DNA of 64,000 nucleotides from Octopus vulgaris (lineage: Eukaryota): positions 134,354,001 to 134,418,000 of the forward strand of contig OX597814.1 in NCBI GenBank assembly GCA_951406725.2, read 5' to 3'. The position numbers and the translations under genes were made by a program. Below, one piece after another: positions 1 to 64,000 of this stretch (position 1 is its first letter; every line of letters starts with the position of its first letter). The notes below the pieces were generated by a model. The model did not search any database. It was not told where the DNA came from and worked only from the letters and a program-made list of their open reading frames with translations.

Positions 1-359
1 TTGTTAATACCCATATACCCATTAACCTTCTAGTTATTTATTTTATTTATTTTCTACATTCATTTATTTATCTTTTTACTGTTATCAGTCACTGAACTAA
101 AACTACGCTACACATAGTTGATATTGTGATGAATATATGTTGTAACGAATATATACTGGAGACACTGAACCATTGCAGTGGCATTCAGAATAAATATTTG
201 TCTTTAAAAAACATCACTCATTAAGAGCAGCTGAAAATATATGCTTTGTATGAGTGTCTATTCGGTTAAAAGCTCACTACTCAAAAGCAACCTGACTTTA
301 AAAAGTTAAAGTCATTTCATATTTAAAATAAAGATAGAGTACCGTTTCCTTTTTCGGCT

Positions 360-735
360 GCTGCAGCTGCTGTTGCTGTTGAGCGAGGCGGTCTTCGTCC
401 CAGAGCTCGCAGTGGGAGAAGTCCGAATCGTAGTCCTTTGCTATTCGTAAGACCCGCAGAAGAGAGAAAGCAGGTCGACCCCCGATACCGAGAGCATCGA
501 CGAATGGATGAATGCGCATCCAGGCTCAGCGGTTGCGTAGGAAGTCGGGGACAAGAAACAGGAAGAAAGAGTGAGAGAAAGTTGGGGCGAAAGAGTACAA
601 CAGGGGTCGCCACCACCCCCTGCCGGAACCTCGCGGAGTTTTAGGTGTTTTCGCTCAATAAACACACACAACGCCCGGTCTGGGAATCGAAACCGCGAGT
701 CCGCTACCCTAACCACTGGGCCATTGCGCCTCCAC
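360..735 (-). mobile_element. tRNA-derived SINE (head A + tail X)
   Basis: Minus strand starts GTGGAGGCGCAATGGCCCAGTGGTTAGG (box A) ... GGTTTCGATTCC (box B). Same head as 55991-56366. Ends in CAA/CAG-rich tail. Confidence 0.8.
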
Positions 736-1309
736 TGCTGCTGCTGTTGTTGGGGGGGGGGGGGCTTTTGTTTACGCTAACAGAGAAGATTTATGATCAA
801 GTGCATTCCAGCTGCAACCACCCTATGATGCAATGTGACCTTACTTTAAGATGGCAGGCTGTGATTTGAAGAAGTTTTGGCTAGTATTTCTAACACAGTG
901 TGTGATTACGTAATGGCTTCCCTCAATCTGCTGCATCGTTTTACCTATTTTGTAACGCACTGGGCTGGATCATTTCAGAGTTAAGTGTTTTGATCGTGGA
1001 CGCAGCTCAGAGCTGGTGAATGGCATTATAGAAACCACTGACCTCGTGGTTGATTGCTGCCCTATCCACTGGACTATTTGTGCTTACTCTTCGGTGTACA
1101 AAATTTAATGAATCTAACTTTATGCGTGTATGGATATAGCATTCGTATGGGTATAAGTGAATGAATCAAACAGATTATCTAGAATTAAAGTAAAATGTTT
1201 CTGCTTAAATGAAAGAGTAAAAGCTTCAGTTACGACGGATCCGAGCGACAAGGAATAATCTAATAATATTATTAAATACATCTCTACTGTTATTGATCTT
1301 ATGATTCAT

Positions 1310-1397
1310 ATCTCTCTCTCTCGCTCTACCTCTCACTCTCTCATGCACACACCCATACTCCCTCCCTTTTTTTCTCTCTCTCTCTTTGTCTCTTTCA

Positions 1398-1437
<40 letters not shown>

Positions 1438-1448
1438 CTGTCTGTCTG
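1310..1448. repeat. Compound (CT)n/(TA)n microsatellite
   Basis: Direct reading. Confidence 0.9.
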
Positions 1449-1835
1449 TTCGTTGGTTTATCTATCATTGCATCCTCTGTATCTCTCATATAGCTGATGT
1501 GATGATTAAGCTTAACAAAAACTAGAGCAATTTGGCAGAATTGGTTGAGCGACGATAAAATCTGTCAGTATTTAGTTACGTCCCTTTACATTGAGAGTAT
1601 AAATTACATCGAAGTCTAGTTTGCTAAGTATATTCTTTTCAAATTGTATTCGTTGTATGGGAGACAACTCAGGAACTATTTCGATATCATTGGCCTTTCA
1701 ATAAAAAGAATCCATACCTTTAGTGAAGAATTCTGGTCAGCTTTTGTTGTTGTTACTTAGTTACAGGTCAGCCTTTACTGAGTAGAACTATCATCAAAAG
1801 CAGCGACAGTATCGATCTATCAGGATAGAGTGAAA

Positions 1836-2151
1836 GCGCGCGCTTAGTAATTAGGGTATTCGGCTCAAAATCTTAAGGTCGTGAGTTCGTTTCCCAAGAG
1901 TGCGTCGTGTCCTTGAGCAAGACATTTCATTTCATGTTGCTCCAGTCAATTCAGCTGGCAAAAATGAGTTGTACCTGTAATTCAGAGGAACAGCCTTGTC
2001 ATATTCTAAGTCACGTTGAATCTTCCTGAGAACTACGTTAAGGGTATGCGTATCTGTAGAGTGCTCAGCCACTTGCATGTTAATTTCACGAGCAGGCTGT
2101 TCTGTTGATCGGATCAACTGGAACATACGTCGTCGTAACCGACGGAGTACC
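1836..2151 (+). mobile_element. tRNA-derived SINE (head B + tail Y)
   Basis: Degenerate box A/B (GCTTAGTAATTAGG ... GAGTTCGTTTCC), then GTGTCCTTGAGCAAGACATTTCATTTCA core. 3' half is homologous to 55991-56172. Confidence 0.75.
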
Positions 2152-2589
2152 AGTTATCAAGATAGAATTTTGTGTGAGCAATACAACAGTATGAGCCTTG
2201 CAGTATCTGTTCTAGTCTTTTGCATTCTGGCAGCAACCTCCGTAATGACATTAGTGCCAAGCTATGCAAAGCAGTGACCTTTTCCTTGAACGACATCGGT
2301 GGCGAGGAGAAAGAAGACTTGAATACATGGACAACTGCCAGTCTTCTACACAAAGAAAAAAACTTTGCCCACGCCTGTATATGTAGGTGCAGATATATGG
2401 TCAACCGACGGAGTCCTTTAACCCCCATTAAGTTATAATGGATCGGTCTTTCAACAATTATATAACCCTGAGATTAATGCAATAGCATTCTATTTGTTTA
2501 TATTATAACTAGCAGTATCGCCCGGCGTTGCTCGGGTTTGTTTCGACCCTTTAGAACTGGAAATTTTGAAAAGTAAAAATTTTGCATTA

Positions 2590-3877
2590 CGAGGGACGTT
2601 CAATAAGTAATGCCTCTGACCCACTTGCCGTTGTTTGATCTAGCTGAAATTTTGCACGTGCAATCATTTATATCTCTATAGAGTAAGTGGCAAATTACAG
2701 CACTGAATTAATTGTGGTTTCTGATTTACAGGTGTTTGAACCGAGTCAAGTGTTAAATGGAGCCTGTTGAGTGTCGAGCAGTGATCCGGTTTTTGTATTT
2801 GAAAGGACGCACACCACGGGAGACTTTTGATGAAATGAAAGTAACTTATGGTGATGATGCCCCATCATATGACCTTGTAAAACGCTGGCATCGTGAATTC
2901 AAACATGGTCGGAACTCTGTGGAAACAGCTCCCAGATCTGGTCGCCTCCTTCTGCCATTGATGAGGCATCTGTCCATCAAGTTGAGGCTGCCATTTTGGA
3001 AGATCGACGCATAACTATTCGCCAAATAGCCCATGAGGTCAAGATTAGTACCGGGTCTGTGGAAACTATCATTCATGACCATTTGCATATGCAAAAGGTA
3101 TCTGCCAGATGGATTCCCAGGTTGCTCACGCCTTTCCAGAAGCAAGAACGCGTCGAGTGCTCGAGGGTGAATTTGGAGATGTGCCAAGATGAGTCAAAAT
3201 TTTTCAAAAGACTGATTACACAGGATGAAACCTGGGTCCATCACGATGATCCAGAGACCAAAGCCAAGTCAATGCAGTGGAAGCACCGTGACTCACCCCC
3301 TCCAAAGGAGGCAAGGGTGCAGCCCTCCGCTGGCAAGGTCATGCTCACAGTCTTCTGGGACCAGGACGGAGTAGTGATGACAGATTTCCTGGCAAAGGGT
3401 ACCACAATTGCAGGAGCCTATTATGCTTCACTTTTGAGGAAATTAAGAGAAGTTATCAAAATCAAGAGGCGGGGCAAGATCAGCAAAGGCATCCTCCTCC
3501 TGCAGGACAACGCTCCGGTCCACAACTCGCTTGTCGCCAGATCAGAAGCACAGGCGTATGGCTATGAACTCCTCCCCCATCCCCCTACTTTCCTGACCTT
3601 GCACCCTCTGATTTTCACCTCTTCCCAGTCATGAACTTGTTTTTGAAAGGAAAGCGTTTCCCAGATGATGCAGCCTTGATTTCTGAAGTCGCGTTCAGGT
3701 TGGAGGACCAAGCTGGGGTCTTCTATAAAAACGGTCTCCAGAGCTGCATCAAACAATGGGAGAAATGCGTAATTCTGGGTGGTTCCTATGTAGAAAAAGA
3801 CTAATAACTGTGCCAAGTTTCGTTGCTCTACTGCTATGGGAAGTGGGTCAGGGGCATTACTTATTTAACGCCCCTCG
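2590..3877 (+). mobile_element. Full-length mariner (Tc1/mariner) transposon, 1288 bp
   Basis: ~37-bp TIRs (CGAGGGACGTTCAATAAGTAATGCCTCTGACCCACTT vs right-end reverse complement, 3 mismatches). TA TSD at 2588-2589 and 3878-3879. Confidence 0.95.
2757..3804 (+). pseudogene. Mariner DD34D-type transposase, frameshifted
   Basis: MEPVECRAVIRFL HTH start, WIPRLLT, TQDETWVHH, LLQDNAPVH; PHPP/PDLAPSDFHLF continues in a shifted frame to GGSYVEKD*. At least two frameshifts (~2945, ~3585). Confidence 0.92.
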
Positions 3878-5259
3878 TATGTAGCTTGTTATTTTCTTTA
3901 CGTGAACATCTTTCTGGTTGAAATGCACCGAAAAATGGCGACACAGCAGTCAAAAAATCGTAAAAAATAAGGATTTTCATAGAAAAAAAGCACCTTTTTG
4001 ATGTAAATAATTTTTGGTCTTAACATGGTCTGATTTGAATTTTTTCTTCTACGGAATTTTTTCTTCTATCATACTCTCAATTTTGGTCAACTTGCGCCGC
4101 AGAGTCTCGGAGGAGATAGTGTTAGTTGAAGGCTACCAAACCTGCCATACACAGACAACTTCAGCTTTATATATATAGATGATATATCACTGTATAATTT
4201 TAACGCCATAGTTTCTCTGAAAATAAGTACTAGGGCGGTCAAAACATCAAGAGTACTTCAACGTTAAGGGATTGTTTAACACTTTTACGATTCCAGACTC
4301 AAAAGGATTGCCAAACATACCCACTTCGTTAGACTGTTGAAATCATTGCCATCACTATAAGGTGCCAGTATGACGTCAAAAGGTCCCAGGGTTTGGGTTT
4401 TACTTTGCATGTATATAACCATGAACAGAACAGGAACGTGAATCGAAAGGTATTTGTCATATTTATTGTTGAAATCGATACAAGATGTACTCCAACACTT
4501 GAGCAGAACTGTCTTAAGGTTGAGGTACATAGGGACCCAAAGTTTATCTATGTATGCTGTGACTTGCTGTCAATTAATAAATACCATCGACCCTAATGAG
4601 TTGCTTTGCTCAGGGGCTTATAATACTGTTAAGATTGCCGTGCCTGTAAGGAGTATGGATACTCCCAATTACAAACCGAGCTTTAAATGGTTTATAGACC
4701 TGCTAGAAACAGTAACTCAAATCACCACCAACCCCTATCTTGGATAATGTCCTTATAGATACATTATGTCTGAATGAAAGATATAATGTTACGAGGTTAC
4801 GTTTCGTTTGATTTCTTCAAGTCGCTACGAAGCCAATCCAATAATTCTTCTTTTTAACTGGTTAGCGTTGAATGAGAAAGTAGAAGAAAGGTATGACGTT
4901 CATACGTTCTCCAATTGAATTAGCAAGAAAACTGAAACTTGGCCTTAGATTTTTACTGAAAAATCACTTAGCATTATATATCATTCTTCTATTCTTTTGT
5001 TAGTTTCAGTCATTGGACAGCTGCTGTGTCGTCTGCAAGAGTGCGAGAGTACATTGACCCCATTATTTTGTCTTGTACTTATTTTATTGGTCTCGTAAAA
5101 TAAAAGGCGAAGATTTATACGCTTGGGGTGAGAAGAATCAATGAGATATAGTGAATCGTGTTAGCAACGAAACGCAGTGAATACTCTTGTAAGGGGAGAT
5201 AACTCTGTCAAACAGAAATATATAAAGATATTTGTTTTAGGTTCTGCTCTCGCCATGCT

Positions 5260-5294
<35 letters not shown>
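5260..5294. repeat. (GT)n microsatellite
   Basis: Direct reading. Confidence 0.95.
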
Positions 5295-5297
<3 letters not shown>

Positions 5298-5699
5298 CTT
5301 TTTGCACATGTCTTAGTTTAAGTCTGTTAGAGCTATAGTAATACAACTGTGCTGATAACGCCTATTGAGGCAGAACCGCAGTCTTTTCTTCACTAGTACC
5401 TCAGTTCCGGAGAATTCTTCATTCTTAAGATTATTTCCCCTACTGATTCTGAGTTTATTTACCATCCTCACGAAGCGAAAATAATTTCGATAAATCAAGA
5501 ATTTACCTTGTATGATATTTAATGTACCTTTATTTCGTCCTGAGGTATTTCTCTTGGTTCATTTTTGTTTTAAATACGTGTATGTATGTATGTATATTTA
5601 TACACAGGTACGCGTGCATGTACACATGCGTACAGACAGACATACTTACACACACGCACTAACACACGATATACGCATACACACAAAAATGTAGATGTA

Positions 5700-6628
<929 letters not shown>

Positions 6629-7918
6629 CTGGAGTTAAATATTTAAGGCAACATGACCACCACTAATTCAAAGTATTTCTAATACCGTTAACATTTTTAT
6701 TTGCTACTTCAGTACCTAAGAAGTGTGAATTTATCTGCTCGAAAATCTTCAGCGTTGGAGGATACGAGTATCGTATAAAGTTGAAATATACTGTTTAAAG
6801 CGATGAAGATTAGAGTTGAAAAAGTTTTGAGTAGTACGGTGTGATCGTTATCGTCGCCGTATTTGTACTTGTAGCAGTTAATGTGGAATATTTATAGTTG
6901 AGTAAGATATCCTCTTGTTCCCTGATTTAAATATAGGGCAACTCGTGACCCGAACCAACACTACCATGCATGCAATTCCAAATTTGATCGACATGATGGC
7001 AGATTTCGGCTTAAGACCGAATATCGAGCAGATTGCCGTTGTTTTCTTTAGGTTTATACATATAACATTTCAGAATGGCTTACCTAATAATGATAAAGTT
7101 CAATTGTCTCCGTGTTCGCACAATTGTATGGATTGGATATTTATCATTAGAGTATTAATCTTTCTAACCATAAAAATTACATATATATGTAAGAGAACAG
7201 GTTACATTTTAGTTTTGTTTTTCTTACGTATAAACTAGGTTTGCATTAGAAAATGATACTAAATTCAGGGAAAAAACCGCACTCACATTTAACGTGTCAG
7301 ACATGATGGATAAAATTACATCTACTAAAGTTCAAAAGCTAGACCTTTTCAAATGTCAGTTTTGTAATTACAGTACTTAGGATAAACTGGGAAGAGTTAG
7401 TTGACCAATGAAGAGTTATGTGGTTAATAGCACTGCTCACTAGATTTCTCGTATGTAAGTTCTAAAGTATTTCTAAAAGTCTGTGACAATAATAAAATGG
7501 AAGAATAATAATGAAAATGGTCTAATTTGTTCACATGTACAGCTTTTCGAACGAGGTATATGTTAAAACTATTCTTAAGCCACTGAAGTTCTTGTATTTT
7601 GAAAATTCGGCAATACTGTAGTAAGTGTAGAAAACCAAGACTTTCCAATAACGGAATGTAACTGAACCAATTGATATGTGTAAGTGGGAATATTCATAAT
7701 CATAATTTTAACATTTTAACAGTTTTAACATTTAATAATACCGAGAAAATATACTAATATGTATGCATAGATGCAATTCATACATATAAAATTCAATGTC
7801 ATACTTGTAAAATACGTGGAGCCATCTAAAGGATGACTCCTTCAGAAGGCCGTAATATGAATGTGGTGTCTATAACAACGTAAGTCTATTCTCCGGAACA
7901 GTCACTGGCGAGGCAAAG

Positions 7919-10540
7919 TTAAGAAATGTAAACAGTCTGAGACAATTTTTTCAGGCAATGAACCGATCTGCCAGAACATGTCCTGTAAGGTGAAGAATGC
8001 GTTTGTATAGTTGGTTTTTTTGGTAAGTGGAGGTGATGCTTCTGGGGGTGGGGTGGCAGTATTTTGGGGATGATAGGTGTGTCAGCAAGGGGCATAAATG
8101 TTTCGGAAAAGGCTACTTTTTCCTCTATCGATAGAGACAATCTCTTTTTTTTCCGTGAATGTCCACAGTGAACAGTTTCGGTGTGCTTCTCAGAACGCGA
8201 TAGGGACCAGTGTAGGGAGGTGTGAGCAGTCCCTTGACGGCATCATTTCTTACAAACACGTGAATCCAAGTAGAAATATTCGGAGGTACTGTAGAATAAA
8301 TAGACTGGTCGCGAGGAAGCATTGACCTGAGTTGCGTGACGTAAGATGTAGGATCCGCATTCGGTAAGTCGACGGGCGCCAACATTTGTCCAGGAAGTGC
8401 TTAGGTAGTGCCATACAGGAGCTCAGCGGAGGAGTAGCCTAAATCCTTGACAGCTGAGCGGCACCCCAGCAAAACAATGGGGAGAAACTCGGACCAACGA
8501 TGAGGATCAGGAGCCGCGTGAATAGCGGCTTTAAGCTGGCGGTGGAATCATTCCACCATTCCGTTCGCGGCGGGATGGCAACTTGTGGTGTGGATGTGCT
8601 GAACTCCGAGCAATCTCGAAAGCTCGCGGAACAGTCAAACTTCAAATTGGCGCCCACGATCAGTAATAATCTTAGAGGGTACTCCGAAGCGTGATATCCA
8701 ACCGGAGATGTGTGCTCTAGTGACTGTTTCTGCGGAAATATCCACGAGAGGGGTGGCTTCAGGCCATCTGGAGAAGCGGTCGATGCAGATCAATATATAA
8801 GTAAATCCGCAACTGACCGACCAAGGACCAACCAGGTCGATGTGTATGTGACGGAACCTGGTGTTCGGTGGCTGGAAGTGCCCAAGAGGTGCTCTCGCGT
8901 GACGATGCACCTTGGAACGCTGACATGGTAGACAAGCATGTGACCAAGCAGTAATAGACCGACACATATTCGGTCAGAAAAAGCGAGCCGAGATAAGCTT
9001 TGCTGTGGCCGCAATGCCTGGGTGTGACAGTGGATGCAGTGCTTCAAAAACAGCACGACAGTGATGTTCAGGGACGAGGGGTCGGAGTAACTCGGTAAAA
9101 ACATCGCAGAGAATGGTTCCTTCAGAAAAAGGCAGAAGCAGGTGTTCAAACTTGCAGCAGGAAAACTGTGGTGAAGAGACATCCAAAGAGTTCAAGGAGA
9201 GTTGGTCAGTAGCCATAGCAACCAAATCAATCAAAGCAGGAGATAACAATGCACCAACAGGCAGGTGAGATAAGGCGTCAGTGGGGATTTTGTCAGTGCC
9301 AGTGATGTGGCGAATGTCACTAGTGAACTGTGATATGTAGTCCAAATGCTTTGTTTCTCTGGGCGAGTACTGGTCTGTTTTGGCAAAGAGAGCGAACTTT
9401 AGTGGTTTGTGGTTGGTGAAAATCGTGAAATCTCTACCTTTAAGATGAGAGAAATGCATCACCGCTAGATAAATTGGTAAGAGTTCTTTACCAAACACAC
9501 TGTATCTATATTCAGCATCTTTCAACTGGCGAGAAAAGAAGGTCAATGGCTGGCTTCGGCTGTTGAGAGATTTTTCTAAAACTACGGCAAGAGCGGACGA
9601 TGACGCGTCGATAGTGAGTGATAATTTTGCATCCGCAACAGGATGAGCGAGGAAGGATGCTTGAGCAAGGTCAAATTTGACAGATTCAAAAGCTTAGATG
9701 GCTGTAGGAGACAGCGTTATCGGGGAATCTTTTTTTCGTTGATCTTTCAAGAGCTGGGTCAAGGGAAGAAACTTCTCTGCACAGTTAATGAAACGATGAT
9801 AATAATTAATTAAACCAATAAAATTCCTGCGCTGTTTTAAGGAAACAGGAGGAGACAAGCGTTTGATGGCTTCCACTTTAGAGGGAAGCAGACGAAATCC
9901 GTCGTCGTCAATGAGATGCCCCAAGAATTCCAAATTGGTAGAACCAAATACACACTTAGCGGGTTGATCTTCACATCATAGGAATGTAGGCGCTTGAACA
10001 GTTGGGTTAAATGTTGGTGCTGGTCTGGAGTAACACTGGCGATTAGGTCATCGACGTATGCGAAGACAAAATCTAACCCACGAACAACCTCATCAATGAA
10101 CCTTTGGAACGTGCTGGCCGCATTGCAAAGACCAAACGGCATAGACAAAAATTCAAACTCTCTAAAAGGCGTGGTGACGGCTGTCTTTGGAATGTGGTCG
10201 GGGTTGACATGGATTTGTTGGTGCGCTCGTACCAAGTCGATTTTAGAAAAAAAGCCTTGCATAGCAGACAAAAAATCCTGCACATTGGGTAGGGGATAGC
10301 GATCGACGATAGTGACAGTATTAAGACGTCTAAAATCTCCAACCGGTCGAAAATCAACTTCATTCTTCCTGGCCATGTATAAAGATGTTGCCCACGGGAT
10401 CGTGGAGGGACGAATAAGGCCCAGCTGGAGCATATGCTCGAATTCAGCCCGAGCGATCCGGAGTTTCTCTAGAGACAAACGGTGCGGTTGGGAAAAAAAC
10501 TGGAGGTCCCTTAGTCGTGATGAAATGTCTCGTGGAATGG
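7919..10540 (-). mobile_element. Decayed Ty3/Gypsy pol (RT-RNaseH-integrase); gag and protease missing
   Basis: ARAEFEHMLQLGLIRPS, FSKIDLVRAH, MPFGLCNAASTFQR, AYVDD; RNaseH KELLPIY/FTNHKPL; integrase [42 protein letters not shown]. Many frameshifts. No LTR pair identified. Confidence 0.92.
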
Positions 10541-10694
10541 ATTGGATTCGACGGATGAAATTACAAATCAGTCAACTTCGGAAACGAAACGAGTAACTGG
10601 GGGTAAAAGTCACCCGAAGCAGCCACAAAGAAAGAAGGGCTCACAACAGGAACATAAGAATCCTTTCCGGAAACAGCGAGTGAGATAGTGTCAT

Positions 10695-10810
10695 CAATTA
10701 TGTACATTATTTACATTTGACGGATATTTGCCCTCATCTTGTTTTATGTTAACACAACGTTTCGGCTGATATGCCCTCCAGCCTTTATCAGATGTCTTGG
10801 TGAAATTTGT
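10695..10810 (-). mobile_element. Penelope-like terminal (pLTR) fragment with a mutated minimal hammerhead core
   Basis: Minus strand GACAT-CTGATAA-A-GGCTG-GAGGGCATAT-CAGCC-GAAA-CGTT-GTGTT. Confidence 0.65.
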
Positions 10811-10826
10811 GCCTTTAGTAGAAAAG

Positions 10827-10827
<1 letters not shown>

Positions 10828-10875
<48 letters not shown>
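10828..10875. repeat. (ATT)n microsatellite (SINE tail)
   Basis: Follows GTGCCTTTAGTAGAAAAG, the 3' end of the SINE family seen at 10876. Confidence 0.9.
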
Positions 10876-10876
<1 letters not shown>

Positions 10877-11090
10877 GGCGGCAAACTGGCAGAATTGTTA
10901 GCACGCCGGGTGAAATGCTTAGGGGTATTACGTCCGTCTTTACGTTCTGAGTTCAAACTCTGCCGAGGTTCACTTTTCGGGCTCGATAAAGTAAGTACCA
11001 GTGAAGCACTGGGGTCGATGTAATCGACTAGTCCCCTCCCCCAAAATTTCAGGTCTTATGCCTTTAGTAGAAAGGATTATTATTATTATT
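10876..11090 (+). mobile_element. Abundant tRNA-derived SINE (AGGCGGC...GAGTTCAAA...CTGGGGTCGAT family)
   Basis: TGGCAGAATTGTTAG box A, GAGTTCAAACTC box B, (ATT)n tail. Inverted copy at 18891-19102. Degenerate copies near 1525, 40310-40580, 47570, 54940. Confidence 0.8.
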
Positions 11091-12432
11091 TTATGAAAAC
11101 CATCAGCTTATTTTGCTGAGTATGATGGAAAATGTCAGCAGTCCATAACCAGCAAACTAAGGTGACGCGTGTTTACTGGTCATGCTTCAAGAACCCTGCA
11201 AAGAATTCTTACAGTTCCAAGCAAAGCTGATTTTTGTAGGTGTTCTATCTTTATATGTGTACAAATATTTATGAGCCATGTTGGTAGTTGAGTGCTGATA
11301 CCTCCAAGTGCGCCAATTACTACTGGTATCACGGCTACTCTCCTCGTTGACCTCAGCCTTCGTATTTCCCATTTCAAATCGTCGTAGTTGTTTAGTTTTT
11401 TTCTGCTTTCTCTTTGATCCTGTTGGCACCGAGACATGCTATGCCGATTATCAAGCAAGTTCTTTCTTTTTTATTCACTACAACAATGTCCGGTTTCCGA
11501 TGTCTGGTCAGGTAATTGCACTAAATCATTACATCCTACAGGATTTTGCAATCTTCATTCTCGGTGACTCCTTCTGGTATTTGCTCATACCACGTCTTTG
11601 CTGTGATTTCTACTGAGCTGCCAATGGATCATTCTTGTCAGATTGTCATGTCGTCTTTTGTAATTCCGTTGTGCCAATTTCGGGTATTCGCTAATGAAGT
11701 ACCATACCGTTTCATCCCTCTCACTACACATTCTGCATTTGTCGCTGTCGGTAATGTTGTCAGTTCTGCACTTCACATAGTTAGTTCTTAACGCGTACAC
11801 TTGTGCTGTGCATATAAGTGCTTCTGTCTTTATCTTCAGGTCACTCCTCCTCATCCATAGTCACTGGTCTTCAGTATCTGTCTTGACATTTGTATCTCTT
11901 GCAAACGCCGGACTTCTTCACAAGTTTCAACAATGGTTCCACGATATTTTTTTACATACCACCCTAAGCTGTTTCCCTCTGTTTCGATAGAATTCTGGCA
12001 ACTGATCAAACCTCTCCCATCCTTTCTTCTAGACAAGTACAGCCTGTCGGTGTCACTCTTAGGGTGGATGGCTCCATGCACTGCCAATATTTTTCTTGTC
12101 TTCGTATCCATGTTCATCAGTTCTTTCGTTTGCCATTTTATGATTCCAGCTCCATACTGAAGTGATGCTATCGCCCATGTATTAACCGCTTGTATTTTAT
12201 TCCAACCGGTCAGTTTTGAGCGAAACACCCATCTTAATCTTCGGAAATATTCCCTCCTCAATTGTTCTTTCATTTCCTTCTCCATGATTTCGTTGAACTC
12301 TAGTATACCAAGGTATTTGTAGCCTTTTTCGATTTCTTTAATCAGTTCTCTATTATGTAATTCTATCCCTGCAAGGACTGTACCTTCTCTCTTTTCAGGC
12401 ACATTATACCACACTTCTTAAGTCCGAATTTC

Positions 12433-12435
<3 letters not shown>
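11091..12435 (-). mobile_element. 5'-truncated R4/Dong-type non-LTR retrotransposon (RT C-terminus, CCHC-like knuckle, restriction-like endonuclease)
   Basis: YKYLGILE, NKIQAVNTWA, HPKSDTDRLYLSRRKDGRGL, ALRTNY, KCRMCSERDETV, YKRRHD, VIPVVIGALG, LQKSALLGT. Bounded on both sides by (TAA/TTA)n. Confidence 0.88.
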
Positions 12436-12465
<30 letters not shown>

Positions 12466-13563
12466 AAAATGATAAAGAGGAACATATATTCTTTTAATCC
12501 GTGTGAATACAATATGCTGCAAATAATTAACTCTAGAAATGAACAGTTATTGCCAGTCGTTGTGCGATGCGTAAGTTAAGTCAAATTGTTAAGAGTCCGA
12601 CTAAATCAGTGTTTCGTAACCAAAGAAGTAAATATATCATATTTATTTGTAATACACTATATCTGGTCAGCCTGTTTATGTTAGCAGTTTTATCTATATG
12701 AAGCGATACGGAGTTTTTATATTTTCTTGAAGCATCTGGAGGATTTCCCATATTGTCAAAGATATTCGTCGTTATGAGATAAAATAATCTTAAATACTTA
12801 GGTTTTTCTTCTACAATCAAATGTCATCGGATGAAATAATCGAAGATTATATAACAGATTTCTCGAAAAGTGGTAAGAGGTGAGTTGCATCGATGTGGAT
12901 CCGTGAGATCTGATCGAAGAAATTCGTTAAATGAAAACGTTCATGATCGCTTAGATCTGTGCTTCCCATCCTTGGAACAATGGCAAACTTCAGTGGGTTC
13001 ACAGAAAATTCGGGAATTAGATGGAGTCATAGGCTCGGTGAAGGAGGCCATATAACTACCATTCTGTTTCTTCCTTAAATTTTCTGATATTGTCCGTAAT
13101 TCTTTAAAAATTTATACACAAAAGCCCACTTACACACATACATACAATGCATTTTCTATGTTTTAAGTTCCGGTATGACAGAAAAAAGGATTCATTTGAT
13201 AAGTTCGAAAATAACTTATCATTCATGAATAAAGTGTCAAGTTGACATTGGAAAGTCTGGTATGAATTAAATATCATATTACTGCCTTGAAGTTCAAACA
13301 TCCGGTGACAATCTCTCAGGGTAATAGCTTGCATCGCTTCATTGAACTTTGAGACAATGTAATGTTTCTGAATGATAAGCAACCAAATGTAATATATTCA
13401 AACTTGCATATATTTTTGAGAAGCTAAATTTGTTGAACAAACAGCTAAAAAGTAAAACTACAATTTTTTAGTTTCCAAAACGGTTAAATTTTTTTCTTTT
13501 TCTTTCTTTTTTTTTTTTGATCTTCGTGGTTTTCGTCACTGTTTACAAATCTTTAAAAACTTT

Positions 13564-13970
13564 GGATCTTTTCGGTTTGACCGGCAGTTTTTTTAAATAA
13601 TGTCCACGTAACTAAACACTTTTAAACTTCGTATACTGGTAGAATGTGTTAATAAAACATCTTTTTCTTTTGGCTTTATTGAGAAAATTCTATGGTTTGT
13701 AAGATATTTGTTGTTTTTCTTCAATTTCTGCAATTTCAACCAATCAATGACGTCTATTGAGGTGAAAACATTATGTGCCGTATGAATATGTCCCTCGTTT
13801 AAGAAACAGATTGGGTTTATTTACATTTCAGAAGAAAAAAAGTTACCCTTCCCCCCACCCCTAACCCTAAAAGAGATTGAAATGCAATAGATCGATACTA
13901 GGGTCATAATTATGGGTGACAATTTCATATGACGCCGCTAGAAAAACTGCCGTTCAAACCGAAAAGATCC
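13564..13970 (+). mobile_element. GG-terminated MITE (Merlin- or MULE-like), copy 1
   Basis: TIR GGATCTTTTCGGTTTGAMCGGCAGTTTT. TSD AAAACTTT/CAAACTTT. Internal CCCTAACCCTAA. Confidence 0.85.
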
Positions 13971-14794
13971 CAAACTTTTTTTTTATGTATCATATAGAAT
14001 TAATTTTTGACACTGAATTCGAATTTGTTTTTCATTTATTCCAGAAAAATTTTGCAAAAATGTTACAGGTGTTCAAAGTTTGATCAATTTCGGAATTTTC
14101 AGCCAATCAGAAAACAGCACGTTTGCTGCTTCTTTCATCATCGGGGGCGGGAGGGTATCGGCATGTCAAAACATTAAACTAGCTTCGCGAGCAAATTAAA
14201 TTTTAAATTAAAAGCTACGAACAAACAAACAGGAGTTTCTAGAAATAACAGTCAAAACATTTAAATATACACGAGCAAAGTTAATATTAAAACATTCACA
14301 ATATTTAAAATATTACATCAACAAGCAAAACATTGTTTAAAACAGGAATTTATTAGTTAGAAAAATTCAAGAACGAAAATTTGCAATGCACTCTAGGATT
14401 TTATAAAATAAATTATCTTTCTCGTATCTCCTTCTCCACATAAATTCACAAATATAAAAGTCAACTATGCTCAAGTACTTTCAATTTGTTGAATGTGAGC
14501 CCCATCTGTTATGAAAAACAATTACAGAACAAGTGGTGGTTACACTATTTGTGCGTATGCGCAGCATCTATGGTTACTATGGAAGCAGAGTTCTTTGCAA
14601 TCAGCTATGGAACGCGTGGTGCTTCTTTACTTTGGTTACTAAAGAAACAGACTTCTTCACCACGATGACGTCTAAAATACTCGCTTCTGATTGGCTAAAA
14701 TACCCAAATTTTGCAAATATTAAAGGCTGATAACTTTTTAACTATGGATTTATAGGGAAAATGAATTTCATTTTCATAATTAGTATACAAAATT

Positions 14795-15203
14795 GATTCT
14801 TTTAGGTTTGAACCGCAGTTTTTAACATAATTTCTAGGTAACTAAAAAATGTTAAACTTCGTATACTGGTAGAATGTGTTTATAAAACATCTTTTTCTCT
14901 AGGCTTTATTGAGAAAATTCTATAGTTTGTAAGATATTGGGTCTTTAATTTCTTCAATTTCGGCAATTTCAACCAATCAAATACGTCTATTGAGGTAAAA
15001 ACATTCTGTGCCGTATGAATATGTCCCTCGTTTAAGAAACAGATTGGGTTTATTTACATTTGTGAAGAAAAAAAGATACCCTTTCTCCACCCCTAACCCT
15101 AAAAGAGATTGAAGTGCAATAGATTAATTCTTGGGTCATAATTATGGGTGACAATTTCATATGACACCGCTAGAAAAAACTGCCGTTCAAACCGAAAAGA
15201 TCC
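14795..15203 (+). mobile_element. Same MITE family, copy 2
   Basis: Degenerate left TIR, intact right TIR, perfect 9-bp TSD TACAAAATT. Confidence 0.88.
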
Positions 15204-16605
15204 TACAAAATTTAATCCGTATACCAAATTTGAAAACAATTGGGACAAAACTGTTAACAGTGATGAAAACCACAAAGATTCTTTTTTTTTTTTTTCCAGG
15301 ATAAATATTGGGAGTAAGGAATTCATACATTTCCCAACACTTGCTGCTGTTGAGGAGTTGCAAGAGAATATTTTAGTGTACATTGAGTACTTGAAGAAAT
15401 TACGCAATGATATGGAAATTAGGTTGAAAGATCTCCTGGAAATGAACATTCCAAGTTTGGTGGAAGACTTATTTCGGATAAATGCAGCTGATGTTGATAT
15501 AATAAAGCTTTATTGAGTAACTGAGTAATCACACTGCTCAAGCTAAATTTAATCACAGGCCCAATAATTTATGGACAAGTAGTGAAATTTCTATGAAATT
15601 CCCTTCACTTTGGCAGGAATTAAAATTATATTTTACTACATTCAAGCGTCTTTCCTACAATCTAAAGCACGCAATCGCTTAGTAATTGTGAGTAGAGATG
15701 ATTTTTGTTTGTCTCTAACAGCCATGGTCTTGATATTGAAAAGCGAGTGAAACTGCGTCAGTTACAAGGATTTTACTGAATAAATACACTAAAAGGATAA
15801 AAAGTTGGGGTTTTTTTTGGCGGGGGGAGGGTAAGAGATTATACTTTTGTTTCTCAAAAGTGTCAATAGAAGTTTTTTGTTACGCATGTTATATCACAAA
15901 ATCATATATAATTATAAATAGTTGTGTTTTTTTTTGGGTTTTTTTGAACCTACAAAATATTTTTACTTTTTGGGAAATAAAATAGAGAACAAATATGCAT
16001 TTAATAGATACTGGTATTTTTATGGAGTCTATTATGTTAATGGAGCAAAAGAGGTCACCACTAAAAATAACATTTGTTTAATGTTTATTTGTTATAAATT
16101 TTTGTTCAAAAAATTCATTACATCATTACAAACAATATTCATAGAAATAAATTTCATAATAAAACTAAATTAAAACAATTGATATTTAAAATTTCATTAT
16201 TTTGATGAATTTAACAAATTATGGTTTTTATTAAAGCTTTTTAAGTTTTTTTAAAAGTGACTTGTTTCTACTTTTAACCATTTATTACAAAATTCAAATA
16301 AATTTTTCACTACAATATCTAAAAGCCACGGAAAAATTAAAGATGTGGGAGTAAGGCATGAACTAAAAAACCACTGGTTTAGAGAGCTACTCGAATAGAG
16401 AAGGCGGTAGTAACGTTTATTTTATTTTATTTTATTTATTTATCATTATTTTTTTCTCTAGGGTGGAGTAAAGAAATACTTTCCTTGTCTTCTTTACAGT
16501 TCGGCAATGCTTCGTTGATGAGACTTCCATGTCTGTGTAGCTTAACCTGATCTGGCAGTAAAACCTGGCAACAATACAAACACTAAAAATATTTGGAAAT
16601 TATCT

Positions 16606-17096
16606 GGCGGAGGGAAAGGACGTGGACCGCACCCCCTTTCGGTTATTTCTTTGGGGGGAAGGGTCTACAGAAACCCACCTTTTTGACTGGAGAGATTCCG
16701 AATCTGCAAAAAAAATCGGTATTTCAAAATGTCGTGTGTGTGTGCCAAAAAACTAATGTTTACATACCTCTCTTAATTCCAAAAGACCCTCAACCACATG
16801 TTCACTTTCTGTCACGGATGCGCTGGTGGAGTGGAGGAGGTGTTTATTTATTTATTTTTGAAAAATTAAAATTTTGCAATTTTTTTCCCCCAGAATCATA
16901 ATCTCGGTATTTTTCTACGTATTTCGCTAAAAAAAATTCTGAAAAAAATGGTGTGGGGTGGGGGGATTAAAATTTTGAAATGCCGACATTTTTTTTTTGT
17001 AGATTCGGAATTTCCGCAGTCGAAAAAGTGGGCTTCTGTATGGAAAAAAATCATAATAACCGAAATGGGATGCGGTTCATGTCCTTTACCTCCGCC
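16606..17096. mobile_element. GG-terminated MITE with ~42-bp TIRs (Merlin-like)
   Basis: GGCGGAGGGAAAGGACGTGGACCGCACCCC...TTTCGGTTATT mirrored at the right end. Perfect 8-bp TSD AATTATCT. Confidence 0.85.
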
Positions 17097-17584
17097 AATT
17101 ATCTTTCATCTTCGATCCAAAAGTCTTATCTGATATATGCCTAGAATACCCGTCATACCAATGTCGTTCATGACCTACATTAAATGGGAGGGTGGTACCA
17201 CCGGACGTTGACCCAGCTTGTGATTTCCTGTGTACATCGCACAACACTGAATACTCGCTTTCCTCTTTACGTTTGCAGGCGACGAGTGGTTCATAACAGA
17301 CGACCATATCTGCTTATCGTTAATCATTATTATACTAGTGAGAAAATAAATTGGAATTATTTCTGTTCTTGTTTATTTTTATATATAATTTTCTGAGACA
17401 TTTAAAAATCGAGTAAAATTTTAAAAGTGAAAAAAAAATATTTGGTTTATAACTAAAAGAAAGAATATAGTTCTTCGTCGAACTGTTTTAATTTCAAAAC
17501 CAAGATTCCTCAGTATTTTCTACATGAGAAAGCAACATTCTTCTAGAATTATATTTCCAATATATTTGTTGATACGTCCCATAT

Positions 17585-17841
17585 CAGTGGTTCTCAACCG
17601 GGATTCATATGACCCTTGCGATTCCATATAAAATTTTGTTGTTAAAATTTATCTGCAATAAATTGGTTATACTTGTGCAATACACAAAATATTTTCACAA
17701 TTTTTTATATACAATTCCTAATAATATTTAATTATAAAGATATAATAAGGTTTGTTAAACATCGAATGGATAGGAAGGTCAATTCGAGTAAATTAGGAAT
17801 CAAAGAAGTCCATAGGTTAAAAAAATGGTTGAGAAACATTG
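17585..17841. mobile_element. hAT-Charlie-type MITE
   Basis: CAGTGGTTCTCAACC ... GGTTGAGAAACATTG. 8-bp TSD TCCCATAT/TCCTATAT. Confidence 0.85.
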
Positions 17842-18890
17842 TCCTATATGAACCAACAACGAAATCTCTATGGTGTCGTTCAATCAGCTAGAAATAAAAG
17901 ACAAATCTCCATCAAAGCGCACTCAAAAGATTTCGAAAACGGAAGAATATATTGGATAAGTTTATTTTTTATAACAGATTTTTAATAAAACTTAAGGATT
18001 TTTACTGAGCCCCTATAAATTAAACTATACTCTGTCACCTATGAAATGAAGTCTTTGAGGAAAAATAGTGAAAGAAGCACGAAATAAACAGAAGCAAAAA
18101 AAAGGCAGGAAGTGACGCAAAGCAACTAACTAAAATCATAATTTAGAGAATTTTAGAAGTTGGAGCAAACATGGTTACAGTTTCAGCTCTTTTTCGTTCT
18201 ACATAATATGTTTGATCTGTAAGAGATACACAATGGATTCGTAACCAAAGACCGAAACCTCAGTCTTCATGTTCATTCACATTGGCATCAGAATGTGCAC
18301 ATAATATCTATTTGTTGAACCGTTTAAATTTGCCATCATCTTAGGTGAAACAGAGGTTGATTTAGATAAGCCCATTCTACTCTATTTTTAGTGATCTAGT
18401 TCGGCTGTTACACAGGTATACATTCGTGATACATGTAAAAAAAAAAAAGAGTGAGAGAGAGAGAGACAGTCCTTCTGAAATTTTTCAGACAGTTTGCTTC
18501 TATCTACCTTAGCGACATTGCTGAGACTAAGTTTCCGAGACGGATAAACTTTTTTTCGTGCGGAACTTGAACCATTTTCCCTGCTCCTTCGACACACATA
18601 GTGACAGACTGTTTACATCGAAAATTTTAAAGGCAGAGAAGAATCATTAACAAATTATATTTTACCACGATTAAAAAAGAATCGTTAATAAATTATATTT
18701 TTTTCACAATTAAAAAGAAAAAAAGTAATAGCCACTGAGAGTAAGGGAAAACATCAATTTACACCTCATGAAATTTGTGAAATCCAGTTCAATATGACAC
18801 TCTCGTCGACAATAATTCAGGAAAATCATATCAAAATAACATCAGCTACTATCAACTTAGCTATAGATAATTCTAGAAACCCAAATATAC

Positions 18891-19102
18891 TTTTCTACTC
18901 TCGGCACAAGGCCCGAAATTTTGGGGGAGGGGGCCAGTCGATTAGATCTACCCCAGTACGCAACTGGTACTTAATTTATCGACCCCGAAAGGATGAAAGG
19001 CAAAGTCGACCTCGGCGGAATTTGAACTCAGAACATAAAGACAGACGAAATACCGCTAAACATTTCGCCCGGCGTGCTAACATTTCTGCCAGCTCGCCGC
19101 TT
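18891..19102 (-). mobile_element. tRNA-derived SINE, same family as 10876
   Basis: Reverse-complement homology over the full length; CpGs well preserved. Confidence 0.85.
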
Positions 19103-19887
19103 TTAGAAACCCAAAGATAAGAACCAAAATGGCTTTAACGTTCACTTTCAACGGTAGGTAACATTGCAGCAAATGACTAAGATGACGATGAAGGCGAATA
19201 GGTGTGGGTGCAGTTCACACACATATTTTCACATCTCGTCTCTGCAACTGAGTTACTCTCATGGATCGAGTACAGGCTGGAGTTGGACATTTGGCGCTCA
19301 TTACACTGAGTCATTCGGACAATATGGTCAGCGGAAAGACACTTATTCTGTGTAAATTAGTGGGTTGTTTACGGGAAATTGACTAGGAAATTATTCAAAA
19401 CGTTAACGAGGACAATCTAAATAATCTTTTCTAAGAGACTTTAAGGCATGGATTATGAGCAATTTCCTAAAGTCCTCGGCCTGGACAGTGCTATGGGTTG
19501 GTTAAAACATTATTTGTTTGAGATAAGTTCTGTAGTCATTGGTCCGGCTTCCTGCAATAAGAATCCACTCGCCGTTATAGCAAGATATTTTCTACATAAT
19601 AGCTGTGATGAAGGAAGTTATATGATGTATGTTGTTTGAGGACAGAGATTCTCCTCTCAAGCCAAACTAAAATAATAATAATAATAAATGAAAATGCGAA
19701 ACTTCTTTAAATGATAATGTAACTGATGTTTCTTACACACGTATAAAGTTCGATAGGTTTTTGTTTTGTTTTTTCTTAGTTTTCTTTTGTCTCTTTATTT
19801 TGTTTTGTTTTTGTTTTTTGTTTTTTTTTTACGTTGAAGACTAAATAAAAGTGACAGCAGTAGCGAAATTTGAAGGACTATATTACA

Positions 19888-19891
<4 letters not shown>

Positions 19892-19945
<54 letters not shown>

Positions 19946-19962
19946 ATCTATCTATCTATCTA
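19892..19962. repeat. (CT)n/(CTAT)n microsatellite
   Basis: Direct reading. Confidence 0.95.
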
Positions 19963-20139
19963 CTCTTGCACTCAAGCTTCCTTCAAGAGCTGGGGTGGTG
20001 AATGCAAACGTATTCACGCCTCACGAAAACTGGAGGGAACTTTTATCCGCCATCTAAAAATGAAATGAAACAGACACTAGCCTAACACTGGACCTTCACT
20101 AAATAGCAATTACCCCACAAATTCATCCATAACACTCCC

Positions 20140-20720
<581 letters not shown>

Positions 20721-21177
20721 ACAAATAACAACCCCTACCCCGTCATTCCCTGACTTAACCCTGCCCTCATAAACATCCCTCTTTATTTACCTTCACGACC
20801 ACCGAATCTTTAACCGCCTATATATTCCCTATAACTCCTCACTTCTTATTTTATATCTATTTTTCTTTCCTTACTCTTTCTACCCTAAAAATTTTCTTAA
20901 TTCGCGTTCCCCCACACCTATCCCCACCCCTTTGTAAACTTACAAGTACACACGCTTACATACACCTCTACTAGCTCTTATAGTACACACGCGCACGCTC
21001 AACAATATACATTCCTTAGTTCTTAGATTTTAATAATTACTACCATTCTTCCTCCTCTCTATACTTTCAGTTTTGCTACTATACCATCTCTTTAAGAATA
21101 CATTTTTCTTCCTATCGATCGCAAATACTCCCTCCTTCCTCCACACTATCCTATTCAAGTACCACTCTTTATTTCTT

Positions 21178-21182
<5 letters not shown>

Positions 21183-21244
<62 letters not shown>

Positions 21245-21255
21245 TGCTCTCTCTC
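21183..21255. repeat. (CT)n microsatellite
   Basis: Direct reading. Confidence 0.95.
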
Positions 21256-21575
21256 AAACTCGTTCAAAATGGCCCTGTTGAAAACCATCTGTGTAATGAC
21301 CTTGCTTAAATTCTTTACTTGCAACTCATCCACTCCCTTGTATATTTTTTTGTCCTTTTAACTTTTGTTATATTCCCAATTTCTCTTGACAAATATACTC
21401 TCCACTCAAAGTGTGCTCTCTACACATTCTGATCGAATCCTCCGTGTGTTAACATGAGCCTCCTAATGGCAAAGTAAACTTCTCTTAATCAAGATACCCT
21501 TGGGATGAAGATTGGACTGCGGTATACACCTCGCTTGGATATTTACCACTTCCAAGATTCCACTCGCTATGAAAC

Positions 21576-21606
<31 letters not shown>

Positions 21607-21855
21607 TGAATATATATATGAGACAACGAAAAAGAATTTGTTTCTTATATATTTTGCTTTATTTATTTTGCTATATTGTTCTCCTATGACGAACACAACA
21701 GTGATTAGCATATTCACGTTCGAATTTACCAAAACGTATCAAGAATAAATATGCAGGTCTCGTTTTGATTCTCGTTGTTCACATTCATGTGGCGATTTAT
21801 TATCACTTGGCTGATATCAACAGGTATCAACAAATAACTTTTTTGCTGAAGTTAT

Positions 21856-22099
21856 TGTAGTGTGAATGATGAAGAGGACAACAGAAAAGGAGAAAGGAAA
21901 TATGATTAGATCTTACCTCGGCGAAGATTAGTCTACCAAACTCAGCGTCCAGTCGCTTCCGCGTCCCAGCTCGAACTTCCCCGCTTCGTTGATGCCACAC
22001 GTGCGTCGTCCCTCACCGCTTCCGCTTCCTGCCGCGCATGCGCCCTGCAAGCCCTACTTCCGCCCTCCCCTATCTGTCGTCCTCTCCACCGACACCACA
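21856..22099 (-). repeat. 3' LTR (244 bp)
   Basis: Last ~92 bp match 25246-25337 with about 3 differences. PPT GAGGGGGGCG abuts it on the minus strand. Confidence 0.9.
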
Positions 22100-22158
22100 C
22101 GCCCCCCTCATCTACTGAACCGGCTTTCTCACTCGCTCTCCGCTCCCGAACTCGCACC

Positions 22159-25100
22159 TTAACTGGTTTCATAATCAGCCAACCAGGGAGGAGGGTGCCG
22201 TTCCCTCTGTGGTCTCAGTGCGACCCTAGGACTGGTTCCTGGTATGTTGCTGCTGGCCTCATCATCCTGTCTACTGGTGTTGTTTTCATCTTGCCCACTG
22301 CTGCTGGTCCCATCCTCTGAGGCATGGACAATCCTCCGTATATCCAAAACATGGCGTGGCATACCATCGACCGAGATGTTATTCTTTGAATTTACAGAAG
22401 TTATTGTCCCCTTTCCCCATTGTGATGTACACCGTGCATTTGGGGGTTTTATCCAAACTTCTTCCCCGACCTGCATGAAGGCGTGCTCTTCCTCTGTCCC
22501 GGGTCGCATTGATGCAGTACATGGATGCCTCCACTCGTACCTGAATATTTCCCTGTGTGGCACCGACTCCTCAGCCTGTCCTGATCTGGGCGACATATTG
22601 TACCAAAATACAGTCTCGATTGGTGAAATGTGACCCCTCTCTGCCATGGCCTTGATGGTACGATGATGCCTTTCCACCACCCCATTTCCACTTGGCCGGT
22701 ATGCCGCCCTGAAGAAGCGGTTGACCTTCCACCCATCAAGCATTTCTTTCAGCACATCCGACCGAAATGCAGTGCCATTATCCAGAAGCAGTTCATCCAC
22801 GGGGCCTCGTTCCAGGAATATCTCATTCAACACTTTCACAATTTCTTCTGCGGTCCCCGTCTTCATCTCCTTCCATATGGCCTCCATATGGTCCGCAGTC
22901 AACCATTGAGAGGTATGTCCCCTGCCGGTAGTGTGTTATGTCCACCGCCAGTCGTTTCCAGTCATGGTCCACTGGAATACTTCCCGCTTCATGTACGCCC
23001 GGGGCAGGGTCGATGGACTGGCACCTGTCACAACTGCTAACCACTCTCTGCACGCTCTGTCTTGTTACATCGGAGTCGACTTTTCTGGCTAGGAACAATG
23101 TCCTGTCCACACCCATGTGATGCATGGTATGCAGTCTCCGCAACTCCGAGTTGCTCAGGCGGCATACTGCAGCTACAGCCTGCTTCGCATCCTCTGGCAC
23201 CTGCAACCAGGCTCGCTTTACCCTGGTCAGGACGTCTGCCCTGTTCTTCTCGGAAGACACAAAGATCACGCTCAGCTTCAGATTGAACTCAGTGGTTAGT
23301 TCACGCAGTATTCCCAATCGACGCTTTACCAGCATCTCTGCAGCCCCTTTGGTCCGCACCCTCCGCTCATTGGTGATGACTGCTGTCGCCCAACCAAGTA
23401 CAGTGGCCGAATCAGTCCTGATTTCTATGGTGTGCAACCCCCACTTCAAGGCTAGGTTCATCCCCTTCAACACGGCATCCAACTCCGCTACATTGATATG
23501 ATTGCAGTCATCCGTCTTCCTGAGCCACGCTGCATCTTCCACCATGACGCCTCCCACTTCTAAGACAACCCCTGTTGCGATGCTACTGGCGTCACACCAT
23601 ACAATCCCGCTCTTTGATTTGGGAACATACCAGCTGCCCCTCACTGGGTCCTCTGCTCCTACTCTGACCAAGACTTCCTGCATCATGCCGATCGTCTTCT
23701 CCCCCACTCTATCATTCCACTTCACTCCTTCGGCTTGTCTCTTGATGAAGCTACATGCTGTCCGAAGCCAACCTGCAATCGGGTAGTGTCCCACCAGCTT
23801 CCCACACACAGAGAACAGTTCCCGTCTACTCATGCTGGCGCACAGTTCAGGGACCTCATTCCCTCGCCGGAACACCAACGCGCCGGCCTTGTCTCTCCAT
23901 AGCTTGAGGCCCAGTACAGCACCTCCCTCCATTGCCTCTGGCTTGGCGATCAGTCCAAAACTCTTCAGGTGGCCTATGACCTCCGTTGCTGGTATTACGG
24001 TTTCATCCACCAGAATGTCATCGATGTACGAATTGGTGGCCCTTTTTACTCTGTCCACCTTTCCCAGGATGGCCTTGAGAATTGTTGCCATAATCTTTGG
24101 CGCTGAATTCAGCCCGAACCCCAACCTGGTCAGACAGTACGTCCGGCCCTTATACCTGACGAGCTGGTACTTCCACAATTTCTCATCCACATGCACCTGT
24201 AGGTATGCCGACTTCAAATCAACAATCGTGGAGGCCCCTGTCATCTGCCTCCACTCTCGTAAGGTGTCTCCGCAGACATCCGTGGCCTCGCCGCCTGTAT
24301 GACATGATACGTGGTCATTCAGCTCTCTGAAGTCAAGCACTGGCCTGACCTTATGCTTTGTGGACTGTATCACCGCCATCAGTGGCAGGACTCCGCTCTC
24401 TTCTTTTCCCCAAAGGATCAATATGCCCTCCTTAATTCACCGCTCCACCTCCCCCTCGAACTCACTTTTGGCATCTCCTTTTAGAGTATGCTGATAGTAG
24501 CCCACTTTATTCTTTAACATCTGGGGCTCTCCCTTCCAGTGCCACTCCACTGTCCACCTCTTGTCATCAAAGACAGCTCGAAAGTCCTGGTCTTCAATGG
24601 TGTGCGCAGCATACTTTTCCTCACGGTTGTCGCCGGTGCATGGTCTCGCCCTACACGGTTTCCCCGCTAACCCAAATGTTACACCAGCCTCGTTAACGGT
24701 GACACCTCCCAAGCGGGTGATTGCATCCATCCCCATCACCACGTCGATCTCGTCCACCAAGTGTACTTCGCAGTGTACTTCTCTTCCGTCGACAGCTCTA
24801 ACACTGCTTCCTCCACTCCACGTCTCTGCCACTTCTGTAGTCATCAGGGTTGTTGTACAGCCCGTGTCCACAAGGGCTCGCGACATTTTCCCCTCCACCA
24901 GAATGTAGCGACGATAAGCGCGCCTCTGCTGATCCGAAGGGACAACTACCGGCGCAGTAGTCTCCCGCAGTCCGTTTCCCCGCAGACACTCGCTGGCTAT
25001 ATGCCCCGGTTCTCGACACCGGTAGCAAATCACCTCAGGCTTGGGTGACACGCAGTCACACACCATGTGTGGACCTTGGCACCGGAAAACACTGTCCTTT

Positions 25101-25247
25101 GAACGGTCGCACATGTTCTTTCTTTAGCCCCTCTCCGCTGCTCCTAGCTGGGCCACTTTTCGATGTTGCAGTCGCTGCTACCGACGTCATCCTGCTGCAC
25201 GAAACTAGTACGCGTGCCCGAGATATGATGTCCGCCATTGGCATCAT
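22159..25247 (-). pseudogene. gag (CCHC)-protease-RT-RNaseH-integrase, frameshifted
   Basis: ICYRCREPGHIASEC, ALVDTGC, VDLKSAY, LGFGLNSAP, YIDDILV, WCDASS, HINVAELDA, TDSATV, HTMHHMG...CDRCQ, LAVDITH, LLDNGTAF, GNGVVERHH. Confidence 0.9.
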
Positions 25248-25759
25248 CCCTCACCGCTTCCGCTTCCTGCTGCGCATGCGCCCTGCAAGCCCTACTTCCG
25301 CCTTCCCCTATCTGTCGTACTCTCCACCGACACCACAGTTATAAACAAGAGCCCTGAACTGTTGTTAAATTCATCGATGTAGCTTACCTTTACTCGACGA
25401 CACCCAATGATATCGAAACACTGGATTTCCCTTGAGTCTCCTTACACTAACAAATCGAGTGTGTTACGAACGCATTCGTCTTAAAGGAAAAGCAGTTCTA
25501 TGACAAAATACAACAGCTGTTAGCATAGTCACGTTCGAATCTATCGGAATACATTAAGAATAGATATGCAAGCCAGCGTTGTATGAAATATTTACCATAA
25601 TTTAAATTATATTGTAGTATCATATTTCATTGAACTTTTTTCTATTTGATATCATGTATAAACTAGGACAAAACAGTAAATTCACGTATGCATTTATTTT
25701 TAAAACAAGTATTTGCAATTGTAAAAGGTAACAAAGGTGAAAAAAAATGTCGCTTGCTC

Positions 25760-25775
25760 TTTGTCTGTCTGTTTG

Positions 25776-25818
<43 letters not shown>

Positions 25819-25840
25819 GTCTGTCTGTCTGTCTGTCTGT

Positions 25841-25914
<74 letters not shown>

Positions 25915-25935
25915 ATCTGTCTGTCTGGCTATCTC
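25760..25935. repeat. Compound tetranucleotide microsatellite (TGTC)/(TATC)/(TGGC)
   Basis: Direct reading. Confidence 0.95.
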
Positions 25936-26169
25936 TATCTTTCAATGCTTATTGACATTTGCATTCACGTTATGCAATGATGCAAATTTTGTTTCAAAGA
26001 TATGTAAACAAGCTCTGTTTTCATGTGTCAGTTTTTGTTTGACATATTTAGATAGATGCTCGTGGTAAATATTACAATATCTTTGTTAGTGCTGATATAT
26101 TTAATGCAGGGAGTATAAAAAGGTTAACTAAAAACGATTACAAAGTGAGGGAAAAGCAATATAACATAG

Positions 26170-26635
26170 TGTAGGGATTCGAACCCCAACCGCAAGATTT
26201 TCGGTTAGGGATCACGAGTGAGCCACCAGAGTTTCACGTGATTGGTCTATAAATCGACCAATCAGCGTGAAGCTGTCGCGTGATATGGTTTCTTGGATGA
26301 CTTAAAATTCACCCCTTTTTCACCCTATAAAAACCATTTGGTGTCTAACTTAGCCAGACGACCTCGAGCATTCGAGTAGACTGAGTTGGACACTCAGACT
26401 GCTAAGACTAGTCTGCCTCGGACACTCGGAGAGACGACCTTGAGCAAGAAACGACTTTGGACACTCACACACGATCTACCACAACTAGCCTTCTACAAAC
26501 ACAGTACGGTTCTCTCCTCCCGGTCGGCGGTTATTTTGTCAGCGTCTTTCTTTGATAAACTTCCAAAGCAATAAATCATGTCCGGCAATAAATATGTTAA
26601 AGGTTAAAAGTTTGAGAGTTTACTCCGATATTACA
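26170..26635 (+). mobile_element. Probable solo LTR
   Basis: TGTA...TACA ends, inverted CCAAT pair (GATTGGTC...GACCAATC), TATAAAA ~26327, two AATAAA near the 3' end. No convincing TSD. Confidence 0.5.
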
Positions 26636-26881
26636 CACGCTGCCAATTTGAGAAATCCAACAAGTCACAGGAGTATCTAAAAATAAAATCTCCTAACGCG
26701 AAATCCTCTCATTAATTTTCATATTATAAAATAAAATGTGTACAGAAGGATATTTTCGGCACTTCTACTTTTTTGCACGGAAATAACAATTTTTAATTAT
26801 ACACTAAAGAATGGATTTCGAAAGAAATACGTTAGGAAATAAATAAGAATCGTAACAGGGTACGTTCTTATAAAAAATATT

Positions 26882-27298
26882 GGATCTTTTCGGTTTGAAC
26901 GGCAGTTTTTAACATAATTTCTAGGTAACTAAAAAATTTTAAACTTCGTATACTGGTAGAATGTGTTTATAAAACATTTTTTTTTCTTGGCTTTATTGAG
27001 AAAATTCTATAGTTTGTAAGATATTTGGTCTTTAATTTCTTGCATTTCGGCAATTTCAACCAATCAATGACCGTCTATTGAGGTGAAAACATTCTGTGCC
27101 GTATGAATATGTCCCACGTTTAAGAAACAGATTGGGTTTATTTACATTTGTGAAGAAAAAAAAGATACCCTTCTCCCACCCCTAACCCTAACCCTAAAAC
27201 AGATTGAAGTGCAATAGATCGATACTAGGGTCATAATTATGGGTGACAATTTCATATGACACCGCTAGAAAAAACTGCCGTTCAAACCGAAAAGATCC
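26882..27298 (+). mobile_element. Same MITE family as 13564, copy 3
   Basis: Intact TIRs, 9-bp TSD AAAAATATT/AAAAATGTT, (CCCTAA)3 inside. Confidence 0.88.
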
Positions 27299-27329
27299 AA
27301 AAATGTTCACTACAATGTAAGGAGTAGAG

Positions 27330-29060
27330 ATGGAATGAAGATTATTGTGAGGATGAGGGACACTATTTTCTGTCTTACAGTTTATCATCATCAACATCTA
27401 CTTAAGGTGCAAAGAACTCATAAAAAACTGGTGTTTATGTTTATTGTTCATCTCTTTGATCAGCTCAGTGTAGAAACCGACTTCAATGTAAACTATTTTT
27501 GTAATTCTTGTGTTACATTCACAATTAAGGTCATCTGTAAAAACTTACAGATCTTCCCCTACTAGTACCAACCCTTTGATGATATTCTTTGCAGTTAATT
27601 TACGTAGAATTGGTGGAATTTTCGTATTCTTATCCGTATTCTCAGCCTACTCTTGTTCTACCAGCATCAGTTTCTCGTTAAATAAACATTCTCTATGGAA
27701 CACGAGAAACTGAACCATATCATCGTCTATGATTTCTTCAAACCTTACATCATTTGCAAGTGTAACGGTTAAATATGATGTGTGGTAGAAGCCAGGTTAC
27801 CAAGAATGTAATGGATAAGTTTGTAGTTATTGAAGTCCTTCACTGGGTAGCAACGCGTTGTTCAAAATATTGTGTCTAGCACTGTACATTTCTACAGCAA
27901 ACAAAAATGTTTGTAAACTAGTCTTCTAAAAGGCTTTTTGAAATCCAAGCCTTCTTATTTGAACGCCAAATAAGAAACAGGTTAAAGAAGAAGGGGCTTC
28001 ATCTTCATATCACCAGTGGTATTTCCAGAAGAAACGTTGGACGATTTTTGGAAGCTTTAAACCCTGGCGTTGATTTTTCTTCTTGAGAAATAATAGTTCT
28101 GTCAGACATGTGCTGCTAGAAAAGAGCAGTTATATAAAGATTGTTTACTTGCTCTTGTGTGTAACCCATCCAGTAATCATTTTTTCAGTTGCTCGGGGTA
28201 ATTAATAACAGCCTTTATATTAACATTAGTAACTTCACCAGTCAATTTCATGCTGTGCAAATTCAAGCTTTCAAACCAGCCTTTACTAGCCAGAAAAGAT
28301 TTTTCATTCAGTCTCACCTACATTTTTCAGAAAATCGTGATACAAATTTCTGGCTCTTTTAATTACCATCGTGCTTATTGCTATATTATGTTGAGCTTGA
28401 TCCTTGATCCATACATCCAAGAATCGTTCCTTTCAAGCATTACAATGAATCTGTGAAAAAAAAAAATAAGGTCCATTTAATAGGCGTATGAGTGGCTGTG
28501 TGATAAGTAGCTTGCTTACGAACAACGTGGTTCCGGGTTCAGTCCCACTGCGTGGCACCTTGGGCAAGTGTCTTCTACTATAGCTTCGGGCCGACCAAAG
28601 CCTTGTGAGTGCATTTGGTAGACGGAGACTGAAAGAAGGCCGTCGTATATATGTGTGTATATATATATATTTATGTATATGCATGTGTGTGTGTATATGT
28701 TTGTGTGTCTGTGTTTGGCCTTCCAACATCGCTTGACAACCGATACTGGTGTGTTTACGACCCCGTAACTTAGCGGTTCAGCAAAAGAAACCGATAGAAT
28801 AAGTACTAGGCTTACAAAGAATAAGTCCTGGGGTCGATTTGCTCGACTAAAGGTGGTGCTCCAGCATGGCCGCAGTCAAATGCCCGAAACAATTAAAAGA
28901 GCAAAAGAGTACTTCTTGAACACTTAATTTTCTCCATGCTGTTACTTAATATTCATATATTGATATTACAAGTTTTAATGCTTTGACATTGTGGCACATT
29001 TTTTTTTCTCCTGCATCAAGCCTTTTTAAAATATCAGGTTTACTATCCATTTTAACAGCC
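27330..29060 (-). pseudogene. Tigger (pogo family) transposase relic
   Basis: MDSKPDILKRLDAGEK (HTH-psq-like), FLASKGWFE, KLTGE, MSDRTIISQEEKSTPGFKASKNR. Interrupted by the SINE at 28482. Confidence 0.7.
28482..28910 (+). mobile_element. tRNA-derived SINE with internal (TA/TG)n (GAGTGGCTGTGTGGTAAG family)
   Basis: TGGCTGTGTGATAAG, GGTTCAGTCCC, internal microsatellite, AAAAGAG tail. About ten further copies in the window. Confidence 0.85.
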
Positions 29061-30077
29061 CGCGCGCAAACACACACACACACGATCTCCGCTTCCATGT
29101 ACTCGTGAAGTTGCGAACTGTTCACAGACACCTCTGCAATGCACGTACCTTTGAGCCAGCGGTACCTCAAAGACATGACAACTGGAGGATGAACCTCAGT
29201 ACCTCTATAGGTACTTCTTTCATATAACACGACACCTTAATACCCTACTTCAAACAAACATTATGTTCTATGGACGAACCTCTAACACTGCAACAGAACT
29301 TTTCCCACGATGGAACAATGGTTTTTCTGACAGCAGTTTTACATTTTCCAGATGCCTTTAGCTAGGCCGAAATAATGTCTTCACCACTTGACCCTTTCTA
29401 ACCTCTTCTACTTACTTACCCAAAGCTAGAATAGAGATAACAATACCACCAACTAAATCTATTGTTCTCAATGATATATCTATCCTTCCAGATCTTTATA
29501 TAAGCAAGCACATCCCAAGCGAAAATCAGTTCGTCACAGTCGTGATGACTCAACGGAATTAGTCACCAGTCGGTGACAAACTCAATGAGAACGTAGTCTG
29601 GCTGACCAGCTAGAACCTTGATCAGAGGGAGAAATGAAGTTTACTGTCAGCAACTTGAGACAACACCCTACAATTCTCTCTTGTTCTAATTCTGTTCTCT
29701 TACAACATCATTCTATCTCTCTCAGCAATTACTACTAAGCAATGAAGAGAACCCAATCACAAACTTTACTTCGCATGCTTTTGGATGTATCAAAACCTGC
29801 CCGTCGAGGCAATGTATTATAAAGTAACGGTAAATAAATATTTCCTTAAAACTTCATGCATTGTTCATTTTACACATCTTACAACATGCAGTTAATAACA
29901 ACAACTTTTTATCATTGCATCTGCTGACCACAACATATCTTAATATTGTTTACCCAGCAATTTCTGCCGTTACATATTGATATTACAAGTTTTAATGCTT
30001 TGACAATGTGGCACATTTTTTTCTCCTGCATCAAGCCTTTTTAAAATATCAGGTTTACTATCCATTTTAACAGCCTG

Positions 30078-30108
<31 letters not shown>

Positions 30109-30295
30109 GATCTCCGCTTCCATGTACTCGTGAAGTTGCGAACTGTTCACAGACACCTCTGCAATGCACGCACCTTTGAGCCAGCGGTACCTCAAAGACA
30201 TGACAACTCAGTACCTCTATAGGTATTTCCTTCATATAACACGACACCTTAATACCCTACTTCAAACAAACATTATGTTCTATGGACGAACCTCT
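28955..30295. repeat. ~330-bp direct repeat (28955-29283 and 29973-30295)
   Basis: Near-identical blocks containing the 5' part of the Tigger relic. Confidence 0.9.
29289..29886 (+). mobile_element. Possible solo LTR between the direct repeats
   Basis: TG...CAACA ends, TATATAAG ~29497, AATAAA ~29834. No TSD seen. Confidence 0.4.
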
Positions 30296-30694
30296 GAAAC
30301 AGGAATAACCCCAGGTTCGTTAACACCCTGAACAAGCTGAATTTCGGTGCACTTGCAAGTACGTTTTTTAACTGCGAGTAAAACCTGCAGATAAAGTGTT
30401 TATTAAATTTATTTTCAATTTTCATTTTTCTCCACCTAAAGTGGCGTCACCTTTGCCACCAACCCATTACTTTGACGCCCTGGGCAATTGCCTGAGTTGC
30501 AGTTACCTTCACCCAGCCTTGTTCAAGAAATGAGGAAGAAACATCAAGGAATAACAGTGTGGAAGATGGTGGGAAAACATGAATTTGGCTGATAACTAGA
30601 AATAATGCAGGAGGAAAGTTGCTGTCAATTTACGGTTTCCAAAAAAAAAAAAAAAGCCGTGGGTTTTTAATTGTTTTGATTAGTTTATATTCTT

Positions 30695-31065
30695 TTATTA
30701 TTCTGTTACTTGTTTCATTGGTTGGACTGCGGCCCTGCTGTGACACCGTTTTGCAGAGTTTAGTCTATCACATCGACCCTAGTGCTTTGTTTCTAAGTCT
30801 GTATACCGAACCGCTAAGTTACAGGGACATAAACAAACCAAAACCGTTTTGCAAGAAATGTAAAACAAATACCATCACACTAACAAACAAAACGCATAGG
30901 GCGTCCACAATAATTTCCACACAGTTTCCGTCCACCAAATCCAATGGGTCCACCCAGGGCAATAGTAGAAGGCACGTGCTCAATGTACCGCACAGTGGGG
31001 CTGAACCTGAATCCATGTGGTTGCGAATCGAACTTCTCAGCCACACGCTAAGGCCCCTGCGCCTA
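30695..31065 (-). mobile_element. Old copy of the 28482 SINE family
   Basis: Degenerate reverse-complement homology. Confidence 0.65.
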
Positions 31066-31405
31066 TATATTTCCTTTCTTGTTTTGTTCGGTTTTTTTTT
31101 CTTCTTTTTCTTTTCTTTTTGGGGTTATTGTTAGGGGAAAAAAGCAAGTACTCAACGTGATGGAAGTATAAAGAGTCTAATGTAGATATTATATGTGGTA
31201 GCTAAGATTAGATTCTAAGCGTAAAAGATTAACAGAATTATCTGAACCATGTTGAACCAACCAAGTGTTCGGTGTCAGTAAGACCCCCAACGACAAGTTG
31301 AGTCTAACGTTACAAGATCGATCCTTCAGTACAGACAAAAATGATTTTACAGCATTTTCTCCTTCCTTTCTTACTTTCATTCGTTTTGTTGATAAAAAAA
31401 AAAGT

Positions 31406-32051
31406 GGATCTTTTCCTTTTGAACGGCAGACAATTTCTAGTTAACTAAACACTTTAAAACTTCGTATACTGGTAGAATGTGTCAAAATAAAACATTTTTT
31501 TCTCTTGGCTTTCTTGAGAAAATTGTAATTTGTTTGTTTAACGTAGTTTAATTTTTCGAATTTGAATCAATCCTATGCTCTCTTTTGAGCTAAAATCATT
31601 TGCTGCATCTAAAAACTGAGACAACATCCTGTAACTAACCCTAAACCTCCCCCCTAACCCTAACCCTAACCCTAAATTTTTTTTTTTCTTAATTGTTAAA
31701 TTAATTTAATTGTTACGCGCGTTAAAAAAACTAAAGCAATGGAATTAAATTAATTTAACAATTAAGAAAAAAAATTAGGGTTAGGGTTAGGGGAGGTTTA
31801 GGGTTAGTTACAGGATGTTGTCTCAGTTTTAGACGCAGCAAATGGTTTTAGTTGAATGGAGGTAATCGATTGGTTAAAATTGCCGAAATGCTCGGATTTT
31901 CAGACGAAATATCTTACAAACTATAGAATTTTCTCAATAAAACCAAGAGAAAATGATGTTTTATAAACCCATTCTACCAGTATACGAAGTTTAAAAGTGT
32001 TTAGTTAACTAGAAATTGTGTTGACATCTGCCGTTCAAAAGGAAAAGATCC
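31406..32051. mobile_element. 646-bp fold-back MITE with telomeric repeats
   Basis: TIR GGATCTTTTCCTTTTGAACGGCAGA, 8-bp TSD AAAAAAGT, arms pair almost to the centre; (CCCTAA)4 left and (TTAGGG)n right. Confidence 0.9.
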
Positions 32052-32654
32052 AAAAAAGTTCCTCTCATCTAAAGGACCAATTCCGAAACATCAGTTTCCA
32101 CTTGTCCCAACGGTAGAAATACCTCTCCAGCCTCAGGTACTTCGTTAAAATTTATTTAAGATAATCCTTATGTAAATAATTCTGGCTGACATGCATTCAT
32201 ATTCAATTACTTATTTACGTCTAGCAACATTTGATGAACTGATTATGTGACTAAGCCAACAAAATTTACCGAAAACACTCTCCCACGTTCTGTGCTAAAA
32301 TTATTCGTTGTTTACAACTTACTGCACGCTTTTTGCCAAAATTATGTTGTTTACAAAGTACTTAAGAAAAACGAACAGCAAGTACATAGTACTCGAAATT
32401 GCACACTGTGATTAATACACATACCAATCTCTTGCATCTTCCAGTCAAATTTTCTTTACAACTGGAGAAGTCAATTTCAGATGAGTTTATGTGCTGAAAA
32501 ATGTAGTAGAATTAACAAAAAGTCTAAAACAGGAAGAATTTACAGCTTGCATGGGAGGAATAACATGCTAAATAAAAGTACAGAAGTGAAACGATATCAC
32601 AATGTAATAAACAACAAAAATCGGTCATATTACAAAAATATGAAAATAACAATA

Positions 32655-32811
32655 TGTGGCCGTGTGGTAAATAGCTTGCTTACCAACCACATGGTTCCGG
32701 GTTCAGTCCCACTGCGTAGCACCTTGGGCAAGTGTCTTCTACTATAGCCTCGGGCCGACCAAAGCCTTGTGAGTGAATTTGGTAGACGGAAACTGAAAGA
32801 AGCCCACCATG

Positions 32812-32873
<62 letters not shown>

Positions 32874-33074
32874 TGTGTTTGTCCCTCCAACATCGCTTGA
32901 CAACCGATGCTGGTGTGTTTACGTCCCCATAACTTAGCGGTTCGGCAAAATAGACTGATAGAATAAGCACTAGGCTTACAAAGAATAAGTCCTGGGGGTC
33001 GATTTCCTCGACTAAAGGCGGTGCTCCAGCATGGCCGCAGTCAAATGACTGAAACAAGTAAAAGAGTAAGAGTA
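32655..33074 (+). mobile_element. SINE, 28482 family
   Basis: Full-length homology. Confidence 0.85.
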
Positions 33075-33106
<32 letters not shown>

Positions 33107-33129
33107 GTATATGTATGTATGTATGTATG

Positions 33130-33174
<45 letters not shown>

Positions 33175-33180
33175 GGCATA

Positions 33181-33265
33181 CGAGGGGTTGCTGAAAAGTT
33201 CCTGGCTTTGAATAAAAGAAAATACAGGAGGATCAGTTAATTATGATTTTATTTAACATATTCCA
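33181..33265. mobile_element. Truncated mariner-type terminal fragment
   Basis: TA|CGAGGGGTTGCTGAAAAGTTCC resembles a mariner TIR. No partner end found. Confidence 0.45.
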
Positions 33266-33444
33266 TATATATATAAAATGAGATAGGGGTTGAACATTCA
33301 ACCCACCATGGGATAACATATATCCAATATACTGCTAGAGAGGTACCCAACAAGACTAATTCATAAATGTTAAAAATTGCGGTGCAATTAATTCATCTAC
33401 TGTATTATGTGGGCAAGGATAAAAATATTACCGTAAATTAATAA

Positions 33445-33752
33445 TACAAAATTAGAAAATGGAGAAACATACTTAAATCAATCAATCATCAACCATCAGA
33501 TAATACCCAATCAATACTTTATTACACCATTACATAACAGCAAAGATATTATACATAATATATTGTAAATATAACTAGACATAGAAATATTTGTATTTTA
33601 TATTTATATTTCTATGTCTAGTTATATTTACAATATATTATGTATAATATCTTTGCTGTTATGTAATGGTGTAATAAAGTATTGATTGGGTATTATCTGA
33701 TGGTTGATGATTGATTGATTTAAGTATGTTTCTCCATTTTCTAATTTTGTAT
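33445..33752. repeat. Perfect ~145-bp inverted repeat with ~15-bp spacer inside a (TA)n-bounded insert (33275-33752)
   Basis: ACAAAATTAGAAAATGGAGAAAC...CATAGAAATAT mirrored by ATATTTCTATG...GTTTCTCCATTTTCTAATTTTGT. Confidence 0.95.
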
Positions 33753-34446
33753 ATATATATATATATATATATCACATTAGACTCCAATACTTGATGGCCT
33801 GTAGGGACAACGTATTTCATTATGCAACCGACATGAGCAGAAATCGAACTCAAAAAATAATGAGATGTTAACGAAATACAGCATAACATGTTGATATGTG
33901 CTGAAACGATTAATCTAATCCGTCGGAATAACTTCATTGCGTAATTTCGGTTGATGTATCGAGATCAGGTTGCTTGGAGTATATTCTACGGTAACTACGC
34001 ACTTTTCAAATGTGACTCCAGATTTTCACGTTTGAAATTTTCAGATCATTCTTTTATAATCATTTAAGGTGTTGTTTAACCTCTGGTCAATCCTAATTTA
34101 AGAGACTTATTATCAAAAGCGTTCTCATCAAGACCATTTTTTTTTTAATGGTATCTTCCTTGGCCCCTAGACAAATGACTGGCACTCCTTATACACAACC
34201 ACAGTATATATAGATTAGCATTGGCTCCCCTAGACCTGTAGACACCCCCCCCCCCGGGCAACTGCCCAGTGTGTCTATGCTTTTTGACAGCTCTGCATTC
34301 AAAATTATATTATCCAATGTCCTTTTCTTTTAAAATATGGTAAGATTTTGAGAGATATAGTTACTACTTCTAGCGACTACGTCGAGGTGATAAACTCATC
34401 TTTTAGAGACACGCCCCGTAATCCATAAAAAAGAGATCATCCCTGT

Positions 34447-34448
<2 letters not shown>

Positions 34449-34515
<67 letters not shown>

Positions 34516-34570
34516 CGTGTGTGTGTGCCTGTGGGCGTGTGTGGGCGTGCACGCACACACACACACACAC
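34449..34570. repeat. (TG)n/(CG)n/(CA)n alternating purine-pyrimidine tract
   Basis: Direct reading. Confidence 0.95.
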
Positions 34571-36075
34571 ATTGAGACACGTCAACATGTTTAATTATTT
34601 ACAGAAGCAACCGAGTTAACCACTGTGCGATCGCTTGATCTGCTAGAAATAGCAACTAAATCGTGATCAAATCATCTTGAAAACGGAAAGACACATTATA
34701 CAATGAAGTTTCAGATAGGTACTATATATGGAAAACAAGGAGGGTCATTGCTGGAACACTTTTTGATCATATGTTTGTTCGATCCCAGTCGACCTGGGGC
34801 TAAAAGAACAACGAATACTAGATATGGAATCTACATTGGCAGCTTCATTACATAAACAAGCTCACGTGGTCTGAGTTTTTGTTCTGCATCTGTTTACTCC
34901 TTTTTCTTTCTTTCACTTCATAACAGATAATGAAATTTTAGCTTTAAAAGATTACTACAATCTTCCTTCCATACGAATTTGAAAACGAGACGAGCTTATA
35001 AAAGCACGTATCGCCCGCCAATACATTATATACATCAAACATGAAGCTTGAAAAGATTTTAAATAAGTCTCTTCGTTTGTGCAAACTCCAAGTCCGCTAC
35101 CAACATAGTAAGTGAGACCTTAGTTACCATTAATAATCATCTAAATAGTAATTCTTTATTATAAGTTTACCTTTTGTTTTAAGAGAGAAAATTAAGATAT
35201 TTCCACATGAAATATTCTTTTACTTTCTATAGAGACAGCAACAATGCAAATATTGTTAATTTTCTTAATATTATAAACCATTCAAATATTTTGGGACGCA
35301 TATTTACACACAAATACTTATAAATATGCATATTACTTTTTTTGTTTACATGGAAGTATAGCAATTTCTCCAGCATCTGTTATTTATTTTTCTTTACTTT
35401 AGTAGTAGTGACGGATCTTTTCCTTTTGATGGACTATTCATGCTGACAACACAAACCCTAGGTTGCTGAAATATCCGCACGAAATAAAGTGAAGTAAATA
35501 TTAAATACTTTAAGAACACAAGAGGACTTGTAAAAATGATTTTATGACATTAGCATGTAATCATAATCGTGATAATTTCTTTATCTTACAACAAAAGCAA
35601 CATAAATGTAAATATTAATAGAGATAAATAGTATAAATAATAAAAGAGCAGTCCTAAACAACAACCTATTTGTTTTAAACTATTCTTAGTTTCTCTATAC
35701 ATATGTTGTTTATAGCATAATTCCTGCTGTAAGCAATAATAAAAGTCTGTTGTATCTCGAGTATTCATGATCCTTTTAATGGTAGTAAGCTCAATGGAAA
35801 GGGTAGCCTGGATTGTTAATGTGTTAATGTCGGTATAGCTAGTTTTAGATTCACTGCCAGTTGTAAACAAGTGTTTACATCTCTCCATAAACAGAAAGTG
35901 CGGAGACGAAAATTTGGGAATAGCTGTCACCCGAAGTCCCGTCTATAACCGTAAAGAGAAAGAAAAGGGTGGTTTGTTTGCTCGTTTCTTTTTTTCTGTT
36001 TTTTTTTTTTTCCACCCAAGATTTCTAAACTTATTCTTCTGAAAGAAAAATAAAGATTTGACGGACGTCAGAAAT

Positions 36076-36805
36076 GTGGCCCATATAAGTTGAAATTTCG
36101 CCGTTTTGACGGGGGTTTTTTTTTTTTTCAGATGTATTTCCACCGTGCTCTCGGTAATGAGTCTGGAGCATCTTTTTAACAAAAAAATGCTTTTTTTTTT
36201 ATTTAAACACCCTTCTGTCTTCCCCCTCTCAGGACCGATTTTGTGGGTACTACGCACTTAAAAGCAATAGAAGCCTTTTCGGTTATGAAAAAGAGTAATT
36301 ATTTTCAGACGAAACGGTGTGTGATTAAAGGAAGATTTAGCTATTGTTTCTAGCATATCCCGTGACCACCTTCCTCGTTTCTTTCTCACTGATAATATTT
36401 TCTCCCCATTAATAGCAAACTCATTTATGCAATTAAAAATTTTTTTTGTAAAATTTATGATTTTTATTAACTCTAAACTTTACAGGTCATGGGATATGCT
36501 AGATATGTTAAATCTCCCTTGAATCACACGCCTTTTCGTTTGAAAATATTTTCCATTTTTTTTTTACCTGAGACTTCTTAGTTTTTAAGTGCGTAGTACC
36601 CAAAAAAAATCATTGTGCGTAGCGCACACAAAATCGACCAAAATCGGTTGGGAGAGGGGAATGACGGGGGTGAGAAATTTTACGTTGTTTTTTTTTTTTA
36701 CCTCTGCTAAAAAGATGCTCCAAATCATTTGCAAGGTCACAGTGAAAAAAAAAACAGTCTAAAAAATCCCCATCAAAACGGAGAAACTCCAACTTATGTG
36801 GCCAC
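36076..36805. mobile_element. Old fold-back/MITE with long imperfect TIRs
   Basis: GTGGCCCATATAAGTTG...GGGTACTACGCACTTAAAA mirrored by TTTTAAGTGCGTAGTACCC...CAACTTATGTGGCCAC. Internal part recurs at 42190-42375. Confidence 0.65.
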
Positions 36806-38101
36806 TCGACCTTCCACGCGTTTGTAATTTTTCCCTTTCTTTCCCCTTGATGTACGATGGGCAGCTATTCAAAAGCGACAGATTTTTAAAGGCGATGAAA
36901 ATTAATCAGGTGTCCATGAAGAGATTATAGAGATATGTTCACATTTTACAGCGAGGCTAAAATTTTTATAAATCGTTTATATTTTTAAAGCATCCACGTA
37001 TTATATTGTGAATCCGACTTAATTTTTACACTTGAAATGTGCTATGAGTGCGTTAGCACTTGCTCAGCTATATTTGCATACATAAAGAACTACATAAAAT
37101 TCGACTTAACCAAAACAATATTTGCCCCCAGCATGGTTATGTGCCTTATATAATATATTTTGTGTGTGCGCACGCGTCTATGGGGTGGGCACAATGTGTA
37201 ATTTTTATTGCATCTTTGACTGAGAAAAAATATATTTCTTTACAAATGCTCACTACCTCACAAAAATTATATCAGCTAAGCAAATGATCTCTAAATTCAT
37301 TAAAAGCACTATAACATGTTCAGGACACTATTTCAGAAAATTATCACTGTTCTCTTTGAATATATAAAACAAATTTAGCTGGAATAAAATGAGTAAGCGA
37401 AGATAAGGTAAATTTGCCTCTTTAATTCTCCAGAATTACATTTGAAAACAGACTCATATACATCAGTATCCATTCTTAGACATCAAAATGATTACAAATG
37501 CAACAAAAATTAAAAAGGTCATATGAAAGAGGATCATGGAAAAATGACAGATATAAAATTAACGAAACTCGACCAATTCAAAAAACTCATCATGAAATAT
37601 TCTCCATATCTTCTTCACGATCTGCTGGGGTAGCTCTCATCCCGATATAGTTATGCAGCATGCAGTTAGAGGAGAAAGTATTGAAATTAGTCATTACTCA
37701 TTTTACCCCATTTTCGTAATCAGCTTTTAAAAATTGAAAGCTATCAAATTAGACATTAGTATGGGGAAAAATTGATTTAGGATCCAACAATGAAAATAAT
37801 TTAGATTGTTGAACACCAAAAATTATCCAGATATTTTATTAGCAATCTCAATTACAATCTTCTTGAAAAAAAAAGTACCTGTCACCTGACTGTTCCAAAC
37901 TCTCTCAACTTCAACAACTATGCTGACCAATTTTTACTCCTAAAGACGAAGCAACTGTACAAAATGCAATATTTGTACTGTAATGATTTCTAACAGGTAG
38001 GGAGAAAATAAGAAATCAGAAATTACTCAACCCGAGCTAGCTGTCGCATGTGTTGCTAGAGCTTGAGGCGAAGTATTGTAGGGAGGGTGCGCTATTTTAT
38101 A

Positions 38102-38396
38102 TCTTTATATATAAAAGTGAAGTTGTGTGCGTGTCTGTCTCCTACGATTTAGATTCCTAACTACTCCCACATTTTGCGGTGCAGTTTAACCAAAAGCGGG
38201 TATCTTATAGTCGTGATTCATATCGAGTCCTTCTGGGTATTAGCGCGCGTCTACGATGAGTCAACGATTTAAAAAAAATTTACCATCATTTTTTTTCCAT
38301 TTTTAATGCATTTTTTGCTATTTTTTGGCTATAACTCTCTAAAAATGCTTATATATTTCCCTTACAAACCCGAGCAACGCCGGGCGATACTGCTAG
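38102..38396 (+). mobile_element. Non-autonomous Helitron, 295 bp
   Basis: A|TCTTTATATATAAAAGTGAAGTTG ... CCCGAGCAACGCCGGG-CGATACTGCTAG|T. Confidence 0.9.
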
Positions 38397-38467
38397 TATA
38401 TATTAAAATTTGTATCCAGAGTACTACCCCCACAAAACACTACGCTACTTTGTGTGTGTAGATAGAT

Positions 38468-38680
38468 TCTTTTATGTTTCAGTCATTCGACTGCGGCCAT
38501 GCTGGAGCACCGCCTTGAAGGGTTTTAGTCGAACAAATTGACCCCAGGACTTATTCTTTGTAAGCCTAGTACTTATTATATCAGTTTCTTTTGCTGAACC
38601 ACTAAGTTACGAAGACATAAAAACCAGCATCGGTTGTCAAGTAAAGGCGGAAGGACAAATGCGCACACACACACTCATAT
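38468..38680 (-). mobile_element. 3' half of a 28482-family SINE
   Basis: Reverse-complement homology. Confidence 0.75.
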
Positions 38681-39152
38681 ATATTATCAGTGGTGGCGAA
38701 GAATAGCTAGGAAACTAGGGCATGCAGTCAACTTCCCCCCACCCACTAAGGTTGGCAGGGGTGATTTCCGAGTGTTTCACCCACCCCCGTTTTCTGTGAA
38801 AAGTGTAGTATTATATGCCTTGAAATATGAGGAGTCTGAAAATGAAAATTGTCAGTTTCTTCTTTTTGCTCTATGCGTGAAATAGTCAAGAAAACTCTGA
38901 TGTCACATGACTGAATTCAGGTCTTAAGAAGGGATCAAAAATACTTTCTCTGTTGGTTAAATCTTCTTAGAAAGTAAGCATGGGTGCATGATAAGAAGTT
39001 TGCTTCCCAGCCACATGGCTCCAGGTCCAGTCTTCTACTATAGCCTTGGGTCGACTAAAACCTTGCAGTGGACTTGATAGAGGGAAACTGAAAAAAAAAC
39101 TATATATATGTGTGTGTGTGTCTGTGTTTGTCTTTCACCAATGCTTGACAAC

Positions 39153-39902
39153 CATGCTAGCATGGGTTGGACGATTTGACTGAGGTCTGGCGAACCAGAT
39201 GGCTGCACCAGACTCCAATCTGATCTGGCAGAGTTTCTACAGCTGAATGCCCTTCCTAACGCCAACCACTCCGAGAGTGTAGTGGGTGCTTTTACATGCC
39301 ACCGGCACGAGGGCCAGTCAGGCAATACTGGCAACGGCCATGCTCAAATGGTGCTTTTTATGTGCCACCTGCACAGGAGCCAGTCCAGTGGCACTGGCAA
39401 CGACCTGTGGAAAAATAGAAAGGCAGGCAATGCATGTATTGCATACATGGACCCTTTGCCCGTGATGTATATATATATCATAACCTCGTGGCCTATGCCA
39501 GGGGTGTAACCAGCCCACTTATTCCTTCATTGGACACTAAACTCTGCTTGCGAAGACCTGTTGAGGCAAGTGAAATCGAAATCAAATTCGATGACTGGCA
39601 TCCGTGCTAATGGAGCACAACGGGCACCATCCGAGCGTGATCGTTGCCAGAGCAGCTAATTGGCTGTTGGCACGTAAAAAGCACCATTCAAGCATGATCA
39701 TTACCAGCGTAGCCGTTGCCAGTACCGCCTGACTGGCCCTCGTGCCGGTGGCATGTAAAAGCAGCCACTACACTCTCAAAGTGGTTGGCGTTAGGAAAGG
39801 CATCCAGCTGTAGAAACTCTGCCAGATCAAGATTGGAGCCTGGTGCAGCCATCTGGTTTGCCAGTCCTCAGTCAAATCATCCAACCCATGATGATGATGA
39901 TG
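39153..39902. mobile_element. Two RTE LINE 3' UTR fragments in inverted orientation (39153-39410 minus, 39545-39902 plus)
   Basis: Same sequence follows RTE RT-coding sequence at 52376-52730; (GAT)n tail. Confidence 0.8.
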
Positions 39903-39914
39903 ATATATATATAT

Positions 39915-42900
39915 ATGACAGGCTTCTTTCAGTTTCTGTCTACCAAATCCACTCACAAGGCTTTGGTTGGCCTGAGGCTATAGTAGAAGACACTTGCCTG
40001 AGGTGCCACACAGTGGGACTGAACCCAAAACCATGTGGTTGTGAAGCAAACTTCTTACCACACAGCCACACCTACACCTATCACAGATAGAGGATCATTA
40101 CTAAGTTGACATTATCAAGCAATAGTTATGTCTTACAGGCATTTAGGTCTTTCACTTTTGCTGACAAACACCTAAAGGTAGTGTCTCGATGAAAATACTT
40201 GTCAAAATCTTACCCCATACAGTGATGCATGGGCTTGTATCGGTTATTTACTTTTGAAAAGTACACTGTAATTAATTACATGATTCAAGTATCTCAGAAA
40301 ACTATGTTTAATAATAGTTTCAAATTTTGTCACAAGGCCAGAAATTTTGAGGGGTGGAGTTAGTCAATACCATCAACCCTAGTACTTGACTGGTACTTTA
40401 TTTTATCGACCTCAAAAAACAAAGTTAGTCATAAGCGCTGGAGAAGAGTCACTTGTTAGATTTGTCACTTGAGTGCCTCACAGTATTTGTTCCAGCTCAC
40501 TACGCTCTGAATTCAAATCCACCTTAGGTCAATGTAAACCCTTCAGGTTTGACAACAAAGTACCAGTCCAAGGTAGGGAATTGGCCGAATGATGGAACAT
40601 CGACAATGCCTTGCCATATCTATTTTAGCTCCATGTGTTCTGAGTTCAAATGCTACCAGCTGTTACAGGGAAACAGGTTTTTGGGGACCCAGCAAAAAAC
40701 GGTGATAAGTTTGAGAATCCTTATAAAGTGTGCTGGAAAGCAATACACATTTCCAAAAGATTTGGGCTCAAATAAGCAATTCGACACTGATCCTGTATTC
40801 CATGTGGAGTATTGGTTGGGTATTGTGCAGAGTTCAAACCAACTTACTCGTAATAAGACATACAGAAAATGTAATTGGTATTTTTAAGCTTTATTATAAC
40901 ATATACACCAACTTGTGTGCCAATGTTATATAAAGTTTTAAAATACCAATGATGTTTTCTGAGTTTCTTATTACAGTGTGTGCGTAGCCAGCAGAGTGAC
41001 ATAATTTGAAAGGTAAAACAATGCAAGGAAATGCATTGTGACCCGTGGTGTATGACAATATCTGATAGCCAGGTCAATACAGCGATATATATGTGGAGTT
41101 GGGTGGGTAGCTTGGTCTCTCAATCAATTGTTGTGACAGAATAGTAGTTGCTTGGTAAGTAACTATCTGAAATCATGTATTTAAACTGAGGCAGTTACAT
41201 CATGGAGAAATATTTTAGCCTTTTAATAACACAAAATTAATGTAAAAAATAAATAAGACTGAAGCAAAATAACACTAAATATATAGTGCGCGTGTTTTTA
41301 TTGGCTAAACTGGCAAAATGACCATTCCGAAATATAACAATAAACTTATATTCATTTTCCATTTATTTCTTGTGGTGTCAAAATTCTTGTTTTATAACCG
41401 CTTCCTCCACTAAAACTTATCTCCATAAAATAAGCAAGTCTGTTTCCTCTGTGGCATGTCATCTTTAGAGAATTATTGAATCTTGAGATATATCCCATTC
41501 TCAAGTGGAAATGATCCCACTGCATGGCACTTTGGGCAAGAGTCTTCTACTATAGTCTTGTGAGTGGATTTGATAGATAGAAACTGAAAGAAGCATGTCA
41601 TGTGTGTGTCTATGTCCCACCCACCCCCATCACCACTTGACAACTGGTGTTGGTGTGTTTATGTCCCCCATAATTTAGCGGTTCAGCTAAAGGTACCAAT
41701 AGAATAAGTACTAGGCTTTAAAAAAAATTAATAAGCCCTGGGGTCGATTTGTTCAACTAAAAACCCTTCAAGCACCACCTTGTGAATTGACTGGAACAAG
41801 TAAAAGATAAAAGACACTCACACACACCAAATATTCTTTGGTTCTTTTACTGCATTCAGTTACTGGATTGCAGCCATACTGTCACATTACCTTCTGGGTT
41901 TTACTTACTCATACTAATCCCAGTACTTATTTTATCGTTTTCTCTTTTTTGAATATTCAAATTATGTGTCCTAAAAGAACAAAAGCATTAATAAACGTTA
42001 AGCATAGAGATGCACAGTCACTCACAAATGCAAACATACATCAATCTGACTATATTAATGAATGGCCTAATAATACAGACTCGTCAAATCCGCACAGAAT
42101 TTCAAACTGATAAACAAATATATCACATTAAAATTCTGTTATGACTTGACAATATGTGACCAAGATTGGTGGGCAATATGGATTGTTATTTTTTTGGAAA
42201 ATTTATGATTTTTTATTAACCCTAAACCTTATCGGTCATGGGATATGCTAGAAACAACAGTTAAATCTCCCTTAAATCACACGCCTTTTCGTTGGAAAAT
42301 ATTTTCCTTTTTTTACCTAAGAGGCTTCTTCCTCTTAGTTTTTAAGTGTGTAGTGCCCCCAAAAAAACATTGTTATCTACTGATAGTTTATCAAATCTAA
42401 AAGGATTTCAATGATTAAAAGAAAGATTAGAAGTATACTGTTAAAAATAATTATTTATTTGAAAATAATATTCAAATAAGAATGATTTGGATATCAGGCC
42501 ATATAGATAAGAAAGTTAAAAAGTGAATGGAGTTGAAAAAAGAAACAGGGCACAAAAATAAATAAATAAATAATAGCTGTGTGATTAAAAAGCTTGCCTC
42601 CCAACCACATGGTCTTGGGTTCAATCCCCAATGCATAGCACACCTTGGGCAAAGTCTTGTAAGTGGATTTGGTTGGTGGAAACTGAAAGAAGCTTGATAT
42701 ATTCACGTGTGTGTATCTATGCAATTGTGTCTTTGTTTTTGTATTGTATATGTTCCCACCACTACTGCTCTGCTTAACAACCTGCTGTTGGTTTGTTTAC
42801 ATCCCCGAAGCTTAGCGATTCAGTGAAAAAGACCTATAGAATAAATACCAAGCTTAAAAATAAAATAAGTACCGGGGTCAACTCGTTCAGCTAAATCTCA

Positions 42901-44235
42901 GAGATTGGTGCCCCAGCATGACCATAGTTCAATGACTGAAACAAGTAAAAGAAAGATATCTAGCCCAAGTATGATAATTTAGAAAAAAGACATAGACAAG
43001 AGTGATAAAAACACTTAGAAGAATTAATAGATAAACTATCAAGCTTTAATCCACCATTATCTCAAGCACGTTTATCTGATAAAACTTATCAGTTAGCAAA
43101 CAGTACAAATAATAATTTGAGTGGCTAAAATCAAATCATGTTCATCACTAACATGATATATGGAATTGGTTTTATGCTCCAGTAGACACTAATTTAAAGT
43201 CAGTTTTCAAAAGATTAATGTTAACAATTCATTTTCACAACTCATTAATCTTTTAATTCATAGCAGCAACAAAAAGCTATTCAATGCTTTTTGTTATTTT
43301 ATTAAGGTCAGGTTTTATGGTCTTGGTTAGGTTTTATGTGCCTTTTTCCTTCTCATGGATTTCTTGCTTTATATACAGGTGTTTTTTTTTTTTGTTTGTG
43401 TATGTGTATGTTTGTATGTGTGTGTGTGTATATATATATGTGTGTGTCTTAGCATTGGATTACAACCAGTACTAGGGTACTGCATTGAAGGGTTTTAGTC
43501 ATACAAATCAACACCAGTACTTATATTTCTTTTAAATCTAATACTTTTTCTATCAGTCTCTATTGCTGAACTGCTTTGTTGCAGAGATCTAAACAAACCA
43601 ACACTATTTATCAAGTGGAGGGGGACAAACACATATGCATGCATGCGTGTACACACACTCACACACATACACATGTGATAGGCTTACACACAGTTTCCAT
43701 CTACCAAATCCACTCACAATTTATTGGTCAACCTGGGGCTATAGTAGAAGACACCTGCCTAAGGTGCCATGAATGGGACTGAACCTGAAACCACATGGTT
43801 GTAGTTTTAGCCATGTAATAATGTAGTCAGAAATTAAAGCTACCGTGTATTCAAACTTTCTGTGTAGAATATAGATTTCAAATATAATTCATGATTCTAA
43901 TGTAAATATATCAATATGTAGGAGTGGCTGTGTGGTAAGTAGCTTGCTTACGAACCACATGGTTCTGGGTTCAGTCCTACTGCGTGGCACCTTGGGCAAG
44001 TGTCTTCTACTATAGCCTATATATGTATGTATGTGTATATGTTTGTGTGTCTGTGTTTGTCCCCCCAACATCGCTTCACAACTGATGGTGGTGTGTTTAC
44101 ATGGTTCGGCAAAAGAGACCGATAGAATAAGTACTAGGCATCCAAAGAATAAGTCCTGGGGTCAATCTACTCGACTAAAGGTGGTGCTCCAGCATGGCCA
44201 CAGTCAAGTGACTGAAACAAAAAGAGTCAAGAGTA
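39915..44235. mobile_element. Cluster of 28482-family SINE copies (39915-40080 -, 41510-41815 +, 42575-42955 +, 43450-43800 -, 43920-44235 +)
   Basis: Each shows recognisable blocks such as CTTGGGCAAGTGTCTTCTACTATAGC and AATAAGTACTAGGC, with many CpG-to-TpG changes. Confidence 0.75.
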
Positions 44236-45509
44236 TGTGCAATGAAATTCTACCAAGTTTTCTTCTCACCACCTATCGCAATCCTTCCAAAATAAATGAA
44301 ACTTTACACTGTCTCTTGCACCAAACACCTCTGCAAAAAAAAACTGAACTAGAAAGTGTATGTGCATATGCAAGTGGGTGTGTGTGAGAGAGAGAGGAGA
44401 GCTGTTTACTGTTTATTACTACATCGAAGAGGTGTCAATGTATGTTGACTGGCTTGGTATTCAATATAGTTGTTCAAACATACTAGAAATAGCTTCCAAA
44501 CCTCTTAAATTGTCATCTTAAATAAAGGATTTACTGAACAGTGTAATTCCTGATATACAAAAAGGTGAAACAGTCACAACAGGAATGCCTTTCATCGTAT
44601 ATTTGTTTGACAGACTGATCTGGGGTTTAATAATAAAAACAATGTTTACTTTGAGTCAATGAGGGAAGGCTTTTGAGTGGCCACTGTATCTGCTACAAAG
44701 AGCAGCCATTACTGCCTTGAATTAGAAAAGCACTCCTCAAACTATGTGCACCAATATACCAAGAGGCAAGATAATATGTAATTACATCAGCTGTAATTAT
44801 CAGCTCAGAGAGCAATGTTTCTCCTACTATATTTAGTAAGTGTAGCAGCCTTCCTGTTCAACAGGGTCTATCCACTTGGAAGACTCAGCACTTCTTTATA
44901 CAACTGACATCCTTCATACATATCATTTGCTTGTGTCAGTGTAATCTTCTCTCATATACACTATATTAAGTTCATTTTATATTCAGTTTCTGTCTCAGCT
45001 CATTTGTATTCTGTCGTTCATGAACACTAATATCACACTTCTGTTTAAGCACAGTGTTACCAGCTAAAGTAATAGCTTCCTGAACTTTTTTCAATCCATT
45101 TTAACTCTTCTTTTGGAATACCCAACTCCACTTAATTAGGTCACTTGGCTAACAGAATTTATCAACTTCTAAGGTATACATCTAGCCTTTTGGAGATTTA
45201 AAAGAATTTGAAATTAATTTAAATATTGTAAAGCCTTAATGTGAGCTAAGTAAGAATGTAAGCACATTCTTTCTGTACTTTTGATGTGCAGGTTATCCAA
45301 CATATCGAAGATATATGTTAAGAGATGCTTTGCTGAAACTTACTGTATTTTCTGGTGTGTAAAGGAATATCTTTTAAAAACTTTAGTGTATGTCATTTGG
45401 TCTCTGCAGGATTTGAACTCAAAATGTAAAATTTCTAAGTAATATTATAGTATTATAGAGTTAAGTTAAATAGAAATATTGGTAATCTTCTGTGTCTGGT
45501 TAAATCTTA

Positions 45510-47090
45510 CTGTGTTTGCCCCCAAAATAAGACTCGGTCTTATATTAATTTTGCATCCAAAAATTGCACTAGAGCTTATTTTCAGGGAATGTCTTATACT
45601 TTTGTGGAAAAAATCCAAAAAGAGAAAAAAGTCTCATCTCCTCGTGTAAAAGGAAAAAATTGTAAAAAGGAAACTCATGTTTTTAGTTATCAAAAGTTTA
45701 TTTATTTGCTTCTTGTTTTTAGTCAAGTACAAACATTTCGTCCCCTTCTGGAACATCATTATAAATCATCAAACCCCAAATTTCAGACTGAATTTCTTGT
45801 AAATCCATTTTCTGTAGAATCATGGACCCCAATCTCTCATGTTTGACAATATAACTTTCCTTAAATGAACACTTTTTTGTCCAAGTACCCTGCTCGTAGT
45901 GCATTGGCAACGCTACTGTCAGTAATTTTATTTCATGAATTCTTCGCCTAATTCACAACTTCTTGGAAGTTGGATTTGACAAAGTTTCCATGCTGATTTC
46001 TTTCCATGCTGATTTCTCTCCATTCTATGTTCGATGTGTTCATTCACTTCCATCCGCAAATAATCCTTGAAGGGCTTGTTTATTACATGATCTAATGTTT
46101 CTAGAGATGAAGTCATTCTCATGGGAATCATTATGTGGTCAATTCTTCTTTCAGAAAGCAAGGTTTTCATATCTTTTACGTGGTGAGTACTGGCTGAATT
46201 CTTTGAGAACCCCCTAAAACAAGTGGCTTAGTTAAATCAACCCATTTTCTTATAACAACTTGTGTGCACCAAGCCTTTCCCGTTTCAAAGACATATATGC
46301 CTAAAACTCATTCTGTTTTCTCTTTTTTATCCTTTGTGATAAGCAGTGGAACTTTTGTTCTGTCAAGACGAATTGCTAAAATACAAGTAACTCTTGCACT
46401 TTCATAACCCATTGAGGCAACATAGATTGACAAGGCACTGTCTGTTGAACTGTCATTTTAGATCCTTGGCCCATAAACACTGCAGTCTCCTCCGTAGCAA
46501 TAATATTGGAGAGATTGTATTTAGAAAAGTTGATACCATCAACGAAGGATGTGAATGTTGAATCACTTCAGCATCCTCCAGCTTGAACAGTGTTGTCAAT
46601 CATAGAGCTCATGTCGCTAAAGGAAGTTATCCAACTGTGATGCCATTGCAAGAGCAAATTCTTAAATATCTGCCCTGCGTACAACCAAACCCTTTGTTCT
46701 TCTGTTATCAATCCATCCCGAGGTGATATCTTCCAGCTCCAAAAATAACAGTTATCAACCTGGTCCACACTTGCATTTCTTAGCACTTCCCTCATCCATC
46801 TGTCTGCTTGCCATTTTTAAAACATTCAGAGATCCATCTTCTCCTTACAGAAAGCCGTGAGATTCTTGTTATGTGACTTGTCCACAATTCCTTTCTTGTA
46901 CTCCACAGAATAACTCTTTCTTGCCTAGGGAACAAGGGAGTCAACTCAATGCATGTGCACTTAGTGCAGACTTTAGCCAAGCTGCGGTGGTTGGTTTATT
47001 TTGTACACATCACATGGGCTTGCTAACAAGCTAATACATTTTTGACTAGGTCTTATTTTCGGAATAGGCCTTATTTTCAGGGAAACACAG
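45510..47090 (-). mobile_element. pogo-family (POGK-like) DNA transposon, decayed
   Basis: TA|CTGTGTTTGCCCCCAAAATAAGAC ... GCCTTATTTTCAGGGAAACACAG|TA; transposase relic NIIATEETAVF and IPMRMTSSLETLDHVINKPFKDYLR. Confidence 0.85.
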
Positions 47091-47999
47091 TAGTCTACCA
47101 GATATCTCCTCTTCATTACATAACACCTGTAACTAGTTTTTAAGCCCTTCTCTGTTTGTTGAGTAAACTTAGTAGTTTAACAAGTTAAACAGGTTTCCTA
47201 TCATATTATGTGCTATTTATATTATGATAATTTTTTCTGATATATTTGACATACTAAACATTCAAGCCAATAGTGTCATAAATTTAGATACTCTGCAACC
47301 TTTTTAGTTTGTTTTAATATAGGATACTTATTCTACATATCTTAGGCCAGTTTACTGCAGAGATAGGTATTGGAACTTCAAAGCAATGTTACTTACTATT
47401 CACTATCATCCTGCCTAAAAGAGGAAAGATTTTGTCTTTCATCTGTTATAGATAGTGGGCTTAAAAACCAGCCTTTGCCCAAATCAGTAAGAGCAGCTCT
47501 ATGCTAGAATTAGGGCACAAGTATTCTCTGCAGGCCTTGAACGTTTTCCAGAAATTTTTCAAATTTAGTGTATTTGTGGGTTATTCAGCAGTTGATTGCT
47601 TGCAGACAGCCTTTTGAAAAATTACACAAATTGTGACAATTTGTGTATGTGGTCCTTTATATTCTGAGTTCAAATCCTTTAGAGGTTAGCTTTGAAAGTA
47701 TCAATGGAATAAAGTACGCGTCAAGTACTGGAGATAAATTAATCAACTGTACCTTCCCTTAAAATGTTTGACCTGCACCAGTGTTAGAAACCAATAATAC
47801 AGTATCTTTTTTGCTTACAATGGTACTCCATGCCACAGTTTTAGTTCCTATTTAGTCATATGGACTTACATTTAAAAGTTAAGTGTCTTGACCTGAAGTA
47901 AAAAAAAATGCTGATGACAGAAATCAAAACGCTGACCTCATTGAAATATTTAACTATGGTTTCATGTCTCAATCAAAATGGTCTCTTTTTTTACCATAA

Positions 48000-48212
48000 C
48001 CCTTTAGCATTTAAACCAGCCATATCCAATCAAAAGAGGCTTGTTTTATGTTCAAATTGGCCTGATCCAACCTCTCACACCTACCCTACAATGTCATTCT
48101 AATAATAGTCAACATCATCAAAATCTCAAAGCTATGAGACATTATATGATTAACTCAATACGATATGAATAAATAAACTTTACATTTGGTGGAGTAATCC
48201 GAATCTTTAGGG
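48000..48212. mobile_element. piggyBac-type MITE; second decayed copy at 53657-53880
   Basis: ATAA|CCCTTTAGCATT ... AATCTTTAGGG|TTAA. Confidence 0.65.
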
Positions 48213-48762
48213 TTAAAGGAGAAGAAAATGACACAACCCAAAATTATAGAATGTTATCAAATATTTATGTTTGACTGAGGAAACAGAGAAAATACAAAAG
48301 ATACCACCTGAATGAAAAACAATTAGTAAAGTGAATATTAACATAACTTAGTGAGCCAAAAAATTTGAATTTTAGTGACAATAACCAATCATTATCTTGA
48401 AAAATAACTCTTTTCAAGAAAGACAAAGGAGATAAGCTCCTGACTCTTAAATTAATTGAAAATAGGATGCAGTGGGAAACGAGTCTGGTCTTTGATAATA
48501 TGGTGACAACTTTAAATATATTTCAGATTTCTTACATCACATCAGCAAGAAATAGCTTCACATGACATTGGCAATCAGGTGACATTTTGTAGTTGTTTAT
48601 TTGGAGGTAAAACAAAAAAACAGTAAAAATATGTTAAATCATGACATTGAGTTCTCATATAATGTTTCATAAAGACTTTTTTAAGAAGGTTATTGTTCTA
48701 AAAATGGTGTCATATCAATTGTATTTTATATATGTGTGTATGTATATATATATATATATATA

Positions 48763-49165
48763 TCACTTTGATCACTTTGACCGACCAGTCCGTCAGGCGT
48801 CTATTTGACACCGCTGGTCACAGCACGCTGTCCACTCCTCTCTGGATCGCGCCTTTCTCATCCATGTGATCCCAATCATCCTCTTGAAATCGTCACTCCA
48901 CCGTCATGGAGGTCTTCCGGGTGGTCTTTTCCACTCACGCGGGTACCACTCGACGACTGCGTGCGTCCACCGATTATCGGTGAGCCGGGCGACGTGTCCA
49001 GCCCATCTATACTTGCTGCAAGTATACTCTGCGATGACATCTCTCACACCGGACTTCTTTCTGATGATGTTGCTATTTATGTGCTCTCTCAACGAGATAC
49101 CAAGCATTGACCTTTCCATGGCTCTTTGAGCCATTATCAGTCTTTGCTCTTCTCTCTTTGCTCTT
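48763..49165 (-). mobile_element. 5'-truncated RTE-clade LINE (RT C-terminus + 3' end), second RTE family
   Basis: QRAMERSMLGISLREH...KYRWAGHVARLTDNRWT...WYPREWKRPPGRP. Short tandem tail (TCAAAGTGA)2 abutting (TA)n. Confidence 0.88.
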
Positions 49166-49167
49166 CT

Positions 49168-49256
49168 CATTATTCAAAGTCATTCTCGTGTCTTATCTAA
49201 ATTCAAATGAAATGCTAGAGGCATCTTATTTATAGAAATCTTTAGGGCTACCACAA

Positions 49257-49293
<37 letters not shown>

Positions 49294-49462
49294 AAACTTT
49301 GTTTTTAATAACATTTTCGCAGGAAGAAAAGGAAAAAAACATTAAAAGTATAAAAGCTCGAGTTATTGAGGAAAATTTTGTTTATTAAGGATTTCTATAA
49401 ATAAGATGCCTCTAGCATTTCATTTGAATTTAGATAAGACAAGAGAATGACTTTGAATAATA
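49168..49462. repeat. ~77-bp inverted repeat bracketing (TA)n
   Basis: ATTATTCAAAGTCATTCTC...TTTATAGAAATC vs GATTTCTATAAA...GAGAATGACTTTGAATAAT, 1-2 mismatches. Confidence 0.92.
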
Positions 49463-49604
49463 ATTTCTTAAAGGTTTTTTTTTTTTCTTTTGTAAAGACA
49501 AGATATGTGTAAAGTAATATTAACTAAAATATTAGGAGGGATAAGACAACAACAGGTGCCTCTCATATTACATACACATACTGTAGAAGTCTCACATAAG
49601 TAAT

Positions 49605-50010
49605 CTTTTCTTTTGCTTGTTTCTGCCACCATACTGGCACATCACCTCAAAGAATTTTTAGTCAAATGTATCGACCCTCAATACTTTATTTTTTTAAATC
49701 CTGGTATTTGTTCTGTTGGCCTCTTTTGCTGAACCACTAGGTTATGGGGACATAAACACACCAGCACCAGTTGCCAAGCAGTGTGTGGGAAACAAACACA
49801 AACACACATACATATACAACACAAACACACACACACATACATATACAACAGGCTTTCTTCAGTTTCTGTCTGCCAAATCCACTCACAAGACTTTGGTTGG
49901 CCCAAGGCTGCAGTAGAAGACACTTGCCTAAGGCACTACACAGTGGGACTGAACCCCTAAACCCCAAACCATTTGGTTGTGAAACAGGCTTCTTACCACA
50001 CAGCCACAGT
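49605..50010 (-). mobile_element. SINE, 28482 family, CpG-decayed
   Basis: Reverse-complement homology. Confidence 0.75.
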
Positions 50011-50827
50011 TAAGAAAAAAATTCATTTAATTAAAATTATTGGTGCAATCAGTAGACAAACCACTCTAAATGTGTTTACAATTATATTCCTGGGATATTT
50101 TCCCTTCTCTATATTGTTGATATTCATAATAAGCTTAACTTCTACTTAGTGACTACTCAACCTCTATTTCTACATATACTGATGACTTCCAAGTTTTGCC
50201 AACTGAGAAAAACATGTTTCACTGACAAAGTCTAGAAAGTAGAAATTAGAAGTTGCAGAGAAGTGTGCATTTAACAGGATGGTTTTTCCTAAATGGACAG
50301 TAACTCCTTCTCCTATCTCTGTTATTCTTCCTTTCACTACAGACGAACTTATCTACTCTTTTATTCACTCAATTTCTCTGAATCTGCCTGTTATGCAGCT
50401 TCAATTCAGATTTCAACTCCAAATCTAAAGAGGTACAGCAGTTTTTCAGATGAAGATATCTTCGATCAGCTATTTACCCCTCATTCTACCAATAATGAAG
50501 TTCAAAGCACCCTTAAAATGACTGGAATACTTGGTTAAGCACCAATAAGAAAAATGTATAAAATATGATGTCCATTCCACATGTCTAAATTATAAGATGA
50601 ATTGATTACATTGCAATAAGACTAACATACAGGATGTTTTATTGAGTTATGCTGTGAAAAACTAAAGGATAAACATGTTCCACAATGCTCCTCTAATTTT
50701 CTACTTGCATACAAATTTTGTCTTTCTATGCAAAGTATGTGTGCAAGTGACCATCATTCAAATGCTATATTGCCCACTTCAGCGAATCCACACCATCTTT
50801 AAATGTGTATAATTTAAGATATAATTC

Positions 50828-52730
50828 ATCATCATCATCATCATCATTTAATGTCCATTTTCCATGCTGATATAGGTTAGACGGTTTAACAGGAGCTGGC
50901 CAGCTGAAGCGTCGCCCAGGCTCCAATTGTCTGTTTTGGTTAGATGCTCTTCTTGAACACCAACCACTTTATAGGATGTACTGGATGCTTTTATGTGGCA
51001 CCAGCTCAGGTGCTTTTACATGGCACGGCTAAAGGGCATCTCCCCAAGAGTTAAAGACAGATTATATGATGCCTGTGTATGTACAGCTATGCTACATGAC
51101 AGTGAAACATGGGCTATATAAAAATTTAAAAAATAAAAGTTCCTTCCCAAGCCATGCCAGGCTCATAAGGGCCAGTTTCAGTGACGTAGAAATTCCCCAC
51201 CTGGACAGGACGCTGGTCCGTTACAGGATTACTCCCTTTTGCCAGCTGAGTGGACTGGAGCAACGTGAAATGAAGTGTTTTGCTCAAGAATACAACGTAT
51301 CGCCCGGTCCAGGACTCAAAGCCACAACCTTATGATCATGAGTTCAACACCCTAACCACAAAGCCACGAGCCTCCACATGGGCTATGACTACAGAGGACA
51401 TGCAAAGGCTTGAAAGAAATGAAGCCAGCATTGCCCTGCTAGATGGATAATGTTAGTATGCATGTACAACAGAGTGTAGAGAATTTTAGAGAAAAATTGG
51501 GTATAAAAGGCATCAGATGTAGTGTGCGAGAGAGAAGACTGTGCTGGTATGGTCATATGATGCATATGGATGAGGACAGCTGTATAAAGAAGTGCTAATC
51601 TCTAATAGTGGAGGGAACCTACAGAAGGGGTAGACCCAGGAAGACATAGACAAAGAGGTGAGAAATAATCTTCAGATTTTGAGCCTTGCAGAGATGACAA
51701 GGGACCAAGGCTCCTGGCAGTTTGTTGTGCTTGAAAAATAAAATCATTACCATCCATACATACAGGCATGTCATGCCTCCCTCCCTCAGTAGAGGTCCTT
51801 GACTTGTGGGCTCGCAGGTGCTGGTGCCATGTAAAAGCACCCATGCTGGTGCCACACCTTTTTAATTTGATTTTTCCTTAAATTACACCAATTATTATAC
51901 ATATCATCATCATTGTTATTGTTTAACGTTCGTTTTCCATGCTGGCATGGGTTGGACGATTTGACTGAGGTCTGGAGAACCAGCAGCTGCACCAGGTTCC
52001 AATCTGATCTGGCAAAGTTTCTACAGCTGGATGTCCTTCCTAACACCAACCACTCTGGGAGTGTAGTGGGTGCTTTTTACATGCCACTGGCACAGGAGCC
52101 AGTCAGGCGAGCCAAGGATTGATCACATTTGGATAGTGCTTTTTACATGCCACCAGCACAGGAGCCAGTCAGGGGTCACTGGCATCGACCATGTTCAGAT
52201 GATGCATCTTACATGTCACCAGAAAAGGAGCCAGTCAGGGAGCATTGGCCACAGCTATGATTTTGGTTTTATTTGACTCAGCAGGTCTTCTCAAGCATAT
52301 CATATTGCCCAATGCATCAAGAGTACTTTTAAATGGACCAGACATGCAACACTGGCATCGGCCATGGCTGAAATCTTACTTTAGTTGCCGGGTTTTTTCA
52401 ATCACAGCATATCTCCAAAGGTCTTGGTCTCCTGTCATTGACTTTGTGAGGCCCAATGTACAAAGGTCATGCTTCACCTCCTCATCCCATGTCTTCCTGG
52501 GTCTACCTCTTCCACAGGTTCCTTCCACAGTTAGGGTGTGACATTTCCTCACACAGCTGTCCTCATCCATACGCAACACATGGCCATACCAATGCAGTCA
52601 TCTCTCTTGCACACCACTTTTGATGCTTCTTATGCCCAACTTTTCTCTCAGGATGCTCACCCTCTGTTGTGTATACACACTGGCATTACACATCTAGCAG
52701 ATCATACTGGCTTCATTTCTTTCAAGCATA
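50828..52730. mobile_element. RTE LINE fragments: 50828-51025 (-), 51030-51860 (+), 51905-52730 (-)
   Basis: MDEDSCVRKC...VEGTCGRGRPRKTW, SETWA and WYGH motifs, shared 3' UTR with (GAT)n tail. Confidence 0.85.
51118..51375 (-). mobile_element. tRNA-derived SINE (head B + tail Z) inserted in RTE coding sequence
   Basis: 11-bp TSD ACATGGGCTAT (51107-51117, 51376-51386). Core TTCTTGAGCAAAACACTTCATTTCACGTTGCTCCAGTCCACTCAGCTGGCAAAA shared with 1836. Confidence 0.88.
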
Positions 52731-55700
52731 TATTTTACTTTAATTCTTTTTTGTTTGTTTTGCATTTATTTTTGTGTTTCAAGATACCTCTATGTGGCAA
52801 CAAAGACAAATGAAGCTGATAAAAATACTTAATATTTATTTAATACTGATTTAATTAATAATAATAAAAATTAACAGTTATAATTTTAAAAATTGGCTTT
52901 TTCCCCCTTTGTGCACCGGTTCTAAAACATGTGGGCACATGTGCAAGTGCACAGTTTAATGAGAACATTGGTGTTTGAATGTTCTTCATTGAGTATAGAA
53001 ATCTTTTAAAAGCAGTTTTTCTGTGGATGTCAAAAAATGCCTTAGAGGCAAATTCAACATTCAGTTACTGGAAATTTCAAAATGGTTAAAGCTTTCTTGT
53101 TCTCTAAAGCCCGTATGCATGAGACAGTCTTGTATCAGCTCATCATTGATAGCACAGCTCTTCACTAACAGTTTGATGACAATTTTGACATCATTTCAAT
53201 GTCTATAAAACAGTATTCATTCCTATAAAAAAGGCCACTTCTTTTTCAGAACAGTGTCACGTAGAACTCAAGACTTTGTGAAAGCATTTCAGTACCTTTG
53301 AAGTTCAGGGTTCATCCAACCAGCTTATCAAAGAGTTCATACAAACAACTTGTAAATTTAACACTTACTCTGACATACATAGATAAAAATGTTCTTAGGT
53401 CACCTAAAATGTAGGTCAAGTGATATATTCTAGATACTGTTTAACCTTCAAAAGTGTTAGCCCCTTGATAGATAATTATTTTTTATCAAATTAGGTGCTT
53501 TGAATATCTTTTATTATAAATGTGCACACACAAACATATGAATATATACAAAAGTACGCATGCACGGCATATGTACTCTTAACATGATACCCAAGCAGGA
53601 TCAGCTTAACACAGTGTATGACAAGATTGTCGGATGGATTGTACAGGTACAATCTACCCAATTTCATTTAAACCAGTCATATCCAACCAAAATATTCTAC
53701 TTGTCTTATGTACAAACTGGCCAGACCTAGCCTCACACACCTACCCGACACTAAAACTTCTAAATGCTTCTAATCACATAAAAATTTCAAAACTATAAGA
53801 TAATGCATGATTAATTCAAAATAATGTGAATAGATAAGCATTATAATTTACAGAGTAATCTCTGAATGCTAAAGAATTAAAAGGTTTGTATCTACCCAAG
53901 GTTATGGTTACCCAAAATGCCACAAATTCAGACCAAACCTATAACTGTGATTGCATGCACATGAGGCAAAATAAGACAATGCAATGCTGCTGAGGATAAA
54001 TCAAAGCTAAAGCAAAGATTAGATTACCTTTTACCCTAAACTGTCAATTCAGTTTTGAATTTATTCTTAATTTCTTGAAATTATCTCCCTTCCTTGTTCA
54101 GATTTGCTTGCAACTAACGTTAGGTTTTTGCTTTCTTTCTCTGTCCACAAGGAAAATTTTAATAAATTAAAAACTTATCCTTTACTGCAATCATTAAACT
54201 CCTCTCTTACTTTGTTATCCAAATTCATGCCACTGACCCTTTTCAGTTATTTTTTTTTTTAGTGCATTTTACTTTGTGTGTGTGTGTTCATGCATAAGCA
54301 CCCAGAATAAAACCCTTTTACTTAGGATTTATGATTTTCATCAAGCATGAAAGAAAGACACGACTAAACATGAATGGTTAATGAAGCATTACATTGTTAC
54401 AAACATTAAACGAAATTCAATTAATATTTAACCAGCAACTTGGACCATTGCCCAAGATGCCAAGGAGGACATGATAAAGACAGGGAAATTTCCATGACAG
54501 TCAGCTTGTACACACCAAAGTTCAGCTTGCCCAGAGTGCCAGCAACCCCAGGGCCAGCAACCCCAGGGCCAGCCCTTGGTGATGAAGAAATAATTGTGAT
54601 GGGGTTGGACAATAACTGGCATCCATTTGCTTCTGAAAGCTTGCACAGACAAAAAGTAAATTACTTTTTCAATAATATATATATATATCATCACATTAAA
54701 CGATGATGATGATGATGATGATATATATATATATATATATATATATCATATAGTATTATAAATTTAGTTTCATAACAAGCAAATCATGTTACCAAACAGT
54801 TTTGTATTAAAAACTGTTAGGTTACATAAATTGGCTGCAATGAAACTAAACTTAAAATACTGTATAAATATATATCCATTCTACAATACTTGTTTTCCTG
54901 AGTTGTAAAACTTATTAGACTCTGTGTGTGGTGTTGAATTGGCAGAAGCATTAGGGCAGCAATTAGAGTATTTTTTCTTGCTCTCTGCTTTCAGATCCTA
55001 GTTAGGTCAATGACTTTACTTTCATCCTTTCGGGATTGACAAATAAAGTACCACTCCAGGGCCAAGGATTGGTGGTATCATGAATGTTAGAGTATCAACA
55101 GAGGTTTCCTATGATATTAGTTTTGTCTCAATGCATTTTGAGTTCAAATCCCGTGCTTTGGGATTTCAGTTTAATTTCCATTTCTCCACTTCATATGCTC
55201 TATCAAAAGAAACTAATATTTAAAAATGCTGTTTTATTTATTTATTTCACACAGGATATAAACACACAGATGTTTGCATGCAGTAGCGTAGCTAGAGTGT
55301 GTTGCAGCCTTTCTGTTTGCCGCCCCTACCACACACCCAACTACACTAGTGTTTGCATGCATATTTTCTCATTAAATGTCAGTATACTAATTAATCATTA
55401 AAATATTTGGTATTCTTTTAGAAGTTTATTGGGCTGCTTACATCCTAGAAAAATAAACAGTTCTATTACACAATGAAAAAAGAAATACATATACTGTTGT
55501 TGGTTTCTCATAGTTAACAACATACTAAACTATTTATGACATTCAGAGAACAGGAGTACTAAAACATGAAGTGGGGAAAAAAGTAGGCAGCCTAATCTAC
55601 TTCCAGTAGAATGCCAGATATTACCATACTTGATATAATTTATTCCCATAGAATCACTGAAATTGATATCAATCTCTCATTTATGTTTTTAGCATTTCTT

Positions 55701-55990
55701 TGAGGGTGATATTATAATCACACAACAAAGTCTGTATGATAGATTAGTCTTATTTATATATATATATATATTTTTAACCAGCTTTTGGATACCCAAAATT
55801 CAATAGATTATTTACTGTTAAGGATTGCCTATGATCAGTGGTATTTTGACAATGAGCCATGTCATTCCTAAAAGAATTTTATTACCCTCTGTGTTTCTCA
55901 TTAGTTTAAGTTGGGGGTGATGTGATATGAGCAACATTTAACTGCTATTTCTAGCATATCAAGTGACCACATAAAGGCTTTATATATATC

Positions 55991-56366
55991 GTGGAACTCC
56001 ATCGGTTATGATGATGAGGGTTCCAGTTGATCCGATCAATGGAACAGCCTGCTTGTGAAATTAGCGTGCAAGTGGCTGAGCATTCCACAGACACATGTAT
56101 CCTTAACGTAGTTCTTGGGGAGATTCAACATGACACAGAATGTGACAAGGCTGGCCCTTTGAAATACAGGTACAGCAGAAACAAAGAGCGAGAGAAAGTT
56201 GTGGTGAAAGAGTACAGTAGGGTTTGCCACCAACCCCTGTCAGAGCCTTGTGGAGCTTTAGGTGTTTTCACTCAGTAAACACTCACAACGCCCAGTCTGG
56301 GAATCAAAACCACAATCCTACGACTGCGAGTTCGCTGCCCTAACCACTGGGCCATTACGCCTCCAC
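55991..56366 (-). mobile_element. tRNA-derived SINE (head A + tail Y)
   Basis: 56175-56366 matches 555-735; 55991-56172 matches 1970-2151. Confidence 0.85.
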
Positions 56367-56495
56367 TATATATATATATAGTGCGGCCATGCTGGGGCAC
56401 CAACGGTGGTGCCCCAGCATGACCGCAGCCTTCGGGCTGAAATATTTTTAAAGATTTATATATATATATGCACACACACACATACATACACATAT

Positions 56496-56712
56496 AGGAA
56501 GTTAATTATATGGCCAGCCATAGAGTGACCAAAGGTTTCGCATCTAGAAAGCACTTAATCTTATCGGACGTGCCATTTATAAGGCTAAGTGCTTTACAGA
56601 TGCAAAATTATTGGTCACTCTATAACCAGCCATATGATTAACTTCCTTTGAATACATTACTACTCTAACATTTAGAATGTGCTTCTTTTTCGGATATATG
56701 ATACCCTAGCAA
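56496..56712. repeat. (TA)n-embedded hairpin element: 69-bp imperfect arms (56496-56564/56579-56647) + terminal module
   Basis: AGGAAGTTAATTATATGG...CTTAT / ATAAG...CCATATGATTAACTTCCT. Confidence 0.85.
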
Positions 56713-56892
56713 TATATATACATATATATTTATGTATTCTAAGAATACATAAGTGAGAAAAAATATTCACTCATATATTTAACAGAGCAGGCACATCAAG
56801 CATAGTGTGTAAAATATTATAGATCCATTACAGTCAATCTTAGTAGTCATTTAGGCACTGGGCATGCAAGCCAGGTGTTACATAACAGCATA

Positions 56893-57102
56893 TACATGTG
56901 AGCCGAAAGTCACACGCCAAAACATTTGACATTTTATTTATATTATTATTATTATTTTTCATTTTTCTCATCACGTGTGAGAGCATATGTACTTATCATT
57001 ATTGTATTTATTTTATTCAATTTTAGAAAAATTGAAGCATGTCTTTGACAAATCCAGAACATTTTGAACTTATTTTGTGCATGACTTTTGGCCTGTCCTG
57101 TG
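56893..57102. mobile_element. Possible Tc1-like MITE
   Basis: GCCGAAAGTCACACGCCAAAA ... TTTTGTGCATGACTTTTGGC degenerate inverted ends in TA-rich flanks. Confidence 0.4.
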
Positions 57103-57119
57103 TATGTGTGTATATATAT

Positions 57120-57303
57120 ATCATCATTTAACGTCCGTTTTCCATGCTAGCATGGGTTGGACGGTTCGACCGGGGTCTGGGAAGCCCGGAGGCTGCACCA
57201 GGCTCCAGTTTGATCCGGCAGTGTTTCTACAGCTGGATGCCCTTCCTAACGCCAACCACTCCATGAGTGTAGTGGGTGCTTTTTACGTGCCACCAGCACA
57301 GGA
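57120..57303 (-). mobile_element. RTE 3' UTR fragment
   Basis: Homology to 51905-52100. Confidence 0.8.
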
Positions 57304-57311
57304 ATAATACG

Positions 57312-57366
<55 letters not shown>

Positions 57367-57624
57367 AGAGAGAGAGAGAGAGCGAGAGGGATACATATAG
57401 TGTGTGTGTCTGTGTATAAAATTCTTTTTGGGAATTAGTTCAGAAAATCTATAAATAACAGCATGGTAAATATTGGGTTGAAAAACACTTCTGGACAGAA
57501 AATATCGAAGGCTGCCCCAAAAATGCGTGTGCCTGCCTTATAGTACTCGTGTACACAAATAAACATGCACTCTTAGACTGAGAAAGTTTCTGAATGTACT
57601 TATTTTGAGCATGATGTTTGGCCC

Positions 57625-58245
57625 GCACATACATACACACACAGACACACAATACACACATGCACAGGAATGTACACATACCTAACACACACAACTACAT
57701 GCACATACATACGCAAACATACACAAGAAAGCACATATACCTCCACACACAATCCCACATACACACACACTACACACATGAATGCACACATACCTCCTAC
57801 ACACAACACATACTCATACATACACACAATTACACATACATGGGCATATATACACACAAACATACACGCACACGCAGGAACGCACATATAACTCCACACA
57901 TATACACACTCACATACACACACTCACATACACACACTCACACACACACGCACATATGCACGCACTACACAAAAACACACAACATATACATATACGAATA
58001 CACATACACACACATACTTTAAACTGCCGGTCAAACACCTTTCTACTCACCATTCCTCTAAGCACATGTGAAGAGACACACCACTACACAAAAGACTGCC
58101 ACTCCTGTTACCATGCTGCTGAATTCTTCCTACAACATTAAGAGACACAAAGTTCATTCACACACACATATAAACAACCAACACCACACACACAACACAT
58201 ACACACACACACATGTTATTACACATGCACATACCCACACATACC
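57625..58245. repeat. Degenerate CA/TA-rich low-complexity tract
   Basis: Direct reading. Confidence 0.85.
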
Positions 58246-58379
58246 TCCTTCTCTTACACTCTCCTGTCTTAGAAAGAACTTTTCCTTCACCCATTCCCTT
58301 CTGGTCATTTCAAAATGTAACCACATGTGAATCATTGGCAATTTTTTCCTCTGTCTTCCTTTCTATTGGACTTTCCTCT

Positions 58380-58414
58380 GTTTCTGAAGAAGAGCTTTGC
58401 TCGAAACATTAAAC
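58380..58414 (+). ncRNA. Minimal type-I hammerhead ribozyme motif in a Penelope-like terminal region (~58250-58520)
   Basis: GTTT-CTGAAGA-A-GAGC-TTT-GCTC-GAAA-CATT-AAAC: CUGANGA and GAAA cores, 4-bp stem II, GTTT/AAAC stem I. Confidence 0.65.
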
Positions 58415-58548
58415 CACCTTTCTTTCCTTCCCTGAGCATCTGCTAATACTTTACCTGTACCATGTCCTTGTGCTATTTTTTTTCCTTTTTGTGTTTGTTC
58501 TTCGTTTTTTTTTTTATTTACTATTTTTTATATATTTATATATATATT

Positions 58549-58851
58549 AAAATGGGAAGGCTAGTTTATGGGATTACCTTAGGTTTCCCATCCACAAAGG
58601 GTTTAGTTTTATGATGTATTGTCAGATCCCAAAAGCCTGCTGCCCCTATGGAGAGGGAATGCTCTCCTCCATATTTTTAAGAGGTCATGGGCCAACAGGT
58701 TTTTGGGGATCTGACAATACACCATAAAACTAACCCTTTGTGGATGGGAAACTTATGGTAATCCCATAAACCAGCCTTCCCCATTTTTTAGATGATGACT
58801 GCTCTACATCTTATTGTGTGCTTCTTTCAGATTTATGTTTTTTATAAACAA
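58549..58851. repeat. (TA)n-embedded hairpin element: ~90-bp arms (58549-58640/58695-58787) + terminal module
   Basis: AAAATGGGAAGGCTAGTTTATGGGATTACC...GATCCC mirrored. Second small hairpin TATGGAG...CTCCATA in the loop. Confidence 0.9.
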
Positions 58852-59015
58852 TATATATATATATATATATAATGTAATTCTGTTTTGGAATTGGTTCTGG
58901 AAAATACATACAAAGCTTTAAATAATATGGTAAATATTGGGTCGAAAAAGCCTTCTGGACATAAAAAGTTTAAGGCTACCCCAACAATGTGTGTGTATGT
59001 GTGTGTGTGTTGATC

Positions 59016-59017
<2 letters not shown>

Positions 59018-59051
<34 letters not shown>

Positions 59052-59505
59052 TTAATGTCCGCTTTCCATGCTAGCATGGGTTGGACGGTTCAACTGGGGT
59101 CTGAGGAGCCCGAAGGCTGCACCAGGCCAGTCAGATCTGGCAGTGTTTCTACAGCTGGATGCCCTTCCTAACGCCAACCACTCCGAGAGTGTAGTGGGTG
59201 ATTTTATGTGCCACCAACACAGTGCCAGGCGAGGCTGGCAGACGGCCACGCTCGGATGGTGTTTTTATGTGCCACCGACACAGGTGCCAGATGAGGCTGG
59301 CGAACAGCCACGATCGGATGGTGTTTGTTACGTGCCCACAGCACGGAGGCCAGTCGATGCGGTACTGGCTATGGCCACGTTCGGATGGTTTTCTTGTATG
59401 CCACCGGCACTGGTACCACAAAGATACAAATTCCATTGATGTTCATCTATTTTGATTTGATTTGATTTTGATTTTGATTTTCACTTGCCTCAACAGGTCT
59501 TCGTG
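59018..59505 (-). mobile_element. RTE 3' UTR with ~57-60-bp tandem subrepeats
   Basis: (CAT)n tail; four diverged GGTG(C/T)TTTTA(C/T)GTGCCACC units. Confidence 0.8.
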
Positions 59506-60947
59506 AATCAAAAGTGCTAGAACAGGTAGCCTCCCAAACATCATCTGATATTTCAGTAAGGTAGGATACTTAATGAGGTCAAAAACCCCTAAAACTGTTA
59601 GGAGTCAGACACTCTTAACATCTCAAAAACCACTGCTTGAAAAATATAATTTAACAATAGATCATGGTATTTCAGTGCCTCATTTTGTTCAGCTGTGGAT
59701 GAACCACCTTTACTGTAGCATTTCAGACATATGATAGAGCATATAAGCCATCTGCTTCTAAACCAAGGACAAAGAGTGAGTCTATTGTGGCTCTTTCCAT
59801 CATCACTGGAAAATCCATTAGTTCCAGACTTGAGAGGATATTTACCCTAATCATTAGGTGATGGCGACCATCACAACCCACATTCAGTTGACATCATAAT
59901 CTTTAAAGACATCCAGAGCTGAGAAATTTACAACAAAATATCATTCTCCAACATACATCGGTTCCCACTTTGAGGGTGATGAAAATGTGGAGTTCATATG
60001 GGATAAGTAAACTACCAGTGTTTGGCAAAGTTTCAACCCAGTCTCCAGAAAATTTTAACTGTCACAGAAAGTAAGTAGCACAAAGTGATCAATAAGAACG
60101 TGTTTTCACTGCAAATTGTTCTAAACTCTGAGTCAATTTTCCCCACTCTGGAACTAACAGCTCAAGTTCTACCACAACTGTTGAGTTTCATCCACCTCCC
60201 TGTTAGAGCTATACTCTATTGAAAAAAAAAAGAGTATGTCTTCAAAAGAAGAGCAAGCATGAATTGAAGAAAGGAAGCAGGGGAGAGATAGTGATCTACA
60301 CTCATTGCTGCTAATCTTAACAAGACATTATTTTACAATATCTCTATTAGGTTACAAATGCCATATGTTGATTTTCCTTTATTTTATCTCAGTAATATTT
60401 CTCATTTACGCTAAACACATATTTCAAAAGAAATATCTTTCAAGAACATATGCATAACATTAGTTCCTCAAACTCTAAGTCATTACTATGTAATACTTTG
60501 AATACTTTTTGCAAGAGAATTCTTTCTTTTATATATTATATGAAATTTTCAAATTTTATCCAGTTTTACAAGTGCTCTGTAATGAAACTCTCAGCCTTAC
60601 AGTCAATGACACAGCTTTTCAGCTATAGATAAAATAATATAAATACTCTGTATATTAAAAGTTCTATTTCTCTCGTTTGTATAACCTATCCCATGTATAC
60701 ATATATATATATATAAAATACAAAATACACAATTATATCTTGAGATCGCTAGTAATAACAATACTCAAAATATAAAACAGACTGGAGTTGTAGTGCTCCA
60801 AAAGAGCTATATTCCACTTCTTAATCTGAGCAGAGGCAATGCGAGCAGTAACTAAAGGAACATTACTAAAATCCACACAGAAAGGTTAAATACATACATA
60901 TATTCATTTATATCTACAGAACAGATATAAAGTCTGACATTTAAAAA

Positions 60948-61210
60948 TCATCATCATCATCATTTAGCGTCCGCTTTCCATGCTAGCATGGGTTGGACGG
61001 TTCAACTGGGGTCTGGGAAGCCTGAAGGCTGCACCAGGCCCAGTCTGATCTGGCAGTGTTTCTACGGCTGGATGCCCTTCCTAACACCAACCACTCCGTG
61101 AGTGTAGTGGGTGCTTTTTACGTGCCACCCGCACAGGTGCCAGATGGGGCTGGCAAACGGCCATGGACGGATGGTGCTTTTTACGTGCCACCGGCACGGG
61201 GGCCAGGCAA
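60948..61210 (-). mobile_element. RTE 3' UTR fragment
   Basis: Homology to 59018-59300. Confidence 0.8.
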
Positions 61211-61317
61211 ATAAATAAACATCATATAACATGTATAAATATATAAGAATCAGTGTTGCATACAAAACACAGTGAATTTATGCTTAAAATCATAAAACAT
61301 TTGGTAAATTAAAAATT

Positions 61318-61690
61318 TGGGATAATAAAATGGCCCTGCTCTATCTGTAGAAAAGGTGTAGATAGAAACTCTATAAGATGTACCCAGTGTAAGCTATGGA
61401 CACATAAGTGGTGCAGCAATATCAAAGGAAGGCTAACTGGGAAGATAGTTTTTGTATGTGGCAGATGCTTAGGAGCAATAAACGCTGAAAATGTGCAGAA
61501 AACAACTTCTACCACATTCCAGGGAGAAAAACTAGAAGTAGTTGATAGATTCCGTTACCTAGGTGACCAAGTTAGTAGCAGGGGTGGGTGCACTGAAAGT
61601 GTAGCTGCTAGAATAAGAATAGCCTGGGCAAAGTTCAGAGAGCTCTTACCTCTGCTGGTGACAAAAGGCCTCTTGCTCAAAGTAAAAGGT
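61318..61690 (+). pseudogene. RTE reverse transcriptase fragment with embedded PHD-type finger
   Basis: WPCSICRKGVDRNSIRCTQCKLWTHKWC...FVCGRC in frame with LEVVDRFRYLGD...VAARIRIAWAKFREL. Confidence 0.85.
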
Positions 61691-62594
61691 GTGGTGATGA
61701 TGATGAGTTCACCTATGTTGCTATTGTTGCTTTATAGCTCTGCAATGTTGCAATTGCTTATATGTTTTATAGCTCCACTATGTAAGAAAACGGATCTACT
61801 AAAGGTGATGAAAGTCTCAACTCTTTGTACTGCATAAGCATGCACAAAATTTTATCAACTGAATGCAAGATTTCAGATATAGTTTACAGTAGTGAATTGA
61901 AGTATATAGAGGAGCCAAGAATAGGTTCAAAACTGTCATTAGCCAGGATACAAATAGAATATGTTTTATACATCGAAGAAAATTCTGGAATAGATCAGAA
62001 AGGAGAAGTCAAAGAAAACTAAGCAAGATAGTCTTGAGATATGACAAGTTCTAAGGTGCAGTGTTTGTTGACACTGTGCCTAGGAGCAAACTAGCTGATG
62101 GGTTTAAGAAAACATTACATAAACAAAATTTAGAATTAAAATAACAGAATGCAGGCAAATCCATTAAATACAAATTAGAATGCCATAAACATTTAAGAAC
62201 CACCATCCTTCTACATTGATAGCAGAGTTTACAAAACTAACCATATGGGTAAACTGAAAAAGAAGGAATATGGAATACCATGTGAGGTCATTGACATGAA
62301 GTATAGGAATGCTACCAAAACCTATGCAGAAGCTGTTGAATCAAAGGAGCCTCTATGTGGTCACAATCTACTAGAAGTAACAGTACACTACCACCTTACA
62401 AAAAAGGTCATGTTTGATTATGTGATCATAAACACACTTTCAGAAAATAAAATAGACATAATGAAATGCCTTTTAATTATAAGTCTACTTGATCAGAGCT
62501 GATTTGAAGACTAAACCATGGCACATTGAAGAAACAGACCATAAATTATCTAAAATAATCAAACAATACTTCTCTGAGTACAACAAGAGAGCAG

Positions 62595-63022
62595 CACCTA
62601 TATTCGACCAAAATGCCTTGAGAAGACTCAGCAAGCCAAGTGAGATCGTAGTCATGGTCGATGTGTTGCATAACTGGCCCGTTTAAAAGCCCCCTTCAAT
62701 CGTTGGGCAATATGGTGTGCTTGTGAAGACCTGTTGAACCGAGTGAAATCATAGTTGTGGCCAATGCCAGTGCTGCCTGACTGACACATAAAAACACCGT
62801 TCAAGCGTGGCCAATGCCTGTGCTGCCTGCCTGACTCCCATACCAGTGGCACGTAAAAGCACTCACTACACTCTCGAAATGGTTGACGTTAAGAAGGGCA
62901 TCCAGCTGTAGAAACCTTACCACATCAGATTGGAGCCTGGTGCAGCCTCCTGGTTTGCCAGTTCTCACTCAAACTGTCCAACCCATGCCAGCATGGAAAG
63001 CAGACATTAAACGATGATGATG
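62595..63022 (+). mobile_element. RTE 3' UTR
   Basis: Homology to 39545-39902; GATGATGAT tail. Confidence 0.8.
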
Positions 63023-63264
63023 CCAAATACAGGACAGATCAGTAATCAACATCAAAATAAAAAAATCCTTTCTGCACACCTACACAATCTAACACACAGG
63101 TAAATCACTGAAGCAGAAACTGACTACATTGAATACAAAAGTATGTTTGGAGTAACAATTCACACTTCCATCTCCACACTCCATGATAATTATAATTATA
63201 ATACTAATGACATAGAACTACACAATGGTTAAAATGCAATGGAATACAATGTAATTGTTAGGTG

Positions 63265-63540
63265 TTGTGGGCAGGGCATTGAACTCATGCTTGCTAGATC
63301 AATGGTTTGATTCCTGGACTAGGCAGTGTGTTGTATTCTTAAGCAAAACACTTCATTTCACATTGCTCTGTAACTGTTTTCACATCTAACATGTGGCATA
63401 CTTTTGCAGGTGCACAAGCTATGTTGGTGTAAGAGAGGGAGTGAGCTTATGTAAATACAAACATTTGATCACTACAAGCAGATCATCTCTGTGGTTGTTC
63501 AAGCAATTGCAGAGCTGCCATCCATTGACTAATGACAGGC
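63265..63540 (+). mobile_element. Old SINE (head-B-like core + different tail)
   Basis: GGTTTGATTCC box B, then TTCTTAAGCAAAACACTTCATTTCACATTGCTC. Confidence 0.55.
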
Positions 63541-63564
63541 AAATCCATAATATAGATACTCTTA

Positions 63565-63754
63565 TTCTTTACTCTTTTACTTGTTTCAGTCATTTGACTG
63601 CGGCCATGCTGGAGCACCGCCTTTTAGTCGAGCAAATCGACCCCGGGACTTATTCTTTGTAAGCCCAGTACTTATTCTATCGGTGAACCGCTAGGTGATG
63701 GGGACGTTAACCACCAGCATCGGTTTGTCAAGCAATGCTAGGGGGCAAACACAG

Positions 63755-63803
<49 letters not shown>

Positions 63804-63968
63804 TACGACAGGCTTCTTTCAGTTTCCGTCTACCAAATCCACTCACAAGGCATTGGTCGGCCCGGGGCTATAGCAGAAGACACTTGCCCAAGATGCCACG
63901 CAGTGGGATGAACCCGGAACCATGTGGTTGGTTAGCAAGCTACTTACCACACAGCCACTCCTGTGCCT
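63565..63968 (-). mobile_element. Young SINE, 28482 family
   Basis: Full-length reverse-complement homology, CpGs retained. Confidence 0.85.
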
Positions 63969-64000
63969 ATGTATAATTTGGAGTAACCCAATAGTGAAGT

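What the first reader, a model, noticed from the sequence alone, without database searches (positions are those of the whole stretch)
56496..58851. Two (TA)n-embedded hairpin elements with unrelated arms but a shared ~60-nt terminal module
Seen: 56496-56712 and 58549-58851 both read (TA)n | long hairpin | module | CAATATATA(TA)n. The modules align: ACTACTCTAACATTTAGAATGTGCTTCTTTTTCGGATATATG...CAATAT vs ACTGCTCTACATCTTATTGTGTGCTTCTTTCAGATTTATG...CAATAT. The 69-bp and ~90-bp hairpin arms show no similarity that I can see. There is no ORF, no pol III box, and no TIR at both ends. Inference: a family of small non-autonomous, microsatellite-targeted elements defined by a conserved end plus a variable fold-back. 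They may be mobilised by a Penelope-like RT, since PLEs are known to leave inverted terminal segments. If transcribed they would give long hairpin RNA (Dicer/ADAR substrates).
Basis: partly seen in the sequence, partly recalled or inferred. Interest (0 to 1): 0.72.

Follow-up and report, generated by a model that had tools for sequence, protein, structure and literature searches.

The report
Folded-back Penelope retrotransposon ends
The two hairpins are short back-to-back copies of the ends of two related Penelope-type jumping genes that land in TA repeats, a known and abundant layout; their arms are related after all (decayed remains of a predicted self-cutting RNA), and the one-sided 60-base tail likely marks where copying starts.

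Summary
Both hairpins and the shared module are real, but the arms are related. Each element is the 3' end of a protein-coding Penelope-like retrotransposon, inserted twice head to head in a microsatellite, with the ~55-60-nt tail on one arm only. Longer copies in the genome run on into a reverse transcriptase plus GIY-YIG frame with the motifs of the Hydra clade, close to the published Hydra-1_Obim. The arms align over a type I hammerhead motif: complete in 9 of 53 copies examined, decayed in both window copies. Fold-back points differ from copy to copy, so these are separate truncated insertions, not one small non-autonomous family. A young related family shows the rule cleanly: 17 of 17 two-ended insertions carry exactly one tail, the other arm stops at an internal TA-rich site, and either arm can be the longer. 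That fits priming from both nicked target strands better than snap-back copying (inferred). A third such stub, from another family, lies at 54748-54920. The layout is published, and this scan has reported it before on other DNA of this and other genomes. Ordinary; low interest.

The parts
56496..56712 (+). Element 1: two-armed stub of Hydra-type PLE family 1
   Evidence: family 1 ends join an RT/GIY-YIG frame in L156, L157, L044, L052
56496..56564 (-). Element 1 inverted, tailless arm, ending at the internal TA-rich site
56565..56647 (+). Element 1 sense arm; hammerhead remnant 56565-56621 lacking the 5' strand of stem I, with core changes
   Evidence: alignment A1; descriptor finds no complete motif here
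56648..56712 (+). Element 1 tail (the 'module'); damaged copy of the small tail hairpin at 56659-56680
58542..58851 (+). Element 2: two-armed stub of Hydra-type PLE family 2 (left end 58542-58549, blurred by the TA run)
   Evidence: near full-length parent L061:5587-8665
58542..58662 (-). Element 2 inverted, tailless arm
   Evidence: the junction overlaps the sense arm by 10 nt
58653..58793 (+). Element 2 sense arm; hammerhead remnant 58706-58765 with the core G8 changed to A and a mismatched stem III
58794..58851 (+). Element 2 tail (the 'module'), followed by (TA)n
54748..54920 (+). Third stub of the same build from another, likely Hydra-type family (arms 54748-54803/54810-54865, tail to about 54920)
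   Evidence: 2 of 25 loci (L174, L186) lie next to a GIY-YIG C-terminus

Best explanation
Each hairpin is a short, 5'-truncated insertion of a Hydra-clade Penelope-like retrotransposon in which the element's 3' end stands twice, head to head, in a microsatellite, likely because the element's enzyme primed one DNA copy from each nicked strand of the TA repeat. Shown: arm plus tail is the 3' end of a 3-kb RT/GIY-YIG element; one arm ends at the tail end and the other at a fixed internal TA-rich site 54-69 nt upstream; 5' breaks vary; the arm holds a hammerhead motif. Inferred: the GIY-YIG nuclease nicks both strands of (TA)n, reverse transcription starts at two fixed points on the sense RNA (tail end and internal site), both copies stop early, often near the hammerhead region, and are joined end to end. 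The two window elements share the module because their parent families are related. They have decayed since insertion and are likely inert.
For: Dispersed copies: 89 and 83 matches from 40 scored of 1888 and 938 candidates; 144 and 12 exact tail-motif matches, reversed control 0. Parent of element 2: L061 has an inverted tailless arm, a broken RT/GIY-YIG frame, then arm plus tail, with (TA)n on both sides. Family 1 ends join the same kind of frame. An intact related 717-aa frame has RWK, DKT, CxCx5C, no CCHH, CxxC and CxH, as PMC8557442 section 11 defines Hydra; its model (pLDDT 93.5) matches reverse transcriptases, TERT ranked 2nd. The L061 RT core matches Hydra-1_Obim at 67 of 93 residues (counted by eye). 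Hammerhead descriptor: 7 of 23 family 2 and 2 of 30 family 1 copies, 0 of 2120 shuffles. Tailless arm ends 53-55 nt from the end in 19 of 22 family 2 copies. Young family C: 28 of 62 clusters have both orientations, all 28 with 3' ends outward and 28 different spacings; 17 of 17 insertions with both ends in view have exactly one tail; of 15 with a visible junction the tailless arm is longer in 7, the tailed arm in 4, about equal in 4, and in L240 the arms do not overlap at all. Arms of one locus share more non-CpG variants than arms of different loci (1.34 vs 0.41 in family 2, 2.91 vs 1.29 in family 1). In vitro, another PLE cuts and extends both target strands and starts at two sites that bound the tail (PMC11167929).
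Against: The two-primer mechanism is inferred from insertion shapes, mostly of family C, not of the two old families; deletions after insertion could produce some unequal arms. Shared variants between arms also fit conversion between arms or subfamily structure. No intact frame of family 1 or 2 was found; the DKT and CxCx5C motifs were not read cleanly in family 1 copies. No tree with reference PLE clades was built. Pfam gives no RT hit and only a sub-threshold GIY-YIG hit. Five family 2 copies fold back at nearly the same palindromic point (about 180 nt from the end), which a re-amplified stub could also give. In the tail-motif sample only 12 of 30 family 2 and 8 of 12 family 1 loci had an adjacent inverted arm at the strict threshold. 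Tails (54-69 nt) are longer than the published 30-40 bp.
Confidence: 0.9

Rival explanations
1. The stubs are a non-autonomous, retrozyme-like or MITE-like family that is itself transcribed and re-copied by a Penelope enzyme.
For: Many short copies; breaks cluster 150-200 nt from the end; five family 2 copies share a fold-back point within 1 nt; retrozymes derived from pLTRs are reported (bioRxiv 10.64898/2026.07.22.740005, passages).
Against: 19 distinct junction pairs among 22 family 2 copies even in a sample biased toward the query; continuous breaks in the motif-picked sample; the 8 short family C pairs all differ in spacing; no sister of either window element above 80% over its whole length (only 40 candidates scored each); no tandem arrays of the stub seen among these loci.
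Confidence: 0.06
2. Same elements, but the inversion arises by self-priming (snap-back), for example on an antisense template, as proposed for rotifer Penelope elements.
For: Several junctions are perfect or near-perfect palindromes; PMC3846280 Discussion (passage) argues for this from such palindromes; 4 of 15 family C junctions have arms equal within 5 nt.
Against: Snap-back from the tail-bearing strand cannot give a tailless arm that reaches further into the element, seen in 7 of 15 (one of them in a low-complexity tract), nor non-overlapping arms (L240); snap-back from the tailless strand cannot supply the tail.
Confidence: 0.2
3. Helentron/HINE-type non-autonomous DNA elements with asymmetric inverted repeats and a small 3' hairpin (features recalled, not from a call).
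For: One inverted repeat at the very end, the other about 60 nt inside, followed by a small hairpin.
Against: Long copies encode RT and GIY-YIG, not Rep/helicase; arms are long, variable and carry hammerheads; the tail can sit on either arm.
Confidence: 0.01
4. Host hairpin-RNA genes kept by selection as Dicer or ADAR substrates.
For: Very stable predicted folds.
Against: Arms differ mostly by private changes (369 private vs 39 shared non-CpG in 29 family 2 copies), at nearly the between-locus rate (12.7 vs 14.2 per pair); no excess of A>G or T>C between the arms of the window copies; no Rfam family at its gathering score.
Confidence: 0.04

Closest known systems
Hydra clade of C-terminal EN+ Penelope-like elements, including Hydra-1_Obim of Octopus bimaculoides (Craig et al. 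2021, PMC8557442; passages, sections 11 and 20, supplement part 2 and search hits read)
   Same: RT plus C-terminal GIY-YIG, RWK, DKT, CxCx5C, no CCHH, (TA)n targets, type I hammerhead near the 3' end, length under about 3 kb; family 2 RT core 67 of 93 residues identical to Hydra-1_Obim (by eye).
   Different: Hammerhead flanks differ from the Hydra-1_Obim entry (vs 42), so these are other families; Hydra-1_Obim is listed with 'no pLTR'; family 2 has a long N/S/T-rich insert inside the GIY-YIG motif.
Complex PLE insertions: inverted 5'-truncated copy plus one-sided tail (PMC8557442 section 6 passage; PMC3846280 passages; PMC8969392 passage)
   Same: Inverted repeat flanking the unit, tail on one end only and on either end, strong 5' truncation.
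   Different: Tail is 54-69 nt rather than 30-40 bp; here both copies are so short that only a hairpin remains; no target duplication could be read inside the TA runs.
PAc, Poseidon of Anolis carolinensis (Frangieh et al. 2024, PMC11167929; passages and part 2 of 2 of the main text read)
   Same: Tail bounded by two fixed ends; AT-rich target; hammerhead upstream.
   Different: Other clade; in family C the tail ends before the frame's start rather than inside it; here the internal end resembles the target (TA-rich), whereas PAc starts at a site not homologous to the cut DNA.
Animal non-LTR retrozymes (bioRxiv 10.64898/2026.07.22.740005; passages)
   Same: Short, non-coding, hammerhead-bearing, pLTR-related.
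   Different: Retrozymes are tandem units of fixed length; these are head-to-head with variable breaks.

Membership tests
EN+ Penelope-like elements | Single frame with RT and C-terminal GIY-YIG | tested here: met
   Parent copies L061, L142, L144, L148 (family 2), L156, L157 (family 1) align along the intact 717-aa family C frame, whose model matches RTs including TERT; GIY-YIG Pfam hit only E 0.014
EN+ Penelope-like elements | Inverted 5'-truncated copy with a tail on one end | tested here: met
EN+ Penelope-like elements | Direct pLTR from partial tandem copies | tested here: inconclusive
   Seen in family C (L159, L160, L163); not shown for families 1 and 2
Hydra clade | RWK motif, DKG changed to DKT, divergent RT4 | tested here: met
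   Families 2 and C; family 1 copies do not cover RWK or DKT
Hydra clade | CxCx5C linker, no CCHH, CxxC and CxH around E and N | tested here: met
   Families 2 and C; family 1 shows CxxC and CxH, linker decayed
Hydra clade | Insertion into (TA)n | tested here: met
   Flanks; some old copies have mixed TA/CA/TG flanks
Hydra clade | Canonical hammerhead motif near the 3' end | tested here: met
   9 of 53 old copies, 0 of 2120 shuffles; the two window copies fail the descriptor; one of the 9 and family C read C at core position 4; cleavage untested
Hydra clade | Groups with Hydra in an RT phylogeny | not tested
   No reference set was available as a tool input; only a by-eye comparison with Hydra-1_Obim
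Non-autonomous family / retrozyme | Fixed unit with a shared junction, amplified as such | tested here: not met
Helentron/HINE (recalled features) | Rep/helicase parent, short fixed asymmetric inverted repeats | tested here: not met
   Parents encode RT/GIY-YIG; arm lengths vary

The most novel reading that the evidence does not exclude
Hydra elements integrate by two-sided priming: one enzyme complex copies the same sense RNA from both nicked strands of (TA)n, starting at the tail end and at an internal TA box just before a small tail hairpin, and joins the two cDNAs. Every head-to-head PLE hairpin would then be a record of two reverse-transcription events, against the published antisense self-priming idea, and the octopus-type genome would hold thousands of ready-made hairpins as a by-product.
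Probability: 0.55. Interest if true: 0.45.

Novelty: new member of a known kind. Interest (0 to 1): 0.2.

Why it matters
As a finding it mainly corrects annotation: such hairpins are retrotransposon ends, not hairpin-RNA genes or a new MITE family. The by-product of value is the insertion rule in the young related family (one tail per insertion, a fixed internal second end, either arm longer), which gives a genomic test of how Penelope-like elements make their inverted ends, a step PMC8557442 and PMC11167929 call unresolved.

Tried and rejected
Rfam scan of 50000-64000: only microsatellite-driven or weak miRNA matches below gathering score. Pfam found nothing on 9 fragments of families 1/2-type frames, no RT on the intact frame and nothing relevant on 12 of the 120 listed homologues; sequence searches of solved structures gave only chance-level hits. 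A DNA search with the family C end returned nothing because very common words are skipped; a short pattern then gave 2273 matches. Expression: no RNA holder listed on record; laying 4 of 24 runs (RNA only guessed, contigs only) showed family-level cover, one contig identical to 58608-58782 at depth 3.4, and no listed letter changes inside the hairpin; this is no evidence for or against transcription or editing. An old tandem array with ~1.9-kb period was considered and dropped: the spaced repeats are a dispersed SINE-like repeat and the hairpins have copies on many contigs. A splice-acceptor reading of the module and a hammerhead inside the family 1 tail were considered from the sequence and dropped: the tail ends at the TA run and family 2 lacks that core. 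Tail hairpin: predicted in all 5 family 1 and 5 family 2 copies folded, but these were picked by a motif containing it; not recovered clearly in the third family or family C, so no claim of conservation beyond families 1 and 2. In one search four of the 24 family 1 'inverted arms' are likely low-complexity or unrelated alignments, so that count was not used. Three paper searches found no paper that names these octopus-type stubs or twin priming for PLEs; the library lacks most subscription papers and Repbase. Supplement of PMC8557442: only part 2 of 59 and search hits were seen; supplements of the other papers were not opened.

Full report
Observation. The modules align. The claim of unrelated arms fails: arm against arm scores above all 1000 shuffles on both sides, and ten copies of the two families align across arm and tail without a break. 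A third hairpin of the same build sits at 54748-54865.

Copies. The window lies in a 2.8-Gb genome, likely an octopus (inferred from closeness to Hydra-1_Obim; species not determined). Each element has many dispersed relatives: 89 and 83 matches from 40 scored of 1888 and 938 candidates. After removing 7 duplicate loci I examined 23 family 2 and 30 family 1 loci, the window's own included. They keep sharp ends at microsatellites. That sample is biased toward hairpins like the query, so I drew a second one by an exact tail motif alone: 144 matches for family 2 and 12 for family 1, reversed controls 0. In the first 30 and all 12 of these, the sense arm starts 63-1042 and 70-820 nt from the end; 12 of 30 and 8 of 12 have an adjacent inverted arm at the strict threshold, and several more have short or gapped ones ending at the same point.

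Parents. L061:5587-8665 is a 3.1-kb element: (TA)n, inverted tailless arm, broken RT/GIY-YIG frame, arm plus tail, (TA)n. Family 1 ends continue into the same kind of frame, 67% identical in DNA to the L061 copy over two stretches (L156). A protein search of the genome led to a young related family C with intact 717-aa frames. Its model (mean pLDDT 93.5, 118 sequences) matches reverse transcriptases, with TERT ranked second and several telomerases in the top 15. Families 2 and C show RWK, DKT, CxCx5C, no CCHH, CxxC and CxH, the marks of the Hydra clade in PMC8557442. That paper lists an octopus member, Hydra-1_Obim, whose RT core matches L061 at 67 of 93 residues by eye. I built no tree, and Pfam does not recognise these RTs.

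Hammerhead. A type I descriptor in the format of that paper's table hits 7 of 23 family 2 and 2 of 30 family 1 copies and family C, but none of 2120 shuffles and neither window copy. Element 1 is cut at the start of the core and has lost the 5' strand of stem I; element 2 has G8 changed to A in both arms. G8 is needed for cleavage in PAc, so both are likely inactive.

Insertion rule. In family 2 the tailless arm stops 53-55 nt from the end in 19 of 22 copies, at an internal TA-rich site, with 19 distinct junction pairs. Family C has 2273 motif matches. The first 100 form 62 clusters, 28 with both orientations, all with 3' ends outward and all with different spacings, 8 of them under 200 nt. 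All 17 have one tail, and the other arm stops 65-71 nt from the end (L254 has a further tail fragment beyond its TA run). Of 15 with a visible junction the tailless arm is longer by more than 5 nt in 7, the tailed arm in 4, and they are equal within 5 nt in 4; in L240 the arms do not overlap. Arms of one locus share more non-CpG variants than arms of different loci (1.34 vs 0.41 in 29 family 2 copies; 2.91 vs 1.29 in 11 family 1 copies), but most differences are private, as expected for neutral decay after insertion.

Mechanism. Shown: anatomy, parentage, fixed outer ends, variable inner breaks. Inferred: the nuclease nicks both strands of (TA)n, and two cDNAs start at the tail end and at the internal site, stop early and are joined. 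This agrees with PAc, which cuts and extends both strands and starts at two sites bounding the tail (PMC11167929). Self-priming on an antisense template (PMC3846280) explains the palindromic junctions but not tailless arms that reach further than tailed ones. Deletion after insertion and conversion between arms remain possible contributors.

Known and new. The inverted truncated copy with a one-sided tail is described for PLEs, and Hydra elements in (TA)n are known from octopus. The two families appear not to be Hydra-1_Obim itself (different hammerhead flanks). Earlier notes of this scan reach the same reading on other DNA; they are unchecked and add no support. Three paper searches found no account of twin priming in PLEs, within the library's limits. 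Expression and editing stay open (searches were uninformative). Verdict: real, ordinary, new members of a known kind; interest 0.2.

Noticed in passing
window 54748-54920: Third two-armed stub from another family; sisters carry a hammerhead-like core and 2 of 25 loci lie next to a GIY-YIG C-terminus.
   Followed up: partly
L061:7490-8050; also L140, L144, L148, L167: Family 2 has an N/S/T-rich low-complexity insert of very variable length (about 40 codons in L148, about 185 in L061, over 300 in L140 and L144) between the two halves of the GIY-YIG motif; N-rich inserts at other positions are known from rotifer Penelope elements, and Hydra-1_Obim has a short one here.
   Followed up: partly
L160 (family C 3' end): The young intact family's hammerhead core has C in place of U at position 4, with perfect stems I and III; activity untested.
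   Followed up: no
L160 (family C frame): The RT catalytic motif reads YKDD in family C against YRDD in families 1 and 2.
   Followed up: no
window 58380-58420: Hammerhead-like motif of another, abundant repeat whose end abuts the TA run that holds element 2.
   Followed up: partly
window 20150-20695: Remnant of a Hydra-like GIY-YIG region split by an (ATAG)n run.
   Followed up: partly
window 33447-33749: 303-nt near-perfect (97%) AT-rich palindrome followed by (TA)n, no hammerhead core found.
   Followed up: no
window 31405-32052, 49169-49461, 40850-40974: Further long inverted repeats (75%, 97% and 79%); the second has MITE-like 76-nt terminal repeats around a TA run.
   Followed up: no
window 22162-25123 and 8977-10571 (minus strand): Frames that look like LTR-retrotransposon gag/pol; 2897-3631 looks like a mariner-type transposase (names from recall).
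   Followed up: no
G000:C1:57208853-57222579: Seven family C ends at 2.58-kb spacing, five in one orientation and two in the other: a long tandem plus inverted array.
   Followed up: no
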